Part shown: positions 1-64,000 of the stretch, one piece after another | Layout: the number at the start of each line of letters is the position of its first letter | Position numbering within the stretch: position 1 is the stretch's first letter | Source: a virus | Reading direction: 5' to 3' (one strand) | Virus record (IMG/VR): IMGVR_UViG_3300007513_000010 | Length of the DNA: 64,000 nt | The notes under the pieces: generated by a model | Told to the model about the DNA's origin: nothing | Databases searched by the model: none | What the model saw: the letters and a program-made list of their open reading frames with translations, nothing else | Program-made: the position numbers and the translations under genes

Positions 1-1
1 T

Positions 2-823
2 CAGTCTGGCTTCCCTCGCGAGAATAAGAAAAAAGTATACAAAACAATTTCTGTGCCAATGCCAGTTAATATTTCTGTAAAATATGATATACTTATAAGA
101 ACAGAGTATCAACAGCAGCTAAATGATTTGATGCTGCCCTTTATAACAAAACCCGGGACCATAAATTTCGTGTCGATATCAGAAGAAGAGCATAAGTACG
201 AAGCGTTTATAGATCAGGGATTTACGCAGACCACCAACCTAGATAATTACACTTCGGAGGAAAGAAGATTCGAAACCAAGATTTCTGTCTCTGTTATCGG
301 GTATTTGGTGGGAGAAGGAAAGAACAGAGAGCGTCCTCATTTTGCAGTGAGGGAAAATTTCGTAGAGATTAAGACACCAAGAGAGAGAATTTCTTTAAGA
401 GAAATTCCAGATCATGAGTATGGCGCATATTATGGTCTGGCCGGCGTTACAATGCAGGAACTGGTTAGAGAATTTGGACCTTCGTTTGTGGGTCAAAACT
501 TTTCTAATATTCCTGCTATTGGGGCAGGTTTTATGGGCGGTTTTCAAAATAGTGGAAATGTTGTGACTACCAATAATTTTTCGACAGTGCTTAATGAGTT
601 TTTCGCCTTTCGAGAACTGATAAAGGACACCGGCGAAGCTGCCGGCAGAAATTTTACAACCTCAAAGGACGTGAAATCAGACAGTGAGACGATTTTCGTC
701 GACGGTCAGTTGCAATTTCCTGGAGCGAACAGAGACTATACGATACTAAATCGAAATATTACTTTTAATTACAACATAGATGAGGATTCTACTGTTTTTT
801 GCACCTATATAATAGACAGGTAA
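2..823 (+). CDS. Neck/tail-terminator-like structural protein (5' truncated by window edge)
   Basis: The frame is open from position 2 (QSGFPRENKKKVYKTISVPMP...). The PVNISVKYDILIRTEYQQQLNDL motif resembles T4 gp15-like tail terminators. The C-terminal IFVDGQLQ..DYT..ITF module is typical of virion proteins, and the gene lies upstream of the sheath. Confidence 0.55.
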   Translation, partial: QSGFPRENKKKVYKTISVPMPVNISVKYDILIRTEYQQQLNDLMLPFITKPGTINFVSISEEEHKYEAFIDQGFTQTTNLDNYTSEERRFETKISVSVIGYLVGEGKNRERPHFAVRENFVEIKTPRERISLREIPDHEYGAYYGLAGVTMQELVREFGPSFVGQNFSNIPAIGAGFMGGFQNSGNVVTTNNFSTVLNEFFAFRELIKDTGEAAGRNFTTSKDVKSDSETIFVDGQLQFPGANRDYTILNRNITFNYNIDEDSTVFCTYIIDR

Positions 824-839
824 AGGAGGATATAAGGCA

Positions 840-1298
840 ATGAGTCTCAAAGACAGACTAAATAAAGTTTTGGATCGGATAGACGATCTATCTAGCAAAT
901 TAGAACTATCAGAAAAGGAGAAAAAGGAAATGATCGAAGACCCAATTGCATCTCAGATTGAGGAGCTTTTAGAAGAAGAGGGGGGACAGGAGGCCGACCA
1001 AGCTGGCCAGCCGGCTAGTCCCCCACCGCGCCTGGAGATTGAGTGGGAGGCTGTGGCTCCAATCGTCCAGTTACGTAACGCCTCTAACAGCTTGAGAAGT
1101 TCGCTCTCGGAGCTTTGTATTGAATACGAGATAAGAAAGAGAAAAATTATGAACTCTTTGGAAGCAATTGAAACTAATCTTGCCGAGAGAGTACAAGAGT
1201 TGAGAGATTCAAGTGGCCTTCCAGAAGAAGCGATGTATAACTTACGACTTCCTGACGAACCAAACGATTCAGGTGAGTTTATCTTGAGAGAAGAATAA
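840..1298 (+). CDS. Hypothetical acidic coiled-coil protein
   Basis: 152-aa ORF with a strong SD (AAGGAGG) upstream. Confidence 0.7.
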   Translation: MSLKDRLNKVLDRIDDLSSKLELSEKEKKEMIEDPIASQIEELLEEEGGQEADQAGQPASPPPRLEIEWEAVAPIVQLRNASNSLRSSLSELCIEYEIRKRKIMNSLEAIETNLAERVQELRDSSGLPEEAMYNLRLPDEPNDSGEFILREE

Positions 1299-1368
1299 GA
1301 AAAGACCGTCAGGCATATCTTTTATTCTTTTTGTTAAAGAAAACAAACTCAGGGAGACTATTTATAAC

Positions 1369-1599
1369 ATGAGCAATGATAAGAAAACTTATGTAACAAG
1401 CGATATCGGAATCGCCGCGTACCTACAACTTCATAATTTTAAACTACTTAGTTGCAAAAGATTGGACAGTGGAAAATTCTATTTCGAATTTGATGACGCC
1501 TCGGATGAGTGCCAAATGAGATCTTTAGAATTTTTACAGTCCGACTTTTGCAAGTTTGATAACATAATAAGAAACTTAAAAAAAGTATTGTTCTCTTAA
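1369..1599 (+). CDS. Small DUF5659-like protein
   Basis: TSDIGIAAYL...GKFYFEF pattern. The ATG directly follows an ACTATTTA motif. Confidence 0.55.
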   Translation: MSNDKKTYVTSDIGIAAYLQLHNFKLLSCKRLDSGKFYFEFDDASDECQMRSLEFLQSDFCKFDNIIRNLKKVLFS

Positions 1600-1742
1600 A
1601 GAACTGAATTACTATATACATTAGAGTGTTTGTCTAGTAACTTCAGTTAATCTTTCCTTTAGTTTTCCCCCTTTTTATTTAATAATTTTTAAATTCAGTT
1701 TTGTCGCAAAATGGTCCTATCTTTTATAGGAGGAAAAAATAG

Positions 1743-4700
1743 ATGGCAAAAGCAACAGGCTCCATTACAATTAATGGAAATCCGGATACAGATGGAAGTA
1801 CCGTTGTCGTCGACGATGGTCAAGGTACGATCCACAGTGAAGTCACGTTTAATACCAGAGACGGCCCCACAGACCACAATGTAACGTCGAAGAACGCAAA
1901 CTTGTTTACGACTTCAACGAATAGCACCTCTTCAAGTCGCCCTCAAATGTACTTGAGGATTGGTGGAGGTAACTGGTCGTACAATAGTTTCGACGATGAT
2001 TGGGGTATGGATGGAACCTACCCTGCAAAGCTGTGGATATCTGATACAGTAGGTAATAAAATATCTATTAGATTTTCCACTGCGACGTCAGGAACTTCCG
2101 GTTCAGCCGTCGATGATGCTTACAACAGTCAATCTCGTAAGATCTCGACTGGCGTATACGAAGTAACAGCCAATAACGGCGTTACTGGTATTGTTGGTGG
2201 TATAATCTATGGTATCAAGGTTTGTATACAGGATGCTATTGATAATGATAGTTTCGACTTAACAGTTTTAGTTAAGAATGGCTCAAATGCAACACAGACG
2301 AGTACCACTCCCAGTACAAGTATGACTCAGTTATATTTGTACTCCCCGGAGAGTACAGACAGAGGTCCAGAACATGCCGGTATATCGGTTGGTCTGGATA
2401 GGCACAGCGGATCTTGGACAACCACATCTTCCGCTTCTGAGTATTTTGGTATTGCTGCTTATGCATCACATTCAGGGAGTAATTATGCTATTACGAATTT
2501 GAATGCATATGATACAGTTGGCTATTGTTGGAAGGGTACTCCATATGAGGTTTCACATGGAGACTTAACAGCAGCAGAGATTGCTGATCAACTTAAAAAA
2601 CTGATCAACGCATTGCCGATAGCGATTACAGCAACAGTTAGTTCGAATGTAGTTAGTTTAACGAACGATGCCCACGGAACGGGGGCTAATGTAACCATAA
2701 CAACAAACGACTCTACTAATTTTGGTGTCTCTGGCATGTCCGGTGGCAGCGCACAAGGTGGAGGAGGAGGATCAACACAAATGGCAAGAACAATGCTAAA
2801 CAACAACCGGCTAGCAATAACAACTGCTCTGTTACCGCAAGATATAAACGAGCAGAATACTCAAGCTGACCTAGGTAGCACCTCAATGGAGTGGGGCGAC
2901 CTTTATATGGCTGATGGCAAGGCTATCAAACTTGGTCATGACCAAGAAGTTACGTTAACTCACGTTGCAGATACTGGTATTCTTTTGAATTCCAGCATGC
3001 AGCTCCAATTTGGTGATTCTGCAACTCATATTAAGCAGGTCTCTGACACCAACCTGGAGATTGAAGCAGATGGATCAGTTATTCTCGATGCGCCTGTTCT
3101 TGATCTTCAAGATGACGGAGTTATCGTTAAGTTTGGCGATGATTCGGATGTCACCTTGACACATATCGCAGATACAGGACTTCGTTTGAACTCAACAATG
3201 GCACTTCAGTTCAACGACGCATCACAATATATTTATGCTCCGTCAGCAACTGTGCTTGATATTCACGCTACTGATGAGGTAGAGATTACTGCAACTCTCT
3301 GTGATATTAATGCAAACCTGGATGTTTCAGGGACATATACCGGCGGCGGCCTGATGACCGTCGGCGGCAGTATTGTGATTCCAGACGCTGGCACAATTGG
3401 TTCCGCTTCGGACACTAACGCAATCGCTATTTCTAGTGGTGGTGTTGTTTCTGTTTCGGCCACCACTGACGCGTCCAGCTCAACAAGCGGTGTCCTCACT
3501 GTTGCTGGTGGTATGGGTGTTGCTAAAAAGCTATACGTTGGTACAGACTTGGACGTTGACGGCACAGCCAATCTTGACATTGTTGATATTGATGGCGCTG
3601 TAGACATGGCAAGTACACTAACCATCGGCGGCGTTACCAAAGTCGGCTCTGCGGCTGGTAGTGGTGTAGATGCTTATCTTTACACTGCAGGCACAGCTGC
3701 TCATGTTGGTATTCAATGGGATGCTGATGGTGCGACAGAAGGTATGTTGATCGGTGGTGCAGATGATCACGGTGTGGACTTTAAGTTCTTCGGTGAATCA
3801 GCTGGTAAATTTGTTCACTGGGACATGTCTGGAGACGAGCTTGTTCTTGGTTCCTCTGCAAAGTTATCATTTAACGACGCTGCCGGCGACGAAACCATCC
3901 TTGCCTCAGCCGACGGTCACTTGGAGGTTAATGCAGGTACTACTCTCGATATGACTGCTCCGACTGTTGATATTAATGCGGCGACAGCTGTCACTATCGA
4001 TACCCCTGGTATTACGGTCACAGATTCAACCACAAGTAGTGCCACAGAGGGTGGATACATACGATTGGCATCAGACGACGGTGCCGCCTTGGCCGACGAT
4101 CATCGACTAGGTGTAATTGAGTTCGCTGCCGCAGAGGACGGTTCGAGTACCATGACAGTAGGTGCAAGAATTGAAGCTATCGCTGATGCCACCTGGTCGG
4201 ACACCGAGAACGGTGCAGCATTAGTTATGTATACAACAGACGGCAATGCTGCACAATCTGAAGTATTGAGGCTGGATAGTGATAAGTTGGCAACTTTTGC
4301 CGGCGCCGTTACCGTAACAGGTGACCTTACGATCAACGGTACTACATCGACTGTCAACAGTACAGTTGTTACAATTGATGATCCAATCTTTACGTTGGGT
4401 GGTGATACAGCACCTAGTTCAGATGACAATAAAGACCGTGGTATTGAATTCCGTTATTACGATTCCGCTGCTAGAATTGGTTTTATGGGTTGGGATGATA
4501 GTGCAAGTGGTTTTACACTGCTTAGCGCTGCATCAAACAGCTCAGAAGTATTTTCTGGTACTGCTGCTCCATTAGTTATGGGCGGTTTGACAGCTACGAC
4601 TATTGGTGCTACTGGCGCCTGTACTCTAGCCAGCTCTTCCGGTGTGACTACCATTGGTGCAACAACAGGTGCTACTGTTTCGGCAGCTGGTATTATAAAT

Positions 4701-6296
4701 GTTAATAATGCGACTGATGCAACTTCTACTACTGACGGCTCACTTCAAACTGATGGTGGGTTAAGTGTCGCCAAAGCAATCTATAACGGAACTTCCGTTG
4801 TTCTTGCTGCAGATTCTGGTACTGTAACAATGGGTGCAACAACAGGCGCGGTAGTAACAGCGGCTGGCATCCTAAATATTAATAACCAAACTGATGCATC
4901 TTCGAAGACCGACGGTTCATTACAGACCGACGGTGGTTTGAGTGTTGCTAAAAAGGCTTATGTCGGTACTGGACTTACAGTTGAGGCTGGTGGTATTGAA
5001 GTTGATGCTGGTGATGTTAACATCGACAGCACTACTGCTGCTTCTAGTAAAACTACTGGTGCTCTCAAAGTTGCCGGTGGTATCAGTGCTCAGCTGAAGG
5101 GTCACTTCGGTACTGGACTTACAACCGATTCTGGTGGTCTTACTGTGACTGCTGGTGGCGTTGAAGTTTCTGCTGGCCGTGTTCTCATTGATGATACAAC
5201 TGATGCTACGACCACATCCGATGGCGCCCTCGTGGTCGCCGGCGGCATAAGTTGTGGTGAGGATGTCGTCATTGGTAATGATTTGGACCTGCTCTCTGAC
5301 GGCGCGATCATGAACTTTGGCGCAGACCAAGATGTTAATCTAACCCATGTTCATGACACAGGTCTTCTGTTGAATAGCAGCCGCCAGCTCCAGTTTGGTG
5401 ATTCTGCAACGCATATTAAGCAGGTTGCAGACGGCCAATTAGAAATGGAAGCTGATGTTGCTATTCAGCTTGATGCTCCGATTATCGACTTTGAAGATGA
5501 CGGTGTTGTTTTGCAGTTTGGTGATGGTGATGATGTCACCTTGACACATGTTCATGATGCAGGGCTTCGCGTGAACTCAACAATGGCACTTCAGTTCCAA
5601 GATGCTGGCACCAAGATTTGGTCATCAGAAGATGGCCAGCTTGATCTCCAGTCTGACGGAACCATGGTAGACTCCATTCTTTTGAATGGTTCTGCTGGTG
5701 GCGTGAAGATAAATTCAGCACTAGATGGTAACGCCGCGGCGATTCACCTTGATTCGGCGTCAGGTCTTACTTTTGCAGGCGGTGATCAAGATGATTCAGT
5801 TTATTTTGAGAACAGTCCCATTCAGATGGAGCAAATTTCTGCACCTTCGACTACGACTGATAAGTTATATAACGTTTCTGGCGTTCTTTATTGGGCAGGC
5901 GCCCGTATTGGCGCACAAGCAGGGCACGGTATTAAGGATACCTCTGGTACCTTTTCCATAGTTTCAGTAGAGCATTCATTTATGTCTGCATCTACTTCAG
6001 ACTTTGTTACCGGCAATGTTGCGGTCGCTGGCGGCGCAGTGGCAAATACCTGTTCATTCACAGGCGCTGCTGGTCAAGCGCTCTCCGGTTCGATACAAGT
6101 CTACTTGAACGGTATGCTTCTTACACGCTCCGGATCAATCTCTGATAAGGGTATGTCAGCAGCGATGCAGGCAACCGCTTCGAGCTACTATGACTACCGT
6201 TTTGATAGTTTGTCTACCCCAACTAAGGTCTATCTGGAAGACTCATTGGACAGCGATGATGTTCTTACTGTTAGATTTATTGCAAGGTCGGACTAA
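1743..6296 (+). CDS. Long tail/neck fibre-like virion protein
   Basis: 1517 aa, G/T/S/A/D-rich. Carries fibre-type repeats (STTDGSLQTDGGLSVAK, GDLTINGTTSTVNST..IDD) and a strong SD, and lies next to the sheath gene. Confidence 0.8.
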   Translation: MAKATGSITINGNPDTDGSTVVVDDGQGTIHSEVTFNTRDGPTDHNVTSKNANLFTTSTNSTSSSRPQMYLRIGGGNWSYNSFDDDWGMDGTYPAKLWISDTVGNKISIRFSTATSGTSGSAVDDAYNSQSRKISTGVYEVTANNGVTGIVGGIIYGIKVCIQDAIDNDSFDLTVLVKNGSNATQTSTTPSTSMTQLYLYSPESTDRGPEHAGISVGLDRHSGSWTTTSSASEYFGIAAYASHSGSNYAITNLNAYDTVGYCWKGTPYEVSHGDLTAAEIADQLKKLINALPIAITATVSSNVVSLTNDAHGTGANVTITTNDSTNFGVSGMSGGSAQGGGGGSTQMARTMLNNNRLAITTALLPQDINEQNTQADLGSTSMEWGDLYMADGKAIKLGHDQEVTLTHVADTGILLNSSMQLQFGDSATHIKQVSDTNLEIEADGSVILDAPVLDLQDDGVIVKFGDDSDVTLTHIADTGLRLNSTMALQFNDASQYIYAPSATVLDIHATDEVEITATLCDINANLDVSGTYTGGGLMTVGGSIVIPDAGTIGSASDTNAIAISSGGVVSVSATTDASSSTSGVLTVAGGMGVAKKLYVGTDLDVDGTANLDIVDIDGAVDMASTLTIGGVTKVGSAAGSGVDAYLYTAGTAAHVGIQWDADGATEGMLIGGADDHGVDFKFFGESAGKFVHWDMSGDELVLGSSAKLSFNDAAGDETILASADGHLEVNAGTTLDMTAPTVDINAATAVTIDTPGITVTDSTTSSATEGGYIRLASDDGAALADDHRLGVIEFAAAEDGSSTMTVGARIEAIADATWSDTENGAALVMYTTDGNAAQSEVLRLDSDKLATFAGAVTVTGDLTINGTTSTVNSTVVTIDDPIFTLGGDTAPSSDDNKDRGIEFRYYDSAARIGFMGWDDSASGFTLLSAASNSSEVFSGTAAPLVMGGLTATTIGATGACTLASSSGVTTIGATTGATVSAAGIINVNNATDATSTTDGSLQTDGGLSVAKAIYNGTSVVLAADSGTVTMGATTGAVVTAAGILNINNQTDASSKTDGSLQTDGGLSVAKKAYVGTGLTVEAGGIEVDAGDVNIDSTTAASSKTTGALKVAGGISAQLKGHFGTGLTTDSGGLTVTAGGVEVSAGRVLIDDTTDATTTSDGALVVAGGISCGEDVVIGNDLDLLSDGAIMNFGADQDVNLTHVHDTGLLLNSSRQLQFGDSATHIKQVADGQLEMEADVAIQLDAPIIDFEDDGVVLQFGDGDDVTLTHVHDAGLRVNSTMALQFQDAGTKIWSSEDGQLDLQSDGTMVDSILLNGSAGGVKINSALDGNAAAIHLDSASGLTFAGGDQDDSVYFENSPIQMEQISAPSTTTDKLYNVSGVLYWAGARIGAQAGHGIKDTSGTFSIVSVEHSFMSASTSDFVTGNVAVAGGAVANTCSFTGAAGQALSGSIQVYLNGMLLTRSGSISDKGMSAAMQATASSYYDYRFDSLSTPTKVYLEDSLDSDDVLTVRFIARSD
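2907..3221 (+). repeat. Copy 1 of a 105-codon internal duplication in the fibre gene
   Basis: Collinear with 5292-5606 (QFGDSATHIKQV, VTLTH, NSTMALQF). Shares DNA blocks such as aactcaacaatggcacttcagttc. Confidence 0.85.
5292..5606 (+). repeat. Copy 2 of the 105-codon internal duplication in the fibre gene
   Basis: Same length (315 nt) and same motifs as 2907-3221. Confidence 0.85.
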
Positions 6297-6317
6297 TAAT
6301 CTGCCTTGTTAAGATCG

Positions 6318-6343
6318 AGGGGGGCTCCGGCCCCCCTTTTTTT
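6318..6343 (+). terminator. Rho-independent terminator after the fibre gene
   Basis: AGGGGGGC-TCCG-GCCCCCCT hairpin followed by a T tract. Confidence 0.9.
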
Positions 6344-6366
6344 AATTTCTTTTTAGATAAGACCAA

Positions 6367-6374
6367 ACTATTTA
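6367..6374 (+). promoter_or_regulatory. Putative late promoter element (ACTATTTA) upstream of the sheath gene
   Basis: The same motif occurs at 1357, 38198, 43156 and 44445, with variants at 1611, 9781, 11513 and 39926. All lie just upstream of gene starts. Confidence 0.65.
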
Positions 6375-6431
6375 TATTACGTAAGGTTATTTTAATTTTA
6401 GTTATCCCATTTAATCGAGGAGATAAATTAT

Positions 6432-9400
6432 ATGTCAGCTAGAAAATTTAAGTTTGTATCGCCAGGAATCTTTCTAAAAGAGATAGATCAGTCACAGATC
6501 CCTGCAGATGCCCCCGCCATTGGCCCGGTAATAATAGGTCGCACAGAGCATGGCCCAGCGATGCGGCCATATAGGGTTAGATCTTTTGATGAATTTGTGA
6601 GAGTATTTGGCGGCCCTACGCCTGGCTGTCAGGGTGAAGATATCTGGCGAAACGGCGGAGCTAGTTTAGCACCGACCTATGCTGCATATGCTGCGCAAGC
6701 ATATTTAACGGCAGACATAGATGTCCCGGTTAATATTGTTAGACTTTTAGGGATCAAGCATCCAGAGGCAACTGACGCCGGCGAAGCCGGGTGGGAATCC
6801 AGCCAGGCATGGGGTATGTTTACATATAGATCTTCATCCCTCGGTACTGATCTGACTGCACCCGATATGCGCCTAGCTGCTGTATTCTATGGAGACTCAG
6901 CCTTGACAGCAAGCCTTGTGGGTATCCAAGCCCACAAGGCGGGCACGAACGCTGAACTAACTGCAAGCCAGATAGGTATTAAGGCAGGTGCCAATGATAA
7001 ATTTAAGATTAGATTTTCAAACGGGACAACAACTACTTCTCCTTATACGATCTCGTTTAACCCTAGTAATACAGATTTCGTTAGAAGCGTCTTGAACACC
7101 AATCCTGTTTTGAATAATTCTACAATTTCTTCTCCAAGGTCTGGATCATTGGAGCAGGCCTACTGGCTAGCGCATTCGTTTGAAGATACGGCACTTGTTC
7201 ATTCTTCAAGTGCTGATACGAATCACTTGTGTGGAATCACAATACCTCTTCAGACCACCACCGCAGCAGGTTCTAAGACTCACATGGGTGATTTCAATGA
7301 AGAGGCCCGTGCCGCTCGCTCAGGGTGGATTTTCTCTCAAGATATGGGAGTCTCTGGTTCGTTTAATCCGATGTCCACAACAAATGCCCCACAAAAATTA
7401 TTTAGATTTGTTTCGCTTCATGAAGGGGAGGACATATCTCGAAGATACAAAGTTTCAATCGAAGACATAAGGCTTCCAGATGCCAATGCTGTTAATCCTT
7501 ACGGTTCTTTCACGGTTAGTATCAGAAGGACGCAGGATAGAGATGATAACAAGCATGGAGTAGTAGAAACTTTCACTGGATGCAGCTTAAATCCAAATTC
7601 ATCAGATTATATTGCAAGAAGGATAGGAGATACTTACCATTCGTGGGACAACTTCGAGCAAAGGTATAAACATTATGGAAATTATAAAAACATTTCAGAG
7701 GTCGTTCGCATCGAGATGAATAATGATGTAGACTCTGGTATGGCTGAACCCTCTTTGGTGCCTTTCGGGTTCTTGGGTCCAATAAAGCCAATTGATTTTT
7801 CTCAATCTGTTGGCTCGGCTGTGAACACAAAATGGATTAATTTCAATCCTCCCGCAAGAGCATCCGCTACGATTATGGTTGATACTGCCAGCGGCTGGTC
7901 AACGACGCCCCTCACATTAATATTAACAAACTCTGACGGTACATCTGTTACTTTTACAGTTCAAGGTGGCGTCAATGATTACTCCGCGGCCAACAGAACA
8001 GGCAACATTAGACTCACGGGAATAAATGGCAACAAGGCGACGCTCGCTGATAACTTTAAATCAGCGCTTGACCTGGCCGTTTTGGTCGGCCACCTAGACA
8101 TGACAGTTTCCGCGCCAGCCAGCGACGGGGCCGCGGCCACAGTTATCACACTAACTCAACTCACATCAGGTGCCCCAGGCAATAAGCCGATTGGAGGCAC
8201 AGCCGTCAGCGGCGATAAAGTGAAAGTCAACCAGACATCTGCCGGCGGAGCCCAAGGCGAAAAGACTTTTGTATCAGGGGTGGGCGCGCGCCAAACATAC
8301 CATGTCGCACCCGCTTTGGACATGCATAATAGTACTCCTAAATTTGTGTGGCCTAAGATGCAAACTGTTGCGACTGGAAATGTCGAACAATTAGAGACAA
8401 CTTATTTTGGCTTTACTCCTCACGACCTAACAGTTGCTGGTGAGATAGTCGGCGCCCGGACTTTTAATGATGCTTATAAAGATTATATTCGTATGCTGCC
8501 AAAAGATCTTTTGGATGCAGACGGCATCTTAAGCAGTTCAGACGTTGAGAAAGAGTATTCTTGGGCGTTTAGCTTGGATGACGTGATCCTTACTTCGTCT
8601 ATTAACGGCCTCCCTTCTCTTGGTGGGGTTACACCCACATCGGTCTACTATGCTTCTGGCTCCCGCGCGACATATCACCCTGACGACTCTTCTTATACTG
8701 CTCGAGCTTCGGCAAGAGATCTGTTGAGAATGGGGGTAAACCAGTTCACTCTCCCGTTGGTGGGTGGTTTTGATGGCACAAACATAAAAGAGGCTGATCC
8801 ATTTAACAACACAGCGTTGGGAGACTCTACTTCCACGTCGAAAAATAATTACGCTTGGGCATCCGTCGAACGCGCTATTCTGTCAGTCAGGGATCCAGAG
8901 GTGGTTGAATGCAATGTCATGGCGGCCCCTGGTATCACAAATGAGGCTCTTGCGAATAAGCTTGTTTCCGTTGCAGAATCAAGGGCTGACACTTTGGCAA
9001 TAATTGACTTACCTAACGTGTTTATCCCTCCTCACGAGGCGAAAAAGGATAGCTTTAAGAATCGCCTAGGAACCACTGCAAAGCAGGCAGCCAGAGATTT
9101 GAAGGAGAGAGGGCTAAGTTCTAGTTACGGCTGCGCTTATTATCCTTGGGTTAAGGTGGCGGATACGCTGTCAGATGCTCAAGTTTGGCTGCCCCCTTCT
9201 GTAATAGCTTTGGGTGTCTTCGGGTATACAGAGGAGAGGGATGAGATCTGGTTTGCCCCCGCAGGCTTCAACCGCGGCGGCTTAAACCAGGGTAATGCGG
9301 GCCTTCCGGTCTTAAATGTGTCAGAACACTTGAGCTCGAAAGAGCGCGACGTTCTATATGATGCCCAAGTTAATCCAATAGCCAAGTTCCCATCGGAAGG

Positions 9401-9767
9401 TCTGGTGGTCTTTGGCCAAAAGACCCTGCAACAAACAAGCTCTGCACTTGATAGGATAAATGTTAGAAGGCTTTTGATCTACGTGAAGAAGGAAGTTTCA
9501 AAAATCGCCTCGACACTACTTTTCGATCAAAATGTTCAGGCAACCTGGAACAGGTTCTTGGGCAAGGTAAATCCATTCTTAAGCAGTGTCAAGAGTAGGC
9601 TTGGGTTGTCGGACTTTAAAGTTATATTGGACGACTCTACGACAACTCCGGACCTAATAGATAGAAACATAATGTATGCTAAAATATTCCTAAAACCTGC
9701 TCGCGCCATTGAGTTTATTGCTATTGATTTTATTATCACCAGTACAGGAGCTTCTTTTGAGGATTAA
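6432..9767 (+). CDS. Contractile tail sheath protein
   Basis: N-terminal FVSPGIFLKEIDQS. C-terminal WFAPAGFNRG, VNPIAKFP, VVFGQKTLQ, LDRINVRRLL and KPARAIEFIAIDF are the classic sheath domain motifs. Confidence 0.97.
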   Translation: MSARKFKFVSPGIFLKEIDQSQIPADAPAIGPVIIGRTEHGPAMRPYRVRSFDEFVRVFGGPTPGCQGEDIWRNGGASLAPTYAAYAAQAYLTADIDVPVNIVRLLGIKHPEATDAGEAGWESSQAWGMFTYRSSSLGTDLTAPDMRLAAVFYGDSALTASLVGIQAHKAGTNAELTASQIGIKAGANDKFKIRFSNGTTTTSPYTISFNPSNTDFVRSVLNTNPVLNNSTISSPRSGSLEQAYWLAHSFEDTALVHSSSADTNHLCGITIPLQTTTAAGSKTHMGDFNEEARAARSGWIFSQDMGVSGSFNPMSTTNAPQKLFRFVSLHEGEDISRRYKVSIEDIRLPDANAVNPYGSFTVSIRRTQDRDDNKHGVVETFTGCSLNPNSSDYIARRIGDTYHSWDNFEQRYKHYGNYKNISEVVRIEMNNDVDSGMAEPSLVPFGFLGPIKPIDFSQSVGSAVNTKWINFNPPARASATIMVDTASGWSTTPLTLILTNSDGTSVTFTVQGGVNDYSAANRTGNIRLTGINGNKATLADNFKSALDLAVLVGHLDMTVSAPASDGAAATVITLTQLTSGAPGNKPIGGTAVSGDKVKVNQTSAGGAQGEKTFVSGVGARQTYHVAPALDMHNSTPKFVWPKMQTVATGNVEQLETTYFGFTPHDLTVAGEIVGARTFNDAYKDYIRMLPKDLLDADGILSSSDVEKEYSWAFSLDDVILTSSINGLPSLGGVTPTSVYYASGSRATYHPDDSSYTARASARDLLRMGVNQFTLPLVGGFDGTNIKEADPFNNTALGDSTSTSKNNYAWASVERAILSVRDPEVVECNVMAAPGITNEALANKLVSVAESRADTLAIIDLPNVFIPPHEAKKDSFKNRLGTTAKQAARDLKERGLSSSYGCAYYPWVKVADTLSDAQVWLPPSVIALGVFGYTEERDEIWFAPAGFNRGGLNQGNAGLPVLNVSEHLSSKERDVLYDAQVNPIAKFPSEGLVVFGQKTLQQTSSALDRINVRRLLIYVKKEVSKIASTLLFDQNVQATWNRFLGKVNPFLSSVKSRLGLSDFKVILDDSTTTPDLIDRNIMYAKIFLKPARAIEFIAIDFIITSTGASFED

Positions 9768-9831
9768 AAAAATATTTTAAACTAATTAATAAGTGAGTTA
9801 TAATTATAACTCTAATAGGAGATCTAATAAT

Positions 9832-10467
9832 ATGCCATTTTGGAGCGAAATCAGCATAGAGCCAAAAAGAAAATTTAGATGGTTACTCTATTTTTCTGGC
9901 CTACCACAGTTTGTAGTTAAGTCGGTATCTAAGCCAAAGTTCAACATTGGATCTCAGACTCATGATTTTTTAAACTATAAGTTTAATTACCCTGGAAAGG
10001 TGGAGTGGCAGTCGCTAAGCATGACGTTGGTCGACCCAGTCCAGCCGGATGCAGTCAAAAGTTTTATGCAGATTTTGGAGAATTCGGGATATCAGATGCC
10101 AGATGACTTTGTAACAGCAGCCACAGGACAGTCCGCATTGGGGGGAATCAAGTCTATAACAAAACAATCTATGGTTACATCATTGGGCGGAGAGATACAA
10201 ATAGTTCAGCTTGCTTCCCGCGCAAGGCCAGAAACTGACGGCCCCGCAGGGATAATGCGACCAGTAGAAAAGTGGACAGTCCACAATCCAATAATTACAT
10301 CAGTTGATTTTGATGATCTGGATTATGGTAACGAAGAAATAATGAATATTAAAATCGAAATGAAGTATGATTGGGCAAACCTTGATCGCTCACCAGCCGG
10401 AGGCGGTTGGAATACTTTTAATTTAGAGTCGCCCAACTCTAATATAAATGATTTTACGGGCGAGTAA
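9832..10467 (+). CDS. Tail tube protein (T4 gp19-like)
   Basis: EPKRKFRW...YPGKVEW..MTLVDP...FDDLDY...YDWA motifs, directly after the sheath. ATG 9832 has an AGGAG SD (ORF track starts at 9793). Confidence 0.9.
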   Translation: MPFWSEISIEPKRKFRWLLYFSGLPQFVVKSVSKPKFNIGSQTHDFLNYKFNYPGKVEWQSLSMTLVDPVQPDAVKSFMQILENSGYQMPDDFVTAATGQSALGGIKSITKQSMVTSLGGEIQIVQLASRARPETDGPAGIMRPVEKWTVHNPIITSVDFDDLDYGNEEIMNIKIEMKYDWANLDRSPAGGGWNTFNLESPNSNINDFTGE

Positions 10468-10490
10468 TATTAGACAAAGCAGAGGAGTGA

Positions 10491-11354
10491 ATGTCTAGAA
10501 ATAATTCGAAGAGGCTACAAGCTTCTTCTGTAAACGAAGTGCCAGTTGAGGCAATGTCACCTCACCCGCCGCACACAACCGCGAATCTAATTGGAGATAT
10601 CTCTTTAGTTGTGCCTACTCAAACTGTAGAACTCCCATCAAGAGGAATGTTCTACAAGGAAGGCACCAGTCTATTCGGGAAAGAATCAATAGAAATAAAA
10701 GCCCTCACAGCAAAAGAGGAAGATATATTATCGTCTGCAGAATACCTAAAAGCAGGGACAGTTTTTGATAAACTGTTGGACAGCATAATAATAGATAAGA
10801 CGATAGACCATACAGAGCTTTTATCGGGAGACAAGAATGCTCTCCTTATCGCAGCTAGAGTTTCGGGTTATGGTCCGGAGTATCTTGTTACAAAGGAGTG
10901 CCCTCACTGTAACAAAGAGTGTGAATTTACCTATGATCTTACGATCGCAAAACCAGAAGAAGAGACTCTAGATGAAGTGGAGTTTAGGGAGGGTCTGTTT
11001 TGGACACATTTACCTAAATCGAATATTTCAATTGGTTTTAGGTTGATGACCGGCAAAGATCGGAAGTTCTTGGATAGTCAGGCAGAGAAAAAAGGAAAAT
11101 TAAACTTAGAAACCACACAGTTGTTAGATTTTTTGAGATATGTTATTGTTGAAGCTGGTGGCTCCCGAGATCCACAGCTGTTGAATCAGTTTGTTGAGAT
11201 AATGCCTGCTCTAGATTCTAGAAAATTAAGAAAAACGTATAATGAAGTCATGCCAGACTTGGATACTAAACAAAGTTTAGTGTGTAGCTCTTGTTCCCGG
11301 GAACATGAAAGCGAGGTATGGTTTGGCTTAAACTTTTTTTGGCCTGACGTCTAA
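10491..11354 (+). CDS. Baseplate hub assembly / tail assembly chaperone (T4 gp26-like)
   Basis: VELPSRG, LTAKEEDIL, GDKNALLIAAR..GYG, two CxxC pairs and a C-terminal FFWP. Lies between tube and tape measure. Confidence 0.85.
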   Translation: MSRNNSKRLQASSVNEVPVEAMSPHPPHTTANLIGDISLVVPTQTVELPSRGMFYKEGTSLFGKESIEIKALTAKEEDILSSAEYLKAGTVFDKLLDSIIIDKTIDHTELLSGDKNALLIAARVSGYGPEYLVTKECPHCNKECEFTYDLTIAKPEEETLDEVEFREGLFWTHLPKSNISIGFRLMTGKDRKFLDSQAEKKGKLNLETTQLLDFLRYVIVEAGGSRDPQLLNQFVEIMPALDSRKLRKTYNEVMPDLDTKQSLVCSSCSREHESEVWFGLNFFWPDV

Positions 11355-11358
11355 ATAT

Positions 11359-11505
11359 ATGGAGTCTGTTTATGAGCAGATCTTTTACCTTAAAACTGTT
11401 GGAAATTGGCAATTCCTAGAAGCATACACTCTACCAATACCTCTCCGCGATTGGTTTTTTAAGAAACTAGTAGAATTTAAAACCCCCCCTGAACAAAAAA
11501 CTTAA
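11359..11505 (+). CDS. Small chaperone-extension ORF (T4 gp51-like / GT-type), probably reached by frameshift
   Basis: MESVYEQIFYLKTVGNWQFLEAYTLPIPLRDWFFKKLVE. The frame is open from 11332 across a T7 run at the end of the upstream gene, and there is no clear SD. Confidence 0.75.
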   Translation: MESVYEQIFYLKTVGNWQFLEAYTLPIPLRDWFFKKLVEFKTPPEQKT

Positions 11506-11524
11506 GCTTGCTGATAATTAGTGT

Positions 11525-13246
11525 ATGACTGATAAATTAAAAGATGCCATCAAGGGTATACAAGACGCGGCCGGCGCCCTCGACGACGCAGCGAAGGATC
11601 TTGAGGCCCATCGCCGCGGCACCGGAGGGGGAGGCAGACCACCACCAAGAAGAAGGAGTCCACAACCCGGCCGGGGGTCCTCCGGCCGCGGGGGATCTAG
11701 CGGACCAGGGTACCGCGAAAGAGCAACAGAATATACTAAAGATTCTTTTAGAGATTCCAGGTACAAGACAAGACTTGGTGTAGATTCTTACTCTCAAGAT
11801 ATTGACGCGCTTATAGCTATTGATGCGCGCTATGCTCAGATGACAGGGAAGCACATGAACGATGTTGAGGGGTCGTGGGGAAGTGCAATTTCGACCATGT
11901 CTGGCGAGATGCGGAAATTTGTCATGGATGCCCCTCAAATGTTAGATAGAATTTTGGATTTACCAATTACCATGAGAGCGGCAACTGTTGATATGGCCAA
12001 GGATAAGAACTTGGCAAATCAGTTAGCTAAAACTGTTGGCTTTTTTGACGAACTAGGAATATCCGCGGAAGAGACGATGGGCGTTTTAGATATGACTACA
12101 ATTGGTTTCGAGGCTTCGTCTCAGGAGGCAATGGCCCTTGCAGTATCGGTAAGAGATATGGCAAAAGAGTTGGGCAAAACCCCAGAAGAGTTGATGCAGG
12201 ATTATTCACAACTGCAAAAGACTTTATCGTATTCTCTAGATAAAATAAATTCAGAGTTCCGCAAGCTTGAAATTCAATCTCGAGCCACCGGCATTCCAGT
12301 AGGAGATTTGGCGGATACTTTTGGTAGTCAACTTGACACGTTTGAAGGGTCTGCTGAAGCAGCCGGAAAACTGAATGCGGTCTTGGGAGGCTCCTACTTG
12401 AATTCTTTGGAGCTTTTGAATGCTACCGAATCGGAAAGAGTGGACATGGTCAAAAAGGCAATGAAGGCCGCTGGTACAAATTTACAAGACCTACAAAAGG
12501 GAAAGGGTTTTGGCTTGAAGGCTATTGCCAGCTCTTTGAATCTTCCAATTGATCAGACTCGAAGACTCTTGTCTGGTCGAAGCGAAGAGGTCATGAAAGA
12601 TCTGCAGAAGAAAGGAATAAAGGGCCCTAGTATGGACACTGCTGAATTAGAGGGCTCTCTAGACGATTTGGGTTCTGAAGTGCAGAGACTACACGGCCCA
12701 ATGAATGAGATGATTTTGCAAATAAGAGGGATGAAAGATAAGGCTCAACTCGAACCGACCGGAATGGCGGATCAGGAAAAGGCCGGCGGTTTGCTTAACT
12801 TTTATTTAAGAATGGTGGAACACTCCCTAAAAAGAGACGACGCCCGCAAACCCGGCGACCCTCTGAGAGACAAATCCGGCATGTTTACTGGCCTTAGCGC
12901 ACTTAAGGATGTTTTAGATGATAAGAACATTTTACCTAAAGAGAAAATTATAAGACTCAATCTGTATGTCAAGCAATTAGAGGCCGCTTCTTCTGCGCTT
13001 GAGAGATTAAAAGTGCCCATTCCGACAGTGATCGCTGAGCCGATGGCAGCAAAAGCGGCCTCTAAGAAGAACCCCTTGCAAAGAGTCCGACCGCCAGCCC
13101 CCGGGGCACGCCACACCGCCGGAGCCGGTCCGCCTGCCGGCCCCGGTGCAGGTACCGGTGCAGGTACCAGTACTGTCATAAATGTCAAACTTCCTAATGG
13201 CAAGGTAGTTAGGAATATTGCAGTTGAGTTCTTAAGGAATTTATAG
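11525..13246 (+). CDS. Tape measure protein
   Basis: Helical Ala/Met/Leu-rich 573 aa with an FDTFE-like SAEAAGKLNAVLGG segment. Canonical position after the chaperone. Confidence 0.75.
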   Translation: MTDKLKDAIKGIQDAAGALDDAAKDLEAHRRGTGGGGRPPPRRRSPQPGRGSSGRGGSSGPGYRERATEYTKDSFRDSRYKTRLGVDSYSQDIDALIAIDARYAQMTGKHMNDVEGSWGSAISTMSGEMRKFVMDAPQMLDRILDLPITMRAATVDMAKDKNLANQLAKTVGFFDELGISAEETMGVLDMTTIGFEASSQEAMALAVSVRDMAKELGKTPEELMQDYSQLQKTLSYSLDKINSEFRKLEIQSRATGIPVGDLADTFGSQLDTFEGSAEAAGKLNAVLGGSYLNSLELLNATESERVDMVKKAMKAAGTNLQDLQKGKGFGLKAIASSLNLPIDQTRRLLSGRSEEVMKDLQKKGIKGPSMDTAELEGSLDDLGSEVQRLHGPMNEMILQIRGMKDKAQLEPTGMADQEKAGGLLNFYLRMVEHSLKRDDARKPGDPLRDKSGMFTGLSALKDVLDDKNILPKEKIIRLNLYVKQLEAASSALERLKVPIPTVIAEPMAAKAASKKNPLQRVRPPAPGARHTAGAGPPAGPGAGTGAGTSTVINVKLPNGKVVRNIAVEFLRNL

Positions 13247-13291
13247 TTTGGTGTTTTTGTGTCAAAATTAAAACAGAAGGAGGGGTAAGGT

Positions 13292-13981
13292 TTGATACCT
13301 TTTCATGAAATAGTAAACAATACAGGTTATTCAATAAGCATTAAGCACGTTGCAACAGGGAGAGCCATTAGTTTTCCTTGCTTTATGACGCAGTTTTCAG
13401 ACGACTATTCTGTAGACTGGTCACCCGAAACTGTGTATGGTCGTATGGATCCTATCCAGACGTACAAAGGCACTACAAGAAAAATTCAAATTGACTTCGA
13501 CGTCTTGGCTGAAAACGAACAGAGAGCAGAAGAGAACATGATTGCAGTGAGAGAGTTTATTCGCTTTATGTATCCCAAGTATACCAGAATAGATGACACT
13601 GGATTGGTCCGGACCTTGTCAGCTCCTCCTCTCCTGAAGATTAAGTTTGCAAACTTAATTGAAAGCTCGACAACAGGAGAGGGTATACTCGGAGCTATTT
13701 CTGGCTTTCAATACAAGCCTGTGCACGAGTCAGGGTATGTGATGCCCCGCGCAGGTGTTATTTTTTCTAGAGCTTTTTCAATTTCTCTATCGTTCGACGT
13801 TTTGCACGATCACGATGTTGGGTGGAGCGAAGAAAACACTTGGCTTGGAGGCCCAGACTATCCCTATGGTTTGGAGTCAAAAGAACTTGTACCAAATTCG
13901 AAGAGGTTGTCGCCTAGCAGTATTAATGCGGACCCTAGTGACCCGGTCAACGCTGCGCGTCGCCGAGAGATGTTAAAGTGA
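13292..13981 (+). CDS. Baseplate/tube initiator protein
   Basis: FSDDYSVDW..VYGRMDPIQTYKGTTRKI..F and PPLLKIKFANLI motifs. Follows the tape measure. Confidence 0.75.
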   Translation: MIPFHEIVNNTGYSISIKHVATGRAISFPCFMTQFSDDYSVDWSPETVYGRMDPIQTYKGTTRKIQIDFDVLAENEQRAEENMIAVREFIRFMYPKYTRIDDTGLVRTLSAPPLLKIKFANLIESSTTGEGILGAISGFQYKPVHESGYVMPRAGVIFSRAFSISLSFDVLHDHDVGWSEENTWLGGPDYPYGLESKELVPNSKRLSPSSINADPSDPVNAARRREMLK

Positions 13982-13991
13982 GGGTCTTAAC

Positions 13992-14330
13992 ATGACAGAC
14001 AGGAACGAAAAGAGAGAAATATTAATAAACAAGAGCCGGCTTTACAAGAGAAAAGCAAAGTCTAAAAATCTTAATTTTTTTCGTCAGTATAACTCGATGA
14101 AACTGAATACGCTGACTCCTGATGATGTTGCAGAATTGACGGTCATTGATCATTTGTGGAAATCTGGGGACAGATATTATAAATTGGCCTATAAATATTA
14201 TGGTAGTACTGATTTATGGTTTCTTTTGGCATGGTTTAATAAGAGGCCAACAGACCATCATGTTACCTTAGGTACCCCAGTGCGTATTCCTTTGCCACTT
14301 GAAAAAGTTCTGTACTTATACAACAAATAG
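13992..14330 (+). CDS. LysM-like baseplate wedge protein (gp53/gpX-like)
   Basis: GDRYYKLAYKYYGSTDLWFLLAWFN...G..VRIP. Confidence 0.85.
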   Translation: MTDRNEKREILINKSRLYKRKAKSKNLNFFRQYNSMKLNTLTPDDVAELTVIDHLWKSGDRYYKLAYKYYGSTDLWFLLAWFNKRPTDHHVTLGTPVRIPLPLEKVLYLYNK

Positions 14331-14345
14331 GGCTATAATACTAAG

Positions 14346-16880
14346 ATGGAATTCAACGAACAGAAGTATTTAATTTGGAGCAAATTCATAAAGGAAGAAC
14401 TGAATACACAATCTAGCTTTTCAAAAAAAAGAGAAACGGCCGTTCCATTAAATACAGTTACAAGTCTTACTGAAGACCCATCATCGACGTTGAGCAAGAT
14501 CTTGTCTGCCAACCTCATTAAATCTGGCAAATCAAAGAGGGCTTTTGTGGACATGCCCACTCACAAACTATCCATGCTTGTGCCGTTTATACAATTATAC
14601 AAAGTTGTCGGCGACGCATACCAGCCATTTTATTTTCCTAGACACCACCAGGAGATGGAAATAGAGTCGATAATGTCTGAAGGTGGGCGCTTGTCGGGAT
14701 CGGGAATTAAGAGTTTTGATATAGTGTTTGAAGGGAAGGACACTTTTACAGCTGACAAGCTATTGAGATGCAATTTAAATTTCTATATCCAGGATATGAA
14801 GTCTCTTTTTAATTCTCCGGGTGGAAACTTTGCACCTTTGGCAGAACTGATCACAGCGCGCGCTCCGAATCAATTTATCATTGACTCTAAAAACAAGGCA
14901 CACGCAGAACAGGTAAACAAATCTAGGTCTATCGAGATAAAGGTAGACCTAGGTTGGTCAGTATACCCGGAGATGTCAGAAGAATTCACTTCAGATGAGA
15001 TTGAGGCAGTAAGAAACAACACGGTCTCCTTAAGGCTAACCTTGGTGGACCATAATATTAATTTTGCACAAGAGGGGGTTCTGACAATATCGGCCAGCTA
15101 TATTGGAAGACTGGAATCCATGTTAGATAATAAAACTTCAGATATCCTGGTTTCTTCTGAAGATTTAAATTATTTTGCTAATATAAACAAGCAAATAGAC
15201 TCTTTGAAAAAGGAATACAAAGAGAATGATTCGGTGGTAGATAAGAAAGAAGAGGCAGTGATAGAAGAGGAGTCGAGAACAGCCCTGATTCAGAATTTTA
15301 GCACGATACTGGATCGTCTTGATCCTAAACAGAAGAGCTCTTTTTTTACAGAAGATATAACTCTCGCAAAGGAGGAAGAGTTTTTCGAATCTATTCAGAC
15401 AAGTAAAAAGAAAAACAACGAAGTTGATAGCTCTAGGAAGAAAGCCGTCCGCGCCGCATCCGGCACTCCACCGCTAAACAAGCCTCAAAATAAAAAGAAA
15501 TCAAAGAGAAAAAAGCCAAATCTAGCAGAAAGGACCATAAATTATATATATTTAGCAGACTTGATGGAGCAGGTCATGATAATTCTTAACGAAAACTATA
15601 TGGCAATCAATGATGCAAAGATAAAAAAACAGCTAGAGTCTTTTAGGATAATCTTGGCAGACTTTCGCCTTTCTATCGTGGAAAAAAAGGGAGAAGCCTC
15701 CATTGCCACTATGCCATTTTCATTAGGGGAATTTCCCATATCCATAAGGGCGTTTTCAGAGTGGTTCAGAGACAACATAATAAAACCAGCTAAAGTTAAG
15801 TTTGGTTTTATGACATTCCTAGAGACGATGATCAATGACTTGGTTTATGGTTCTCTGAGTAAGATGAATTACCGCGACGCTCCAATAATTAATGAAAATG
15901 TTAAATTTGGCATTGCTTCTGTGGTTTCATTGAGTGGTCATGGCAAGCTAAAGGGAAAAACTAAGATAAAAGCGGACGACATGCCCAGTTTTTCCGCAAC
16001 TATGAGCACCAAACAGTTTGACAATGATGTGGATTATATGATATTCTATTCTTATGTATCTGCGCAACCTTCGCAAAAAAATAAATCTGGTGATATAAAC
16101 AAGGATGAGAAGGATGGAGTGTTTCACCTATATCTTGGTCAAAACAGGGGAATAATTAAGGAAATAAACTTCAACAAGGTCGACCTTCAATATAGGAAGG
16201 AGTTTTTGATAGCAAATAGTTACTCTTTGTTTGACGAATTGAGACTGCCGTACAATGCGAGCATTTCTATGTTTGGAAACACCATTTTCCGCCCGGGCAG
16301 CCAACTTTATATAAACCCCTCAAGTATAGGACTGGGAGACCCCAGAAACAAAAACTCTCCCGCAGTTCGTTTGGGCCTAGGCGGGTACTACACGGTGACT
16401 AAGGTGACTATGGACTTGAATGAGACCACCTTTAACACAAACTTGGACGCGGTCTTTACTGGCTGGCCAGAAGCTAAGGGTGTTGCGGGGAAGCTTGCAA
16501 AACAGACCGCCATTCAGGTCGCAGCCGCCTCACAGATCGATGCCACCGCGACCACAGGGGGTTCTTCTCCAGATCCAAACCCAACACCCTTTAATAGGGT
16601 CTCTAACCCGGTGAATCCTCATTCGAATGTCACGCCGTCTTCTGTTAAATCTGGACGCCAGATAAGGAATGATCATTTGGCCGCAGCACAGTGGGCTTAT
16701 AATAATCCTGGCCAGGTCCATTCTGAGTATGATATTAGCAGACAGACAGGTACTGTCACCGGAGGGCAGGCTGCAACCATGATAATGGTGCGAAAGAAGA
16801 ACCATTTTCGTCATTTTGACTTTTTGTTTGACTCATCTGGAAACGTTATCCCAACTAGTGGTTGGAATCAAGGCCCGTAG
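14346..16880 (+). CDS. Baseplate hub-like protein
   Basis: C-terminal ISMFGNTIFRPG..LYI...GYYTVTKV hub-type motif, in baseplate context. Confidence 0.65.
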   Translation: MEFNEQKYLIWSKFIKEELNTQSSFSKKRETAVPLNTVTSLTEDPSSTLSKILSANLIKSGKSKRAFVDMPTHKLSMLVPFIQLYKVVGDAYQPFYFPRHHQEMEIESIMSEGGRLSGSGIKSFDIVFEGKDTFTADKLLRCNLNFYIQDMKSLFNSPGGNFAPLAELITARAPNQFIIDSKNKAHAEQVNKSRSIEIKVDLGWSVYPEMSEEFTSDEIEAVRNNTVSLRLTLVDHNINFAQEGVLTISASYIGRLESMLDNKTSDILVSSEDLNYFANINKQIDSLKKEYKENDSVVDKKEEAVIEEESRTALIQNFSTILDRLDPKQKSSFFTEDITLAKEEEFFESIQTSKKKNNEVDSSRKKAVRAASGTPPLNKPQNKKKSKRKKPNLAERTINYIYLADLMEQVMIILNENYMAINDAKIKKQLESFRIILADFRLSIVEKKGEASIATMPFSLGEFPISIRAFSEWFRDNIIKPAKVKFGFMTFLETMINDLVYGSLSKMNYRDAPIINENVKFGIASVVSLSGHGKLKGKTKIKADDMPSFSATMSTKQFDNDVDYMIFYSYVSAQPSQKNKSGDINKDEKDGVFHLYLGQNRGIIKEINFNKVDLQYRKEFLIANSYSLFDELRLPYNASISMFGNTIFRPGSQLYINPSSIGLGDPRNKNSPAVRLGLGGYYTVTKVTMDLNETTFNTNLDAVFTGWPEAKGVAGKLAKQTAIQVAAASQIDATATTGGSSPDPNPTPFNRVSNPVNPHSNVTPSSVKSGRQIRNDHLAAAQWAYNNPGQVHSEYDISRQTGTVTGGQAATMIMVRKKNHFRHFDFLFDSSGNVIPTSGWNQGP

Positions 16881-16891
16881 GAGAAAAAGAG

Positions 16892-18070
16892 ATGGTAAAA
16901 TTAACTGGAGAAAATAGCCTAGGAATTACTGACCTGTATGACGCGCGTAAATTTTATAAAGAAGATTTCTATCCTGTTGAAGCCTTGTCGGAAATGCCCA
17001 TAGATTTTTTATATGAAAATCCAAATTATGGGCTGATAAATGAACAAGATGAGACAGTATATGTGTTGACAGACGAAGAGAGAGTAAATTTAAAAAAATT
17101 TGATACGGCTAGGGTATATGGTCTTAATTTTGTCGTCGATGCGTTTCACTCATTTAGAGAAGAGTTTTTACATGATGTGAGGGAGAATAGAATACCTTCG
17201 CTGCCAATAATAGGTGAACTCCTCCCGGCTGAATCGCATATTGACTTCGAAGAGCTTTATTTTAACTACTTAAGGAGCATGGAAGACTTTCTGATAAATG
17301 AATATATTGTTGACCATCATATTATCAATTTTGAGGATCTTTTGGGCGCCATAAGAGAGTTTGTTTTGACGATGGCAAAAGATCATCCGATAACTAGAAG
17401 CGGCTTTATAGATTCTCGAAATTGCCCCCTGACTGCCTCCGGCCTGATTGTTGATGTTGGAAAACAGGACTGTTCTTCGGACCCTTTCAAGGGTGACCTC
17501 ATCCAAAGCCGCGGCTTTGCTTGTTTCGTTCAGTATGCTGCTAGGCATGGTTTTTTAGTAGATAAAAACGCGCCCTGGCGTCTTGTCTGTGATACGCATT
17601 CAGAAAAAATGAGGAAGTATATGCTTCCCTATGCTAGCAGTGCTTTATCTAACGAGCAGATTTTAAACACTCGATATAGGGTGAAGTCTCACTACGATGA
17701 TATATATGACCTACAAGATTACATATTTAGAATGTATAAGTCGTTGATAAGGGTGAGCCCTTATTATATTCGCAGAGAGGGTAAAAAAAGATCTTTCATT
17801 TCTAGAGAAAATATGGTATGGTATAATCAGAAGAAGTTTGATAAAATGTTTTGGCTTAAGTTGCTTTTCGACACGCGGATTGCAGAAATAGGTCATCCAT
17901 CATCGTACCCGGAGTACGATTTAGAATTAAAAGAGATACAAGATACGTTTCGAATTTTGGGTATGAGGTCCGCGCTAGGTAAATTGGGCGCAACAGTATC
18001 AAAAAGAAAAAAAAGAAACACTAGTATCAATAGCTATGAACCAACAAAAGTGAAAGATTATATAAGATGA
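16892..18070 (+). CDS. Hypothetical protein (possibly structural)
   Basis: Long ORF with an AGGAG SD before ATG 16892. Contains GFLVDKNAPWRLV. Confidence 0.6.
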   Translation: MVKLTGENSLGITDLYDARKFYKEDFYPVEALSEMPIDFLYENPNYGLINEQDETVYVLTDEERVNLKKFDTARVYGLNFVVDAFHSFREEFLHDVRENRIPSLPIIGELLPAESHIDFEELYFNYLRSMEDFLINEYIVDHHIINFEDLLGAIREFVLTMAKDHPITRSGFIDSRNCPLTASGLIVDVGKQDCSSDPFKGDLIQSRGFACFVQYAARHGFLVDKNAPWRLVCDTHSEKMRKYMLPYASSALSNEQILNTRYRVKSHYDDIYDLQDYIFRMYKSLIRVSPYYIRREGKKRSFISRENMVWYNQKKFDKMFWLKLLFDTRIAEIGHPSSYPEYDLELKEIQDTFRILGMRSALGKLGATVSKRKKRNTSINSYEPTKVKDYIR

Positions 18071-19131
18071 CGGCAGCGTTAATTGAGCTGACAACAGAAG
18101 AAGAAAAATACCTTTGGAAATATGAGCCCACCCTCGCGACTCAAGAAAGCACTTATTTATACTTGTACACTCTAGGCGCAAAGCTGGACGATATTCTTCC
18201 GCTTGAAATTGCATCTGAACTGAGTAGATATAGAGAAAAGGTGAAAGCAATTTTACTTACTTATAAAACTGCGAAAATAGAAGCTTCAAATTACAATTAC
18301 AGAGAACTGATTCCAGAACATGTGTATGAAAGATATGAGATGTATCATTCTCTTGCTCAAGGGTGGGTTGCAAAGAATGTTCCAAAACCCCGCCATTATA
18401 ATATTTTAAGCAAGGCTCACGAAGTTGTGGAAGACATAGGCAGCCGCCGCCTTGGAAACTTAGAACAAAAGGTAAAATATAATATCTTCGGAACAAAAAC
18501 AGGAAGACTCACCACTCAACCTGGATCATTTCCTATTTTAACTTTACCAAAAAAGGAAAGGTCCCAAATAACTCCACAAAATGACCTTCTTGTCGAGATA
18601 GATTTTAATGGCGCTGAAGTGAGGACTCTTTTGGCTCTGTCTGGAACTTCACTACCCGCAGATGATATACATTCGTGGAATATGAAGATGTTACCACCAT
18701 GGTTAACCAGAGAGGAGGCGAAAGAAAAGTTCTTCGCTTGGCTGTATAATCCTGCCTCCAAAGAAGAATGCTTTTCAGGAGCCTATGACAAGAGTATCTA
18801 TAAGAGACACTGGAAATCTGGAAACCTTAACACCCCATATGGGAGAGAGATAGAGGTAGAGGAAAGTAAAGCTTTAAATTATCTCCTTCAATCAACCACA
18901 AGCGACATTGTGGTGGAGAACACGCACAAAATAATGCTACAGCTAAAAGAAAGGGAAAGCTTTCTGTCATTCATGATGCACGACTCGGTTGTTTTAGATT
19001 TTTCTTCGAAGGACCTGGCTATTTTAAATAATATTTTAGAAGAGTTTAAAATAACCAGACTAGGAAAGTATCAAACTTCTGTTAGAATAGGAAAAGATTA
19101 TTACAATATGAGGGAGATCTCAAATGCTTAA
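18067..19131 (+). CDS. polA: Minimal family A DNA polymerase domain protein
   Basis: TKTGRL, motif A (EIDFNGAEVRTL), motif B (REEAKEKFFAWLY), ALNYLLQST and motif C (MHDS). No exonuclease domains. Confidence 0.8.
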   Translation: MTAALIELTTEEEKYLWKYEPTLATQESTYLYLYTLGAKLDDILPLEIASELSRYREKVKAILLTYKTAKIEASNYNYRELIPEHVYERYEMYHSLAQGWVAKNVPKPRHYNILSKAHEVVEDIGSRRLGNLEQKVKYNIFGTKTGRLTTQPGSFPILTLPKKERSQITPQNDLLVEIDFNGAEVRTLLALSGTSLPADDIHSWNMKMLPPWLTREEAKEKFFAWLYNPASKEECFSGAYDKSIYKRHWKSGNLNTPYGREIEVEESKALNYLLQSTTSDIVVENTHKIMLQLKERESFLSFMMHDSVVLDFSSKDLAILNNILEEFKITRLGKYQTSVRIGKDYYNMREISNA

Positions 19132-19975
19132 AATCGTTTCAATCGGCACACCGGCCAAAAATTTGGCGGCAAAATTTTCCAGATTTGAAAATTATGATTT
19201 TTTTGCTTTCGATGATGTTCCAGCTGAAGAAATTAAAAAACAATTTCTGTTACCCAAGCTGGAGTCTCCAGAAGAATATGAGTCTGTACGCCTTCCCGGT
19301 TTAGATAAGTTTTTGAAAAAAGTTTCTGGCGAAGTATTGTTATTAGTTTGTGGCGCTTCCATTTGCTCGGGCGTCACTTTAAGGTTGATGGAAAAGGTTT
19401 ACAAAAATTGTACAAAAAAAATAAAAATTCTTTATATTTTGCCAGAGGTGGGATTGCTGAGTAGAACGAAATCACTACAAGAACGAACAGTTAGGAATGT
19501 CTTGCAGGAATATACCAGATCTGGACTATTTGACAAAATGACTATTGTGTCCAATGCCGAAGTGGAAAAATCGATGGGGAATTGTACCATATTGGAATAT
19601 TATGACAAACTTAATGAAACGATAGCCTATACCTACCACATGATTGAGGTTTTTAAGAACTCTAAACCTATTTCAAGTACGGTTTCGAAAATTGATGAAT
19701 GCTCTAGGATTTCCACAATTGGTGTTTCCTCTTTGGAAAAATCTGAATCTGATTTGTTTTTTTCTATTGACGATGTGCGTGAAATCGTATATTATTATGG
19801 AATAAGTGAAAAAAAACTAAATAGTGAAAAAAACTTATTTCGAAAAATTGTAGAATCTATAAAAAGCAAAACAACAGAATACACTAGAGCATCATTTAGC
19901 ATATATCAGACAAAATATGAAGACGACTATGTTTACATTGAACATTATTCCCCTCGAGTACAAAAAAACACTTGA
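19124..19975 (+). CDS. Divergent tubulin/FtsZ (PhuZ-like) fold protein
   Basis: Degenerate equivalents of tubulin motifs appear in the right order: IVSIGTPAKNLA, VCGASICSG, YILP, IVSN, KLNETIA. Confidence 0.45.
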   Translation: MLKIVSIGTPAKNLAAKFSRFENYDFFAFDDVPAEEIKKQFLLPKLESPEEYESVRLPGLDKFLKKVSGEVLLLVCGASICSGVTLRLMEKVYKNCTKKIKILYILPEVGLLSRTKSLQERTVRNVLQEYTRSGLFDKMTIVSNAEVEKSMGNCTILEYYDKLNETIAYTYHMIEVFKNSKPISSTVSKIDECSRISTIGVSSLEKSESDLFFSIDDVREIVYYYGISEKKLNSEKNLFRKIVESIKSKTTEYTRASFSIYQTKYEDDYVYIEHYSPRVQKNT

Positions 19976-20000
19976 CAGAAAGATAAAAATTTAGTATAGT
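19972..20000 (+). promoter_or_regulatory. Sigma70-like promoter upstream of SSB
   Basis: TTGACA-17nt-TATAGT. Confidence 0.75.
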
Positions 20001-20068
20001 ATATACAGTTGGTCGGGAAATTTGCCGACCTGCTTTAGCCACAGAGTAAAAAAACAAGGAGAAAAACT

Positions 20069-20827
20069 ATGGCATTAAACTTAGACGCAATGCGCGCAAA
20101 ATTAGACAAATTAAACGGAAAAGGTGACGGCACTAGAACTCAGTTCTGGCGCCCAGATGATGGTGAAAACAATATTCGAGTAGTCTCGACGCCAGATGGC
20201 GATCCCTTTAAAGAAAGGCATTTCCACTATAATGTAGGTACGTCAGGCTTTTTGTGCCCGAAGAGAAACTTTGGAGACAACTGCCCTGTTTGTGATTTCG
20301 CAAACAAGCTGTGGAACGAAGGCACCGAAGAATCGAAAAAGCAAGCAAAAGATCTTTTTGCGAAGCAAAGGTTTTTTTCCCCTGTTCTGGTTAGAGGCCA
20401 GGAAGACCAAGGCATCCGCGTCTGGGGTTTCGGAAAGATGGCTTATGAAAAGCTGTTGACAATTGTGCTAGATCCGGATTATGGTGATATCACAGACCCA
20501 GAAACAGGAAACGATCTGAAGATTATGTACGGAAAGCTGCCTGGCGCATCATTTCCGCGGACAGATATTCGTCCACGCCCGCGAAAGTCGCCTCTTTGCG
20601 ATGACGCCGTCGGAGGAGATGACCGCTGCGCCGAACTTCTGGAAACAATTCCAGAATTCGAAACTTTATTCGAAAGAAAATCTTCAGAAGAAGTGGCAGC
20701 AATTTTGGACCAGTTCTTGTCAGCTGACGGCGGAAATGACGAGATCCAAAAATTTGGTGAACAAAATGTCGCGACCAAGCCAGTGAGCAATGTTGAGGCT
20801 GCTTTTAACGACCTCCTAAATCAATAA
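20069..20827 (+). CDS. Single-stranded DNA-binding protein (T4 gp32-like)
   Basis: FWRP, Zn ligands (FHY..CP..CPVC), YGDITDPETGNDL and an acidic C-terminus. Confidence 0.9.
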   Translation: MALNLDAMRAKLDKLNGKGDGTRTQFWRPDDGENNIRVVSTPDGDPFKERHFHYNVGTSGFLCPKRNFGDNCPVCDFANKLWNEGTEESKKQAKDLFAKQRFFSPVLVRGQEDQGIRVWGFGKMAYEKLLTIVLDPDYGDITDPETGNDLKIMYGKLPGASFPRTDIRPRPRKSPLCDDAVGGDDRCAELLETIPEFETLFERKSSEEVAAILDQFLSADGGNDEIQKFGEQNVATKPVSNVEAAFNDLLNQ

Positions 20828-20960
20828 ATATTAGCGCAGGAGGGCCCGGCTTATAGGGGCCCATTGTATAATAATGAGGGTGTTGCAAAGTCAACCATAG
20901 ACCACTGATTTCTAATGATGAATGATTGGGGCCCAAGATAACAAGAAAAGGAGAAACATT

Positions 20961-22334
20961 ATGAATACAAAAACAATCATGCTCAAATTGAGCAAAAATT
21001 CATCAGTGGCTAGAGTGCCACTAAACAGCAAAGGGGTTATGCAGTATATTTTTTGCATCAATGCCCTTGACCCGGGAGACATCGCGATGATTCCCAAAAG
21101 TAAGTCTCAGCCAAGAGATTTGGATACGAACTCTCCAAAGATCGCGGCGATTAGAAAGTCAATGCGCGAAAAGCAAGGTCTTTCTGTAAAGAATGGAGGA
21201 CTGGAGATAACAATAGACCCAGATTCATTTCAGTATAGTGAAGAAGACGGTTGGGTCAAATTCACATGCTCTACTAAGTTTTGCGGATCATGGGACGGCC
21301 AACATACCACCGCAGCAATTTTGCAAGAAATTGCAGATATTTTACAGGGTAGATCCGAGGTCGGATTTGAGTTTCAAACTTGTAGAATAGTGCTGACGGA
21401 GGATTCTTATTTTGACTCCTTAGAAGAGAGGAGAGAGGTTGCTTGTGCAATCAATCATCGCACTCCTCAGGAGCCTCGCTCAGAGCATAATGTCAGAGGC
21501 GACTTTGATACACTAAAGAACAACTTGACAAAGTCATTTGGAAATATTGGTTTCAAGCAGAATCAAAAATATCCTCAGACCCTTGAGATTATACCAAAAG
21601 ATTCCAGTGTAACAGAAGTTACAGCACTTTTGGCTCAGTATATGGGTCTTAGTGCTTATGATGGGCAGGACATCGAATATGCCAATAAAGCAAGAAGAAA
21701 AGGAGCTAGAATCGTAAAGGACTTCTGGCCCAAAACAGCAAGTTACTCTGAGTTTTCAAGCCAGGTAGTTACTATGGCGGATACAACATTGGAAATCTGT
21801 GATTATATTCAGGACTCTTGGAGTACCATCAATGGTTATGAGAACTACCGAGTTTTGAGAAAGCACTCGAAAACTAAATTTAACAAACCCGTGAACCTTA
21901 AGGAATCTGAAAGATACATTTATCACAGATTTACCAAACCTTCAGTGGCTGTTGCAAACCCTAGTATTACAACTTCTTTGGAAGTGAAAAGTGCAATTTT
22001 GGAAGATTTCCTGCCAGTTGTTTTAAGAGCAGTCCTAAATTGCGTGGTAAAGGTTGATAACAAATATAAAGGAAATGGAGGTCCTCTGTTTTCTTTGAAT
22101 ATTCCACTTTCTGAGATTAAGGATTTTTGGGATTTTGCAAAAGAAGAAGTTTTAAAAGAATTTGAAGAAATTTTTTGCAAGAACTTTCAAACTGCAAATT
22201 ATAGAACTTTTATTATTGTGGAGAATCATTTGATTTGGAACAAGGTGAGTCAAAAGGTCAATGGCCTCTATACAGACTATCAGCTTTCATCTGTAAAAAC
22301 GGCAATGAAAGCAATAGAGGTGGCAAATGGCTAA
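20961..22334 (+). CDS. AIPR-like (ParB/Srx superfamily) protein
   Basis: QPR, KNGGLEI and WDGQHT motifs. AAGGAG SD before ATG 20961. Confidence 0.6.
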   Translation: MNTKTIMLKLSKNSSVARVPLNSKGVMQYIFCINALDPGDIAMIPKSKSQPRDLDTNSPKIAAIRKSMREKQGLSVKNGGLEITIDPDSFQYSEEDGWVKFTCSTKFCGSWDGQHTTAAILQEIADILQGRSEVGFEFQTCRIVLTEDSYFDSLEERREVACAINHRTPQEPRSEHNVRGDFDTLKNNLTKSFGNIGFKQNQKYPQTLEIIPKDSSVTEVTALLAQYMGLSAYDGQDIEYANKARRKGARIVKDFWPKTASYSEFSSQVVTMADTTLEICDYIQDSWSTINGYENYRVLRKHSKTKFNKPVNLKESERYIYHRFTKPSVAVANPSITTSLEVKSAILEDFLPVVLRAVLNCVVKVDNKYKGNGGPLFSLNIPLSEIKDFWDFAKEEVLKEFEEIFCKNFQTANYRTFIIVENHLIWNKVSQKVNGLYTDYQLSSVKTAMKAIEVANG

Positions 22335-23448
22335 GGCTTCCAAACTCAAAAAGGGTGCTTTAGATATTGCTTCTATCAGAGGCATTATCAACAAGAAGGC
22401 TGGTAGAGAGGTTGCTCACTCACTTCAGGATAATAATCCAACTGAAGTGAGTGAATGGATCTCTACCGGATCAAGGTGGTTGGATTCAATTATCTGCAAG
22501 GGGAAGCTTGCTGGCATACCAGTCGGTAAGATTTCGGAGATTGCCGGCTTGGAAGCAACCGGCAAATCATTCATGGCTGCACAAGTGGCTGGTAATGCTC
22601 AGAAGATGGGCATTGACGTGGTTTACTTCGATTCCGAGTCAGCCCTTGACCCAAGTTTTCTAGAAAGAGCAGGTTGCGACCTAGAGCGCCTTATGTATGT
22701 TCAGGCTGAATCAGTTGAATTTGTCCTGGAGACTATTGAAGAGTTGCTAGGGACAGGGAACAAGTGGCTGTTTATATGGGATTCCCTGGCTCTAACACCT
22801 TCTATGTCAGATGTTGAGGGGGATTTCAACCCTCAGTCATCGATGGCTGTAAAGCCAAGGATTTTATCTAAGGGTATGTCAAAATTGACAGTACCAATCG
22901 CTAACAGTAAAGCAACGTTTCTTGTACTCAATCAGTTAAAAACAAATATTACACGGTCACCATCTGAGGCTATGACAACTCCTTATGTAACCCCAGGGGG
23001 CAAAGCGATGCATTATGCTTATTCTTTGCGAATTTGGCTTACTGGGCGAAAAGCTAAAGCCTCTTTTGTGCAAGATGATAATGGTTTCAGGATAGGTTCA
23101 GAAGTCAAAGCAAAGCTTGAAAAATCTCGTTTCGGTACAGCCGGCCGACATTGCAATTTTAAGATCCTATGGGGGGACGAGAGTATCGGAGTCCAAGATG
23201 AGGAGAGTTGGTTTGATGCGATTCAGGTCTCTGATAGGCTTCTCCAATCAGGGGCTTGGTTTACTTTGGTTCAGAATGATGGTACTGAAGTAAAGTTCCA
23301 GCGCAAGAACTGGGTAAGCAAGTTGGCCGATGAAAAATTCAAACAAAGTGTCTTGACAATTATGGACGAAGATGTTATTATGAAGTTCAAGAATAGAGAA
23401 GGCAAAGCTGACGATTTCTATGACACGGAAGATCCTCCGGTCGAGTAA
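22327..23448 (+). CDS. recA: RecA/UvsX recombinase
   Basis: ISTGS..LD, Walker A GLEATGKS, YFDSESALD, WDSL and TPGGKA. Confidence 0.95.
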   Translation: MAKASKLKKGALDIASIRGIINKKAGREVAHSLQDNNPTEVSEWISTGSRWLDSIICKGKLAGIPVGKISEIAGLEATGKSFMAAQVAGNAQKMGIDVVYFDSESALDPSFLERAGCDLERLMYVQAESVEFVLETIEELLGTGNKWLFIWDSLALTPSMSDVEGDFNPQSSMAVKPRILSKGMSKLTVPIANSKATFLVLNQLKTNITRSPSEAMTTPYVTPGGKAMHYAYSLRIWLTGRKAKASFVQDDNGFRIGSEVKAKLEKSRFGTAGRHCNFKILWGDESIGVQDEESWFDAIQVSDRLLQSGAWFTLVQNDGTEVKFQRKNWVSKLADEKFKQSVLTIMDEDVIMKFKNREGKADDFYDTEDPPVE

Positions 23449-23464
23449 CGATTAGCTCAACAAC

Positions 23465-23492
23465 GCCCAGCTCTTTGCTGGGCTTTTTTTTT
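23465..23492 (+). terminator. Rho-independent terminator after recA
   Basis: GCCCAG-CTCTTTG-CTGGGC followed by T9. Confidence 0.85.
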
Positions 23493-23502
23493 GGAGAATG
23501 CA

Positions 23503-24462
23503 ATGAAGAGAGTAATGATTGTAGACGCGTTTAACCAATTTATTCGTGGCTATATTGTGGACCCTAGTAAAAACCCCAATGGTAATCCAATTGGTGGAAT
23601 GAGGACTTTTGTAAATATTTTAAATAAAATCACAAGAGAAATTAAGCCAGACATGATTGTTGTTGTTTGGGATGGTCAAGGTGGTTCTCAAGCCCGCCGC
23701 GCCATGAACAAAGATTACAAAGCGGGTCGTAAGCCCCTGAGGGTTAACTGGTCTACGGAAGAAATGACCCCACAAGATACAGACAATAATAAGCTCTGGC
23801 AACAGATAAGAGTAGTGGAATACTTAAATCAAACACCCATAGTTCAATTTATGGAACCTGCAGTAGAGGCAGACGACGTAATCTCTTATGTTAAAGCTTC
23901 AAGCATGTTTCTGGAATGGCAAAAAGTAATTGTTTCAGCAGATAAAGATTTTATACAACTTTTGGACGACAAGACTGTTCTGTTCCGACCTATACAGAAA
24001 GAGGTTTTAAATAAAAACTCTGTCATAGAGAAATATAAAATTCATCCTAACAATTTTGCACTCGCTCGAGCCCTATCTGGGGACCCTAGCGACAACCTGC
24101 CGGGCTGCCCTCGTGTTGGATTGGGAACAGTGGCCAAAAGGTTTCCGTTTATGATAGAGGAGGAAGAGGCGTATATATCAGACATACTAGAAGAGTGCAG
24201 AAAGGATGAGAGCGGGCTAAAAGTTTATTCTAATGTCTTGGAGTCTGAGCAACTCATTAAAGATAACTATGCGATTATGCAACTTTCTTCACCCTCTTTG
24301 TCAACACAGTGTCGTACCCGAATAGATGAAACTTTTGAAGAATACTCTCCCCATTACAACCAAACCGAACTAAGAAAGTTGATGATCAAAGATGGTGTTT
24401 TAACAGTAAACATCGAGTCTTTAGAGCAGAAGTTTAACGATATTATTACTTCCTTTTCTTAA
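23503..24462 (+). CDS. 5'-3' exonuclease / flap endonuclease (PolI N-terminal, T4 RNase H-like)
   Basis: IVDA, VVWDG, YKAGR, EADD, SADKDFIQL and GDPSDNLPG motifs. Confidence 0.92.
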   Translation: MKRVMIVDAFNQFIRGYIVDPSKNPNGNPIGGMRTFVNILNKITREIKPDMIVVVWDGQGGSQARRAMNKDYKAGRKPLRVNWSTEEMTPQDTDNNKLWQQIRVVEYLNQTPIVQFMEPAVEADDVISYVKASSMFLEWQKVIVSADKDFIQLLDDKTVLFRPIQKEVLNKNSVIEKYKIHPNNFALARALSGDPSDNLPGCPRVGLGTVAKRFPFMIEEEEAYISDILEECRKDESGLKVYSNVLESEQLIKDNYAIMQLSSPSLSTQCRTRIDETFEEYSPHYNQTELRKLMIKDGVLTVNIESLEQKFNDIITSFS

Positions 24463-24480
24463 GAAAATGCGGTATAATTA

Positions 24481-24513
24481 ATAAAACAACGATAAAACAA
24501 CGATAAAACAAGG
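24481..24513 (+). repeat. Tandem 11-nt repeat x3 upstream of the helicase
   Basis: ATAAAACAACG-ATAAAACAACG-ATAAAACAAGG. Confidence 0.85.
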
Positions 24514-24521
24514 AAACTGCG

Positions 24522-25919
24522 ATGGAAGCAGAAACTAACTTTTCAAGATTTGGAAAGTCTTTCCAAGAAGACTTGTGCCACCTTATTCTTAATGATCGCC
24601 CCTTCGCAGATCAGATGTTCGAAGTTTTAGATCTTAATTTTCTAGAATTAAAGCATCTTAGGGTATTTATAGGCAAAATAAAGCAATATAGAGCGAAATA
24701 CGAAGTACACCCTACTTCAAAAATCATGGCAACAATAATTAGATCAGGTCTTGAAGATCAGCCAGATTCTGTAAAGATTAGAATTAGAGAGTATTATGCA
24801 AAAGTACTATCCTCGGGAATTCTGCCAGATTCGGCAGATTACACCAAGGATATCGCTTTAGATTTTTGCAGGAAACAAAAACTAAAAGAGGCTCTCATGA
24901 GGTCGGTCGATTTAATAAAATCGTCTTCCTTTGATGAGGTGTCAAAAGTGATAGACAACGCCTTAAAGCTTGGATCGGACAATGACCTGGGATATGATTA
25001 TTTAACAGACTTCGAAGCCCGATTTGCGTTGAAGTCTAGAGACCCAATAACAACGGGTTGGCAGCATATAGATGAGGTAGCGAAGGGCGGCCTTGGCAAG
25101 GGCGAGCTAGGGGTGGTTGTGGCACCTACTGGTGCAGGCAAATCGATGGTCCTGGTCCATCTAGGCGCCCATGCTTTAAAAGCCGGGAAGAACGTTCTAC
25201 ACTACACTCTTGAGCTGGCAGACACCGTTGTGGCCAGCAGATATGATTCAGCTATAACTGGGGTTAATCTCAATAATCTGACGGTCTTTAAAGAGAAGAT
25301 ATATGAAGAAATAAAAGATATAGAAGGACAGTTAATAGTCAAAGAATATCCAACGAGATCAGCGTCAATTCAGACTATTAAGAATCATTTAGATAAGTTA
25401 CGTCGAAGAGGCTTTAATCCAGATTTGATAATTGTGGATTATGGCGATTTGATAAAACCAGAATTTTCAAAAAAAGACGAAAAAAGGCACCAACTCGAGA
25501 CTATTTACGAAGAGTTGAGGGGCCTAGCACAGCAGCACGAGTGTCCAATTTGGACCGCTTCACAAACAAACCGCTCAGGATTAAATGCAGAGGTGATCAC
25601 CATGGAGTCCATTTCGGAAGCTTTCAACAAATGTTTTGTTGCGGATTTTATCTTTACTGTTTCAAGGACCATAGAAGACAAAAATACAAATACGGGAAGA
25701 TTCTTTATAGCCAAAAATCGTAACGGCCCCGATGGGCTAATCTATCCTATTTTTATGGACACTGCAAATGTGAGCATAAAGGTCCTAAACCAAACGAACG
25801 AGAGTATTAATGAGATTATAGATAAGTCTTCAAAGGAGAGACTAGAGAATTTAAAGCAAAAATACGCAGAATTTAAAAGCAAAAACAAGGAGGGTGAGTT
25901 TAGTGGAGTTATCAAATAA
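24522..25919 (+). CDS. dnaB: Replicative DNA helicase (DnaB/T4 gp41-like)
   Basis: Walker A APTGAGKS, YTLEL, IIVDY, WTASQTNR and KNRNGP. Confidence 0.95.
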   Translation: MEAETNFSRFGKSFQEDLCHLILNDRPFADQMFEVLDLNFLELKHLRVFIGKIKQYRAKYEVHPTSKIMATIIRSGLEDQPDSVKIRIREYYAKVLSSGILPDSADYTKDIALDFCRKQKLKEALMRSVDLIKSSSFDEVSKVIDNALKLGSDNDLGYDYLTDFEARFALKSRDPITTGWQHIDEVAKGGLGKGELGVVVAPTGAGKSMVLVHLGAHALKAGKNVLHYTLELADTVVASRYDSAITGVNLNNLTVFKEKIYEEIKDIEGQLIVKEYPTRSASIQTIKNHLDKLRRRGFNPDLIIVDYGDLIKPEFSKKDEKRHQLETIYEELRGLAQQHECPIWTASQTNRSGLNAEVITMESISEAFNKCFVADFIFTVSRTIEDKNTNTGRFFIAKNRNGPDGLIYPIFMDTANVSIKVLNQTNESINEIIDKSSKERLENLKQKYAEFKSKNKEGEFSGVIK

Positions 25920-27765
25920 AATTTTGTCAGATATTACGGTGCACATGAAATACGCAAGGTACATCCCTGAAAAGAAGAGAAGAGAAACGTGGGAAGAATT
26001 AGTAATTCGAAACATGAATATGCACTTAAGAAAGTTTCCAGAATTAGAACTACAGATTCACAAGGCATACAAGCTTGTGCACGAAAAGAAGGTGCTCCCC
26101 TCTATGAGGTCTATGCAGTTTGGTGGCAAGCCCATCGAAGTTGCTCCAAATCGAATTTTTAATTGTGCCTTTATGCCAATTAATGATTGGAGATCTTTTA
26201 GTGAGGCCATGTTTTTGTTGTTGGGCGGTACTGGCGTGGGATACAGTGTTCAACGCCATCACGTGGAGTGTCTCCCGGAGATAAGAAAACCAAACCCTAA
26301 ACGTTCTCGTCGATTTTTGATCAATGATTCCATTGAGGGGTGGGCCGACGCTGTGAAAGCCCTCGTGAGGTCTTATTTTTTTGGAGGTTCTCGTATACGC
26401 TTCGACTACTCAGATATCCGACCAAAGGGTGCGAATTTAGTTACTTCTGGCGGTAAAGCCCCCGGGCCACAGCCGCTGCGAGAGTGCTTGGTAAAACTCG
26501 AGGGTATGTTTTCTGAAAAAGAAGAAGGCGACAAGCTTGAGCCAATCGAGGTCCATGACATGGTTTGTCACATTGCGGACGCGGTCTTGGCAGGAGGCAT
26601 CCGCCGCGCCGCCTTAATTTCATTGTTTTCTGCAGATGATCGAGAGATGATTGCTGCAAAGGCCGGGTCCTGGTGGGAACAGAATCCTCAGAGAGGGCGC
26701 GCCAATAATTCTGTGGTGTTGTTGAGACACAAAATTGATAAAGATTATTTTATGAATTTGTGGCATCGCGTACGCGCATCAGGCGCCGGCGAACCCGGGT
26801 TTTATTTTTCCAACGATAAGGATTGGGGCACCAACCCTTGTTGCGAAATCGGTCTCCGACCGAACCAATTTTGCAATCTGACAGAGGTCAACGTTTCCAA
26901 TGTTGAAGATCAGGAAGACCTAGAGGACCGAGTTAGAGCCGCCGCATTTATAGGAACCCTGCAAGCAAGTTATACGGATTTCCATTATCTTAGAGATGTT
27001 TGGAGGAAAAACACGGAAAAGGACGCACTGATAGGCGTGTCCATGACCGGTATCGCATCCGGCAAGATATTAGATCTTGATATGAAAGCTGCAGCCCTGG
27101 AGGTCAAGAAAGAAAACCGCCGCGTAGCTATGCAGATTGGAATCAAGTTCGCCGCGCGCACTACCTGCGTCAAGCCCGCAGGCACCACCAGTTTAGTTTT
27201 GGGCACTTCTTCTGGAATCCATGCTTGGCATGCAGAGTTTTACTTAAGAAGATTAAGGGTTGGAAAGTCGGAATCTATTTATACATTTTTGCAAGAAAAT
27301 CACCCGGAACTTTTGGAGGATGAATATTTCAGCCCTCACACAACTGCTGTAATTTCTGTTCCACAATCAGCACCAGGAAGTGCAATTTTAAGATCAGAGT
27401 CAGCGTTGCAACTCTTAAAGAGGGTGAAATCAGTGACAGATGGGTGGGTTAAGCCAGGCTTTCAAAAGGGCCAAAACACACACAATGTTTCTGCAACAAT
27501 ATCAATCAAAGATGCGGAATGGGCAGATGTTGGAGAGTGGATGTGGGAAAACAGGAATAGTTACAACGGGTTATCGGTTTTGCCATATGACGGAGGGACA
27601 TATGTCCAGGCACCTTTCGAAGAATGCTCAAAAGAAACATATGAAGCTATGTTATCTTCTTTAAGAGATTTGGATCTTTCTAAAATAGTTGAAATTGAAG
27701 ATGAGACCAACCTCACTAGTGAGTTGGCCTGCGCAGGCGGCGCATGCGAAATTAATTTTATATAA
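25894..27765 (+). CDS. nrdJ: Class II (B12-dependent) ribonucleotide reductase
   Basis: FNCA, GTGVG, TNPCCEI, FCNLTE, VKPAGT and a C-terminal CAGGAC. No small subunit is adjacent. Confidence 0.92.
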   Translation: MSLVELSNKILSDITVHMKYARYIPEKKRRETWEELVIRNMNMHLRKFPELELQIHKAYKLVHEKKVLPSMRSMQFGGKPIEVAPNRIFNCAFMPINDWRSFSEAMFLLLGGTGVGYSVQRHHVECLPEIRKPNPKRSRRFLINDSIEGWADAVKALVRSYFFGGSRIRFDYSDIRPKGANLVTSGGKAPGPQPLRECLVKLEGMFSEKEEGDKLEPIEVHDMVCHIADAVLAGGIRRAALISLFSADDREMIAAKAGSWWEQNPQRGRANNSVVLLRHKIDKDYFMNLWHRVRASGAGEPGFYFSNDKDWGTNPCCEIGLRPNQFCNLTEVNVSNVEDQEDLEDRVRAAAFIGTLQASYTDFHYLRDVWRKNTEKDALIGVSMTGIASGKILDLDMKAAALEVKKENRRVAMQIGIKFAARTTCVKPAGTTSLVLGTSSGIHAWHAEFYLRRLRVGKSESIYTFLQENHPELLEDEYFSPHTTAVISVPQSAPGSAILRSESALQLLKRVKSVTDGWVKPGFQKGQNTHNVSATISIKDAEWADVGEWMWENRNSYNGLSVLPYDGGTYVQAPFEECSKETYEAMLSSLRDLDLSKIVEIEDETNLTSELACAGGACEINFI

Positions 27766-27840
27766 GTGTTGATTTAAATGTAAAAAATTGGTATAATTTA
27801 TATTAACATATATAGGTACAGCAAAATAAAAGGAGCTACA

Positions 27841-28170
27841 ATGTCTAGAATTCTTGAGAGAATGAGGCCGGTTAACCGCCACCTTTTAATTATTCCGCAC
27901 ACAAAAAAGAAAGAACAAACACGTGGGGGGGTTCTGCTTCCGGATGGGTTTGATGACACTCCCGGGCGTTACTCTGTGGTAACTGTTGTGGATGCCGCCT
28001 CAGATTGTTCAAAAGATTTTAAAAGATTTTCGCTAGAAAGGTACACTGAGACTATAGATAGAAAGGCCGTGGTGGAAACTTCAATGATAGAGGAGATTGA
28101 AGTTAATGATAAAAAGCATCACTTAATACTAGAAAATTATGTAGTGGGGATCATAGAGTCGCCATCATGA
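27841..28170 (+). CDS. groS: Co-chaperonin GroES-like protein
   Basis: MRPVNRHLLI...TRGGVLLP and LILENYVVGII. Confidence 0.75.
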   Translation: MSRILERMRPVNRHLLIIPHTKKKEQTRGGVLLPDGFDDTPGRYSVVTVVDAASDCSKDFKRFSLERYTETIDRKAVVETSMIEEIEVNDKKHHLILENYVVGIIESPS

Positions 28171-30200
28171 TGTGGAAGTCTACGTTTGTTATTTTACTTG
28201 TTTGCTTGTTTTCTTGTCAAGAAAATGTGAGATCTGAATACTCCTCAGATTCAGCTTTAGACTCTGCAGTTCGCATTGCTGTTCCTGACGCCCGCCCTGA
28301 TCGCCCACCTGTTCCTGATATTAGAATTATTTATCCTCGGTATGATTTAGGTCCGGATGCCATTGTCGACGCAGCCCCTCCGCCCCCTGTGTGTGAAAGA
28401 CTGGGTCTCAGAGAGCCGTGTGAAATAGAGGGTCTGCATGGGCCTTGTGCTACCGGAACAAAGGTCTGCAATATAACTCACTGGTCGGCCTGTACCCCGA
28501 TAAGTTTTCCAAGAATAGAGATTTGTGACGGCTTGGACAATGACTGCGACGGCCGCCTGAACGAGGCACCCAACAGTTTGCATGAAGAACAAGAAGACCC
28601 TCAAAATCTTTTGTTATCTCGCGCTTGCTACACTGGTTCCCCCGGTACACAAAAAAACGGCCCATGCCACCCGGGTGTATCCGTTTGCAGAGAGCGCACG
28701 CGTAATACTGATGCTGGTGTGGAAAACTATTATGATTATGGAGAGTGTGAACAACAGACTGTGCCCTCAGAAGAGGAATGCGATACCATTGACAATGACT
28801 GCGATGGCAACACGGACGAGGGCGTGTTAAATATCTGTAATCAGTGCGGACCGGACCCTATTGAAGTGTGTGACGGCTTAGATAACGATTGTGACGACGA
28901 CACTGACGAGGGGGTTCTGAATGATTGCGGCGAGTGCGGCGAATTACCCCGAGAGTTGTGCGACTTTGTTGATAATGACTGCGATGGAAGTATAGACGAA
29001 GACTTTGCAGACGAAGTCTGTGCATGCGACCACCCCGATTATGTACCTCAGCCAGAAACTTGCAACGGTGCTGATGATGATTGCGACGGTTTTGTTGATG
29101 AAGGTCCCGCTGGCGGACCTTTGTCAATGCTTTGTTCGACGGATTTGATTACGAACGAGGTCATAACGTACGAAAGAAGAGAAGATGGTCCCGAATATGT
29201 TGCAGGAGATTGTCGCTTAGGGGCGGCTTTCTGTGAATCAGTTCGCAACGCACAAGGAGAATTAGAACATGGATACTTTGATTGTCAGCAGGAGATCCGC
29301 CCAGGAATCGAAAGGTGCAATGATGCAGACGATGATTGCGATGGCTTGGCAGATGAGGACTTTGAACAAGGATCGGTTGCTGTTATGATGGTGGTCGACG
29401 TTTCAGGTTCCATGGATGAGGGAGAATTAACCGCTGCGTTTACAGCGACAAGAGATTCAGTTCGCCGATTGTTTAATGATGGCATAGTAGATGTTTGTTA
29501 TATGTTGGCTATAGTGGGGAATGATGATATGCCAGACCCTTATTTATTTTACCCTGCAGACACGTGTGTTCCTGGGGTTGAAGATCCACCGGTTGTCCCA
29601 ATTGAAGACATGGCAAACGCGGTCAATACTTTGCGCCTCAACTTGCGAGCTGGCAATATTAATCAAGGTGGTGGCACAGAAAATACTTTAGATGCTATGG
29701 GGCGCTTTTTTACAGATGACAGGATAGACTGGGACCGGGATGGAGCTAACGATAACATTCTTTGGAGTACAAGCCGCCCCGCTGCACGTATTCAAGGAGT
29801 TGAAGATGCTTGGGATGTAGATCTTAGTCAATATACCCACAGGATTGTAATTGTGATAGGTGACGAGCCGGCCCAAGGTGCAGAATGGAACAACCATGCA
29901 GTTGCTACGGCCATGGCGCACGCAAACGGCATGGCTTTCATTATTGGGAACAGGCAAAACGCTCACAGTTATCAGCCATTAATAGATTTTGGAGCAGTTC
30001 ACAGCCCTGGCTTGCAGGGATTCGGAAATCAAAATCAACAACAGATTATTGACACTGTGGTAGAGGCCATTGAAGAGGCAGCATGTATCAATAACAGGGA
30101 AGAAGAGGAAGAAGAAGGGGCAGCTCTTACGAAAAGCACCAGATACTATTACGCTTCTGCATTAACGAGAATGAATTACAGGCTAAGGATGTGTTTGTAG
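28167..30200 (+). CDS. Lipoprotein with Cys/Asp (MopE-related) repeats and a C-terminal vWA domain
   Basis: Signal peptide ending in LFSC, six E-x-C-[DN]-xx-D-[ND]-DCD repeats, and a MIDAS motif DVSGS...T...GDE. Confidence 0.85.
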   Translation: MMWKSTFVILLVCLFSCQENVRSEYSSDSALDSAVRIAVPDARPDRPPVPDIRIIYPRYDLGPDAIVDAAPPPPVCERLGLREPCEIEGLHGPCATGTKVCNITHWSACTPISFPRIEICDGLDNDCDGRLNEAPNSLHEEQEDPQNLLLSRACYTGSPGTQKNGPCHPGVSVCRERTRNTDAGVENYYDYGECEQQTVPSEEECDTIDNDCDGNTDEGVLNICNQCGPDPIEVCDGLDNDCDDDTDEGVLNDCGECGELPRELCDFVDNDCDGSIDEDFADEVCACDHPDYVPQPETCNGADDDCDGFVDEGPAGGPLSMLCSTDLITNEVITYERREDGPEYVAGDCRLGAAFCESVRNAQGELEHGYFDCQQEIRPGIERCNDADDDCDGLADEDFEQGSVAVMMVVDVSGSMDEGELTAAFTATRDSVRRLFNDGIVDVCYMLAIVGNDDMPDPYLFYPADTCVPGVEDPPVVPIEDMANAVNTLRLNLRAGNINQGGGTENTLDAMGRFFTDDRIDWDRDGANDNILWSTSRPAARIQGVEDAWDVDLSQYTHRIVIVIGDEPAQGAEWNNHAVATAMAHANGMAFIIGNRQNAHSYQPLIDFGAVHSPGLQGFGNQNQQQIIDTVVEAIEEAACINNREEEEEEGAALTKSTRYYYASALTRMNYRLRMCL

Positions 30201-30937
30201 ACGGGTTGGTAATAGGAGGAAGCTTGCAGGCTTATTTGTATGCGATTTCCAAGGGCCTGTACATAATAGACAACACAAACAGTGCACCAAAGGCGCTTCC
30301 TCATGATCAGGTTTTTCAAAGTCGCCTACTGCCACAGCTGGAATTTTTCCAGTCAATGTTGGGCAAGTCGTTGCTCGCCGGGAGGCCTGACTCTTTAAAA
30401 GTTTACGCAGATCGTTGCAAAATAGTAAAAGGAAGAAGTACCAAAGAGGTAGCCTTTAGTCAGTGCTACATCTTCGACACGACAGCAGTTAAGTGTTACG
30501 ACAATGACCTTGCCCCTCAAAACGGAAAAGTCAAAGTTACCGATTATTTTAAATTTAAAAATATGAAAAAAAATATTAATTTTAATACGTTAAGTACCTT
30601 AGATTCTTTTGTTTCAGAAGTGCAGTTTGTAAAATCTTCTAGCTCTAGTGTGGATTCGCCACATATCGGAGGTTGTCTAGCAATATCGCACCTTATGGAG
30701 AGTGATCTAGAAAAGTTTGACTTTTCAGATACCATGGTCAGATTTAAGTTGCTGGACCTGTTAAGAAAGAAGGGGTTCAAAGGAAAGAGGTCAGGCGTGT
30801 ATAAGGATGGTTCAACTAAGTACGCCAGCATGAAGCTTTTTCATATAGATCGTTCAGTGGAACAGTACTCTTGTTTATATAAGGATAGTGATACTGTTAA
30901 GTTTCTTGGTTTATCGACTGAGAAAGCTTTAGATTGA
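30191..30937 (+). CDS. Hypothetical protein with a degenerate FAD/Rossmann-like N-terminus
   Basis: LVIGGSLQAYLYA. Confidence 0.5.
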   Translation: MFVDGLVIGGSLQAYLYAISKGLYIIDNTNSAPKALPHDQVFQSRLLPQLEFFQSMLGKSLLAGRPDSLKVYADRCKIVKGRSTKEVAFSQCYIFDTTAVKCYDNDLAPQNGKVKVTDYFKFKNMKKNINFNTLSTLDSFVSEVQFVKSSSSSVDSPHIGGCLAISHLMESDLEKFDFSDTMVRFKLLDLLRKKGFKGKRSGVYKDGSTKYASMKLFHIDRSVEQYSCLYKDSDTVKFLGLSTEKALD

Positions 30938-31794
30938 AAACTCCTAGAGAAAAGAAAAAGACAAACACCGTAGGTGTTATACCTGTTTCGGGCTGGTCGG
31001 ATCGCTTAGGGTTTATCTGGCCTGATTGTTGCTCTCCTGTTGGTTTGTCTTATATGGCTATAGAGAGGAGCATCTTGGAGTGTGCGTATGCTGGATGTAG
31101 TTCGATATGGGTTGTTTGCAACGACGCGTCGGCCCCTTTGATAAAAGAGAAGATAGGTGATTATATTATCGCCCCTCATTGTTATGAGTCAAGACCGTAC
31201 GTTAAATACTTTAAAGAACACATAAAGCATGTTCCTGTTTTTTATGTTCCGGTTCACCCTAAGGATCGTGACCGTAGAGATAGTTTAGGTTGGTCTGTTC
31301 TACACGGGTGCTTGAGTGCCTTCCTGGTTTCATCTCAAATAAGCTCTTGGATTGCACCAAGAAAATATTATGTTAGTTTTCCTTATGGCTTGTATGACCC
31401 TCTTATAGTGAGGGACCACGTTAAAGAAATAAACTCTGAAAAGAACTTTTTCTTATCTTTTGGCGATCTCACGGTCCGGGATAATTTATATCTTGGGTTT
31501 ACGATTTCTCCAGATGAGTGGAAACAATTGCGTTATGATCTAAAAATTTCTTGCACTGGTGGAGATAAAAGCATCCCGTATTATAAAAGATGGTCATCAC
31601 GATATTTTACCCTTGACAAAATATTTAAAAATGATAATATAGTAGTAGACAAGAAAAGAGAAATTAAAAAATATCACGACTTATCTAGCTGGGACTCGTT
31701 AGAAAAGTTTTATAAATCTTCCCTATCGCTCGAAAAGCCGGCCGATAGAATAATTGGTCCGTTTTATTATAAAGGAATATACGAAATTGAATAA
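30934..31794 (+). CDS. Nucleotidyltransferase-like (GT-A fold) protein
   Basis: VGVIPVSG, IERSILECAYAGCSSIWVV and DSLGWSVLHG. Confidence 0.5.
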   Translation: MKTPREKKKTNTVGVIPVSGWSDRLGFIWPDCCSPVGLSYMAIERSILECAYAGCSSIWVVCNDASAPLIKEKIGDYIIAPHCYESRPYVKYFKEHIKHVPVFYVPVHPKDRDRRDSLGWSVLHGCLSAFLVSSQISSWIAPRKYYVSFPYGLYDPLIVRDHVKEINSEKNFFLSFGDLTVRDNLYLGFTISPDEWKQLRYDLKISCTGGDKSIPYYKRWSSRYFTLDKIFKNDNIVVDKKREIKKYHDLSSWDSLEKFYKSSLSLEKPADRIIGPFYYKGIYEIE

Positions 31795-34700
31795 CAGACA
31801 ATCGCCTAGCATACCTTTCGTTGGTCTGCACGCCCACTCAGTAGCGGGCTCTCCGTTTGATGCTCTTGGTTATCCACAAGAACATATGGAATATGCTTAT
31901 GAGAACGGTATGGATGCCCTAGCGCTCACCGACCACGGCAACGCTAATGGGTTGGCATACCAAGTCTTGCATGCCAAAGAGATGAAGAAGCAAGGGAAAG
32001 ATTTTAAGCCAATTTTTGGAGTGGAGGCTTATTTTATACCATCTGTCTCTAATTGGAAAAAAGATTATGAGAGAATTAAATCAGAAGCCAAGAGAAAATC
32101 AGAATATGAGGTAGACTCATCCGGGACTACGGTTGAAGACGAAGAATCAAAGAAAAAGATGAAGTCCACCCTCAACAAGAGAAGGCATTTAATCCTGCTG
32201 GCCCAGAATCAAACAGGCTTGCAAAATATATTTAAAATGATCTCACATTCATACATCGGAGACAGTTTTTATCGCTACCCTCGCGTAGATTATGCACTGC
32301 TAAAGAAGCATAACGAAGGCGTAATAGCTGCTTCGGCTTGTTTGGGGGGTGTCTATGCAGGTGATTATTGGGAGAACAGAGATTTTGGAGCCGATGCAGT
32401 CCTCACTGCAATGAGGTCGACCACCCAAAAAATGGTAGATATTTTCGGTCCAAGATGGTATGGGGAATTACAGTGGAACAATATTCCAGAACAACATGAA
32501 CTTAATCAGTATATTATTCAGATGCACTATGAACACGGTATAGATCTCATATCTACAGCCGACAGCCATTACTATTCACCCAATGCCTGGAAAGACAGAG
32601 AACTCTATAAAAGACTCGGCTGGCTCGGCCGCGGCCGCCCAGACTACTTATCAGAAGAGTTGCCCACTTCTGTGGAAGAGATCGGCTACGAACTATACCC
32701 CAAAAATGGAGATCAGATGTGGGAATCATATCTTGAGTATTCTAAGTTGGCAGGTATCAAATATGATGACGACTTGGTGATGAATTCTATCACCAAGACA
32801 CACAAGATTGCACACTCGATGATAGAGGACTTTATCCCAGACAATACAGTGCGATTACCAGACTTTGTAGTCCCGGAGGGCTCCACCCCTGCTCAGGCTC
32901 TTGCTGCATTGTGTGTTGAGGGCTCTCGCACTCTGGGTTTTTCTGGTAATCAATTTTATACTGATCGATTAAAGACAGAACTTGAGGTTATAGAGTCTAG
33001 AGGTTTTTCAAAATACTTTTTAACTATGAAGGCCATTTCCTCCCGAGCAGAACAAAGCCAACTAGTTGGTCCTGGCCGCGGCTCAGCCGCAGGTTCGCTG
33101 GTTTCATACGCCCTGGGAATAACCCAGGTGGACCCGATAAAATACGGCCTTCAGTTTGAAAGGTTTCTAACAAAGGGAGGCTCAGGATATCCTGATATAG
33201 ATTATGATGTTTCAGACCCAATGTCGTTAAAGGAAAGTTTGATAGAAGAGTGGGGGGACGACACTGTGGTTCCGATCACCAATTGGAACACACTTCAGTT
33301 GAGGTCCTTGATCAAAGATATATCTAAATTTTATGGTATCGAGTTCACCGAGGTCAACAATGTGACGAGCAAAATGGTTTATGAGGCTACGCCGCTGGCT
33401 AAAAAGGAGCATGGCATAACTGCGGGAGTCTATGTTCCGACGTTTGAAGAATTGATGAAATATTCTTCCACCTTGCAGGAATTCTTAAACAAGTACCCAC
33501 AAGTCAAGACGCACGTTAGCGCGCTTTATGGTCAAACCCGATCCGCATCCCGTCATGCTGGCGGCGTAGTGGTCGGCGAAAATCTCAATACGTGGATGCC
33601 GCTCATAAATAGCGGCGGCGTCCGCCAAACTCCGTGGTCGGAAGGGCAACATGTAAGGCACCTCGAACCTATGGGTTTTATTAAGTTTGATATCTTAGGT
33701 CTTGCGTCGCTTAGAATGATGGAGGGTGCTATAGAAAGGATCCTGCAGCGACACCAAAACATAGAGAGTCCCACCTTCGATGATATAAAGGGTTTTTATG
33801 ATTCGAATCTTCATCCGGATAGCATAGATTTATCAGACGAAGGCGTGTGGAGGAACATCTTTCACAAAGGAAAATGGGCAGGAATATTTCAGTTTACTGA
33901 ATCTGGAGCGCAGTCTTTCTGCAAAAACGCAAAACCAAACAACATAACAGATTTAGCAGCAATAACAAGTATTTACCGCCCGGGCCCATTGTCTGCGGGG
34001 GTTGATAGGATGTATGTGGGGGCGAAGCACGCACCAGAAGAGGTGGAATACATTAATGATACTTTTAAAAAAGTCACAGAGGAAACTTATGGTTTTTTGA
34101 TTTTTCAGGAGCAAATTGCCATGTTGGCGCACAAGCTTGGAAAAAACCTTTCTCTTGACGAGGGAAATAAACTTAGGAAGCTTTTAACAAAGAAGGGGGC
34201 CGGCGAAGTTCAAGAACAGAAAGATAAAATTTGGCTTAAGTTTCGAGAAGGTTGTGTAGAAAAGGGTATGCCAAAGTGGCAAGCTAAGGAAATATGGGAC
34301 AAGTTTGAATATTTTTCAGGATATGGTTTTAACAAATCACATGCAGTATCATATTGTATTTTATCTTTTCAGTGTGCTTGGCTGCTGAATTATTACCCTG
34401 TTGAGTGGCTTGCTGCATATTTGGATAAAGAGCCAGAAAAGAAAAAAGAGCGTGCTATTGCAACTGCAAAATCGTATGGGTTTAATATAGAGCCGCTAAA
34501 TATAAACACTTCGGGGTCACAGTGGGACATCGCAGAAGACGACAAAACACTTATACAGCCCCTTTCATCTATTAAGGGATTGGGGTCTGCAGCAATTGAA
34601 CAAATTATAAACAATAGACCCTTCAACACTATTGAAGAGTTTTTGTTTCATGATGACATTAAATATTCGAAGCTAAATAAGAAAGCTTTGGACGCTTTGG

Positions 34701-35218
34701 TCAGAAGCCAGACACTAAATATACTCATGGATGAGCGGTTCACTGGTCTTAAGCATTTTTGGTCTGCAATCGCCGTCGATCGACCTAGAAAGCAGAAAAA
34801 TTTAGAAGAAAACGTAACAACGTATGCTCCAGAGGGAGACTTTACCGAGGAAGAAAAGTTAGAATATCAAGTATCTTTAACTGGTGTTTTTCCAATTAAT
34901 GCGGTTGTCACGGATGCTGTCCGTAGAAAATTAGACGAGCTATATATTCCCCCCATTTCTGAGTATGATCCAGATTTGGGCGTAACTTGGTTTATACCTA
35001 GAGAGTGCATTCTGAAGAAGTCTAAGAATAATAAAAACTTTTATGTAGTAAAAGTAATAGATGATAACAACGAGACAAATGTGATAAGATGCTGGGGTGT
35101 CGACCCAGAAAAGGACCTTATTCATATTAATAGGCCGTACATGGCTCGTCTTAAATATGATCCTAATTGGGGCTTCTCTACGTTTAGTGTGAGAAAGATG
35201 TTTAAACTGTTGGCATAG
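31787..35218 (+). CDS. dnaE: DNA polymerase III alpha subunit
   Basis: PHP domain (LHAHS, LTDHG, ADSHY), GPGRGSAAGS, PDIDYD, HAGG, KFDILGL and YGFNKSH. No intein. TTG start with AAGGA SD (ORF track starts at 31754). Confidence 0.97.
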   Translation: MNNRQSPSIPFVGLHAHSVAGSPFDALGYPQEHMEYAYENGMDALALTDHGNANGLAYQVLHAKEMKKQGKDFKPIFGVEAYFIPSVSNWKKDYERIKSEAKRKSEYEVDSSGTTVEDEESKKKMKSTLNKRRHLILLAQNQTGLQNIFKMISHSYIGDSFYRYPRVDYALLKKHNEGVIAASACLGGVYAGDYWENRDFGADAVLTAMRSTTQKMVDIFGPRWYGELQWNNIPEQHELNQYIIQMHYEHGIDLISTADSHYYSPNAWKDRELYKRLGWLGRGRPDYLSEELPTSVEEIGYELYPKNGDQMWESYLEYSKLAGIKYDDDLVMNSITKTHKIAHSMIEDFIPDNTVRLPDFVVPEGSTPAQALAALCVEGSRTLGFSGNQFYTDRLKTELEVIESRGFSKYFLTMKAISSRAEQSQLVGPGRGSAAGSLVSYALGITQVDPIKYGLQFERFLTKGGSGYPDIDYDVSDPMSLKESLIEEWGDDTVVPITNWNTLQLRSLIKDISKFYGIEFTEVNNVTSKMVYEATPLAKKEHGITAGVYVPTFEELMKYSSTLQEFLNKYPQVKTHVSALYGQTRSASRHAGGVVVGENLNTWMPLINSGGVRQTPWSEGQHVRHLEPMGFIKFDILGLASLRMMEGAIERILQRHQNIESPTFDDIKGFYDSNLHPDSIDLSDEGVWRNIFHKGKWAGIFQFTESGAQSFCKNAKPNNITDLAAITSIYRPGPLSAGVDRMYVGAKHAPEEVEYINDTFKKVTEETYGFLIFQEQIAMLAHKLGKNLSLDEGNKLRKLLTKKGAGEVQEQKDKIWLKFREGCVEKGMPKWQAKEIWDKFEYFSGYGFNKSHAVSYCILSFQCAWLLNYYPVEWLAAYLDKEPEKKKERAIATAKSYGFNIEPLNINTSGSQWDIAEDDKTLIQPLSSIKGLGSAAIEQIINNRPFNTIEEFLFHDDIKYSKLNKKALDALVRSQTLNILMDERFTGLKHFWSAIAVDRPRKQKNLEENVTTYAPEGDFTEEEKLEYQVSLTGVFPINAVVTDAVRRKLDELYIPPISEYDPDLGVTWFIPRECILKKSKNNKNFYVVKVIDDNNETNVIRCWGVDPEKDLIHINRPYMARLKYDPNWGFSTFSVRKMFKLLA

Positions 35219-35230
35219 GGAGAAAAAAAG

Positions 35231-35893
35231 ATGGCAAAATTAACAGGTCTCTGCGCAAGGGTGATAGCAGAACAATACAAGAGGGTATTTCAAAACAAGG
35301 GGTATGCTTTTTTTGAAAATGGAGATTTTAACTTAAACATTGTGGGCGTCCGAAACGATTCGGGCGACGCTTCAAAATTTGACGATGCGATAGTTTTGCT
35401 GTATAAAGAAGCTGGCTCTTGGGTTTGTGATATATACACCGTTACAACTGAGCCCGGCACAACTATACTAAAGAGACCGCTAAAATCGGTTCGACACAAA
35501 GGGACTGCAATTTTAGTTCCAGATCAATATCGAGCAGCGTACAAAATCGGCACCCACAAGGGTTCAAGTACCAGAGGCTACACAGCTTTGATACAACGGG
35601 GCAAACGCGTTAGGGTTTGGAGAGATAATAATCGGGACGCCAAACCTGATTATCACGGCCCGGAGGAGTCGGGGTGGTTCGGCATCAACATTCACAAACA
35701 CAGAGGCTCGGATGCCAAAGTTAATACGGGTGGCGTGTCAGCAGGCTGCCAGGTGTTTCAAAGCAGCAAGGATTTTCATGAATTTATGGAAACCTGTGAG
35801 GAATCTGCAACCCGGTGGGGCAACTCATTTACTTACACCTTGTTGGAGCAGAAAGATATAACAAATTTAGGATTGGAGTATGATATTGTCTAA
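35231..35893 (+). CDS. Putative peptidoglycan-active enzyme with an L,D-transpeptidase-like H...SxGC motif
   Basis: FGINIH-x14-SAGCQV. Confidence 0.55.
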   Translation: MAKLTGLCARVIAEQYKRVFQNKGYAFFENGDFNLNIVGVRNDSGDASKFDDAIVLLYKEAGSWVCDIYTVTTEPGTTILKRPLKSVRHKGTAILVPDQYRAAYKIGTHKGSSTRGYTALIQRGKRVRVWRDNNRDAKPDYHGPEESGWFGINIHKHRGSDAKVNTGGVSAGCQVFQSSKDFHEFMETCEESATRWGNSFTYTLLEQKDITNLGLEYDIV

Positions 35894-36347
35894 AGAAAGA
35901 TTAAAAGTTTTTAAAGTGAGGGAAGGCGCAAAATTGCCAGTGAGGGCCCACCCGTCGGATGCGGGCATGGATCTGTTTTTTTGTCCGGATGTGGAAGGTT
36001 TGCATTCAGTCTTAAGGCCGAACCAAACCGCCTTACTGGAGACGGGGTTAAAGATTGGTGTACCCCAAGGGTATATGTTGCAGATAATGAATAAGTCTGG
36101 AATAGCGTCAAAGAGACGCCTCGTAACTGGGGCATGCGTCGTCGACGCTGGTTACGATGGTGAGATTTATGTTAATTTGCACAATATTGGGGATAAGATC
36201 CAGGTCATTGAGCCAGGGCAAAAAATAGCACAGGCTGTGCTCATTCCGATCTCCCTTCCGGAGATAGAAGAAACCCTAAAAGATAGGGTATATGATTCCG
36301 ACACTGCTCGCGGCGACGGCGCGTTTGGTTCAACAGGAGACAAGTAA
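35880..36347 (+). CDS. dut: Trimeric dUTPase
   Basis: AGMDL, KSG, VVDAGYDGE, KIAQ and RGDGAFGSTG. Confidence 0.97.
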   Translation: MILSKERLKVFKVREGAKLPVRAHPSDAGMDLFFCPDVEGLHSVLRPNQTALLETGLKIGVPQGYMLQIMNKSGIASKRRLVTGACVVDAGYDGEIYVNLHNIGDKIQVIEPGQKIAQAVLIPISLPEIEETLKDRVYDSDTARGDGAFGSTGDK

Positions 36348-36565
36348 TGGGCTTAAAACGAAAACTAGAGAGAAAGCAGATGACTAGCTTTTTTAAACAG
36401 TTTAAAAAAAGAATGAAACAATTCAAGAGTATGGTGCGGTGCACAGTCTGCGAACGCCCACCGGCACCCGGCGAGAATATTGATTCTTGGCGTATAAAAC
36501 AGCAGAGTGAAAATATTGATCTGGTTTGTGTTGATTGTCACGAATCAGAAAAGGAGAAAACATGA
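36347..36565 (+). CDS. Small Zn-finger protein
   Basis: CTVC...CVDC with a basic N-terminus. Confidence 0.6.
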   Translation: MGLKRKLERKQMTSFFKQFKKRMKQFKSMVRCTVCERPPAPGENIDSWRIKQQSENIDLVCVDCHESEKEKT

Positions 36566-37596
36566 TAGAAGGGATGCTGCAAAAGTGCCTATCGTTTGAT
36601 GATGTCTTGCTGGTTCCAAAAAAGAGTGACATTGAAAGTAGAGATCAAATTTCTATAGGCTCATTTTTGGGAGGTTTTTCTTACTCGATACCTATTATTT
36701 CAAGCCCAATGGATACTGTTACAGAAGGGGTTATGGCTTCTGCCATGGCTAACGCAGGAGCCCTAGGGGTTGTCCACAGATACAACACTATTGCTGAACA
36801 GTGTCAGATTATTCAATCAGCCCGGAATGGCTGCAAGTCTGAAAAAGCAACACTTGCCGCCGCAATCGGTGCCAGTGGGGATTTTCTCTCCAGGGCCACC
36901 AGCTTGGTTAACGTAGGAACAAATATTTTATGCATCGATGTCGCCCATGGGCATCACGCCATGGTCGAACGGGCCCTTAAAAGCTTGAAAGATTCTTTCG
37001 GCGAAGATATTACACTCATAGCAGGCAACGTGGCCACGGCAGAGGGGTTCTCTGATCTAGAAGATTGGGGCGCTGATGCAGTTCGTGTAGGGATAGGGGG
37101 AGGTTCAATATGCAGTACCCGACTACAGACTGGCCATGGCGTTTCTACTTTTCAATCAGTTGTGGCATGCCGTTTTGTCCGAAAACATGCAAAAATCATT
37201 GCAGATGGTGGTATCAAGAAGGCGGGAGACATTGTTAAATCGATTGCTGCCGGCGCCGATTTTGTTATGCTGGGGTCTTTATTGGCGGGAACAGACCAGG
37301 CCCCCGGCCAGTGTATTCAGACTGCTGATGGCGAACGTCACAAGGTCTATAGAGGCATGGCATCACGAGAAGCCCAGCTAGATTGGAGAGGTGAAGTGCG
37401 GTCATTCGAGGGGATTTCCTCCTCGGTTCCATATAGGGGAGACGTGGCTGACATCTTATCCAGCCTGAGTAAAAACATAAGGAGCGGATTTTCCTATTCA
37501 GGCGCGATCAGCCAAGAAGAACTAAGAGAAAGAGCAACATTCATTCAGCAGACATCTGCCTCTCAGGTAGAAAGTCACACGCATGTGTTGTTATGA
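36562..37596 (+). CDS. guaB: IMP dehydrogenase / GMP reductase family protein (no CBS domains)
   Basis: [41 protein letters not shown] and YRGMAS. AAGGAG SD before 36562. Confidence 0.9.
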
Positions 37597-37913
37597 TATC
37601 CAGGTTAAAGAAGATTGTTTTTGAAGATACGGAAGTGAATCACGCCTCCCTTAAAGTAAGGCTACGTCATGACGGCATCCGGCAGGGCGAATTCTTTCGT
37701 TTTATGTTGCAGAAATATATTGAATGTGCAGACCCGATGGTCTTTCTTGTTCAGGAACTCCGCGAGGAGAAAGGCAAATATGGGCGCACCCGTAATCGAA
37801 AAATTTCAAGAGATATACAATCCGGTCAAGATCTTTTAAAAAAGTTTAAATTATCAGACTCTCAGAAAGAAGACATATATGACCTTCTGGAAAAAGAACA
37901 TGGAGATCTATGA
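37593..37913 (+). CDS. Hypothetical protein
   Basis: Translationally coupled 106-aa ORF. Confidence 0.65.
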   Translation: MISRLKKIVFEDTEVNHASLKVRLRHDGIRQGEFFRFMLQKYIECADPMVFLVQELREEKGKYGRTRNRKISRDIQSGQDLLKKFKLSDSQKEDIYDLLEKEHGDL

Positions 37914-38173
37914 AAGAGAAGAAATCAGATGTATTGTTAAGAGTTCTGCCTTCTTGTGCTAAAGATTGTATTAATTCAGGTGAATCGTGTGATGAAAAAC
38001 AATGCAGATATTGGATAGAATATGAGAGTGAAAAAAATTGTACTTTGATTTCTATAGAGGAGAACGGCAACATGACATTAGAAGAAACTGCCAAAAGATT
38101 AAACTTGAGTGTGGTAAGGGTTTTTCAAATACAAAAAAAAGCTTTAGCTAAAATAAAAAAACAGTTAAGATAA
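37910..38173 (+). CDS. Sigma-70 region 4-like HTH protein with a Cys-rich N-terminus
   Basis: MTLEETAKRLNLSVVRVFQIQKKALAKI. Confidence 0.8.
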   Translation: MKEKKSDVLLRVLPSCAKDCINSGESCDEKQCRYWIEYESEKNCTLISIEENGNMTLEETAKRLNLSVVRVFQIQKKALAKIKKQLR

Positions 38174-38254
38174 ATTCGGTTTTTTTAAAAATCAAACACT
38201 ATTTACTGTGTACCTGTACTATATTATTGTACTGTCACATAAAGGAGAAAAACA

Positions 38255-38911
38255 ATGAGCAACAAAAAATTACTTTCTGAAGGTACTGTCAGAAGGTTCA
38301 TGAAGCTGGCGTCAATCAACCCTGGCTTGACTAGCACTTTTATTTCCAAAGAGGCTGAGCCCGAGATAGAAGTAGACTACAACCTCTTTCTTGAGGCCAT
38401 GGACGAGGATCCTGCGGCTGAAGAAGAAGCTGCGGACATGAGCCTGGAAGGAGAAGAAGCACTCTCAGATGAGGGCGGCATGTCAGAAGAGGGCGACCTT
38501 GATCTAGAAGACGAGGAGGACGACCTTGATCTAGAAGACGAAGAAGGCGACCTTGACCTGGAGGCCGGCGAAGAAGGTGAAGACGGCGATGTCACAATGA
38601 CGGACGAAGAAGTCGAAGCGTTTATTTCTTTTGGAAAGAAGCTTGAAGCAGCGCGCGACCAAGGCGCCGAGCTTGGCGATGACATGGGCGAAGAAGATGA
38701 TCTTGATATGGAAGATGATCTTGATATGGAAGAAGGGCCCGCCCCGGAGGAAGAAGAAGCGGGCATGAGCCTTGAGGGCGACGAAGCAGCTTCTGTCGAA
38801 GGTGGAATGTCAGAAGAGGATCCAGAAGAAGAGGCAGCCCTTCAGGAGAGGATGGTTAACGAAATACTGAAAAGAGTCACTAAAAGAATTCTCAAGGAAA
38901 ATTTAAAATAA
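38255..38911 (+). CDS. Highly acidic putative prohead core/scaffold protein
   Basis: LLSEGTVRRFMKLA N-terminus, D/E-rich repeats and ILKRVTKRILKE C-terminus. Preceded by ACTATTTA. Confidence 0.6.
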   Translation: MSNKKLLSEGTVRRFMKLASINPGLTSTFISKEAEPEIEVDYNLFLEAMDEDPAAEEEAADMSLEGEEALSDEGGMSEEGDLDLEDEEDDLDLEDEEGDLDLEAGEEGEDGDVTMTDEEVEAFISFGKKLEAARDQGAELGDDMGEEDDLDMEDDLDMEEGPAPEEEEAGMSLEGDEAASVEGGMSEEDPEEEAALQERMVNEILKRVTKRILKENLK

Positions 38912-38939
38912 ATAAAACTAATTTTTAGCTCATGTTTTC

Positions 38940-38966
38940 AGCCCCCGTTACTGGGGGCTTTTTTTT
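38940..38966 (+). terminator. Rho-independent terminator
   Basis: AGCCCCC-GTTACT-GGGGGCT followed by a T tract. Confidence 0.9.
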
Positions 38967-38967
38967 A

Positions 38968-38996
38968 TTGACGAACTCTTCACAATCTGTTACTAT
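38968..38996 (+). promoter_or_regulatory. Sigma70-like promoter (extended -10)
   Basis: TTGACG, 17-nt spacer ending TGn, then TACTAT. Confidence 0.65.
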
Positions 38997-39040
38997 ATAA
39001 GATGTAGGTGCAATTATAAGCAAAGCGGGGTTCTTGTGCG

Positions 39041-39310
39041 TTGAAAGGTATAGAAAGCGTGTACTGGGTAGATCAAAGGCCGCCAAACCAGGCCGATATT
39101 TACGTGGTGCAAATTAGCTTACCGGATGCACACAGCAGAGCAAGTTTGTTAAGAAGGGAGTTGGAAGAAGAGGGATGGCAAGTCCAAGCAACAGGTCACG
39201 ACACAAAGAACAAAAAAGTAATATTAGTCTTGAGAAGGCAATTCAACACTCCACAAGAATGGGAATCATATCAGGAAAAGAGGATGGAATGGACAAAGCT
39301 TCTGAAATAG
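39041..39310 (+). CDS. Hypothetical protein
   Basis: 89-aa ORF after the promoter, overlapping the clpP start. Confidence 0.5.
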   Translation: MKGIESVYWVDQRPPNQADIYVVQISLPDAHSRASLLRRELEEEGWQVQATGHDTKNKKVILVLRRQFNTPQEWESYQEKRMEWTKLLK

Positions 39311-39930
39311 AAGAAAATCAAATCGTAATTATAAACAACATACAATCTCCACAAGAGAAAGAGGACCCCATCAGAACTCTCACCATGTATGGGGACGTTA
39401 CAGAGCAGAAAGCGGCAGACGTAGTGGCGGCACTCTTGTACATGCAGGGGACATCAGAGCGTTCGTATCTTAAAAACCCAGAAAACCCGGACTCTAAAGT
39501 AGTGACAGAATTTCAGCCGATAAAGCTTTATATATCGACTCACGGAGGTTCAGCTTCAGAGATGTTTTCTGTTTACGATGTAATGAGGATGATACAAAAG
39601 GAAACGTGCGAAATCTCGACCTATGGGATCGGAAAAGTGATGTCCGCCGGCGTCCCAATTTTGTCGTGCGGGACAAAGGGCAAAAGATTTATCGGCAAGA
39701 ATTGTCGAGTCATGCTTCACAATGTGATGGGTGGTTACCAAGGGAATATTTTTAGTCTCGAAAACGAACTAGACGAGATAAAATGGATTCAAGAAAGATA
39801 TATCGAATGCTTGGTGAAAAACACCAATTTAACTAAAAGAAATCTAAAGAAGATTTTAAAATCCCAAACAGATGTTTACATTTCAGCTAATCAAGCAATT
39901 AAATATGGAATTGCTGATAAAATTATCTAA
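39289..39930 (+). CDS. clpP: ATP-dependent Clp protease proteolytic subunit
   Basis: IKLYISTHGGS, GKVMSAG (Ser), VMLH (His), DVYISANQAIKYGIAD. Likely ATG at 39289 (ORF track starts at 39175). Confidence 0.92.
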   Translation: MDKASEIEENQIVIINNIQSPQEKEDPIRTLTMYGDVTEQKAADVVAALLYMQGTSERSYLKNPENPDSKVVTEFQPIKLYISTHGGSASEMFSVYDVMRMIQKETCEISTYGIGKVMSAGVPILSCGTKGKRFIGKNCRVMLHNVMGGYQGNIFSLENELDEIKWIQERYIECLVKNTNLTKRNLKKILKSQTDVYISANQAIKYGIADKII

Positions 39931-39947
39931 TTACTAGGAGGTGAGTG

Positions 39948-41498
39948 ATGAATTGGTATGAATATTACAGCAAAGAAAAAGTAAAAAACTTTGATGCAGT
40001 CGACTTAGTCGAAATTTTTGATGAAGTTTTGGAGGAAAGCCTAAGCCCTTCCCAGCGCGCCCTGTTAACAGACGATTTTTTCAATAACACTCTGAAGGAA
40101 ATGTTTTCGGGCATAGACTATTCAAAAATAACACGAAAACCAATAAACGAGCAAAAGAGTTTGTCGACACTTTTGGAACAAGAAGAAGAATATTCATCTG
40201 AACAGATCCGCCTAGGCCTCCCCAAGCTGAGAATTTCAGAAGATTGGGGAAAACCAGAATCACAAGATAGACAAATTATACAAAGATTTACAGCTTCTAT
40301 TCCCGGTGACACACTAAAGCAAAAGCTAGAGAATGTTAACAATATTGCCACGGGACAAGTGCAGATGGCTTCGTTGGGTCAGATTTTGGGCACGTTAGTT
40401 ACCTTAGAGGTGTTGTATACGATTCTGGCTCAATACACGGAATCGGCAGGAGGGTTTATTTTCGAAGGCTTCCTCGCAGGTTTGTTTGGGAAAAACTCGG
40501 TCCAAATCACTGATGTCGGAGAGGATGATGAAGGTGCAACAGGCAAGCCAATAACCGACGTTCAGCTGGGTGATAGAGAGTATTCTTTAAAGCTCTTGGG
40601 CCCAGGAACTGCCGTGAAGGGATCTTGGAGAAATATGACGGAGCACTTTGCCAGTCATAGGGACCACGTTGTTTATCTGGATGCTCGCAGGTCCGGCAAA
40701 GCGGCGACGGACAGCTTAGAGTTTGGCGAGTTTGTAATTACACTTCCGACTTTCATGGAAATATTTTATGAGCCGTTCAAGGGCTTCGCAAAACAAGAAA
40801 CCCCGGTGAAAAGTAAAAAACAACTTATGAAGACCTTAGAGAAGCATGGTGAGCTGGCTTTTGCTGTACAATTTTCGGGCCCATTTGGCGGTAGAGGCAA
40901 GGGAGGGTTTACCCTTAAAGGTAAGAAGCGCGAAGGTGACATGGCAGTTTTAATGAGAGGGCTAGATAATCACCCAGGAGAAAAGATTGACGCAGTTGTC
41001 CACTGGTCGAGAGAAGATTTTACAGAAAGCACAAAGGCAACATACTTATTCGGTTCAGCCGCAAAATTCAACGCAGTGCAGCGCGCTATCAAGTCTGGAA
41101 GCAAGGAGAAAATCATTAATGCGCTTCGCCAGACCGATGGCTATATAAAAAAACGTCAATTCGAATTCACTCGGAATCAGGCAGAATCTATTTCCAACTT
41201 TGAGCACATTGAGACTCTTCTTTTAGGCGAAGACCAACTTAAGAAGACTTGGATGGTGTATGGAGATATTCTCAAAAAAACGGTCACACCGGTTTACTTA
41301 ACTTTGGCGCGCTTCAACGAAAATGTGTCTAAATACTTTATGGGGACCGAAGAGGGTCAAGCCAGAAAGGCTCTGGCTATAGCTGCACAGCATGATTTGG
41401 GCCAGCTCAAGGAAGCAACGGATGAAGCAATCGCCCAGGTAGAACAGGCAGAAAAAGACGAATATTCTCCAGAGACTATCGCCGGCGCCGCAGAATAA
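39948..41498 (+). CDS. Putative head-packaged protein with a PD-(D/E)xK-like motif
   Basis: GFIFEGFLAGLF...PITDV...EYSLKL. Several [IL]xE sites in the N-terminus, and a late-motif variant upstream. Confidence 0.5.
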   Translation: MNWYEYYSKEKVKNFDAVDLVEIFDEVLEESLSPSQRALLTDDFFNNTLKEMFSGIDYSKITRKPINEQKSLSTLLEQEEEYSSEQIRLGLPKLRISEDWGKPESQDRQIIQRFTASIPGDTLKQKLENVNNIATGQVQMASLGQILGTLVTLEVLYTILAQYTESAGGFIFEGFLAGLFGKNSVQITDVGEDDEGATGKPITDVQLGDREYSLKLLGPGTAVKGSWRNMTEHFASHRDHVVYLDARRSGKAATDSLEFGEFVITLPTFMEIFYEPFKGFAKQETPVKSKKQLMKTLEKHGELAFAVQFSGPFGGRGKGGFTLKGKKREGDMAVLMRGLDNHPGEKIDAVVHWSREDFTESTKATYLFGSAAKFNAVQRAIKSGSKEKIINALRQTDGYIKKRQFEFTRNQAESISNFEHIETLLLGEDQLKKTWMVYGDILKKTVTPVYLTLARFNENVSKYFMGTEEGQARKALAIAAQHDLGQLKEATDEAIAQVEQAEKDEYSPETIAGAAE

Positions 41499-41505
41499 AA
41501 ACTAC

Positions 41506-41533
41506 TTGACATTTTCCACAAATACATTATAAT
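41506..41533 (+). promoter_or_regulatory. Sigma70-like promoter upstream of groEL
   Basis: TTGACA-16nt-TATAAT. Confidence 0.7.
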
Positions 41534-41563
41534 ATATAATATACAAACTAAAGAGAGGTATCA

Positions 41564-43144
41564 ATGACCATTAATTTGGATCGAGGCTGGGGTCTTAGGG
41601 AAAAGATCTTAGCTGGTGTAAATACATTAGCAGACTGCGTGTCTACTACTTTGGGCCCCAAAGGCCAGAATGTTTTAATTCAAAGAAAGGGTTCTCCACC
41701 CTTCGTCACAAAGGACGGAGTAACGGTAGCAAAAAACATCCACCTTGAAGACCCCTTTGAGAACGCCGCGGCCGAAGTGGTGAAGGAGGTTTCAGCAAGA
41801 ACAAACGCAGAAGCGGGTGACGGCACAACAACTTCAACGGTGTTAGCGAGCGTAATACTGAACCAGTCCTCGAAATATATTCAGTCAGGTGTATCACCCA
41901 TTGAGATAAAGAGAGGCCTAGAAGGTTGTTTGTCTTTTTTTATGGAAGAGATTGAAAAACATGCAAAGCCGCTCTCTTCTTTGGAAGAGATCAGACATGT
42001 TGCAACAATTTCAGCCAACAATGACCCCGCCCTCGGTGATTTGGTAGCAACGGCTGTTGATAGAGTTGGCAAAGCCGGATCTATTACTATAGAGGAGTCC
42101 CGCAGCTTGGAGACTAGTTTGGAACTGGTTGAGGGCTTTAGAGTAGACAGCGGCTGGACAGCTGGAGCCTTTGTTACTGATGAGCGTAGAAAGGTTGTCA
42201 GATACGACGACCCGCTGTTTTTGATAACTGACTCAAAGATAGATACGGTAGAGGAAATCTTACCTGCTCTGGAAATTGCAGCTAGGGAGTCAAAACCCCT
42301 AGTCATTGTAGCTGATGATGTATCCGGCCAGGCTCTGGCCGCTTTAATAATGAATTCTGTTAGAGGATCTATGAAGGTTTGTGCTATCAAAGCTCCACGA
42401 TATGGCGAAGAGAGGCGCCAGATCATGGAAGACATGGCAATTACCACCGGCGCAAAGTTTTTTCGCAAAGACAAGGGCGATAACCTAAGAGAGTTGAATA
42501 TTAATGATTTTGGATCAGCGCGCTCTGTCGAAGCATCTAGAAATAAAACAACAATCGTAGACGGAGACGGAGATCTAGAATCATTGGACTCTAGGATTGA
42601 ACACCTTCGGGAAACGATTCACGAACTTGATTTGCAAGAAGCAGCGCCTTATCAGGAGAGGTTAACCCGGCTTTCTTCCGGGGTTGCTATCCTCCGCGTC
42701 GGCGCATCAACCGAGGTCGAACTAAAAGAAAAGAAGCACCGCCTTGAGGATGCCCTTGAAGCCGTCCGTGCAGCGCAGGAGAACGGCATTGCCCCCGGAG
42801 GTGGTATCACACTATTGAAAATTGCAAAAAGCCTATCAGAAGCTAATTTAGAGCTTGCCAACGAAGACCAAGAGGTCGCTATTAAAATCTTTAAAAAGGC
42901 ACTAGAGTCCCCATTCAGAATTATCGCGATTAATGCGGGTTCATCACCAGACATTCTTTTAGCAGCTGCAGAAAAATTAGAAGGAGAAAACCAAGGTTAC
43001 GACTTTTCGGGAAAGATTGAGGTTGTCGATATGATTGAAGCAGGAATTATTGATCCGGTTAAAGTTACAAAGTGCGCAGTTAAGAATTCAGTATCAGCTT
43101 CTGCAACTTTATTGTTAACTAATCATGGAATTATCGAGAATTGA
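41564..43144 (+). CDS. groL: Chaperonin GroEL
   Basis: TLGPKG, TKDGVTVA, AGDGTTTSTVLA, PGGG and GIIDPVKV. No GGM tail. Confidence 0.97.
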   Translation: MTINLDRGWGLREKILAGVNTLADCVSTTLGPKGQNVLIQRKGSPPFVTKDGVTVAKNIHLEDPFENAAAEVVKEVSARTNAEAGDGTTTSTVLASVILNQSSKYIQSGVSPIEIKRGLEGCLSFFMEEIEKHAKPLSSLEEIRHVATISANNDPALGDLVATAVDRVGKAGSITIEESRSLETSLELVEGFRVDSGWTAGAFVTDERRKVVRYDDPLFLITDSKIDTVEEILPALEIAARESKPLVIVADDVSGQALAALIMNSVRGSMKVCAIKAPRYGEERRQIMEDMAITTGAKFFRKDKGDNLRELNINDFGSARSVEASRNKTTIVDGDGDLESLDSRIEHLRETIHELDLQEAAPYQERLTRLSSGVAILRVGASTEVELKEKKHRLEDALEAVRAAQENGIAPGGGITLLKIAKSLSEANLELANEDQEVAIKIFKKALESPFRIIAINAGSSPDILLAAAEKLEGENQGYDFSGKIEVVDMIEAGIIDPVKVTKCAVKNSVSASATLLLTNHGIIEN

Positions 43145-43191
43145 CAAGCTTGACGACTATTTAAAGGGTATCAAAAAAGGAGGTCGATATT

Positions 43192-43458
43192 ATGGCTAGT
43201 TCTTCCGATTTAATGGTTGAGGTTCAAAAAAGTTTAGATAAGCTGTGCCATGGCGTTGAGAGCTTACAGGATAAACAGGAAGAGATGGCTGATGCCATCG
43301 GAAAAATAAAAGAGGCAGTTTATAACCCCGACGAAGGGCTTTATGCTAGGTTAAGAGAGCTGGAGTCCTGGAAATCGACTAGCTCTAAAATGATATGGAC
43401 ACTTTTTACGACGATGGTTGGGTTGATTTCCGCCTTTATATTGAAAAGCTTTCCCTGA
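43192..43458 (+). CDS. Small coiled-coil protein with a C-terminal TM helix (holin/XhlA-like)
   Basis: Coiled coil followed by MIWTLFTTMVGLISAFIL. Late motif upstream. Confidence 0.5.
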   Translation: MASSSDLMVEVQKSLDKLCHGVESLQDKQEEMADAIGKIKEAVYNPDEGLYARLRELESWKSTSSKMIWTLFTTMVGLISAFILKSFP

Positions 43459-43467
43459 AAAGAGGAT

Positions 43468-43728
43468 TTGGTGAATAGATATTTTATTTATGGTTACATG
43501 AGCTGTCCCTATTGTCTGACTGCGATGACAGAGCTTGACTCACGAAACCTTGATTATATTTTCATGGACCTATCTGAAGACCTTGAATTTTTAGATTATG
43601 TAAAAAGATTTTACAATCATCCGACCGTGCCTATAGTGCTAGTAAATAACAAGCAAACCGGGCATTGCAGGCTTATTGGTGGCTGCGATTCTTTAATGGA
43701 GTCCTTTGCCCACCCGGAGAGATCTTGA
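43468..43728 (+). CDS. Glutaredoxin
   Basis: CPYC, TVP and IGGCD. Confidence 0.93.
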   Translation: MVNRYFIYGYMSCPYCLTAMTELDSRNLDYIFMDLSEDLEFLDYVKRFYNHPTVPIVLVNNKQTGHCRLIGGCDSLMESFAHPERS

Positions 43729-44088
43729 ATGCCACCCGGTCCCCCACCAGAAAAGCTATATCTTGGAGCAGAGGAGGTTTTCTCTTTGCAAGAAGAGATA
43801 CATTCTCTAATGCTTCGCTGTGATTCTTTACTTGAAGGGCACTATGGTCACGAAAAAAGACTAGAAAGTAACGCTTTTTTGAAAGTGCTGGAGATATACA
43901 ACACTTCAAGCGCACTACAATCATATATAGATGATTTGGCAAGCTATCTAGACTTGCCAGAAAACAAATCCTTGGAAAAAGTAGAAATCCTACCGGCCGA
44001 ATTGCAAATTATGTCTACTTTGTTGGTGGCTCTAGAACAACTTAAGAGTCAGTTGCTGCAAAATAACATAACAACGGTGCTTCAGTGA
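43729..44088 (+). CDS. Hypothetical protein
   Basis: 119-aa ORF within the operon. Confidence 0.6.
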   Translation: MPPGPPPEKLYLGAEEVFSLQEEIHSLMLRCDSLLEGHYGHEKRLESNAFLKVLEIYNTSSALQSYIDDLASYLDLPENKSLEKVEILPAELQIMSTLLVALEQLKSQLLQNNITTVLQ

Positions 44089-44423
44089 ATTTGGTTTTAG
44101 GGATTTTCTTTTTTGCAGTGGGGCAAACATTTGCCTGGTTTCAACTTAACTGTCAAATAATGTCGGAGTGGTGGAAAGACAAGCCTTTGTTATCCGCGAT
44201 GACGTTTGGTGTCCCCGCGAGCATTAGCTTTTGGTATGCTTGGAAGTATGTTTTTCAAGAAACAGAAACAGTTTGGTCAGCTAGATTCATAGGGTCAAGT
44301 ACGGGCTATCTTGTGTTTCCGATTCTTACGTGGTATATGTTGAACGAGTCAATGTTCACTACAAAAACCATTGTGTGTTTGTTTTTAGCTATATTGATAA
44401 TTTTAATACAGGTCTTTTATTAG
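44085..44423 (+). CDS. Small 4-TM membrane protein (SMR/DMT-like)
   Basis: Four hydrophobic segments, including YLVFPILTWYMLNE. Confidence 0.6.
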   Translation: MNLVLGIFFFAVGQTFAWFQLNCQIMSEWWKDKPLLSAMTFGVPASISFWYAWKYVFQETETVWSARFIGSSTGYLVFPILTWYMLNESMFTTKTIVCLFLAILIILIQVFY

Positions 44424-44454
44424 TCTCGTTTTCGCTGTAATGTAACTATTTATT

Positions 44455-44862
44455 ATGAGGAGTGGTGCTATGAATTATCTTGAGAGGTGGAAAGACTTTA
44501 AGCTTTCGCCTATAAAAATAAATGAAGAAAAAGGCCGATCCCGCCAGCGCGGTATTTACAAGTTCTACTGTATGCTTGGGTATTCTGTTATCGCGGAAGC
44601 CGAAAGGGCCCGCGGCTTAGACGATATTTTAGCAGATTTGCGAGCGTTACCCAATGTGACCATCGTTACGGTGGTAATATCAAACCAAAAGGTCGCCCAA
44701 GGGCGCTATATTGCTGGTCTTAGTATTAAATTCATTCCTAGTGTACCTGGGGAATTCAATTCCCCTGAGAGTACAAAGTCTCGCGTATTGAGAGACATAC
44801 GTAGGTTGGAGGGGGTTAAGAGCATGTTTAAGGTTTCAACTGGTTTCGAGAGGATTGAATAG
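44455..44862 (+). CDS. Hypothetical late protein
   Basis: Directly follows ACTATTTA. WKDF..INE N-terminus and DLRALPNVTIV. Confidence 0.6.
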   Translation: MRSGAMNYLERWKDFKLSPIKINEEKGRSRQRGIYKFYCMLGYSVIAEAERARGLDDILADLRALPNVTIVTVVISNQKVAQGRYIAGLSIKFIPSVPGEFNSPESTKSRVLRDIRRLEGVKSMFKVSTGFERIE

Positions 44863-45448
44863 GGTGAGGACCTTGGGCGAAATTCATCGCGATGAAGTGC
44901 GCTCAATTTGTGAAGAGTTTTTGGGAGAAAGGATAATTTCATTAACGCCTCGCGAGATTATGTGTGTTGACAAGGGAAAATCAAACAAAACAGTTGTTAA
45001 GTTTTCTTTCACGGATTCGACTGAAAGGAAAATTTTAAAATTTTCAACCTGTGGGCACGGATTTGTAAATTGTATCTACTCTAGTTGTATGGACAAATAT
45101 ATTGAAAAGTACCCTTCCTTGCAGAATTTGGTTTTGGTTTCGGCAGAATCAACACCACTTTTGTCCACATGTAAGAGCAAGAAGATAATAACTAAAATTG
45201 GGGTAAACCTCAAAGATAAGAAGGAAATAGTTGAGTTCCGATACTCTTCAGGGTCGCTGTTATATTCTTGTCTTGCGGTTGTATTGAAAGCCTTTCAATT
45301 TTATATTAATTGTGAAAAAACATTTAGAAGATTGAAAAGTTTAGTTTCAGAGGCGCGCTCCCGCCAGAGGGCAGATTTGGTGAGTCTGTATTCCTATAAA
45401 ATGTCTAGCCTAACTAGGGTTAACAATTATGCGCTCCTCGAATATTAG
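44855..45448 (+). CDS. Hypothetical protein
   Basis: 197-aa ORF. GHGFVNCI weakly recalls the LeuA regulatory-domain motif GNGPV. Confidence 0.55.
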   Translation: MNRVRTLGEIHRDEVRSICEEFLGERIISLTPREIMCVDKGKSNKTVVKFSFTDSTERKILKFSTCGHGFVNCIYSSCMDKYIEKYPSLQNLVLVSAESTPLLSTCKSKKIITKIGVNLKDKKEIVEFRYSSGSLLYSCLAVVLKAFQFYINCEKTFRRLKSLVSEARSRQRADLVSLYSYKMSSLTRVNNYALLEY

Positions 45449-45581
45449 GGTTCACTTGTTGGCGGCTATAATTACCGCCGTTTTGTTTTATTGTAAGTAT
45501 GGTTTAAGATGAATAGGTTTTATAATATTGTGTTGTTGTGTTGGGTGATTTCTTTGATTGCTTTAGGGTGGGTCACGCAAT

Positions 45582-45875
45582 GTGCGCAGCAAGAAATTGA
45601 CATTCAGAAGTTACAAGAAAGAAGACTTAATCGTAGGTGATTTAGTTTATCACCTTCTTTATGGTCGGGATTGGGTAGGTCTATTGTGTGACATCAATAC
45701 TGGCCCTTCAGTTATGTCGTCAAAACGCCCAATGGCTATAGTAGCAACACTTCCAGGTACAAGATATGAATTTTTTTTTAGAAAATCCTTGACGGCCTAT
45801 AGGATATCTGATAATATAGGTTATGTATCAATAAATTGGCTTTATAAATTTGACAACAAAAGGAAAAAACGATGA
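45582..45875 (+). CDS. KOW/SH3-like small protein
   Basis: LIVGDLV motif. Confidence 0.55.
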   Translation: MRSKKLTFRSYKKEDLIVGDLVYHLLYGRDWVGLLCDINTGPSVMSSKRPMAIVATLPGTRYEFFFRKSLTAYRISDNIGYVSINWLYKFDNKRKKR

Positions 45876-45964
45876 GCAGAAAAGCGCCCCATAGAAAGTT
45901 CGGCCGAAAAAGAAAAGTGGGATCTAAAAAAAGAAAGGCTAGAAAGAACAACGGGAAGAAATGA
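45872..45964 (+). CDS. 30-aa highly basic peptide
   Basis: MSRKAPHRKFGRKRKVGSKKRKARKNNGKK. ATGA overlaps at both ends and an AAGGA SD. Confidence 0.7.
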   Translation: MSRKAPHRKFGRKRKVGSKKRKARKNNGKK

Positions 45965-46434
45965 AATCAGATTTTCTGATTTATAACCTTCGAAAAGGAG
46001 ATGCTATTGTAATCTCCCGCCCGGGCACCGAGAGAATAACTGCTAAGACGGGCATTGGAGTCTTGGTGAAACAAACAAAAGCCTACTGGTATTATTTCTA
46101 TAAAGGCCACGTGGCGAGAATAAGTAAGACTAGTTTGTGGCAAAACTTAGATACGCACAAGGCGGTGTCTGTGATTTATGGAAGCTCTATGAAGAAGAGA
46201 AGAAAGCAAAGAAAGTGGAGGTCTCTTGATCTGCACGGGACAAAGCACGAAATGGTCGAGGAAAAGGTTAAAAGTTTTCTGAATTTTGCAGATTTACCAT
46301 GCAGGATTGTGACAGGCAATTCACTAAAAATGAAGCAAATGGTAAAAGAGATAGCAAAAGAGTATGGCTGGCACACGCGACCAGCGCTGGACAATGATGG
46401 CTGCTTGGTTGTAGAAGAAAATGAAATTAGTTAG
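45961..46434 (+). CDS. Smr-domain protein
   Basis: C-terminal LDLHG...RIVTGNS...DGCLVV. Confidence 0.75.
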   Translation: MKSDFLIYNLRKGDAIVISRPGTERITAKTGIGVLVKQTKAYWYYFYKGHVARISKTSLWQNLDTHKAVSVIYGSSMKKRRKQRKWRSLDLHGTKHEMVEEKVKSFLNFADLPCRIVTGNSLKMKQMVKEIAKEYGWHTRPALDNDGCLVVEENEIS

Positions 46435-46750
46435 AGATAAGATTCCCTTAATTATAAAAAAGCAAAACAGAGTATGCAGCTTTCATTTGGCGAATAAATT
46501 AAAGAAAGAGAATTGGGGCTGTTCTGAGTATGGCCATCGCCTTATTGATAAACTTCACGAAGAGTTGGACGAGTTTGCGGAAAGCTTCTCTTTGGAAGAG
46601 GCGGCGGATATATATGAAGTTTATTTAGCAATTTTAAAGAACTGGGAATATAGTCTGTCTGAGGTTAGGGCTGCAGCAAGAGCAAAATCCGGTGAAAAAG
46701 GTAAATTTAAAAAAGGAATAGTTTTAGAAAACTATCAAGAAAGGAATTAG
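46421..46750 (+). CDS. MazG-like nucleotide pyrophosphohydrolase
   Basis: [25 protein letters not shown] and EKGKFKKGI. Confidence 0.85.
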
Positions 46751-46751
46751 A

Positions 46752-48611
46752 ATGAGTAAAGTAATTGGAATTGATTTGGGGACGAGCAATTCGTGTGTAG
46801 CGGTAATGGAATCTGGCTCTCCAAAGGTCATCACAAATGAGGAAGGGTCCAGAACTACCCCTTCCGTTGTAGCTTACGCTAGAGGGGACATCTTGGTTGG
46901 CAACCCAGCGAAACGCCAAGCAGTCACGAATCCTAAGAATACTATATATTCTGCAAAGCGCTTTATTGGCATGCGCTTTGAGGAGATCGAGGCCGAGGCG
47001 ACAAACATGCCCTTTGAAATAAAGAAAAATTCGAAAGGTATGTGCGAGATAGTCGCAGGAGAAAAATCGTTAGCACCACAGGTGGTGTCGGCACAGGTTT
47101 TGGTAAAGATGAAAAATGCAGCTGAAGCCTATTTGGGAGAAGAAGTCAGTCGGGCGGTAATCACAGTTCCTGCGTACTTTAATGACGCTCAGCGCCAGGC
47201 AACCCGGGACGCGGGAAAGATTGCTGGACTTCACGTAGAAAGAATTATCAACGAGCCAACTGCCGCGGCCCTCGCCTATGGCCTCAACAAGGGTCAAGAC
47301 AAAAAGATCTTGGTTTATGATTTGGGCGGCGGCACTTTTGATGTTTCGATTTTGGAAATAGGTGATGGCGTCATCGAAGTGATAAGCACAAACGGAGATA
47401 CTCATCTTGGCGGCGACGACATAGATAACTTGCTTATTGATTGGATGGTCGATAGCTTTGAGAAGGAGAATGGCATAAATCTTAAAAGTGAGGCTATGGT
47501 CATGCAACGCCTTCGAGAGGCGGCAGAAAAAGCAAAGATAGAGCTTTCGTCTGCACAGCAAACTAACATCAATTTACCGTTTATAACTGCAGATCAGACC
47601 GGCCCGAAACATTTACAGATAGACCTTACCAGGGCCTCTTTTGAGCAAATGATAGATTCTTTGGCGGATAAAACGATGATTCCAGTGTCAAACGCTCTGA
47701 AAGATTCATCGCTGGCAATTTCAGACATTGACGAAATTGTTCTTGTTGGCGGCTCAACCCGGATCCCATTAGTCCGCCAAAAGGTTGAGGAACATTTTGG
47801 TAAAAAGGTCTCATCGACCGTTAACCCGGACGAAGTGGTCGCTCTGGGTGCTGCCGCCCAGGCTGGTGTGTTTACTGGTGAGGTAAATGACATATTGCTG
47901 CTAGACGTGACTCCCCTTTCTCTAGGTTTAGAAACAATGGGAGGCGTCATGACGCGCCTTATTGAGAGGAACACCACTGTGCCTTGTTCAAAAACCCAAG
48001 TGTTCACAACTGCGGAAAACAACCAGCCTGCAGTGGACATCAAAGTTTTGCAGGGAGAGAGACAGTTGTCTAGAGACAATAAGCTTTTGGGCACCTTCAG
48101 GCTCGATGGGCTACCCCCAGCCCCGCGCGGCGTGCCACAAATCGAGGTGACGTTTGATATCAATGCTGATGGTCTTGTCTCAGTGAGCGCTAAAGACATT
48201 GCGACAAACAAGAGTCACAACATTACAATTACTGGGTCTGGAGCTATGTCTCCCGCTGAGATTGACCGCCTCGTCGATGAGGCAAAAGCAAACGAAGAAA
48301 AGGACAAAGAAAAAAGGAAGAGTATAGAGACAAGAAACCAACTAGAGACTTTAGTTTTCAGATCTGAAAATCTCATTAACAGCGGAACGATACCCCAGCA
48401 GGAGTTAGCAGAATTGGAGACTGCCATTTCGGAGACCAAGAGAGTGCTTGAATCTGGTACCGATCAAGAGGTCGAGGATCAGTTCGCTTCTTTTTCTACC
48501 GTATTGGATAGGGTCGGCCAGGCTATGTATGCCCACCAGCCACCGCCTGCCCCTTCGGAAGATTCGTCAGATGACGATGTAGTTGATGCTGAGTTTGAAG
48601 AGACGGTTTAA
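46752..48611 (+). CDS. dnaK: Chaperone DnaK (Hsp70)
   Basis: [42 protein letters not shown] and C-terminal VVDAEFEE. Confidence 0.98.
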
Positions 48612-48633
48612 AATATAAAGGAGGAAACCATGT

Positions 48634-49467
48634 ATGAGTTCACTTATTTTCGAAAAAGGTTGGAAAGGGCAAGAAATTAGAAGATTGCAATCTTCACTCG
48701 GGGGGTTGAAAGTAGACGGAGATTTTGGATCACTAACAGAACAAGCACTAAAAGACTATCAGGCTTCGGAGGGCTTAAACCCGGATGGCCGATGCGGCCC
48801 CAAAACACGCAAACATTTAGGCGTTGAAGTTTATGCGGGAATTGATGTAAGCAAGTGGAACAAGATAAAAGATTGGAACAAGATGAAGCTTTCAGGTTTG
48901 GCAGAGTTTTGCTGGATTAAGTTGACAGAGGGTAACGATTATTTATGCCCGATGTTTAAAAACCACGCCGCGGCCGCAAAACAAGCACAAATTCCCCATG
49001 GGGCTTACCATTTTGCTCGTCCAGATCTGCACCTAGACCCTCACAGGGAGGTTAAAAATTTTGTTGCAAACTGTCCTATTGAGAGTGGGAGCCTTAGGCC
49101 GGTGTTGGATTTTGAAAAAGCAGGAGATCATTCTCCAGATTCAATTCGTAATTGGGTTTTAACCTTTTTGCAAGAGTTTGAGCAGCAGTCTGGAGTACGC
49201 CCAATAGTCTATACTGGTGGCAATATGACGAAATATTATTTAATGCGGGACACTACAGGCATTGATGATTATACACTTTGGCATGCCTACTACCCAAGGG
49301 GAAGGGACTTGAGCAAGGGCATAAAAAAGGACCGCCTAGGTGGTTGGAAAGAGTGGAGAGTTTGGCAATGGACGGGCTCTGGTCAATTTCCTGGTTGTGG
49401 GTCCAAGATTGACAGGAACTGGCTTGTCGGCGGCCAATCAGCATTTGACGAAATATTGGTAAAATAG
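48634..49467 (+). CDS. Endolysin: peptidoglycan-binding domain plus GH25 muramidase
   Basis: VDGDFGSLT..YQ...DG, GIDVSKWN, KLTEG, GAYHFA, LDFE and WQWT. Confidence 0.93.
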   Translation: MSSLIFEKGWKGQEIRRLQSSLGGLKVDGDFGSLTEQALKDYQASEGLNPDGRCGPKTRKHLGVEVYAGIDVSKWNKIKDWNKMKLSGLAEFCWIKLTEGNDYLCPMFKNHAAAAKQAQIPHGAYHFARPDLHLDPHREVKNFVANCPIESGSLRPVLDFEKAGDHSPDSIRNWVLTFLQEFEQQSGVRPIVYTGGNMTKYYLMRDTTGIDDYTLWHAYYPRGRDLSKGIKKDRLGGWKEWRVWQWTGSGQFPGCGSKIDRNWLVGGQSAFDEILVK

Positions 49468-49505
49468 TGCTTGTATTTCTACCGCTAACGTGCTATTATT
49501 AAATA

Positions 49506-49685
49506 ATGGATGTAAATAGAAAATCTATTCTTTCTCTTGTTATTCGCATCCTAGAGGAAGCATCTACGCGTAAGGTGGACTTGTCTCTAGATAAGGACAG
49601 AAAAGAATTGGCTGATGTTATTTTGAAGAAAATTTCATCTAATGTATATATGATAAGTTATTCAACACAGGATACGTTTGAGTGA
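49506..49685 (+). CDS. Hypothetical 59-aa protein
   Basis: MDVNRKSILSLVIRILEEA..., coupled by GTGA overlap to the next gene. Confidence 0.55.
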   Translation: MDVNRKSILSLVIRILEEASTRKVDLSLDKDRKELADVILKKISSNVYMISYSTQDTFE

Positions 49686-50011
49686 AAAAATTATTAGTTT
49701 TGTTGTTGGCGATCTCCGCCTACTCTTGTGCAGAGGAAAATCTTGCATTTGACCCATCTCCTCCTACGGAGGAGATGTGGGTTTGCCATAATCCAGAATC
49801 AGATTTACATGGCACCCCATGTGAGGAGAGAGTGGATACTGTGAGAGGAAACTATGAGACGTGCTATTGGGACCTTAATGGGTCTAATTATGGCCGCGGC
49901 CACCGCAACCCGGAGTCTTATTGTTGGCTCTTAGAAAAGGAAGATTGTACAGACACCCTTGAGTACCAGTGGCAAGAAGATAATTGTCATCTTTTTGGGG
50001 ACTTCAAGTGA
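49682..50011 (+). CDS. Cys-rich lipoprotein
   Basis: KKLLVLLLAISAYSC lipobox plus six further Cys. Confidence 0.7.
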   Translation: MKKLLVLLLAISAYSCAEENLAFDPSPPTEEMWVCHNPESDLHGTPCEERVDTVRGNYETCYWDLNGSNYGRGHRNPESYCWLLEKEDCTDTLEYQWQEDNCHLFGDFK

Positions 50012-50262
50012 AGCTGTCAAAGTTTGTAGATACTATAGCTATTGTTTTGTTGTTGGCTCTTTTGGGCGCAGGCTTTATGGTGATGAACAAGACATCCGAG
50101 TCTAATCTTGTCACGGCAGATATTGCACTCATACAGGCAAAAAATAGAAAAAGAGTAATACAAGAGGTGGCTTTACTTAGTGCAGAGATTAAAAACCTGC
50201 AGAAAGACATAGAAGACCTAAGAAAAAGGATCCGCCACCAGAACGAGGACATGGCGAAATAG
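50008..50262 (+). CDS. Small membrane-anchored coiled-coil protein
   Basis: N-terminal TM segment followed by a coiled coil. GTG overlap with the lipoprotein stop. Confidence 0.55.
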   Translation: MKLSKFVDTIAIVLLLALLGAGFMVMNKTSESNLVTADIALIQAKNRKRVIQEVALLSAEIKNLQKDIEDLRKRIRHQNEDMAK

Positions 50263-50328
50263 GTAGACGCAGGAGACTTAAAATCTCCCGACCAAAAGGT
50301 CTTGTGGGTTCGATTCCCTCTGTCCTCA
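50245..50328 (+). tRNA. tRNA-Leu (TAA)
   Basis: GAGGACA/TGTCCTC acceptor stem, GGAGA-CTTAAAA-TCTCC anticodon arm, long variable arm and GGTTCGATTCC T-loop. Confidence 0.93.
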
Positions 50329-50348
50329 TGAAATAAAGTTTAGGGCTT

Positions 50349-50933
50349 ATGTTTAAGATTACATCAGTTATATTGATTTGCCTGCTCGGTATGCCGGCAT
50401 CAGCAGGTTCTCTTTCTCACGCCCCACTCCCTTTAGGGCTGAGCTGGAAAAAGACAAACGACATCCCGCGCTTTGAGAAGTTTAGATATGTTTATGGCGA
50501 CCCGCAGTATGGGTACATAAAATATCTAGCAAAATCAGATATTTATGAACTTGAGACGGAGTTGGGCCTATACTATCGAGGCCGCATGTTAAGCAGTGTA
50601 TTGTTTATTTTTGGACCTGGGGGCATAAATAACACAAATTGTCTGGACAGGTACAGAGAAATAATAACTTTGTTAAACACAAAATATGGACACTTTGTGT
50701 TCCAAAAAAAACTTAGAGACTCAGATGCAAATGATTTATTTTACACGCGCCCATGCACCCCCATTTCGATAGGGTTAGAGGAGATTTCAACAACTTGGAA
50801 AACAAAAGAATTCCAGGTTGAAGCTTGGCTTTTTGGCCCCGACCAAGACGGCGAGCTGTTTATAGAGGTTGAATACATAAAGCTAAAACCACCAAAAGGC
50901 CCACTAGATGCCGAAATGTACAAAATATTGTGA
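50349..50933 (+). CDS. Secreted/periplasmic hypothetical protein
   Basis: Signal peptide ending in ASA, plus LNTKYG motif. Confidence 0.65.
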   Translation: MFKITSVILICLLGMPASAGSLSHAPLPLGLSWKKTNDIPRFEKFRYVYGDPQYGYIKYLAKSDIYELETELGLYYRGRMLSSVLFIFGPGGINNTNCLDRYREIITLLNTKYGHFVFQKKLRDSDANDLFYTRPCTPISIGLEEISTTWKTKEFQVEAWLFGPDQDGELFIEVEYIKLKPPKGPLDAEMYKIL

Positions 50934-51121
50934 ACATATTTTCAAAAGGCGACAAGGTGTTTCTTAGAGATAGGCCCCTTGGTCATCCACTAAAATCGTG
51001 GGGCATTGTTGTGGGATCCTTATCTTCTGATCGCTATAATGTGCACATACAAGAAGGAGCACTAGAAGGCAAGGTGGTAACATTCAGGTATTGGGATCTC
51101 TACAAAAAGGAGGAAAGTTGA
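50930..51121 (+). CDS. KOW/SH3-like small protein
   Basis: FSKGDKV...GIVV. Confidence 0.6.
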   Translation: MNIFSKGDKVFLRDRPLGHPLKSWGIVVGSLSSDRYNVHIQEGALEGKVVTFRYWDLYKKEES

Positions 51122-51321
51122 AAGAGCAATTTCAGATAATTACAAAGTCTGGAGACTTTCACCTGGTTGAGATATATGAAAATAGTGGGGATGTTGTTTT
51201 GGTTTTAGGGGAAAAAAGATTTGATTTAAACATTTCAACTGCTTTCGACTTGGCAGAAGCTTTGTACGCGGCCGCCTCCGGAGCAATTGACTGCCATTTC
51301 ATGGAAAGCGAGGATTCTTAA
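51118..51321 (+). CDS. Hypothetical protein
   Basis: AGGAGG SD before TTG 51118. Confidence 0.55.
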   Translation: MKEQFQIITKSGDFHLVEIYENSGDVVLVLGEKRFDLNISTAFDLAEALYAAASGAIDCHFMESEDS

Positions 51322-51397
51322 ATGGAGACCTCGGAAATTATATTTTGGATATCTATTTTTATAGCCCTTTATTGGGGTTCGAAAGGAGAAGGTGAAG

Positions 51398-51718
51398 ATG
51401 AGTAAAAAAGACCCGGAAGAAGACTATTCTTATCGTCACGGTTCTGGTATTAGGTGGAAAAGCACTCAACATAGCTGTCTTGGTCTCTCGGTCACAACTG
51501 GATTTACAAGAGATGACTTAGACACGAAGCAATTAGACGACGCAAAAAATAAATTTGAATCACTATTTATTACGGTTAGAAAGGTGCTAGAAGAACATGA
51601 AAGTTCTTGCCTAGATAGTGAGTCGGAAAGACTTACGGTTTGTCAAGCTCTTGCAGATCGCATACATTCAGATAGGCGATCTTTATTTGACTGGAAGGTA
51701 AGGCATGAAATCGTCTGA
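51398..51718 (+). CDS. Hypothetical protein
   Basis: Approximately 106-aa ORF with SD. Confidence 0.6.
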   Translation: MSKKDPEEDYSYRHGSGIRWKSTQHSCLGLSVTTGFTRDDLDTKQLDDAKNKFESLFITVRKVLEEHESSCLDSESERLTVCQALADRIHSDRRSLFDWKVRHEIV

Positions 51719-51852
51719 CGTTAGACTAAATAGTATGATGTGGTCGAGATCACAAAATGCCATGGGGCAGTCAGTAGCAAAAATGAACTTTATGGTTCTT
51801 TTAATATTTGCACACCAGCCGCGTCTTTGGCTTCCGGCTGCGGATTTGGAGT

Positions 51853-51978
51853 ATGATTATGATAAACTTTGATCTTATTTATCTTTTGGCTCCATTTGTT
51901 GTTGGTCTGGTTTTAGCGATGCCTTTTCTTGTTATCGCGATGGCCAAAACATTTGCAAATGATAAAAAAAGAGATTAA
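51853..51978 (+). CDS. Small single-TM peptide
   Basis: MIMINFDLIYLLAPFVVGLVLAMPFLVIAMAKTFANDKKRD. Confidence 0.45.
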   Translation: MIMINFDLIYLLAPFVVGLVLAMPFLVIAMAKTFANDKKRD

Positions 51979-51985
51979 AATTGAT

Positions 51986-52014
51986 TTGACAATTTTCTAG
52001 AAATACACTAAACT
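51986..52014 (+). promoter_or_regulatory. Sigma70-like promoter
   Basis: TTGACA-17nt-TAAACT. Confidence 0.65.
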
Positions 52015-52046
52015 TAATATATGTAGTTTGAAAATAGAGGAAAACA

Positions 52047-52205
52047 ATGTCTGCTGGAGATTTGTTCTTAACCCGCACTGGGGTACCCGTGGTGCTTCTA
52101 AAGATGTGGCCTGCATTTGAGGGTGATTTCTTGTGCGAGGTTTTGCACCCTTCGGGAACCAGAGGTGCTATTCTTTTGAGTACCCTTGAGAAGGTAAACC
52201 CATGA
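52047..52205 (+). CDS. KOW/SH3-like small protein
   Basis: MSAGDLFL...LEKV. GAGG SD and ATGA overlap. Confidence 0.55.
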   Translation: MSAGDLFLTRTGVPVVLLKMWPAFEGDFLCEVLHPSGTRGAILLSTLEKVNP

Positions 52206-52876
52206 AAAGCTCAAAATTTTCAAGATTAAAAAAATGCCTAGAGAGCATGAGTGCTTTTGGTGACGATGTCATTCCCAAGCACCGTGAGGTAGTCGAGTCA
52301 TTTATAAAATTTTGGGAAATAAATGGCTATTTGACTGATAATCAAAGTACGTGGTTTGAGAGTATTGAGAAGCAATACGGCCAGGCCTCTTTGAAGAAAA
52401 AAAAGCTTTGGAAAGATCAATACGACGCTTCAAAGCGTTTAACGGCTAAAAGGTGTGCGCAGTATTATCAAGCTAACCCACCATACTGGTCGGATCTGGC
52501 CCTGAAGGTTCTGTCTGATCCAGACTGCGTTCTTAGTGAAAAACAGTTTGTTAAAATGTGTGAAAACAAATATGCAAAAAAGATTTTGAATATGTATTCC
52601 GCGAAACCTCAGTACAGCGTTGGTCAGTTTGTGCAAATTAGGTCTTCAAATAAGATTTTAATTGCGAATTCTCCGCCCAATCATTACCGAGGACTTCAGA
52701 CCAGACCTATTACCACACTGGACGCAAACGCGGCCGCGGTCATTTTGGAGATAGACGCCAAACCAATCACTAGGGCCGCAAAGGGTGCGAGGATATATCG
52801 TATTCTACCCGTCGGCTCCACAAGTGCCGTGTATGCTCACGAGGGCGATATAAAGCGCATGAGGAAGAAGAAATGA
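52202..52876 (+). CDS. Hypothetical protein with a C-terminal SH3-like domain
   Basis: LTDNQ/LSEKQ repeats and YSVGQFVQ...AKGARIY. Confidence 0.65.
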   Translation: MKSSKFSRLKKCLESMSAFGDDVIPKHREVVESFIKFWEINGYLTDNQSTWFESIEKQYGQASLKKKKLWKDQYDASKRLTAKRCAQYYQANPPYWSDLALKVLSDPDCVLSEKQFVKMCENKYAKKILNMYSAKPQYSVGQFVQIRSSNKILIANSPPNHYRGLQTRPITTLDANAAAVILEIDAKPITRAAKGARIYRILPVGSTSAVYAHEGDIKRMRKKK

Positions 52877-53223
52877 GAATAAAGACTATTTCTTTTCTTT
52901 TCAAAGAAAAGAGGGTATTTCTAGAGTGTAATATGTTTGGAAAGTTTATGATCCCCGTAGTAGAGAAAAAGAGAGGAAAAAGAAGAACTGTGGAAAAGCC
53001 ATTTTCAGCCAGACAGGTTATTGATCATCACAAAGTTAAGATCAGTGATCCTTCACTAACTCTCAACAACGGAGAAAAGGTAAGAGTGTTCCAAGGAGGA
53101 GACCCTGCTTTTATGCTGACTTATCCGGCCTCCGTAATAGATTCACACGATGAAAGTTACGCAAGAGATGTTTTAGAAGAAGAAGATTCAAGCTGGTATG
53201 ACCATGCCTCGTTCCCATTCTGA
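52873..53223 (+). CDS. Hypothetical protein
   Basis: Coupled 116-aa ORF. Confidence 0.6.
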   Translation: MRIKTISFLFKEKRVFLECNMFGKFMIPVVEKKRGKRRTVEKPFSARQVIDHHKVKISDPSLTLNNGEKVRVFQGGDPAFMLTYPASVIDSHDESYARDVLEEEDSSWYDHASFPF

Positions 53224-53467
53224 TGCAGACCCCAAGCGCCATCCCTTTGAGATCGGCGAATTGGTACAAATTGTCATGCACGGTTCGATCCACTTTTCAG
53301 AAAAGGGGATAGTTGTGGACAGGATTCATTACACTGATCCAGGAAAAATTGAATCTGCACACCTGGATGAATATAGTTGTTGTGTTTTGTTGCAGGATCA
53401 CCCTGGTACTTCCGTGATGGTGAGGGCGAAGTGGCTTGTTTCATTATCTAAAGTAAAAAGTGCTTGA
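53198..53467 (+). CDS. KOW/SH3-like small protein
   Basis: FEIGELVQ...GIVV...RAKWL. Paralogous to the next gene. Confidence 0.6.
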   Translation: MTMPRSHSDADPKRHPFEIGELVQIVMHGSIHFSEKGIVVDRIHYTDPGKIESAHLDEYSCCVLLQDHPGTSVMVRAKWLVSLSKVKSA

Positions 53468-53491
53468 CAGGTTTCCTTATTATGTTATAAT
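53464..53491 (+). promoter_or_regulatory. Sigma70-like promoter, probably giving a leaderless mRNA
   Basis: TTGACA, 16-nt spacer ending TGn, then TATAAT. ATG is 6 nt downstream with no SD. Confidence 0.7.
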
Positions 53492-53497
53492 ATATAT

Positions 53498-53713
53498 ATG
53501 AGACAAATTTTTGATGTAGGGGACATTGTCAAATACGGGACACTTAAAGGTCTAGTAATCGAGAGCCAGCCAATCTTAGCCCTAGGAAAGAAAGAAAGAA
53601 AACTTCACGTAGAAGAGTATCGCTGCAAGGTTAAATTCTTTTCGTCGGAGGATTCCCCACCACGATGGATTCGCGCAAAACACTTAGTACACTTGTCAAA
53701 AATAAGTGAATAA
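53498..53713 (+). CDS. KOW/SH3-like small protein
   Basis: FDVGDIVK...GLVI...RAKHL. Confidence 0.65.
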   Translation: MRQIFDVGDIVKYGTLKGLVIESQPILALGKKERKLHVEEYRCKVKFFSSEDSPPRWIRAKHLVHLSKISE

Positions 53714-53718
53714 TTTCA

Positions 53719-53747
53719 TTGACTTACGCTTAAACTTGTGCTACTAT
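53719..53747 (+). promoter_or_regulatory. Sigma70-like promoter
   Basis: TTGACT, 17-nt spacer ending TGn, then TACTAT. Confidence 0.65.
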
Positions 53748-53776
53748 AATATAACAACCTCAAAAAAGGACAAATA

Positions 53777-53938
53777 ATGAGAGGTACAAAATTGTGGACC
53801 AACGCTAGTGTCCGACGCTTTGCTCGGCTTTTGTTGGACAAGTCTGAACACAGAAAAGAAGAAATCTTAGGTGCCCTGGATACACAGAGTAGAGCCATGG
53901 TTATAGAAGAAATCCTTCGTTTAAGGAAAGAGAGATAG
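53777..53938 (+). CDS. Hypothetical 53-aa protein
   Basis: AAGGA SD. MRGTKLWTNASVRRFARLLL... Confidence 0.55.
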   Translation: MRGTKLWTNASVRRFARLLLDKSEHRKEEILGALDTQSRAMVIEEILRLRKER

Positions 53939-53939
53939 A

Positions 53940-54182
53940 ATGAAAGTAAGAAACGTAGTTGTTGCATCGTATTGGCAGCATGACAAGCCCGCGGAGAACC
54001 ATACAGGCTCTTTTACAACAAATGGAATAAAACTTTGGTCATATGGTCTTATGATCGGAGACACTGTAGACGGAAAAAAGATCCTAAAAGACTATACAGC
54101 CGCCGGCACTTTTGGGTTCAAGTCACAAACTACTAGCTGTCACGTTGGTTTCGCCCGACGCCATGCAGACACTATCCTTTAG
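53940..54182 (+). CDS. Hypothetical phage protein
   Basis: LWSYGLMIG...SQTTSCHV. Confidence 0.65.
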   Translation: MKVRNVVVASYWQHDKPAENHTGSFTTNGIKLWSYGLMIGDTVDGKKILKDYTAAGTFGFKSQTTSCHVGFARRHADTIL

Positions 54183-54191
54183 GAGAAGAAA

Positions 54192-55019
54192 ATGAGTTGG
54201 AGTGGAACAGTATATTGCGGCCACTGCGGTCAGAGGGGTCACAATCGCCTTGGTTGCCCAGAGAGAAAAAGATACGCAAAAGAAAACCCAACAAGCTATG
54301 TCGCTAATCAACTTAAAAGAGAAGCAGAAACAAGAGCTGAAGCGATCGCGTCTCGAACCTGTTCGTATTGTTCGGAATCTGGCCACAATCGCAGAGGCTG
54401 TAAAACTCTGAAAGAAGATAGGGTCTTAATCCAAGCAGCACAAGAACAGTACTGTAAGGATTTTTTATCTGAGCTTGAGGACTTGGGCTTGGGTATGGGG
54501 GCACTGGTACACGTTCCGACGGGCCACGCCGGAGACGAACATTCGGCATGGACAACTTCAGTCTTAGTGATGGTTACGGACATTAACTGGAAAGATATAG
54601 ACTTTTTGTTGAAAACTGGAGGCAACCGCGCCTACTCTTCCGCCCGCGCCGTGATGACTGGAAGAGTCGTTAAGTCTTGTGGTTACAATTCGCCAACCAC
54701 TGATGGTTGGCGCCGTGATCCAGTGCACAATGATTCGTGGAGGTTTAACGAATTTTCTTTGCCTTTGGAATCGCTTCAAGCTTCTAGCGTATCGCCGAGT
54801 TTCACAAGAGGCGTAGTTGTTTCGCCATCGAATGTTGTCTCTTGGTCTTTGCCAAGCGGCTTGCCTAGGCGCGTCGAGCAGGAGTTTAATCTAGCTCCTG
54901 ATAAGAGGGCGGATAGGTGGCAAAAGGAGAGATTATCATTACAGTCTGCCTCGTGGTCTGTGGTGAGAAAGGAAGAGCACGAAAAAGCTCGTGATCCAGC
55001 AGGTCATCGCGATGGTTGA
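54192..55019 (+). CDS. Protein with two CCHC zinc knuckles
   Basis: CGHCGQRGHNRLGC and CSYCSESGHNRRGC (CX2CX4HX4C). Confidence 0.8.
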   Translation: MSWSGTVYCGHCGQRGHNRLGCPERKRYAKENPTSYVANQLKREAETRAEAIASRTCSYCSESGHNRRGCKTLKEDRVLIQAAQEQYCKDFLSELEDLGLGMGALVHVPTGHAGDEHSAWTTSVLVMVTDINWKDIDFLLKTGGNRAYSSARAVMTGRVVKSCGYNSPTTDGWRRDPVHNDSWRFNEFSLPLESLQASSVSPSFTRGVVVSPSNVVSWSLPSGLPRRVEQEFNLAPDKRADRWQKERLSLQSASWSVVRKEEHEKARDPAGHRDG

Positions 55020-55230
55020 TCCCTTTGAATTGCATCCATTAGTCCCTTCATTGGAAAAAAAACAAAATAATGTCTTGACTTTACGACAGGTTCGTGAGAC
55101 AATAGATAAACAAATTAAAGCAGTAGAGAACCTGTCCCCAAAAACCTGGGGCTTCAAAAGAGAAGAGATTCTCAAACATTTGAGAAAAGTTTTAGAGGAT
55201 TTAGAAAAGAAATGTCAAAAAAACTTATAG
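55012..55230 (+). CDS. Hypothetical protein
   Basis: Short coupled ORF. Confidence 0.45.
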   Translation: MVDPFELHPLVPSLEKKQNNVLTLRQVRETIDKQIKAVENLSPKTWGFKREEILKHLRKVLEDLEKKCQKNL

Positions 55231-55808
55231 ATAATTTATATCGAATGAGCAACCCTGAGCTGATCGGTTTAGCAAAAAACAGATGGCTTCCAAATGATGT
55301 GCAAATGGCCATCGCCAAGCATCATTATCGTCGCGCTCACACTTATTTGGCAGAAAATGAGGGCCTAGACACAAAGGTGAGAGACTACCTGTGGTCTGAC
55401 GAGTGCAATAAAGGGTACGTTCTTAAAAGCCTTATGATTACCTATGGCCAATACGATCAAGAGCCAGAAAAGTTCGTCGAGTTTTATGAACAGTATCCTA
55501 GTGCTTGGTCGCGATCCCCATGGCGCATGGCCACAGCTTTCTTCGGGAACTTCCATTGGCGCAACGGTGGTCTAAGCAAGACTCCATCGGATCTTTTGAA
55601 TCGCATTTATGACGATCATTTCAGCCCTCGGCTAAACTCGTCCACAATGCAAGATAATGGTTGGAATTATGGTAGCTCAAGGTATTATCTTGAAAGGATG
55701 GCGAAGCATGAAAACGTGGACCTCAAGCTGGCGATAAAACTCTCCCAGCACGGCCTAGAGAACATTCAGAGAATTGGCTTTAACAAAATTGTTGAACTTT
55801 CAAAGTAA
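55212..55808 (+). CDS. Hypothetical helical-repeat protein
   Basis: LAKN..LP..VQ and MAKHENVD repeats. Confidence 0.6.
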   Translation: MSKKLIDNLYRMSNPELIGLAKNRWLPNDVQMAIAKHHYRRAHTYLAENEGLDTKVRDYLWSDECNKGYVLKSLMITYGQYDQEPEKFVEFYEQYPSAWSRSPWRMATAFFGNFHWRNGGLSKTPSDLLNRIYDDHFSPRLNSSTMQDNGWNYGSSRYYLERMAKHENVDLKLAIKLSQHGLENIQRIGFNKIVELSK

Positions 55809-55826
55809 TTTTCAAGAAAATAGTAC

Positions 55827-55855
55827 TTGACTATAAACGCCATATGTGGCATACT
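55827..55855 (+). promoter_or_regulatory. Sigma70-like promoter upstream of the AAA ATPase
   Basis: TTGACT, 17-nt spacer ending TGn, then CATACT. Confidence 0.65.
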
Positions 55856-55902
55856 ATTTATATATGATGATGACAAAAACTGCAAAACCATAGGAGAAAA
55901 TC

Positions 55903-56973
55903 ATGGCAGTTGACTTCAATACATTCGTAAATATCGTTGAACACGTAACAGACGTGCGTAAGCCAGTGCTTTTGCGCGGACGTCACGGGGTTGGTAAATC
56001 AACTGTAGTTTATCAATTTGCAGAGAGCAAGGGTCTCCCGGTAGTTGAAAGGAGGGCCTCTCAAATGACAGAGGGGGATCTCGTGGGCTTGCCAGAGATT
56101 GAAGGAGAATCAACTAAGTTTAATCCTCCAGACTGGTATAAAAAGGCTTGTGATATGCCCGTTGTTCTTTTCCTAGATGAAGTCGACCGCGCCACTCTGG
56201 AGGTTAGGCAGGGTATTTTTGAATTAACTGACAGCAGAAAGCTAAATGGTCATAACTTGCATTCCGATACTCTAATCTTTGCTGCTGTAAATGGAGGAGA
56301 GCATGGAGAACAATATCAAGTTGGTGAAATGGATCCAGCAGAATTGGATCGCTGGACTGTTTTTGACTTGGAACCCTCGGTTGAGGACTGGCTGAGCTGG
56401 GCTTCTGAAGGCGATATTTCAACTGAGGTTTGGGACTTTATCAATCAGAACCGAGTGCACCTGGAACATAGTGATGATTTTGAACCTAACAAGGTCTACC
56501 CTTCTCGTCGTTCGTGGGAGCGTTTAGACCAGTGCTTAACTTCCGCAGAACTGCTAAGTGAGTCTTCGCCTGTCTTGTACAACTTGACTGCTGCATTTTG
56601 TGGCTTTGAGGCTGCGGTGGCATTTAACGATTTTATCGCTAATTATGATCGTCAAGTCACTCCGGAGGACATTCTAGTTAATGGGGACTTTAGCAAAGTC
56701 GGGGACTTTGGGATCAACGACCACTCGGCCTTAATTGAAAAGTTTGAGGCAAGTGAGTCCTTCAAGGAAGAACTAGAGCAAACCCAGGTAAACAACTTGG
56801 CTCGATACTTCCTGATGCTTCCTTCAGAGGTGGCGATGAAGCTATGGAGCGTCCTTGGCTCCGGCGCCCTGGACAACACAATTAAGCTACACCAGGCAAC
56901 TGTTGATGATAAGTCAGTATCAGAATATCTGGTTGAAATTTTAGCTGGAGAGCAAGGTAAGGAAAGCAAATGA
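55903..56973 (+). CDS. MoxR-like AAA+ ATPase
   Basis: GRHGVGKS, LFLDEVDR, AAVN, MDPAELDRW and PSRRSW. Confidence 0.92.
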   Translation: MAVDFNTFVNIVEHVTDVRKPVLLRGRHGVGKSTVVYQFAESKGLPVVERRASQMTEGDLVGLPEIEGESTKFNPPDWYKKACDMPVVLFLDEVDRATLEVRQGIFELTDSRKLNGHNLHSDTLIFAAVNGGEHGEQYQVGEMDPAELDRWTVFDLEPSVEDWLSWASEGDISTEVWDFINQNRVHLEHSDDFEPNKVYPSRRSWERLDQCLTSAELLSESSPVLYNLTAAFCGFEAAVAFNDFIANYDRQVTPEDILVNGDFSKVGDFGINDHSALIEKFEASESFKEELEQTQVNNLARYFLMLPSEVAMKLWSVLGSGALDNTIKLHQATVDDKSVSEYLVEILAGEQGKESK

Positions 56974-58187
56974 CCCAGGCAGCAACAACGAGCAAGTTTG
57001 ATTTGAATATGCACACAGCTCGGCTGTTAATGGATGAACCTTTCTTCGCAGCCATTTCACGTAGGATTGACAAGAGGGCTTCAACCGCACTCCCCACCGC
57101 GGGAGTGATGGTTAACCCGAAAACTTCCCAGTTTGAGCTGCTTTATAATCCAGAGTTTTTTGAAAAGCTAACGGATGACGAACGTCGTGATGTTCTCAAG
57201 CACGAATATTATCATATTGTGTTCTTGCATGTTACGAGCCGGCTGCCGGCTGGCGTGCACATGAAGCTGTGGAATATTGCAACCGATCTGGCTATCAATT
57301 CACACTTGTACAATCTTCCTGAGGGTGGCCTGATCCCTGGCGAAGGTGCTTTTGAGAGTCTCCCACGTGGGAAATCTGCAGAGTGGTACCTCGCCCAGCT
57401 CCCAGAGGTGTTTAAGTCGTCTCCGAACCCCGAAGGTTCAGAGGATTCTGACTCTGGAGGTGAGAGTCAGGGCGGATCATCGGAAGGCGACCTACCTGAT
57501 ACTTTAGATGATCATAGTGGTTGGGGCGAGTGTACGCAAGAAGCAAAAGATATGGCTCGCGAGCGATTGAAAGACATTGTAAGAAAAGCAGCAGATGAGT
57601 GCTCGAAGTCTTCGAATTGGGGATCTGTATCTGCCTCAGTGAAGCAAGAGATAATTAAGACACTTCAGAGTAAGGTTTGTTGGAAGAAGCTTTTAAGGTA
57701 TTTTGTGAAAACCTCCCAAAGAGCCAACCGCTCTGGAAGTATGAAAAGGATTAACAGGCGTTATCCCTATATTCACCCTGGTCGCAAAACAAATAGGGTA
57801 GCACAGGTTGCAATTAGTATTGATCAGTCTGGATCCGTGGATAACGAGATGCTTTCGATGTTCTTTGCAGAACTTAACAAGCTCGCAGAAATTGCAGAAT
57901 TTACAGTCATTCCTTTCGATACGCGCGTTGATGAGAACCTAGTGTATGTTTGGAAGAAGGGGATGAAAAAGAAGTGGGAGCGCGTCATGTGCGGAGGGAC
58001 AGACTTTAACCCTCCTACCGAATACGTTAACCAAAGGGGTTTCGACGGTCACATTATTCTAACAGATCTTTGTGCTCCAAAGCCAAAGTCAAGTAAGTGT
58101 CAACGAATGTGGATGACTACTCCGTATTTTGCAGAACGCCCGTACTTTGAAACTAAAGAGAAAATTGTAGCAATCAGTGATAAGTAG
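56970..58187 (+). CDS. Metallopeptidase-like plus vWA domain protein (DUF2201 type), partner of the AAA ATPase
   Basis: HEYYH, WNIATDLAIN, IDQSGS, GGTDF and ILTD. Confidence 0.9.
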   Translation: MTQAATTSKFDLNMHTARLLMDEPFFAAISRRIDKRASTALPTAGVMVNPKTSQFELLYNPEFFEKLTDDERRDVLKHEYYHIVFLHVTSRLPAGVHMKLWNIATDLAINSHLYNLPEGGLIPGEGAFESLPRGKSAEWYLAQLPEVFKSSPNPEGSEDSDSGGESQGGSSEGDLPDTLDDHSGWGECTQEAKDMARERLKDIVRKAADECSKSSNWGSVSASVKQEIIKTLQSKVCWKKLLRYFVKTSQRANRSGSMKRINRRYPYIHPGRKTNRVAQVAISIDQSGSVDNEMLSMFFAELNKLAEIAEFTVIPFDTRVDENLVYVWKKGMKKKWERVMCGGTDFNPPTEYVNQRGFDGHIILTDLCAPKPKSSKCQRMWMTTPYFAERPYFETKEKIVAISDK

Positions 58188-58211
58188 GGGTTTGTAATGA
58201 AATGGGGAAAA

Positions 58212-58668
58212 ATCACCTCCATCATCGTTTTAGGGGTGGTGATCTTAGCTTCAATAGGGTTTTTCCTTTGGTGTGTGCTGCCAAAGGAAAAATACTGGTT
58301 ATAGTCACTAAATTATCAGGGCGCAAAGAAGAGTTGTTCTTAGTCACCCTTTGACCAGTTGAGGGTTAAAAACAAAGTATCCGTGCGCGTATGTCTAACT
58401 CGCGTCGACTTTTGACATCAGAATTGTTCAGGCTTACTAACTAAGTTGCTGCGAAAGAAAATAAAATTAAGATAGGCTGGCGAAACATTGCGGCGAGGAC
58501 AGCATGTCTCACAACTTGGGAGTATAATTTAGTGATGATAACTGTTTCATTGGGGTTTATATACAAATTTTTACTGGCAATATCTATTTTTTTTGGTATA
58601 CTCACAGTATTTTTATATTTTGAACAGTAGTTAGGATAGGTGCGTAAAATCTTACGCACATTTCCAAC
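58212..58668 (+). ncRNA. Candidate large structured non-coding RNA (family unassigned, strand assumed)
   Basis: Multiple strong helices, including a 12-bp perfect long-range stem (58305-58316 with 58524-58535), a 12-bp hairpin (58260-58292) and an 8-bp hairpin (58640-58659). No long ORF. Confidence 0.45.
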
Positions 58669-58704
58669 ATCAGAGGGTTTCGGCTTGGGGTAATTGCTGT
58701 TATA

Positions 58705-59130
58705 TTGGGCTTTTTATATGCCAATTTTTTGGATTGGGGTACACATATATTGTTGCACAAACCGCGCGGCAAATCAAAATTAAAATTTCACTGGAAGCAT
58801 CACAGGATTGCCAGAAAGAACCATAATCGCGATCCGGATTATAAATTAAAAGTGTGGCATAATGAGACGAAAATAACCGTTGCTGCCATGATTCTTCATG
58901 CGCCTCTTCTGTTCTATTTTCCTGTATTTGCTGGTGTAGTTCTGGCTTATGCTACGGTGTACATCTTTCTACATCGAAAAACTCACGAGCATGTAGAGTT
59001 TTTTAAGAAATGGTGCCCCTGGCATTACGAGCATCACATGGGTAAAAATCAAAATGCTAACTGGTGTGTTGTTTGTCCGCTCATGGATCACATAATGGGA
59101 ACAAGAGAGAAGTGGCTAGAAAAGGAGTAA
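58705..59130 (+). CDS. Fatty acid hydroxylase / sterol desaturase family protein
   Basis: His boxes HILLH, HWKHH, HRKTH and HYEHH, plus NW and MDHIMGT. Start codon uncertain. Confidence 0.85.
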   Translation: MGFLYANFLDWGTHILLHKPRGKSKLKFHWKHHRIARKNHNRDPDYKLKVWHNETKITVAAMILHAPLLFYFPVFAGVVLAYATVYIFLHRKTHEHVEFFKKWCPWHYEHHMGKNQNANWCVVCPLMDHIMGTREKWLEKE

Positions 59131-59137
59131 CCAATGT

Positions 59138-59335
59138 ATGTCGTTGAAGCCGGGAGACTTAGTGGCTTGCTACCTAACAAACACAACAGAGTTTGAAACG
59201 CTTTTTCAATGGGGCATCGTGCTAGAGGTTAATGACACTCTAGGTGATATCTTGGTCCATGATAACGGAGGTATTCAGAGGTGGTGGCCTCACCGTCGAT
59301 GGCGACTGCTTAAAGAAGCACCAAAAAAAACTTGA
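59138..59335 (+). CDS. KOW/SH3-like small protein
   Basis: LKPGDLV...GIVLEV. Confidence 0.65.
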   Translation: MSLKPGDLVACYLTNTTEFETLFQWGIVLEVNDTLGDILVHDNGGIQRWWPHRRWRLLKEAPKKT

Positions 59336-59360
59336 CTTTTATATCAATATAGTGTAATAT
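59332..59360 (+). promoter_or_regulatory. Sigma70-like promoter
   Basis: TTGACT-17nt-TAATAT. Confidence 0.6.
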
Positions 59361-59392
59361 TATATATATCAACAATAGAGAAGGGCCTAACA

Positions 59393-59764
59393 ATGGGCTA
59401 CAGATCAGAAGTTTGCATCGCTTTGACCGATGATGCAGTAAGAGTACTCAGCACGATTCTGGAACATTTGCCAGCTTCTCATGAAGCGAGAAATCTTCTG
59501 AGAGATGCACAAATTCAACCGGGCTACCTTTCCGACTTCCAAGCCCACAAGGACTCAAGCAAAGATTGTGAACTTAAACTGTATTGGGACTATGTTAAGT
59601 GGTACGAGGGGTATGAATGTGTTGATTTTGTTGAAACTTTCTTGCAGGAAATTCCTCACGAAGATTACAGGTTTGTTCGCGTCGGCGAAGAATCAGATGA
59701 TGTGGAAGAAAGGGGCGACTACTACGATTCGGATGTTTTCGTTCGGAGATCAATATCATGGTAG
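59393..59764 (+). CDS. Conserved hypothetical phage protein
   Basis: MGYRSEV...VKWY...RVGEESDD pattern. Confidence 0.7.
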   Translation: MGYRSEVCIALTDDAVRVLSTILEHLPASHEARNLLRDAQIQPGYLSDFQAHKDSSKDCELKLYWDYVKWYEGYECVDFVETFLQEIPHEDYRFVRVGEESDDVEERGDYYDSDVFVRRSISW

Positions 59765-60063
59765 TTGGTCAGTTGGTAAGAGAGGATTGCAGTGACGAAT
59801 CCAAAGCCCCTCTTGGTACAATCGTAAAGGTTACAGAGCTTATCCTCCACAGGAACTCCCAGTGGAAGGCTGAAGTCGAAAGATGGAAAAGCTATAATAC
59901 AGAATGTGACCAAACTATGTGCTCTGTTATTCGCCCAGGCAAGGTTGCAAGTGTACGATGGCAGAACGACCCAAAGAAGCTAACTGTGCACATATTTTAT
60001 GATGATTGCGGAGGCCGCTCCTCTATAAACTTAAGCACAAATTCAGTGAGCTTGGTACAGTAA
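59758..60063 (+). CDS. KOW/SH3-like small protein
   Basis: MVVGQLV...GTIVKV. Confidence 0.55.
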   Translation: MVVGQLVREDCSDESKAPLGTIVKVTELILHRNSQWKAEVERWKSYNTECDQTMCSVIRPGKVASVRWQNDPKKLTVHIFYDDCGGRSSINLSTNSVSLVQ

Positions 60064-60239
60064 TGGAATCTTTTTTGATTGTTGTTTTCGTATTGTTTGT
60101 TTCCACTTATGTTTTGGCAAGAATTTCGTCCATCGCTGAACAGTCCAAGTGGGACGAAATTAAAAAACTTAGAGACGAAGCTAGAAAAAGGCATATTGAC
60201 GCCCTTTATGGCAGAAAAGAGAAAGGAAAAGACAAATGA
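60063..60239 (+). CDS. Small membrane-anchored protein
   Basis: MESFLIVVFVLFVSTYVL followed by a charged tail. TAATG coupling. Confidence 0.55.
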   Translation: MESFLIVVFVLFVSTYVLARISSIAEQSKWDEIKKLRDEARKRHIDALYGRKEKGKDK

Positions 60240-60448
60240 AGGTGGGAGATTTGGTTCGACTGTCGGCATATGGCAAGAAACTTAAGCGTACCGGGTGGAT
60301 TTCGCATGATGATGTCGGGATCATAACAAGGATAAATACATGGGATGAACATCAGGTCCGATGGGTGAAGAGTGACTGGAACCTAGTCCGCTCGCGTTGG
60401 GTTTACGAACGCTTTGTTTCAAGAAAAGACTTGAAGTTTGTAAAATAG
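60236..60448 (+). CDS. KOW/SH3-like small protein
   Basis: MKVGDLV...GII...VRW...DLKFV. Confidence 0.7.
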   Translation: MKVGDLVRLSAYGKKLKRTGWISHDDVGIITRINTWDEHQVRWVKSDWNLVRSRWVYERFVSRKDLKFVK

Positions 60449-60459
60449 CAAAGCACTAA

Positions 60460-60533
60460 GCCCTGGTAGCTCAGCTGGATAGAGCATCGGACTTCTAATC
60501 CGCAGGTCGCAGGTTCGAATCCTGCTCAGGGCG
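60460..60533 (+). tRNA. tRNA-Arg (TCT)
   Basis: GCCCTGG/TCAGGGC acceptor stem, GCTC/GAGC D stem, CTTCTAA loop and GGTTCGAATCC. Confidence 0.95.
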
Positions 60534-60653
60534 CACTTAATGGAAGAAAAGGAACAAGAAGATGTACGATTGTGGACATTTGCACGATTTTATCGTATTT
60601 TACAAGATGAACTTGGTGTATTGGGATAGTGAAATGATTAAGCTATTCTACGA

Positions 60654-60905
60654 ATGTTTTCAAACAGCATGAAAACATTAAGACCGCAGCTCCAACCCGG
60701 CGATATGATCTATTATCACTCAAGTTATGCAACGGCGATTCTCTTACAGAGAAAGGGAAAACTTTGGCAGTATTCCCTCAGAAGCCCAAAAAGATCAAAT
60801 TTGAGTTATATGCTGGTTTCGTTGCAGTCGGCGGAAACACGTAAATTTGAAGAAGGGATTGCTTCTGGAAAATTTAAATATTTTCCAGTAAACAAGAAAG
60901 GTTAG
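60654..60905 (+). CDS. KOW/SH3-like small protein
   Basis: LQPGDMI. Confidence 0.5.
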   Translation: MFSNSMKTLRPQLQPGDMIYYHSSYATAILLQRKGKLWQYSLRSPKRSNLSYMLVSLQSAETRKFEEGIASGKFKYFPVNKKG

Positions 60906-60907
60906 AC

Positions 60908-60988
60908 ATGGATTTTTTAGGTGGCGTAATCACTATTGCTATCGGCCTGTGGGTGGGCCAACTGTTAATTGATTGGTGGCGCAAGTAG
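60908..60988 (+). CDS. 26-aa single-TM peptide
   Basis: MDFLGGVITIAIGLWVGQLLIDWWRK. Confidence 0.45.
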   Translation: MDFLGGVITIAIGLWVGQLLIDWWRK

Positions 60989-61085
60989 GTGAGACATAGA
61001 TGTCTCATGTTTAAGTTTGAAATACTGCTTGATCTGTAGGTCGCGGTATGATAAGATATATATACAACTTAAGTTAGGAGCACCA

Positions 61086-61385
61086 ATGTATATTGGTTTT
61101 ATGGAAGCTAAGAAGAATATAAACAAGCAGGCGACGAAAATACTTCACGATATTGCGTCAGCGTATGAGAGGGGTGATCTTGACGACCCAAATGCTTCAA
61201 TTATGTACTGTTCATTTCTGGCTTGCATTTGTGAGGGCAAGGTGAGTGGTATCATAGACGAGGAGTCGTGTGAGGTAAAGTGGTCACTGACACCCGAATA
61301 CGCAAAAGAGGTAGAACAACTTCAGAAGGCGATAATTGAAAAGGCTTCATTGGCCGAGAACGTCATAAAGGGTCCATGGGGATGA
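61086..61385 (+). CDS. Hypothetical protein
   Basis: AGGAG SD before ATG 61086. C-terminal NVIKGPW. Confidence 0.6.
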   Translation: MYIGFMEAKKNINKQATKILHDIASAYERGDLDDPNASIMYCSFLACICEGKVSGIIDEESCEVKWSLTPEYAKEVEQLQKAIIEKASLAENVIKGPWG

Positions 61386-61561
61386 ATCTTAAAAGAGGCG
61401 ATCGAGTCAAAATCACAAACAAGAACGACATCGAAGGTGAGGTAATTGGATTTTATGCTCATACAATGGATGCCGTAATCAAGACAGACACCGGAAATGA
61501 GTGGATTGTTAGCCCTATTCACTTGGAGTCGGTGAAGAAATGTCGAAAGAAGACGAAGTGA
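61382..61561 (+). CDS. KOW/SH3-like small protein
   Basis: LKRGDRVKI...GEVI...HLESV. Confidence 0.65.
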   Translation: MNLKRGDRVKITNKNDIEGEVIGFYAHTMDAVIKTDTGNEWIVSPIHLESVKKCRKKTK

Positions 61562-61727
61562 TATATCACCTGACGTATAGAATCAACAAGGGTTCAAAGC
61601 AACACATCTATGCTATCAAGAAGATCTGCGAGAGCAAGAAAAAGAAGCTGCTCGAAGAGCATGGCGACAATATTAAGTTCTCTCGCATCGAGAGGGCATA
61701 AAACTTTTCATCGAAAAGGATTCTTGA

Positions 61728-62801
61728 ATGAACTTTCTAAGTGAGAAAGACTTTTTTCAATATATAGAAAATCTCGAAGATTTTGGCTGGAGCACTTCCA
61801 CGCTGGAATGTGACCCCGCCCAATCCCACGAGAGGGTTCGATTTCCACGTCGGTTTGTGCATATGATTTGTAAGAGATGTTCGGGCAAGAAAGAAGCTTT
61901 GCACCCTTCCTACATCTACGACCCTGCACAGGCAGAGCTTAGTGCAGAGAGCGGTCTTAAGGAAAATACCAAAATCGTTATTGAAACCAGGGATCATAAG
62001 AGCAAGAGGTTCATAAGCGGCGTAAGTGATTATCTCTCGAACTACGAGTATGAGAGAGAAGAGTGGAAACAACAATCTTTTTCTTTTTTACCAACCGTCG
62101 TAACATTGATGGTTGACATTCAGGATTTAAACAAAATTGATGAATGTCGGACGTGCAAGAAAATAGACGAACTTGTTGAGATTATAGAAGAACAAAACGT
62201 CAATCCTATTAATAGTGGGGACAGGCTATTTGAAGAGCTTTTGTCTCCATTGAGGTTGGCAACCTGTCAGTTATCTTTGCCTGGTGTTGATATTAAACCT
62301 AAGCTGGGAAGATTTGCGGCGACCTGCTTGTCTCACGGCAACTTCTCCGGTCACATAAATGTTAGGACCGGTCTTGTCGATGGCCTTTGTCCGGAATGCT
62401 TAAGATTAGAAAAGGGGTCTATCGGAGAGTCGTTGTTGAGAATAGTATTGGAGGAGTTTACATCTTGCAGCTGGTCTAGTGTGCGACCAGACTTTCTGAA
62501 GAATCCTAAAACTGGATACAACCTTGAATTGGATTGCTACAATCGAAAACTTAATGCTGCATTTGAATTTCAAGGTCGGCAACATTACGAACCTATTGAG
62601 TTTTTCGGCGGCGAAGAAACTTTTGTTAAGCAAGTAGAAAGGGATGAGTTAAAAACTCGATTGTGTGAGTTAAATGATGTTAAGTTGTTTAAGATCGACG
62701 GTCGAAGATGTCCCAAAGATAAGGCAAAAGCAAAGTCCTTTTTATTAAAAGTTGTAAAGAAAGTTTTAAAGAAAGAACTGGACTTTACCACTGAATTCTG
62801 A
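61728..62801 (+). CDS. Zn-ribbon plus PD-(D/E)xK (Vsr/DUF559-like) putative free-standing endonuclease
   Basis: CxxC pairs and SIGE...LELDCYN..LNAAFEFQGRQHY...RDELK..LC. Confidence 0.75.
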   Translation: MNFLSEKDFFQYIENLEDFGWSTSTLECDPAQSHERVRFPRRFVHMICKRCSGKKEALHPSYIYDPAQAELSAESGLKENTKIVIETRDHKSKRFISGVSDYLSNYEYEREEWKQQSFSFLPTVVTLMVDIQDLNKIDECRTCKKIDELVEIIEEQNVNPINSGDRLFEELLSPLRLATCQLSLPGVDIKPKLGRFAATCLSHGNFSGHINVRTGLVDGLCPECLRLEKGSIGESLLRIVLEEFTSCSWSSVRPDFLKNPKTGYNLELDCYNRKLNAAFEFQGRQHYEPIEFFGGEETFVKQVERDELKTRLCELNDVKLFKIDGRRCPKDKAKAKSFLLKVVKKVLKKELDFTTEF

Positions 62802-62828
62802 TAGTATAGGAAATACATAGTTTAAGCT

Positions 62829-62904
62829 GGAGCACTGGCGCAATAGGCAGCGCATCGGACTTTTAATCCGCTGGTTCCGGGTTCGAGTCCCGGGTGCTCC
62901 ACCA
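62829..62904 (+). tRNA. tRNA-Lys (TTT)
   Basis: GGAGCAC/GTGCTCC acceptor stem, CTTTTAA loop, GGTTCGAGTCC and encoded CCA. Confidence 0.96.
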
Positions 62905-62918
62905 AGAAGGTTTGCATT

Positions 62919-63140
62919 ATGAAGATTGGTGACTTGGTGACTTGGTCGGACTTCTACGAAACCTGGATGTTGACTGTGGGCTGGTCTAAGCATCCGTTAG
63001 TCGGTCCTACTTTTTCTAAAGCGGATAAGATAGGCATTATTGTTTATTCTTCTCCCGACAAACGCCACGTTATGTGGGAGGACAATACATGCTTGGCCCA
63101 TGACCCCAGAGAGCTGGAGGTGTTGAGTGAAGCGCGGTGA
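62919..63140 (+). CDS. KOW/SH3-like 'MKVGDLV' family mini-protein
   Basis: MKIGDLV...GII...VMW...LEVLSEAR. Confidence 0.7.
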   Translation: MKIGDLVTWSDFYETWMLTVGWSKHPLVGPTFSKADKIGIIVYSSPDKRHVMWEDNTCLAHDPRELEVLSEAR

Positions 63141-63291
63141 CTTGGTGACAATGAATGGTTATCCAGAGTTGTGTATTGTCACGAGAATTTCATTAGGCAA
63201 AGTCTGGCTTATCGAAATAGAGACGGGCTTGAGGTCTTGGACTCATATTTGTAATTTGGAGCTGGTCAGTAAAAGCGAGAATAGGACATGA
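63127..63291 (+). CDS. KOW/SH3-like 'MKVGDLV' family mini-protein
   Basis: GTG start with GAGG SD. (M)KRGDLV...LELVSKS. Confidence 0.65.
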   Translation: MKRGDLVTMNGYPELCIVTRISLGKVWLIEIETGLRSWTHICNLELVSKSENRT

Positions 63292-63497
63292 AAGAGTTCA
63301 AAGTGGAGGTAGTGTATATAAAGAAAGACTATGCCTCCGTAGTGCTTGAAGCCACAAATAGAAGAGAAGCTCTTGAAAAGGCAAAAAAACTACAACGGAA
63401 TGACTTTAGTGTAATCGACAGAAACACGGCGCACGAGTGGAAAATAAGACCGATGACGAGTTTTTATAATATGCTGGTTTCCTTTTTCGGTGGATAG
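63288..63497 (+). CDS. Hypothetical protein
   Basis: FKVEV...LEATNRREALEKAK. Confidence 0.6.
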   Translation: MKEFKVEVVYIKKDYASVVLEATNRREALEKAKKLQRNDFSVIDRNTAHEWKIRPMTSFYNMLVSFFGG

Positions 63498-63714
63498 AAT
63501 ATCAGTGAAGGTCGGAGATTTAGTTAAGACCCCCACATGGCCATGTTCTTCTCGAAGGCTGGTTTATAATACCCCTCATTATATTTGGTCGAACCAACTA
63601 GCACTTGTTGTTGGTTTTGACGACAGGCCCGGCAGTAAGGGCTACGTGAGGGTGGTTTTGCAATCCACCGCGCATCATTGCGTTTTTCACAAAGACTCGC
63701 TGAGTTTGCTATGA
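63490..63714 (+). CDS. KOW/SH3-like 'MKVGDLV' family mini-protein
   Basis: VKVGDLVK. Start could be GTG 63505. Confidence 0.65.
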   Translation: MDRISVKVGDLVKTPTWPCSSRRLVYNTPHYIWSNQLALVVGFDDRPGSKGYVRVVLQSTAHHCVFHKDSLSLL

Positions 63715-63896
63715 GGGTCGGAGATTTAATAAAGGTATGTTCAGTTTTGGATGGTGTCCACCCAGTCGGAATTGTAATTAAGGTGGTTGAAGACTCAGGC
63801 GACCAACCGCGTCATATGATGTGTCTCTACTTAGATGGTGACTATGAGCCGCTAAGTTACGACACAGATTTTGAGGTAATCAGTGAAAGTCGGTGA
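63711..63896 (+). CDS. KOW/SH3-like 'MKVGDLV' family mini-protein
   Basis: MRVGDLIK...GIVI...FEVISESR. Confidence 0.7.
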   Translation: MRVGDLIKVCSVLDGVHPVGIVIKVVEDSGDQPRHMMCLYLDGDYEPLSYDTDFEVISESR

Positions 63897-63915
63897 TTTG
63901 GTGAGAGTAATATGA
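63883..63915 (+). pseudogene. 10-codon remnant of a 'MKVGDLV' gene
   Basis: GTG-KVGDLVRVI-TGA with intact SD. The stop overlaps the next ATG. Confidence 0.55.
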
Positions 63916-64000
63916 AAGTTGGTGCCAGAGTTCGTGATGCTTTGTTCTACCCTGATAGTGGTATCAACAGAGGTACAGGAACAATTATAGAAATCGAAGA
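63912..64000 (+). CDS. KOW/SH3-like family mini-protein (3' truncated)
   Basis: MKVGARVR...GTIIEI runs off the window. Confidence 0.6.
   Translation, partial: MKVGARVRDALFYPDSGINRGTGTIIEIE

Follow-up and report, generated by a model that had tools for sequence, protein, structure and literature searches.

Between a vWA-like gene and a gene of the fatty-acid-hydroxylase family, the 64,000-nucleotide stretch of viral DNA analysed here (IMG/VR record IMGVR_UViG_3300007513_000010; the window) carries a gap of about 500 nt, and the question it raises is whether this gap encodes a structured RNA and, if so, of what class and with what role. An earlier note, made from the letters alone, had proposed a large, unclassified structured RNA following an AAA/vWA gene pair, and comparison with related sequences upholds this proposal, since no Rfam family matches and homologues with compensatory changes have been found. 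In fact, positions 58298-58542 of the + strand, with a core at 58331-58517, are, judging from these comparisons, a member of a previously unclassified pseudoknotted RNA family, "unclassified" meaning without a match among 4227 Rfam families, and with the IMG/VR motif catalogue (PMC10690425) compared by description. The gap, described in the note as lacking any long reading frame, is nevertheless not non-coding throughout: short ORFs lie at its two ends, at 58197-58304 and 58535-58630, and the truly non-coding part is approximately 58305-58531. The features of the locus are as follows.

55903-56973: AAA ATPase gene, preceding the vWA-like gene
56970-58187, + strand: upstream gene, metallopeptidase-like and vWA-like (DUF2201_N/DUF2201 by Pfam; PHROG 1314 and 1297)
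58197-58304, + strand: "sm1", 35-aa transmembrane ORF, its stop codon (58302-58304) within the 5' arm of the outer helix
58298-58316, + strand: outer closing helix, 5' arm (19-nt inverted repeat, window-specific)
58331-58337, + strand: closing helix B, 5' strand GAGTTGT (alternative register CCA-GTTG, 58355-58361)
58346-58366, + strand: J1 insert hairpin ACCCTT (58346-58351)/GAGGGT (58361-58366), a predicted fold
58385-58405, + strand: hairpin C, stem GCGCG (58385-58389)/CGCGT (58401-58405) with 11-nt loop TATGTCTAACT, assigned by covariation
58393-58397, + strand: pseudoknot 5' strand GTCTA in the hairpin C loop, partner of 58473-58477
58406-58452, + strand: variable region V2, weakly structured in the window and a stem-loop in relatives
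58453-58471, + strand: A-rich joiner J2, GAAAGAAAATAAAATTAAG, conserved at the DNA level in relatives
58472-58483, + strand: pseudoknot 3' strand ATAGGC (58472-58477, with TAGGC 58473-58477 paired), then the invariant TGGCGA (58478-58483)
58485-58507, + strand: hairpin E, compensatory stem ACA-T-TGC/GCA-TGT with 10-nt loop GGCGAGGACA (58492-58501)
58511-58517, + strand: closing helix B, 3' strand ACAACTT, pairing with 58331-58337
58519-58523, + strand: Shine-Dalgarno sequence GGGAG, just ahead of the next arm
58524-58542, + strand: outer closing helix, 3' arm (inverted repeat), including GTG 58532 and ATG 58535 of the next ORF
58535-58630, + strand: 31-aa transmembrane ORF before the hydroxylase gene, conserved
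58640-58659, + strand: separate hairpin GTGCGTAA..TTACGCAC between the small ORF and the hydroxylase gene (z -6.4), outside the RNA family
58684-59130, + strand: fatty-acid-hydroxylase-family ORF (PF04116, by Pfam)

The architecture, derived from 25 viral and 48 marine metagenome contigs, is read from these alignments as a multi-helix junction closed by a long helix. The strand order comprises the long closing helix, an A/U-rich joiner, hairpin C, an optional variable stem, an A-rich strand, UGGYRA and hairpin E, the variable stem and the A-rich strand lying between hairpin C and the pseudoknot 3' strand. The loop of hairpin C pairs over 5-6 bp with a downstream strand located just 5' of the invariant UGGYRA, which forms the pseudoknot, while the loop of hairpin E is a conserved, purine-rich 10-mer (consensus G(G/A)YRAGRACA in all subfamilies); near-invariant nucleotides cluster in joiners and loops. 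Within the family the closing helix typically has 13-19 bp and encloses a structured domain of 100-200 nt, its sequence differing from genome to genome with the complementarity kept. Three subfamilies (main, compact and minimal) can be distinguished: V2 is absent or tiny in the minimal one, J2 is absent from the compact one, and the main one has an optional 5' domain, missing in the window and in locus L007.

This architecture allowed the helices proposed in the earlier note to be sorted. The 19-nt inverted repeat (58298-58316 with 58524-58542) is present, with 17 Watson-Crick pairs and one G-U pair among 19 positions and 207 nt between its arms, and GAGTTGT/ACAACTT is indeed the closing helix of the family. 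Nevertheless, about half of the proposed inner helices were wrong: TCTTAGT/ATTAAGA found no support, nor did GCTTA/TAGGC, TAGGC (58473-58477) pairing instead with GTCTA (58393-58397) in the loop of the GCGCG/CGCGT hairpin, which had been overlooked. The ACCCTT/GAGGGT helix does fold, but it occurs in this window alone, beyond the reach of covariation; a comparable J1 insertion exists in L028. As regards the flanks, the perfect 12-bp hairpin at 58260-58292 is present (z -4.7) but lies within a small ORF, outside the conserved RNA, as do ATCACC/GGTGAT and ACTGTTtCA/TGAACAGT, both inside small ORFs. The hairpin at 58640-58659 was correctly recognised and is kept in all hydroxylase-bearing loci, with some compensatory changes.

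The evidence for the fold comes mainly from a structure-blind MAFFT alignment of 25 sequences, in which 93.3% of the cells assigned to pairs were paired, versus 71.8% after shuffling (none of 500 shuffles reached the observed value) and 29-39% when the partners were slid. In the same alignment, the pseudoknot was paired in 97.3%. Among the 25 sequences, the hairpin C helix was 94% paired, with five of its six pairs changed on both sides, and in the main family all ten pairs of closing helix B change on both sides. The stem of hairpin E is fully compensatory between the window and its relatives (GTC-A-AGGC/GCCT-GAC in the latter), and the pseudoknot occurs in 24 distinct complementary sequence combinations. 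Moreover, 32 of 34 sequences passed the loop-complement test, versus 13% of the shuffled controls. Homologues and covariation, on whose absence the earlier note had staked its refutation, are therefore both present.

On the same comparative grounds, the RNA is assigned to the + strand, because G-U pairs are frequent at two positions (10/23 and 11/25) and fit that strand alone. By contrast, the expectation that the region would fold better than shuffled controls failed, the + strand giving a z of -0.97, no better than shuffled, and the minus strand one of -2.9; the case for structure is thus built on comparison and not on thermodynamics. The element is not coding either: its length varies between members by numbers not divisible by three, and in 22 of the 25 members every + frame contains a stop.

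As to the identity of the family, none of the 4227 Rfam families matched the element, be it the window copy or those of main- and compact-subfamily relatives, whether at the gathering threshold or with E values up to 10, which bears out what had been anticipated. In particular, the tRNA, tmRNA, RNase P, 6S, GOLLD, ROOL and HEARO models gave no match within the element, and the sole Rfam matches in the window were three ordinary tRNAs, all located elsewhere. The covariance model R1 scored 79.9 bits on the window (E 1.7e-19) and a second model, R2, 67 bits, the R2 alignment of the window beginning at 58332 and the R1 alignment at 58352. The members known amount to about 70 related marine phage sequences, with TARA and other ocean metagenomes among the sources, and are restricted to one lineage of uncultured marine phages of approximately 190 kb. 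Within it the element is single-copy, with one each in the window and in two complete contigs, and accessory, being absent in two complete relatives of 185-190 kb, and its genome position varies between subfamilies. This lineage has no annotated relative, since a search of GenBank phage DNA with the window gave no match and the vWA protein is at most 29% identical to those of cultured phages.

Wider searches added no members. Matches in an exact 16-mer scan were mostly unrelated, and those of a degenerate UGGYG..loop pattern in viral contigs mostly due to chance. In bacterial and archaeal genomes, the matches listed for this pattern were GC-rich coding sequence alone (e.g. a conserved Streptomyces gene) and gave no evidence of cellular copies of the RNA, while 18 such loci scanned with Rfam produced no match. 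A literature search with strings of the element sequence matched primers alone. A 2026 preprint on prokaryotic non-coding space has phages outside its coverage.

The setting of the element is closely packed. In most members, the closing helix begins 0-15 nt past the upstream stop codon (22-30 nt in L002 and L005), and in some main-subfamily members it is the optional 5' domain, not the closing helix, that begins just past this stop. The few bases separating the RNA from the upstream stop codon showed no promoter-like motif, which makes co-transcription with the upstream gene plausible. To this extent the suggested link to the MoxR AAA/vWA pair is reasonable, but it is not general across subfamilies, in the others of which the RNA lies downstream of other genes. 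L003 and L016, which have no element, keep an intact vWA gene with its stop directly adjoining the next gene. The downstream genes are mutually unrelated, encoding the hydroxylase, KOW/SH3-like mini-proteins or unknown products, and neighbour-gene clustering, with most compact-subfamily loci left out, yielded no constant partner gene or protein. In the compact subfamily, sigma-70-like promoters occur just downstream of the RNA and before the next gene, which puts the RNA where a transcription unit ends. Regarding the small ORFs of the window, the 35-aa ORF has a homologue in L001 alone (52% identity), while counterparts of the 31-aa ORF are found in L001, L002, L005-L008, L012 and L018, with every hydroxylase-bearing locus having one; the hydroxylase ORF has its first canonical start at TTG 58705, with conserved coding from CTT 58684.

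Two types of sequence follow the closing helix: in most relatives, a terminator-like U-tract and elsewhere, including the window, the start of the next gene. Where no ORF follows, the flank is U-rich, with 6-10 T in its first 12 nt. Clean U4-9 tracts are found in the minimal subfamily, main-subfamily loci lacking the hydroxylase gene have the stem followed by a U-tract as in an intrinsic terminator, and the compact subfamily has U-rich flanks. Where a ribosome-binding site or ATG follows, the flank mostly contains 0-3 T (6 in L005, L012 and the window). In the window copy a start codon, and no U-tract, comes after the closing helix, and both in the window and in L007 the helix reaches this next start codon.

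This arrangement suggests, with moderate confidence, that the RNA is a cis-acting module placed at the 3' end of a transcript or between cistrons. Transcription of the upstream gene would run on into it, making it the 3' portion of that transcript, with the closing helix bringing the upstream stop codon beside whatever follows. In most relatives, the closing helix and the U-tract resemble an intrinsic terminator with the folded domain as its "loop", while in the window and the other hydroxylase loci the helix leads into the next ORF, with its ribosome-binding site and start codon. The folded domain might then set the formation or stability of the transcript 3' end, or gate downstream translation; in the window, ribosomes ending the 35-aa ORF would open the outer helix, leaving the next start codon exposed. 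Since a plain terminator or stabiliser needs neither UGGYRA nor the 10-nt loop nor the pseudoknot, the conserved core must recognise something that this scheme leaves unnamed, a point against it.

Several observations weigh against a cis-acting module. A closing helix round a domain of 100-200 nt is not a canonical terminator hairpin, the U-rich flanks of the compact subfamily contain no clean U-tracts, and the + strand, as mentioned, folds no better than shuffled sequence. In addition, tight gene spacing would be expected of any insertion into a compact phage genome, and two complete relatives do without the element.

A possible, if doubtful, alternative is that of a stable trans-acting non-coding RNA, released from the 3' end of the early transcript and serving as decoy or partner of a host or phage protein. 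It might be freed, for example, when RNase III cleaves the long closing helix or when transcription terminates at the U-tract, and in view of its accessory, patchy distribution in the early region it may serve in anti-defence or host takeover. The closing helices are perfect and 13-19 bp long, as is typical of both stable RNAs and RNase III substrates, while the single-stranded UGGYRA and the G(G/A)YRAGRACA loop resemble recognition surfaces. The single-copy, accessory distribution and the position varying by subfamily also agree with it, and a gene-specific cis regulator is disfavoured by the lack of a consistent neighbour gene. Nevertheless, no promoter-like motif of its own was seen for an RNA that begins a few bases past the upstream stop, no co-occurring partner protein was found, and in the hydroxylase loci the start codon is abutted or overlapped, which suggests an effect in cis.

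It may also be proposed, tentatively and as a rather unlikely option, that the domain is a new RNA class, either a sensor in a terminator loop, where folding or the binding of a ligand or factor would decide whether the distant strands of the terminator stem meet, or a new ribozyme or protein-decoy RNA of early infection. A riboswitch-like sensor proper seems unlikely. Here, the junction and the pseudoknot would bind a small molecule or ion, stabilising the closing helix and so switching on or off either termination, in the relatives that have a U-tract, or, in the window, the occlusion of the ribosome-binding site. In its favour, the elements are arranged as in a four-way-junction aptamer of the SAM-I kind, near-invariant nucleotides cluster in joiners and loops, and one domain is joined to two downstream "platforms", a U-tract or a ribosome-binding site with start codon. 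However, the downstream genes are unrelated among themselves, a promoter separates the RNA from the next gene in the compact subfamily, closing helices of 13-19 bp are far stabler than switchable P1 stems, a conserved alternative (anti-terminator) pairing is absent, and no Rfam riboswitch matched with E up to 10.

We give little credence to a catalytic RNA, that is, a new self-cleaving ribozyme on the early transcript or a reduced group I intron core. Small ribozymes are common in phages, and a compact pseudoknotted core with few invariant nucleotides is similar to theirs. The group I likeness already pointed out is real as far as topology is concerned, since hairpin C, the covarying loop-to-strand pseudoknot and V2 reproduce the P3-P7-P8 strand order; moreover, the main-subfamily pseudoknot GYCUAU/AUAGRC, with AGAC before it, shows what we take to be a resemblance to the group I P7/J8-7 consensus. 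Against this, no Rfam ribozyme or group I model matched, the P7-like sequence is lost in the compact and minimal subfamilies, and the element follows a stop codon and is not inserted in a gene. The group I intron (RF00028) as such was rejected, as there is no P4-P6 domain (only 1-3 nt lie between the hairpin C 5' strand and the pseudoknot strand in 32 of 32 parsed members), no P1 splice-site helix and no exon context.

Finally, it is scarcely credible that there is no functional RNA but a DNA-level element (an invertible segment, miniature transposon or replication/recombination site) or an antisense small ORF: for all that a 19-bp inverted repeat flanks 207 bp, that the minus strand folds better than shuffled sequence, that in some relatives a minus-strand frame stays free of stops over the full length of the element and that the window has a 72-aa minus-strand ORF at 58441-58659, the inverted repeats differ in every genome around a conserved interior (the reverse of transposon ends), the element is single-copy in each genome, the G-U pairs, frequent as they are, would turn into A-C mismatches if the opposite strand or the DNA duplex were the functional form, duplex DNA offers no explanation for a pseudoknot between a loop and a strand that has 24 compensatory combinations, and the antisense ORF was discarded on account of lengths varying by non-multiples of three, the window's minus frame being broken. 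Weakly opposed to inversion is also the fact that contigs from the four samples of one study, which drop rare variants, have the window stretch identical and in one orientation, with no inversion or deletion joints.

Other likenesses considered for parts of the element were set aside. The idea that the E loop acts as a mimic, whether Shine-Dalgarno, anti-SD-binding or sarcin-ricin-loop, was abandoned as neither the complementarity nor the similarity is kept across members, and that of J2 as an Hfq (ARN)n site because the compact subfamily has no J2. An alternative pairing between the B and V2 strands is not conserved, and a similarity to a Y-RNA-like stem was regarded as coincidental.

Among orphan structured RNAs, those that combine strong covariation with a conserved tertiary core have time and again proved to be riboswitches, ribozymes or RNA-protein machines. 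The family described here has three subfamilies in abundant uncultured marine phages and an unambiguous pseudoknot, and its placement is unusual, with a folded domain at the site of a terminator-hairpin loop or between a stop and the next start codon. Were the fold to control termination or translational coupling, it would be a new gene-control design in phage early operons; a trans-acting RNA would join the small number of phage RNAs known to act on the host; and a sensor within a terminator, a ribozyme or a decoy would represent an RNA mechanism without a described counterpart. The family is small and well defined, and its members, at approximately 110-190 nt, are short enough to be studied directly by biochemical and structural methods.

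Among known systems, the 2023 catalogue of structured RNA candidates from IMG/VR (PMC10690425) has in common with the present family its source and the type of object, orphan structured motifs backed by covariation in phage contigs; the motifs in it average 67 nt and many overlap terminators. With the SAM-I (S-box) aptamer (RF00162) the element shares a closing helix, a hairpin loop that pairs with the joiner preceding the final hairpin, and a variable third stem, but it differs in that the model does not match, other nucleotides are conserved, the closing helix is much longer, no methionine/SAM genes are in the vicinity and its position is 3' instead of 5'. More generally, riboswitches typically occupy the 5' leader of functionally related genes, which is not the case here. 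Intrinsic terminators and 3'-UTR structures likewise come directly after a stop codon, and in many relatives the stem pairs an A-rich 5' strand with a U-rich 3' strand, with U4-9 beginning 1-3 nt beyond it as in a terminator; the place of a 3-8 nt loop, however, is taken by a conserved, pseudoknotted domain of 100-200 nt, and the window copy, which has no U-tract, leads into a start codon. Phage intercistronic processing and retroregulation hairpins (T7 RNase III sites, lambda sib) are simple, irregular hairpins with no conserved pseudoknotted core, but they share with the element a long double-stranded stem between early genes and, by analogy, this stem could be cut by RNase III, controlling the stability of the upstream message.

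Both strands were read from the vWA-like gene (vWA, 56970-58187) to an ORF of the fatty-acid-hydroxylase family (PF04116, end 59130), a region in which an earlier note had described a gap of about 500 nt as helix-rich and without any long ORF. Only about 58305-58531 of this gap is non-coding, since two small transmembrane ORFs lie inside it. The 19-nt inverted repeat and the two hairpins reported there were all confirmed in the window.

Features of the gap after vWA in the window
58197-58304: 35-aa transmembrane ORF, with a homologue only in the related contig L001
58260-58292: perfect 12-bp hairpin (z -4.7), within the 35-aa ORF, shortly before its stop
58298-58316 / 58524-58542: 19-nt inverted repeat
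58535-58630: 31-aa transmembrane ORF, conserved in all relatives wherever the hydroxylase gene is present
58640-58659: hairpin GTGCGTAA-AATC-TTACGCAC (z -6.4)

The L001 homologue of the 35-aa ORF is without the 12-bp hairpin. The 31-aa protein could be a subunit. The hairpin at 58640-58659, located between the 31-aa ORF and the hydroxylase gene, is conserved in every hydroxylase-bearing relative, with some compensatory changes, and is distinct from the pseudoknotted RNA family described here. Folding energy gives the + strand no advantage over shuffled sequence (z -0.97), and the minus strand folds somewhat better (z -2.9); thermodynamics alone is therefore insufficient to support the finding. 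At the RNA element no Rfam model matched, even at E-values up to 10, the three tRNAs that were recognised in the window lying elsewhere; nor was any match obtained with the closest relatives' segments after vWA.

A DNA search of GenBank phages gave no match to the window stretch, and the protein relatives found in those phages are distant only. In IMG/VR, 172 contigs encode a vWA relative, 80 of which were fetched for comparison (related contigs and loci bear handles such as L001). Among the closest relatives, with 62-71% identity in the vWA protein, a conserved segment of 200-270 nt lies 3' of the vWA stop codon and is kept with or without a downstream hydroxylase gene. L003 and L016 lack this segment, their vWA gene adjoining the next gene directly. 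With a covariance model trained on 15 sequences, the window copy scored 79.9 bits (E 1.7e-19, the E-values of this model being rough), and weak matches in more distant relatives led to two further subfamilies, one compact and GC-richer (L113, L122, L146, L165, L206, L333-335) and one minimal (L027, L028, L077/078). One pattern scan of marine metagenomes yielded 48 contigs with 33 distinct cores, TARA scaffolds among them; among the matches listed, the scan of bacterial genomes gave coding false positives only.

Common to all members are hairpin C, whose loop forms a pseudoknot, the sequence UGGYRA, and hairpin E with the loop G(G/A)YRAGRACA, the variable stem V2 being long, with inserted mini-hairpins, or absent. 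In the main subfamily, the 5' end holds an optional domain, composed of a hairpin directly after the stop codon and a helix with a variable arm, followed by closing helix B, an A/U-rich joiner, hairpin C (stem GCGCG/CGCG, 12-nt loop AUU-GYCUAU-AAC), V2 and an A-rich strand. Then come AUAGRC, the pseudoknot partner of the hairpin C loop, UGGCGA, hairpin E (loop GGYGAGGACA) and the 3' strand of helix B. All core parts of this fold were found in the window copy:

58331-58337 / 58511-58517, + strand: helix B, GAGTTGT / ACAACTT (alternative register 58355-61)
58385-58405, + strand: hairpin C
58393-97 / 58473-77, + strand: pseudoknot, GTCTA / TAGGC
58485-58507, + strand: hairpin E, stem ACA-T-TGC / GCA-TGT

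The stem of this hairpin E is fully compensatory with respect to the relatives' GTC-A-AGGC / GCCT-GAC. The 5' domain is absent from the window and L007, and in the window the 19-bp outer helix formed by the inverted repeat takes its place. Within or beside the RNA, some phages carry a mini-hairpin, GTGCCTACGGGCATCGAAAG (about 20 nt, UACG tetraloop, then GAAA), which is found in the 5' domain arm of L013 and L015, in V2 of L001 and at the gap start of L010; with its position varying between phages, it has the look of a mobile structural module.

The homologues obtained from related phage contigs carry compensatory changes. In a structure-blind MAFFT alignment of 25 sequences, the 16 pairs tested (hairpin C, pseudoknot and inner hairpin E) were 93.3% paired against 71.8% in shuffles, a value reached by 0 of 500 shuffles, and pairing fell to 29-39% when partners were slid by 1-3 columns. 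The pseudoknot was 97.3% paired, with five of its six pairs changed on both sides. Moreover, for 32 of 34 sequences (13% with shuffled partners) a script located in the loop a 6-mer that complements the six bases directly 5' of UGG, with 24 different combinations of loop and strand. For helix B in the main subfamily, 10/10 pairs were changed on both sides and 91.9% paired, in a model-fitted alignment that is biased towards structure. The closing helices, of 13-19 bp, are unrelated in sequence between genomes and keep their complementarity. The RNA strand is fixed as the + strand by two positions of the 25-sequence alignment at which G-U pairs are frequent. The element is not coding, given length differences between members that are not multiples of three and stops in the + frames of most members. 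Family, fold and strand are thus established. In addition, judging by eye, UGG[C/U]GA and base 2 of the E loop may vary in concert (C/G in most members, U/A in L007 and L012, U/G in L206).

The element is single-copy, exactly one being present in each of two complete relatives, and two others, complete at 185-190 kb, lack it throughout the genome. Its position differs between subfamilies: 3' of vWA in the main one, after a 124-aa protein (homologue of window ORF 59393-59764) or a 270-aa protein in the compact one, and after various small genes in the minimal one. No constant neighbour gene emerged from an analysis that left out most compact-subfamily loci. In the L004 contig, the slot after vWA that elsewhere holds the RNA, with or without the hydroxylase gene, is taken at 5260-5860 by another ORF (about 200 aa, apparently multi-pass transmembrane), so that this site is a hotspot for accessory insertions.

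The constant feature is the close spacing to the upstream gene: from its stop codon to the closing helix or optional 5' domain there are 0-15 nt in most members (22-30 nt to the element in L002 and L005). Where the hydroxylase gene is absent, as well as in the minimal subfamily, the 5' strand of the closing helix is often A-rich and U4-9 begins 1-3 nt after the helix, an arrangement that would give the outline of an intrinsic terminator, with a folded domain replacing the loop. The compact subfamily has a U-rich 3' flank and, within 30-50 nt 3' of the RNA, a sigma-70-like promoter (TTGACx-17-TATAAT-like), conserved in L113, L122, L146, L165, L333 and L334, so that its RNA would end a transcription unit. 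These six loci have an extra box, CTTGACATTCTCTTTACA, which makes up part of the closing helix's 3' strand. Where the hydroxylase gene is present, the 31-aa ORF begins close by, its ribosome-binding site or start codon lying 0-15 nt after the RNA, and in the window and L007 the closing helix reaches into the start of this ORF.

Other observations concern neighbouring starts. The conserved coding sequence of the hydroxylase (LGV[IV]xGxLLGF...) has its beginning at CTT 58684, which lies 5' of TTG 58705, the first canonical start. When window 58672-58705 was compared with L001, L002, L005-L008, L012 and L018, GAGG, 7-8 nt and C-TTG-GGG-TAR were kept in 9/9 loci; this TTG is out of frame by one base, with GGG and a stop after it. 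An in-frame stop lies immediately 5' of CTT in L008, L012 and L018, and L005 has no canonical start 5' of the first His box. One possibility would be out-of-frame UUG initiation and a -1 slip on G-GGG at the stop, or another unconventional start. In L009, L011, L013-L015 and L080, the motif CATAnTTAtnnTATG is conserved just upstream of the p65 homologue, a KOW/SH3-like mini-protein gene in whose start codon it ends; possible roles are those of a phage-specific promoter or of a signal for leaderless starts. Between tRNA genes of the window, a 357-aa ORF (61728-62801) matches homing-endonuclease and HNH PHROG families (phrog_559, phrog_9084).

As regards function, a role in cis is favoured with roughly even confidence, either at a transcript 3' end or between two cistrons. 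Through the closing helix, bases immediately 3' of a stop codon would be paired with those immediately 5' of a U-tract or start codon, and whether these strands meet would depend on the folded core; in the window, the outer helix would be melted by ribosomes that terminate at 58302-58304, which would free the start at 58532/58535. Because this cis role leaves unexplained what the invariant UGGYRA and the E loop recognise, a trans-acting stable RNA is retained as a tentative candidate, together with a ligand sensor, which seems unlikely, and a ribozyme, which is distinctly improbable. Readings at the DNA level deserve very little credence, since the inverted repeats vary around a conserved interior, the element is single-copy and in one orientation in four samples, and a pseudoknot with G-U pairs would be meaningless in duplex DNA.

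Regarding known systems, the resemblance to group I introns (P3/P7) suggested in the earlier note is limited to a strand order shared with the P3-P7-P8 part: P4-P6 is absent, the element lies outside genes and the group I model gave no match. The strand order is also that of the four-way junction of the SAM-I aptamer, whose model gave no match either and to which the gene contexts are unsuited. Many relatives share the stem and U-tract of a terminator, without its short loop. That the element represents a new mechanism is doubtful. A 2023 catalogue (PMC10690425) comprises >8000 candidate structured RNAs from IMG/VR, and it may include part of the element. With the group I and SAM-I models unmatched, contexts unfit and the short loop absent, the element is therefore classed as a new family among phage structured RNA motifs; its covarying homologues without Rfam match bear out the unclassified structured RNA initially proposed.

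Follow-up and report, generated by a model that had tools for sequence, protein, structure and literature searches.

A dual-coding junction repeat joins small genes for predicted SH3-like barrels in arrays of uncultured marine phages

Organization of the locus

The window analysed here is a 64-kb stretch of viral DNA whose last kilobase (62919-64000, + strand), immediately after a tRNA-Lys gene, holds four full mini-genes of the MKxGDLV type, one unrelated small gene, a 10-codon stub and a truncated fifth member (Table 1). The pattern [KR]xGD[LI][VI] occurs eight times on the + strand of the window and not at all on its minus strand. Seven of these occurrences are N-terminal in short ORFs of the last 5 kb (59138, 60236, 62919, 63127, 63505, 63711 and 63883), which bears out an earlier, sequence-only reading of this DNA that consecutive short ORFs start with (M/V)K(V/I/R)GDLV. 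Three of the four full members have the C-terminal ending that it described as shared (Table 1). Neighbouring genes are joined by a canonical 14-nt overlap at 63127 and 63883 only, the other joins being ATGA overlaps or a 7-nt gap. The relic junction keeps the upstream ATCA; its TGA has been lost (GGA replaces GGT), and no family gene terminates there. Stubs of ten codons are rare, with two among ~660 members, the second lying in a related locus (L036:372); that the stub of the window is a deletion scar is plausible but unproven.

The window tRNA-Lys is 88-90% identical to a tRNA found in two related loci, L001 and L018, where it comes after the orthologues of window genes 61376/61540. The homing-endonuclease-like gene of the window is missing from the corresponding position in both. 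A UvsX-like gene is indeed encoded, as the sequence-only reading had it, and PHROG scans of 20 large window ORFs had no integrase among their matches.

Table 1. Coordinates of the array and of associated features in the window.
Feature	Coordinates	Strand	Evidence and remarks
UvsX-like recombinase, candidate enzyme only	22327..23448	+	phrog_97, E 6.4e-57
Solitary family member, conserved backbone position	59138..59335	+	profile E 3.7e-6; orthologues in at least 16 loci
Solitary family member, conserved backbone position	60236..60448	+	profile E 2e-11; same-position orthologues in L001, L008, L018
Homing-endonuclease-like gene, directly before tRNA-Lys	61728..62801	+	phrog_559, E 4.6e-18, and phrog_9084
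tRNA-Lys (UUU), left border of array	62829..62904	+	ARAGORN
Member 1, 73 aa, ATG start, C-terminus LEVLSEAR	62919..63140	+	ORF; relatives-only profile E 1.9e-11
Junction 1: SD GGAGG, GTG start 63127, upstream TGA 63138-63140, 14-nt overlap	63114..63146	+	25/33 against clade consensus; sequence read
Member 2, 54 aa, GTG start; tail LELVSKSENRT extends to ATGA overlap	63127..63291	+	ORF; profile E 8.8e-8
Unrelated small gene, 69 aa, within array	63288..63497	+	without family-profile match; ~40% identical homologues in L014 and L009
Relic junction ATCA-GTG-AAG-GTC-GGA	63492..63524	+	23/33 against consensus; sequence read
Member 3, 69 aa, GTG start, without LEVIS tail	63505..63714	+	profile E 5e-5; AF2 pLDDT 78, same strand order; SH3-like structural matches
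Member 4, 61 aa, ATG start with ATGA overlap, C-terminus FEVISESR	63711..63896	+	profile E 1.9e-11; AF2 pLDDT 87.5
Junction 2, canonical	63870..63902	+	32/33 against clade consensus
10-codon stub, GTG start in junction 2; stub TGA overlaps next ATG	63883..63915	+	sequence and ORFs
Member 5, partial, MKVGARV..., truncated by window end	63912..64000	+	ORF; weak profile match, E 0.45 over 29 residues

A large family of small proteins with a predicted SH3-like fold

The interiors of the genes had been described as showing little similarity. Pairwise identity among the window members is 15-24%, yet a profile built from relatives only, with no window sequence in it, matches all four full members as well as the two solitary ones (E 1.9e-11 to 5e-5). 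The description has to be corrected accordingly: the members are true full-length homologues and real genes. Between orthologous cassettes the median dN/dS of the interiors is 0.14 (0.07 for member 4 and its orthologue in L001, at a dS of ~0.9). These values indicate purifying selection, so that positive diversifying selection between orthologues is rejected and the suggestion that the array serves to diversify its proteins finds no support.

The AF2 models of the genes at 63711 (pLDDT 87.5) and 63505 (pLDDT 78.4) are five-stranded barrels with the same strand order and have many structural matches in common. The best matches among solved structures are the SH3-like domain of Hpy99I (3fc3_A, Z 8.4, rmsd 1.3 over 53), a Tudor domain (7de9_A, Z 7.8, rmsd 1.6 over 53) and 4zn3_A (Z 7.7), together with the KOW domains of Spt5 and NusG, which are also found by profile-to-PDB comparison (E 6e-5 and 0.006, respectively). 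According to these models, the members fold as five-stranded SH3-like (KOW/Tudor-type) barrels, in agreement with the fold proposed in the sequence-only reading. Z-scores of 7-8.4 are common for this abundant fold, and no function can therefore be transferred. The first and last strands (MKVGDLV and LEVIS) are conserved and the loops variable.

Annotation resources have little to say about these proteins. Foldseek found no PDB structure at E <=0.001, and a Pfam scan of the window members gave nothing significant (best E 0.035, under the curated cut-off). Among 132 family members, two match KOW (PF00467) with a best E of 0.002, the Pfam threshold never being reached. A PHROG scan of the members gave no significant match, a search of the ESM Atlas retrieved viral hypothetical proteins only, plus a sub-threshold DsrB lead, and a literature search found no mention of "MKVGDLV". 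The family is nevertheless large: 914 genes are profile-positive in 80 related loci of <=21 kb each, a regular-expression inventory (675 members) being an undercount that misses members starting with MQ, MN or VH. At 60% identity, 656 members from the sample of related loci form 477 clusters. In a public protein collection, 8087 cluster representatives match at E <=0.001, a count to which broader multi-repeat SH3-like proteins also contribute. None of the 914 profile-positive ORFs is a two-domain fusion, and common in-frame fusions are thereby rejected; one natural in-frame two-domain protein, P0008, is present in the public collection.

A junction coding in two frames

In the 80 related IMG/VR loci, 204 of the 294 junctions between neighbouring members overlap by 14 nt and 48 by the four nucleotides ATGA. 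The 14-nt type has the consensus TTGGAGGTnATCA(G/A)TGAAAGTCGGTGATTTGGT. Scored against the 33-nt consensus, which was derived from relatives only, the three copies in the window reach 23 to 32 matches (Table 1), as against best scores of 19-22 in 20 shuffled versions of the window. The 25/32 identity between 63117-63148 and 63873-63904 reported in the sequence-only reading was reproduced, and its partial third copy, ATCAGTGAAGGTCGGAGATTT, does begin at 63501. Perfect copies of the segment GGTGAYTTGGTGA stand at 62928, 63136 and 63892, and when as many as two mismatches are allowed the number of matches is 10, 2.7 being expected.

At both 63127 and 63883, the TGA of the preceding gene follows the GTG start at a distance of 11 nt, and the GTG is itself preceded, 6 nt away, by a GAGG. 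The ~33-nt junction combines the last upstream codons, L-E-V-I-S-E-S-R, with a putative Shine-Dalgarno sequence (SD), the start and the embedded stop: the Leu-Glu-Val codons spell the SD GGAGG at a spacing of 6 nt from the start, and the next gene's Gly-Asp codons, GGTGAY, contain the upstream TGA. At these two sites a single motif thus supplies C-terminal tail, stop, SD, start and N-terminus, just as had been read from the sequence. The four C-terminal residues of the upstream protein are set by the overlap, and this extends to unrelated proteins with the endings ESR or ENR. GTG is the start codon in 70% of the 14-nt junctions, against 6% of the ATGA junctions, ATG being the less common start at the former.

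Glu within the SD is encoded by GAG in ~153 of 156 cases, compared with a background of 50%, and the last sense codon is CGG, a rare Arg codon (6-7% of background Arg codons), in 168 of 204 junctions. The idea that synonymous sites are conserved beyond the demands of dual coding holds for the preference for ATC over ATT at Ile -4 and for TTR over CTN at Leu +15, which go beyond both coding and SD, and fails at position -5, where the third base of the Val codon after the SD Glu is free.

Folding of four junctions (z-scores -0.3 to -1.8) revealed no shared RNA hairpin, and a conserved hairpin is rejected. Promoters or terminators within the array are likewise rejected: promoter-like sites in 58000-64000 are at chance level (11 versus 11.0 expected) with none at any junction, and no terminator-like site lies inside the array. 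All finds of the junction are from uncultured marine phages of ~190 kb; cultured phages gave nothing beyond chance 19-nt matches. Two junction copies of one genome are exactly identical over a median of 13 nt, and just 14% of pairs share a stretch of 20 nt or longer.

Gain, loss and reordering of cassettes in related phages

Among the relatives, arrays occupy different backbone slots, hold 0-19 copies and share cassette types in scrambled order. Where two cassettes are >=80% identical, their contiguous neighbours are <50% identical in 56 of 61 comparisons, orthologous (>=70%) in 4 and intermediate in 1. Nucleotide identity falls from ~0.83 to ~0.27 between positions -12 and +23 of the junction, and the ends of blastn segments cluster at member starts. 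A single cassette, with junction repeats on both its borders, makes up the difference between loci L055 and L043. For the window itself, the cassette at 63711-63896 is found in four contexts (the window, L001, L018 and L155) with four different left and four different right neighbours. Its orthologue at L001:14657-14842 is 88.5% identical, more than any backbone gene compared (50-81%) despite another slot and other neighbours, and nucleotide similarity is confined to 63717-63900. The dS of ~0.9 between these orthologues implies that the exchanges seen are old.

The evidence for shuffling comes from the wider clade and from this one window cassette. Megablast of 58000-64000 against GenBank phages gave no match, no relative of member 1 was found in IMG/VR or metagenome contigs, and the relatives of member 4 in metagenome contigs amounted to one locus identical to an IMG/VR locus; no close relative of the window's own array was found. 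By sequence comparison across the clade, arrays are neither static nor syntenic, and the edges of gains, losses and swaps map inside the junction motif, where the sequence-only reading would have them. Gene-end boundaries would be enriched under any mechanism, since selection removes recombinants that break genes.

It might be supposed that a plain tandem-duplication array diverged in place and has been static since the ancestor of the clade, with present differences due to differential loss only. A single family does comprise all members, and the arrays are found in broadly the same part of the genome, but 600 of 625 members have their nearest relative in a different genome, cassette types differ between genomes in order as well as in backbone slot, and member 4 resembles its L001 orthologue more closely than the backbone does, in another slot and beside other neighbours. 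Recent tandem duplication is rejected on the first two counts, and the static array, largely refuted, is very improbable.

Discussion

Our preferred explanation, to which we give a probability of roughly 0.7, is that recombination at a repeat which is itself coding shuffles translationally coupled cassettes, in a new form of the PeSL-type shuffling discussed below. The region would be the start of an operon-like chain of independent ~60-codon genes, each specifying one small SH3-like barrel. A ribosome finishing one cassette would terminate 11 nt downstream of the next start and re-initiate there, so that the entire chain could be translated in coupled fashion from a single mRNA; the stub at 63883 would maintain this relay from member 4 to member 5. 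Coupled re-initiation, the single transcript and the function of the SD are read from sequence alone. In evolution, the junction would act as a short direct repeat: recombination from copy to copy, within one genome or between co-infecting genomes, may delete, duplicate, insert or swap whole cassettes and would leave reading frame and coupling intact. The phage population would then maintain an extensive, open stock of cassettes, each of them old and conserved, whose combinations keep changing. Because orthologous cassettes are under purifying selection, such shuffling moves old conserved cassettes about and creates no new sequence. Each protein might, at a guess, bind a different macromolecular partner as an accessory or host-takeover factor; this function, like the identity of the recombinase, is inferred.

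Points against this explanation include the age of the exchanges, the enrichment of gene-end boundaries that selection would bring about in any case, the presence of only two canonical junctions in the window, and a median identity of 13 nt, which is marginal for efficient RecA/UvsX-type recombination. With so short an identity, events must be rare or take another route. Of the earlier proposal that recombination at the junction adds, deletes and shuffles cassettes, the boundaries inside the junction in relatives uphold the pattern; UvsX is a candidate enzyme for it.

It is tempting to speculate further that the 33-nt junction is itself selected as a self-contained plug for the enzyme-free exchange of ready-to-express binder genes from an open pool of hundreds of types, capturing unrelated genes into the coupled chain, and that the barrels form a repertoire of scaffolds with variable loops directed at variable host factors such as defence systems. 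We consider this a possible but tentative extension.

A rather unlikely alternative holds that the junction is kept only for two terminal beta-strands, a ribosome-binding site and the overlapping stop and start, is no special substrate for recombination, and that turnover results from illegitimate or generic recombination with selection for products that break at gene borders. Every strongly conserved base can be assigned to the protein motif, the SD or the overlap, the sole unconstrained third base (-5) is free, exact homology between junction copies is short, and orthologous cassettes are old (dS ~0.9), all as this alternative would have it. It is strained by boundaries falling within ~35 nt in essentially all cases, illegitimate events of such precision and frequency being improbable, by the L055/L043 indel, which is bordered by the repeat itself, and by the choice of ATC (Ile -4) and TTR (Leu +15), which neither coding nor SD explains.

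That the overlap instead programmes a +1 frameshift, some ribosomes skipping the T of TGA after CGG to make multi-barrel fusions, is hardly credible: frame geometry, as read from the sequence, permits it, the rare CGG is the last sense codon in 168/204 junctions and P0008 is a natural two-domain protein, but a slippery P-site at which re-pairing could occur is lacking, the distance from SD to stop is ~18 nt (~3 nt in the prfB frameshift), the overlapping Val-Gly codons leave little freedom for a codon other than CGG, and the 0/914 fused ORFs argue for selection against fusions.

Significance and comparison with known systems

The repeat-mediated shuffling of modules known from T4-type phages is confined to non-coding promoter/terminator cassettes. 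A repeat written into the coding sequence of both neighbours means that any junction-to-junction exchange yields intact, already coupled genes. The family concerned is very large and unannotated, with neither a Pfam nor a PHROG family. If its proteins are host-factor binders, the arrays would amount to a combinatorial library made by nature, in which the standard for assembly comes built in. Long-overlap termination-reinitiation at GTG starts could also be studied cleanly at this junction, as a natural test system.

Termination-reinitiation coupling at overlapping stop and start codons is known for the ATGA and TGATG types. The junction resembles these in that the upstream stop is no farther from the next start than one ribosome footprint, with the SD located in the upstream coding sequence; it differs in that the overlap is 14 nt long, fixed over hundreds of genes, and the start mostly GTG. 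As to fold, the members share with KOW/Tudor/SH3-like barrels (the KOW domains of NusG and Spt5, the C-terminal Tudor domain of UvrD/PcrA, PsaE and R67 DHFR) a predicted five-stranded barrel of ~55-60 residues and a GD-hydrophobic first strand; the present members, however, are stand-alone proteins below the Pfam threshold.

The closest parallel in arrangement is with the PeSL (promoter-early stem-loop) cassettes of the hyperplastic regions of T4-type phages, intergenic elements made of a sigma-70 promoter and a terminator hairpin (Arbiol et al. 2010, PMC2839356). In both cases short repeats lie between small accessory genes of large myoviruses, associated with an upstream stop, an SD and a downstream start, and recombination between repeat copies accounts for whole-gene insertion, deletion and replacement between related phages, here on comparative evidence only. 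PeSL elements give each gene its own transcription unit and flank unrelated ORFans (PMC2839356), whereas the present repeat couples translation, not transcription, and mostly joins one protein family. Its 33 nt lie wholly inside coding sequence, are coding in two frames, and have neither a sigma-70-like promoter nor a stable stem-loop. For PeSL, mini-circles have been demonstrated (PMC2839356).

With integrons the arrays have in common chains of small promoter-less cassettes, a recurring element between them, and variable content and order drawn from a large open pool. They differ in that RNA folding of four junctions gives no attC-type folded site (imperfect inverted repeat), the cassettes belong to one family and overlap translationally, and no integrase is needed, as any exchange would be homology-driven rather than site-specific. 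Should the plug reading prove true, the junction would make these arrays a homology-based, translation-coupled viral counterpart of the integron.

Setting of the array

The window derives from a large phage, with every gene on the + strand, and encodes a tail sheath, DnaB-like helicase, ribonucleotide reductase, DnaE-like polymerase, DnaK, GroEL, a UvsX-like recombinase and three tRNAs. The gene pair 41564-43144 and 46752-48611 holds the GroEL-like chaperonin (phrog_5725, E 2e-139) and DnaK/Hsp70; this DnaK is 47-59% identical to copies from uncultured phages of 480-735 kb and ∼50% identical to Lak phage copies. A run of small genes occupies the final 5 kb. The motif [KR]xGD[LI][VI] occurs eight times on the + strand, seven of them as the N-terminus of short ORFs (starts at 59138, 60236, 62919, 63127, 63505, 63711 and 63883), and was not found on the minus strand of the 64-kb window. 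No promoter, terminator or hairpin signal stood out in the array region, and the window takes in no more than the small edge of an array, part of it eroded.

A homing-endonuclease-like gene (61728-62801; phrog_559, phrog_9084) lies between the 61540 gene and tRNA-Lys. It looks like an insertion beside the array, since the 61540-gene orthologue and tRNA-Lys are directly adjacent in the related phage loci L001 and L018; in locus L003 a homologue lies between tRNA-Arg and an array.

Array features in the window, and non-family genes joined to members in related loci
Feature	Position	Strand	Start	Relation to neighbours
tRNA-Lys	62829-62904			directly before array
Member 1	62919-63140	+	ATG	
Member 2	63127-63291	+	GTG	14-nt overlap with member 1
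Unrelated gene, 69 residues	63288-63497	+		ATGA overlap with member 2
Member 3	63505-63714	+	GTG	7-nt gap after unrelated gene
Member 4	63711-63896	+	ATG	ATGA overlap with member 3
10-codon stub	63883-63915	+	GTG	14-nt overlap with member 4
Member 5	63912 onward	+		ATGA overlap with stub; cut by window end
Cytidylyltransferase-like gene	L012:12955-13380			14-nt overlap with next member
SWIM-like (SWIM-finger-like) gene	L035:6421-6738			followed by member
SWIM-like (SWIM-finger-like) gene	L042:5385-5705			followed by member

A dual-coding junction shared across the clade

With the vWA-like gene at 56970-58187 as anchor, 80 related IMG/VR loci were collected (anchor 54-71% identical; many on contigs of ∼185-192 kb), in which a motif-based inventory gave 675 members of median length 64 residues. 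Consecutive members are joined by an exact 14-nt overlap in 204 of 294 cases and by an ATGA overlap in 48. The consensus of the 204 joins is TTGGAGGTnATCA(G/A)TGAAAGTCGGTGATTTGGT, which the window junctions at 63870 and 63114 match at 32 and 25 of 33 positions, respectively (shuffled windows, at most 22). The junction is a clade-wide standard rather than a local coincidence. The 25/32 match between the two window copies and the partial third copy starting at 63501, both noted in the sequence-only reading, held on re-comparison. Reading the consensus in both frames likewise bore out the idea that one motif supplies the upstream C-terminus and stop, the Shine-Dalgarno (SD) sequence, the start and the next N-terminus: the upstream frame reads L-E-V-I-S-E-S-R-stop, GGAGG spans -11 to -7 relative to the downstream start, and the downstream gene opens (V/M)-K-V-G-D-L-V, the upstream TGA being the GGT-GAY boundary in its frame. 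The downstream frame often has a stop two codons ahead of GTG, which makes the start assignment tight. GTG starts account for 70% of 14-nt-overlap joins versus 6% of ATGA joins, and for 19% of members without another member within 60 nt upstream.

The junction DNA is in part more conserved than its dual coding would require. For Glu at -10, GAG is used in 153 cases and GAA almost never, as against 50:50 in long ORFs and member interiors, and the preceding Leu codon mostly ends in G; both preferences fit an SD constraint. Neither coding nor the SD explains two further biases among the 204 junctions, namely Ile at -4 to -2 (ATC 104, ATA 23, ATT 8; the commonest Ile codon overall is ATT, 44%) and Leu at +15 to +17 (TTR 83% versus 37% background). 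At -5, the third position of the Val codon is unconstrained, so that the block is not merely homogenised DNA.

The overlap largely determines which four residues end the upstream protein. Non-family upstream genes end in ESR or ENR when a member follows by 14-nt overlap, indicating that the 3′ half of the junction accepts any upstream gene. The SWIM-like genes of L035 and L042 are joined by this 14-nt overlap too, as is the gene at L008:13062-13265; a small membrane-like gene is also among the genes so joined.

Members are homologous, folded proteins

Members are real, homologous, folded proteins. They match one another over their full length in BLAST, typically at 30-40% identity, and a profile built from relatives with all window sequences left out recovers 62919 and 63711 (both E 1.9e-11), 63127 (8.8e-8) and 63505 (5e-5), as well as 60236 and 59138, with no minus-strand ORF better than E 2.4. 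Interior dN/dS has a median of 0.14 (91 orthologous pairs), and is 0.07 for 63711 against its L001 orthologue (dS 0.92). Conservation is restricted to strand 1 (GDLV), strand 2 (G-I-V), strand 3 (V-x-W), a turn glycine, and strand 5 with the tail; loops are variable and indel-rich.

A common SH3/KOW-type fold, as had been suggested, is supported by AlphaFold2 models made with the family alignment. A five-stranded barrel is predicted for 63711 (pLDDT 87.5); for 63505, the most divergent member (pLDDT 78.4), the strands come in the same order and the first loop is long. Both models match one common set of SH3-like barrels, including Tudor 7de9_A (Z 7.8), Spt5 KOW 4zn3_A (Z 7.7), the Hpy99I N-terminal domain (Z 8.4), NusG KOW, the UvrD/PcrA Tudor domain, PsaE and R67 DHFR. 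Such Z values are typical of so abundant a fold. Foldseek against the PDB yielded no match with E 0.001 or lower. Among PDB sequences, the family profile recovered Spt5 (E 6e-5) and NusG KOW (E 0.006). Neither Pfam nor PHROG contains a family covering the members. Fused family ORFs number 0 of 914 in the 80 loci, which suggests that separate single-domain products have been selected.

Three small + strand ORFs beyond the array region (53177-53464, 53468-53710 and 45567-45872) match the profile weakly (E 0.01-0.05) and may be divergent members. A second small family (∼80 residues, PGD/AGD near the N-terminus) lies alongside arrays (window 60654-60905, L155:2750-2994, L018:6281-6562), in locus L155 next to the 63711-type cassette on its upstream side, and may be a distant barrel relative.

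Turnover of cassettes at the junction

The arrays are not syntenic and static, the finding that would have told against a shuffling array: slots, copy number and order all vary. On a slot map of 11 backbone genes and two tRNAs, arrays of 0 to 19 copies occupy differing slots, with 13 copies between tRNA-Arg and the 61017 orthologue in L001, 19 between the 61017 and 61376 orthologues in L018, and 18 after tRNA-Lys, the slot of the window array, in L008. The 656 members of at least 40 residues form 477 clusters at 60% identity, 600 of 625 have their nearest relative in another genome, and the order of shared cassette types is scrambled between related genomes.

Boundaries of exchange coincide with the junction, as predicted from the window alone. 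Among contiguous neighbours of cassette pairs at least 80% identical (n = 61), 56 were below 50% identity, 4 orthologous (at least 70%) and 1 intermediate. Averaged over the 56 breaks, nucleotide identity is ∼0.83 up to -13, matches from -12 to +23 the background that the junction itself contributes, and farther out is no higher than chance (∼0.27). Left ends of independent blastn segments (at least 80% identity; median 208 nt, about one cassette) cluster at -20 to +9 and right ends at +10 to +29 of member starts. Locus L055 has one extra cassette relative to L043, the 160-nt difference being flanked on both sides by the junction repeat.

The window's own member 4 is 88.5% identical to L001:14657-14842, whereas the backbone genes compared are 50-81% identical. 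Nucleotide similarity is confined to 63717-63900, beginning at the start motif and stopping at the following junction; the flanking DNA on either side is unrelated. This cassette type recurs in two further loci, L018 and L155 (the latter identical to L157). Across its four contexts, which fall in three backbone slots, no upstream neighbour and no downstream neighbour is the same twice; in L001 an additional cassette separates this type from the next one that L001 and L018 have in common. The relic junction ahead of member 3 retains the upstream ATCA though no family gene ends there, and its Gly codon is GGA, the now useless TGA having gone. This fits a history in which the unrelated gene 63288-63497, homologues of which lie elsewhere in loci L014 and L009, took the place of an earlier upstream partner. 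The 10-codon stub, with one other such stub among ∼660 members, may be a deletion remnant; it links the member 4 TGA to the member 5 ATG via two overlaps, by which a coupling relay would be preserved.

The observation of a cassette-like array is confirmed, and its interpretation as a recombining one partly supported. Exact identity between junction copies within one genome has a median of 13 nt and reaches at least 20 nt in 14% of pairs, so that homologous exchange would be inefficient, and the UvsX-like recombinase is only a candidate for the enzyme. Selection against broken genes would be enough to concentrate boundaries at gene ends. The observed events are old (dS ∼0.9), and the collections searched (GenBank phages, IMG/VR, metagenome contigs) contained no close relative of the window's array.

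Distribution and comparison with known systems

Within IMG/VR, a junction 28-mer is present in 74 stretches; many of these come from 185-200-kb contigs, and the same genome can carry it at several places. No GenBank phage contains it. It also occurs in five marine MAG contigs (L158-L162) assigned to unrelated bacterial lineages (Flavobacteriales, Legionellales, Methylococcaceae, Halobacteriovorax and “uncultured bacterium”), probably phage DNA mis-binned with bacteria; the labels point to no consistent host. With a threshold of E 0.001, the family profile matched 8087 cluster representatives. Long multi-repeat SH3_15/DUF1918-like proteins score highest, which places the family in a broader SH3-like superfamily and points to use of the same barrel as a covalent repeat there; single-domain matches carry LEVISESR-type tails at the C-terminus. 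In the best scorers, P0001-P0006, the SH3-like unit is repeated 4-14 times in tandem, with Pfam matches to SH3_15 and DUF1918. Another matched protein, P0008 (127 residues), carries two family domains naturally fused in frame, with LEVVKQ-VKVGDLV at the join.

“MKVGDLV” was found in no paper of the literature collection searched, and, as judged from a term search, the Far-T4 paper (PMC4360716) does not appear to describe such arrays. Among described systems, the PeSL cassette of T4-type phages (PMC2839356) comes closest, with the same logic of modular shuffling mediated by repeats that bear a stop, an SD and a start. Unlike the junction, PeSL is intergenic, includes a promoter and a hairpin, and is tied to no single protein family. 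MKVGDLV arrays are probably a previously undescribed form of repeat-mediated cassette shuffling.
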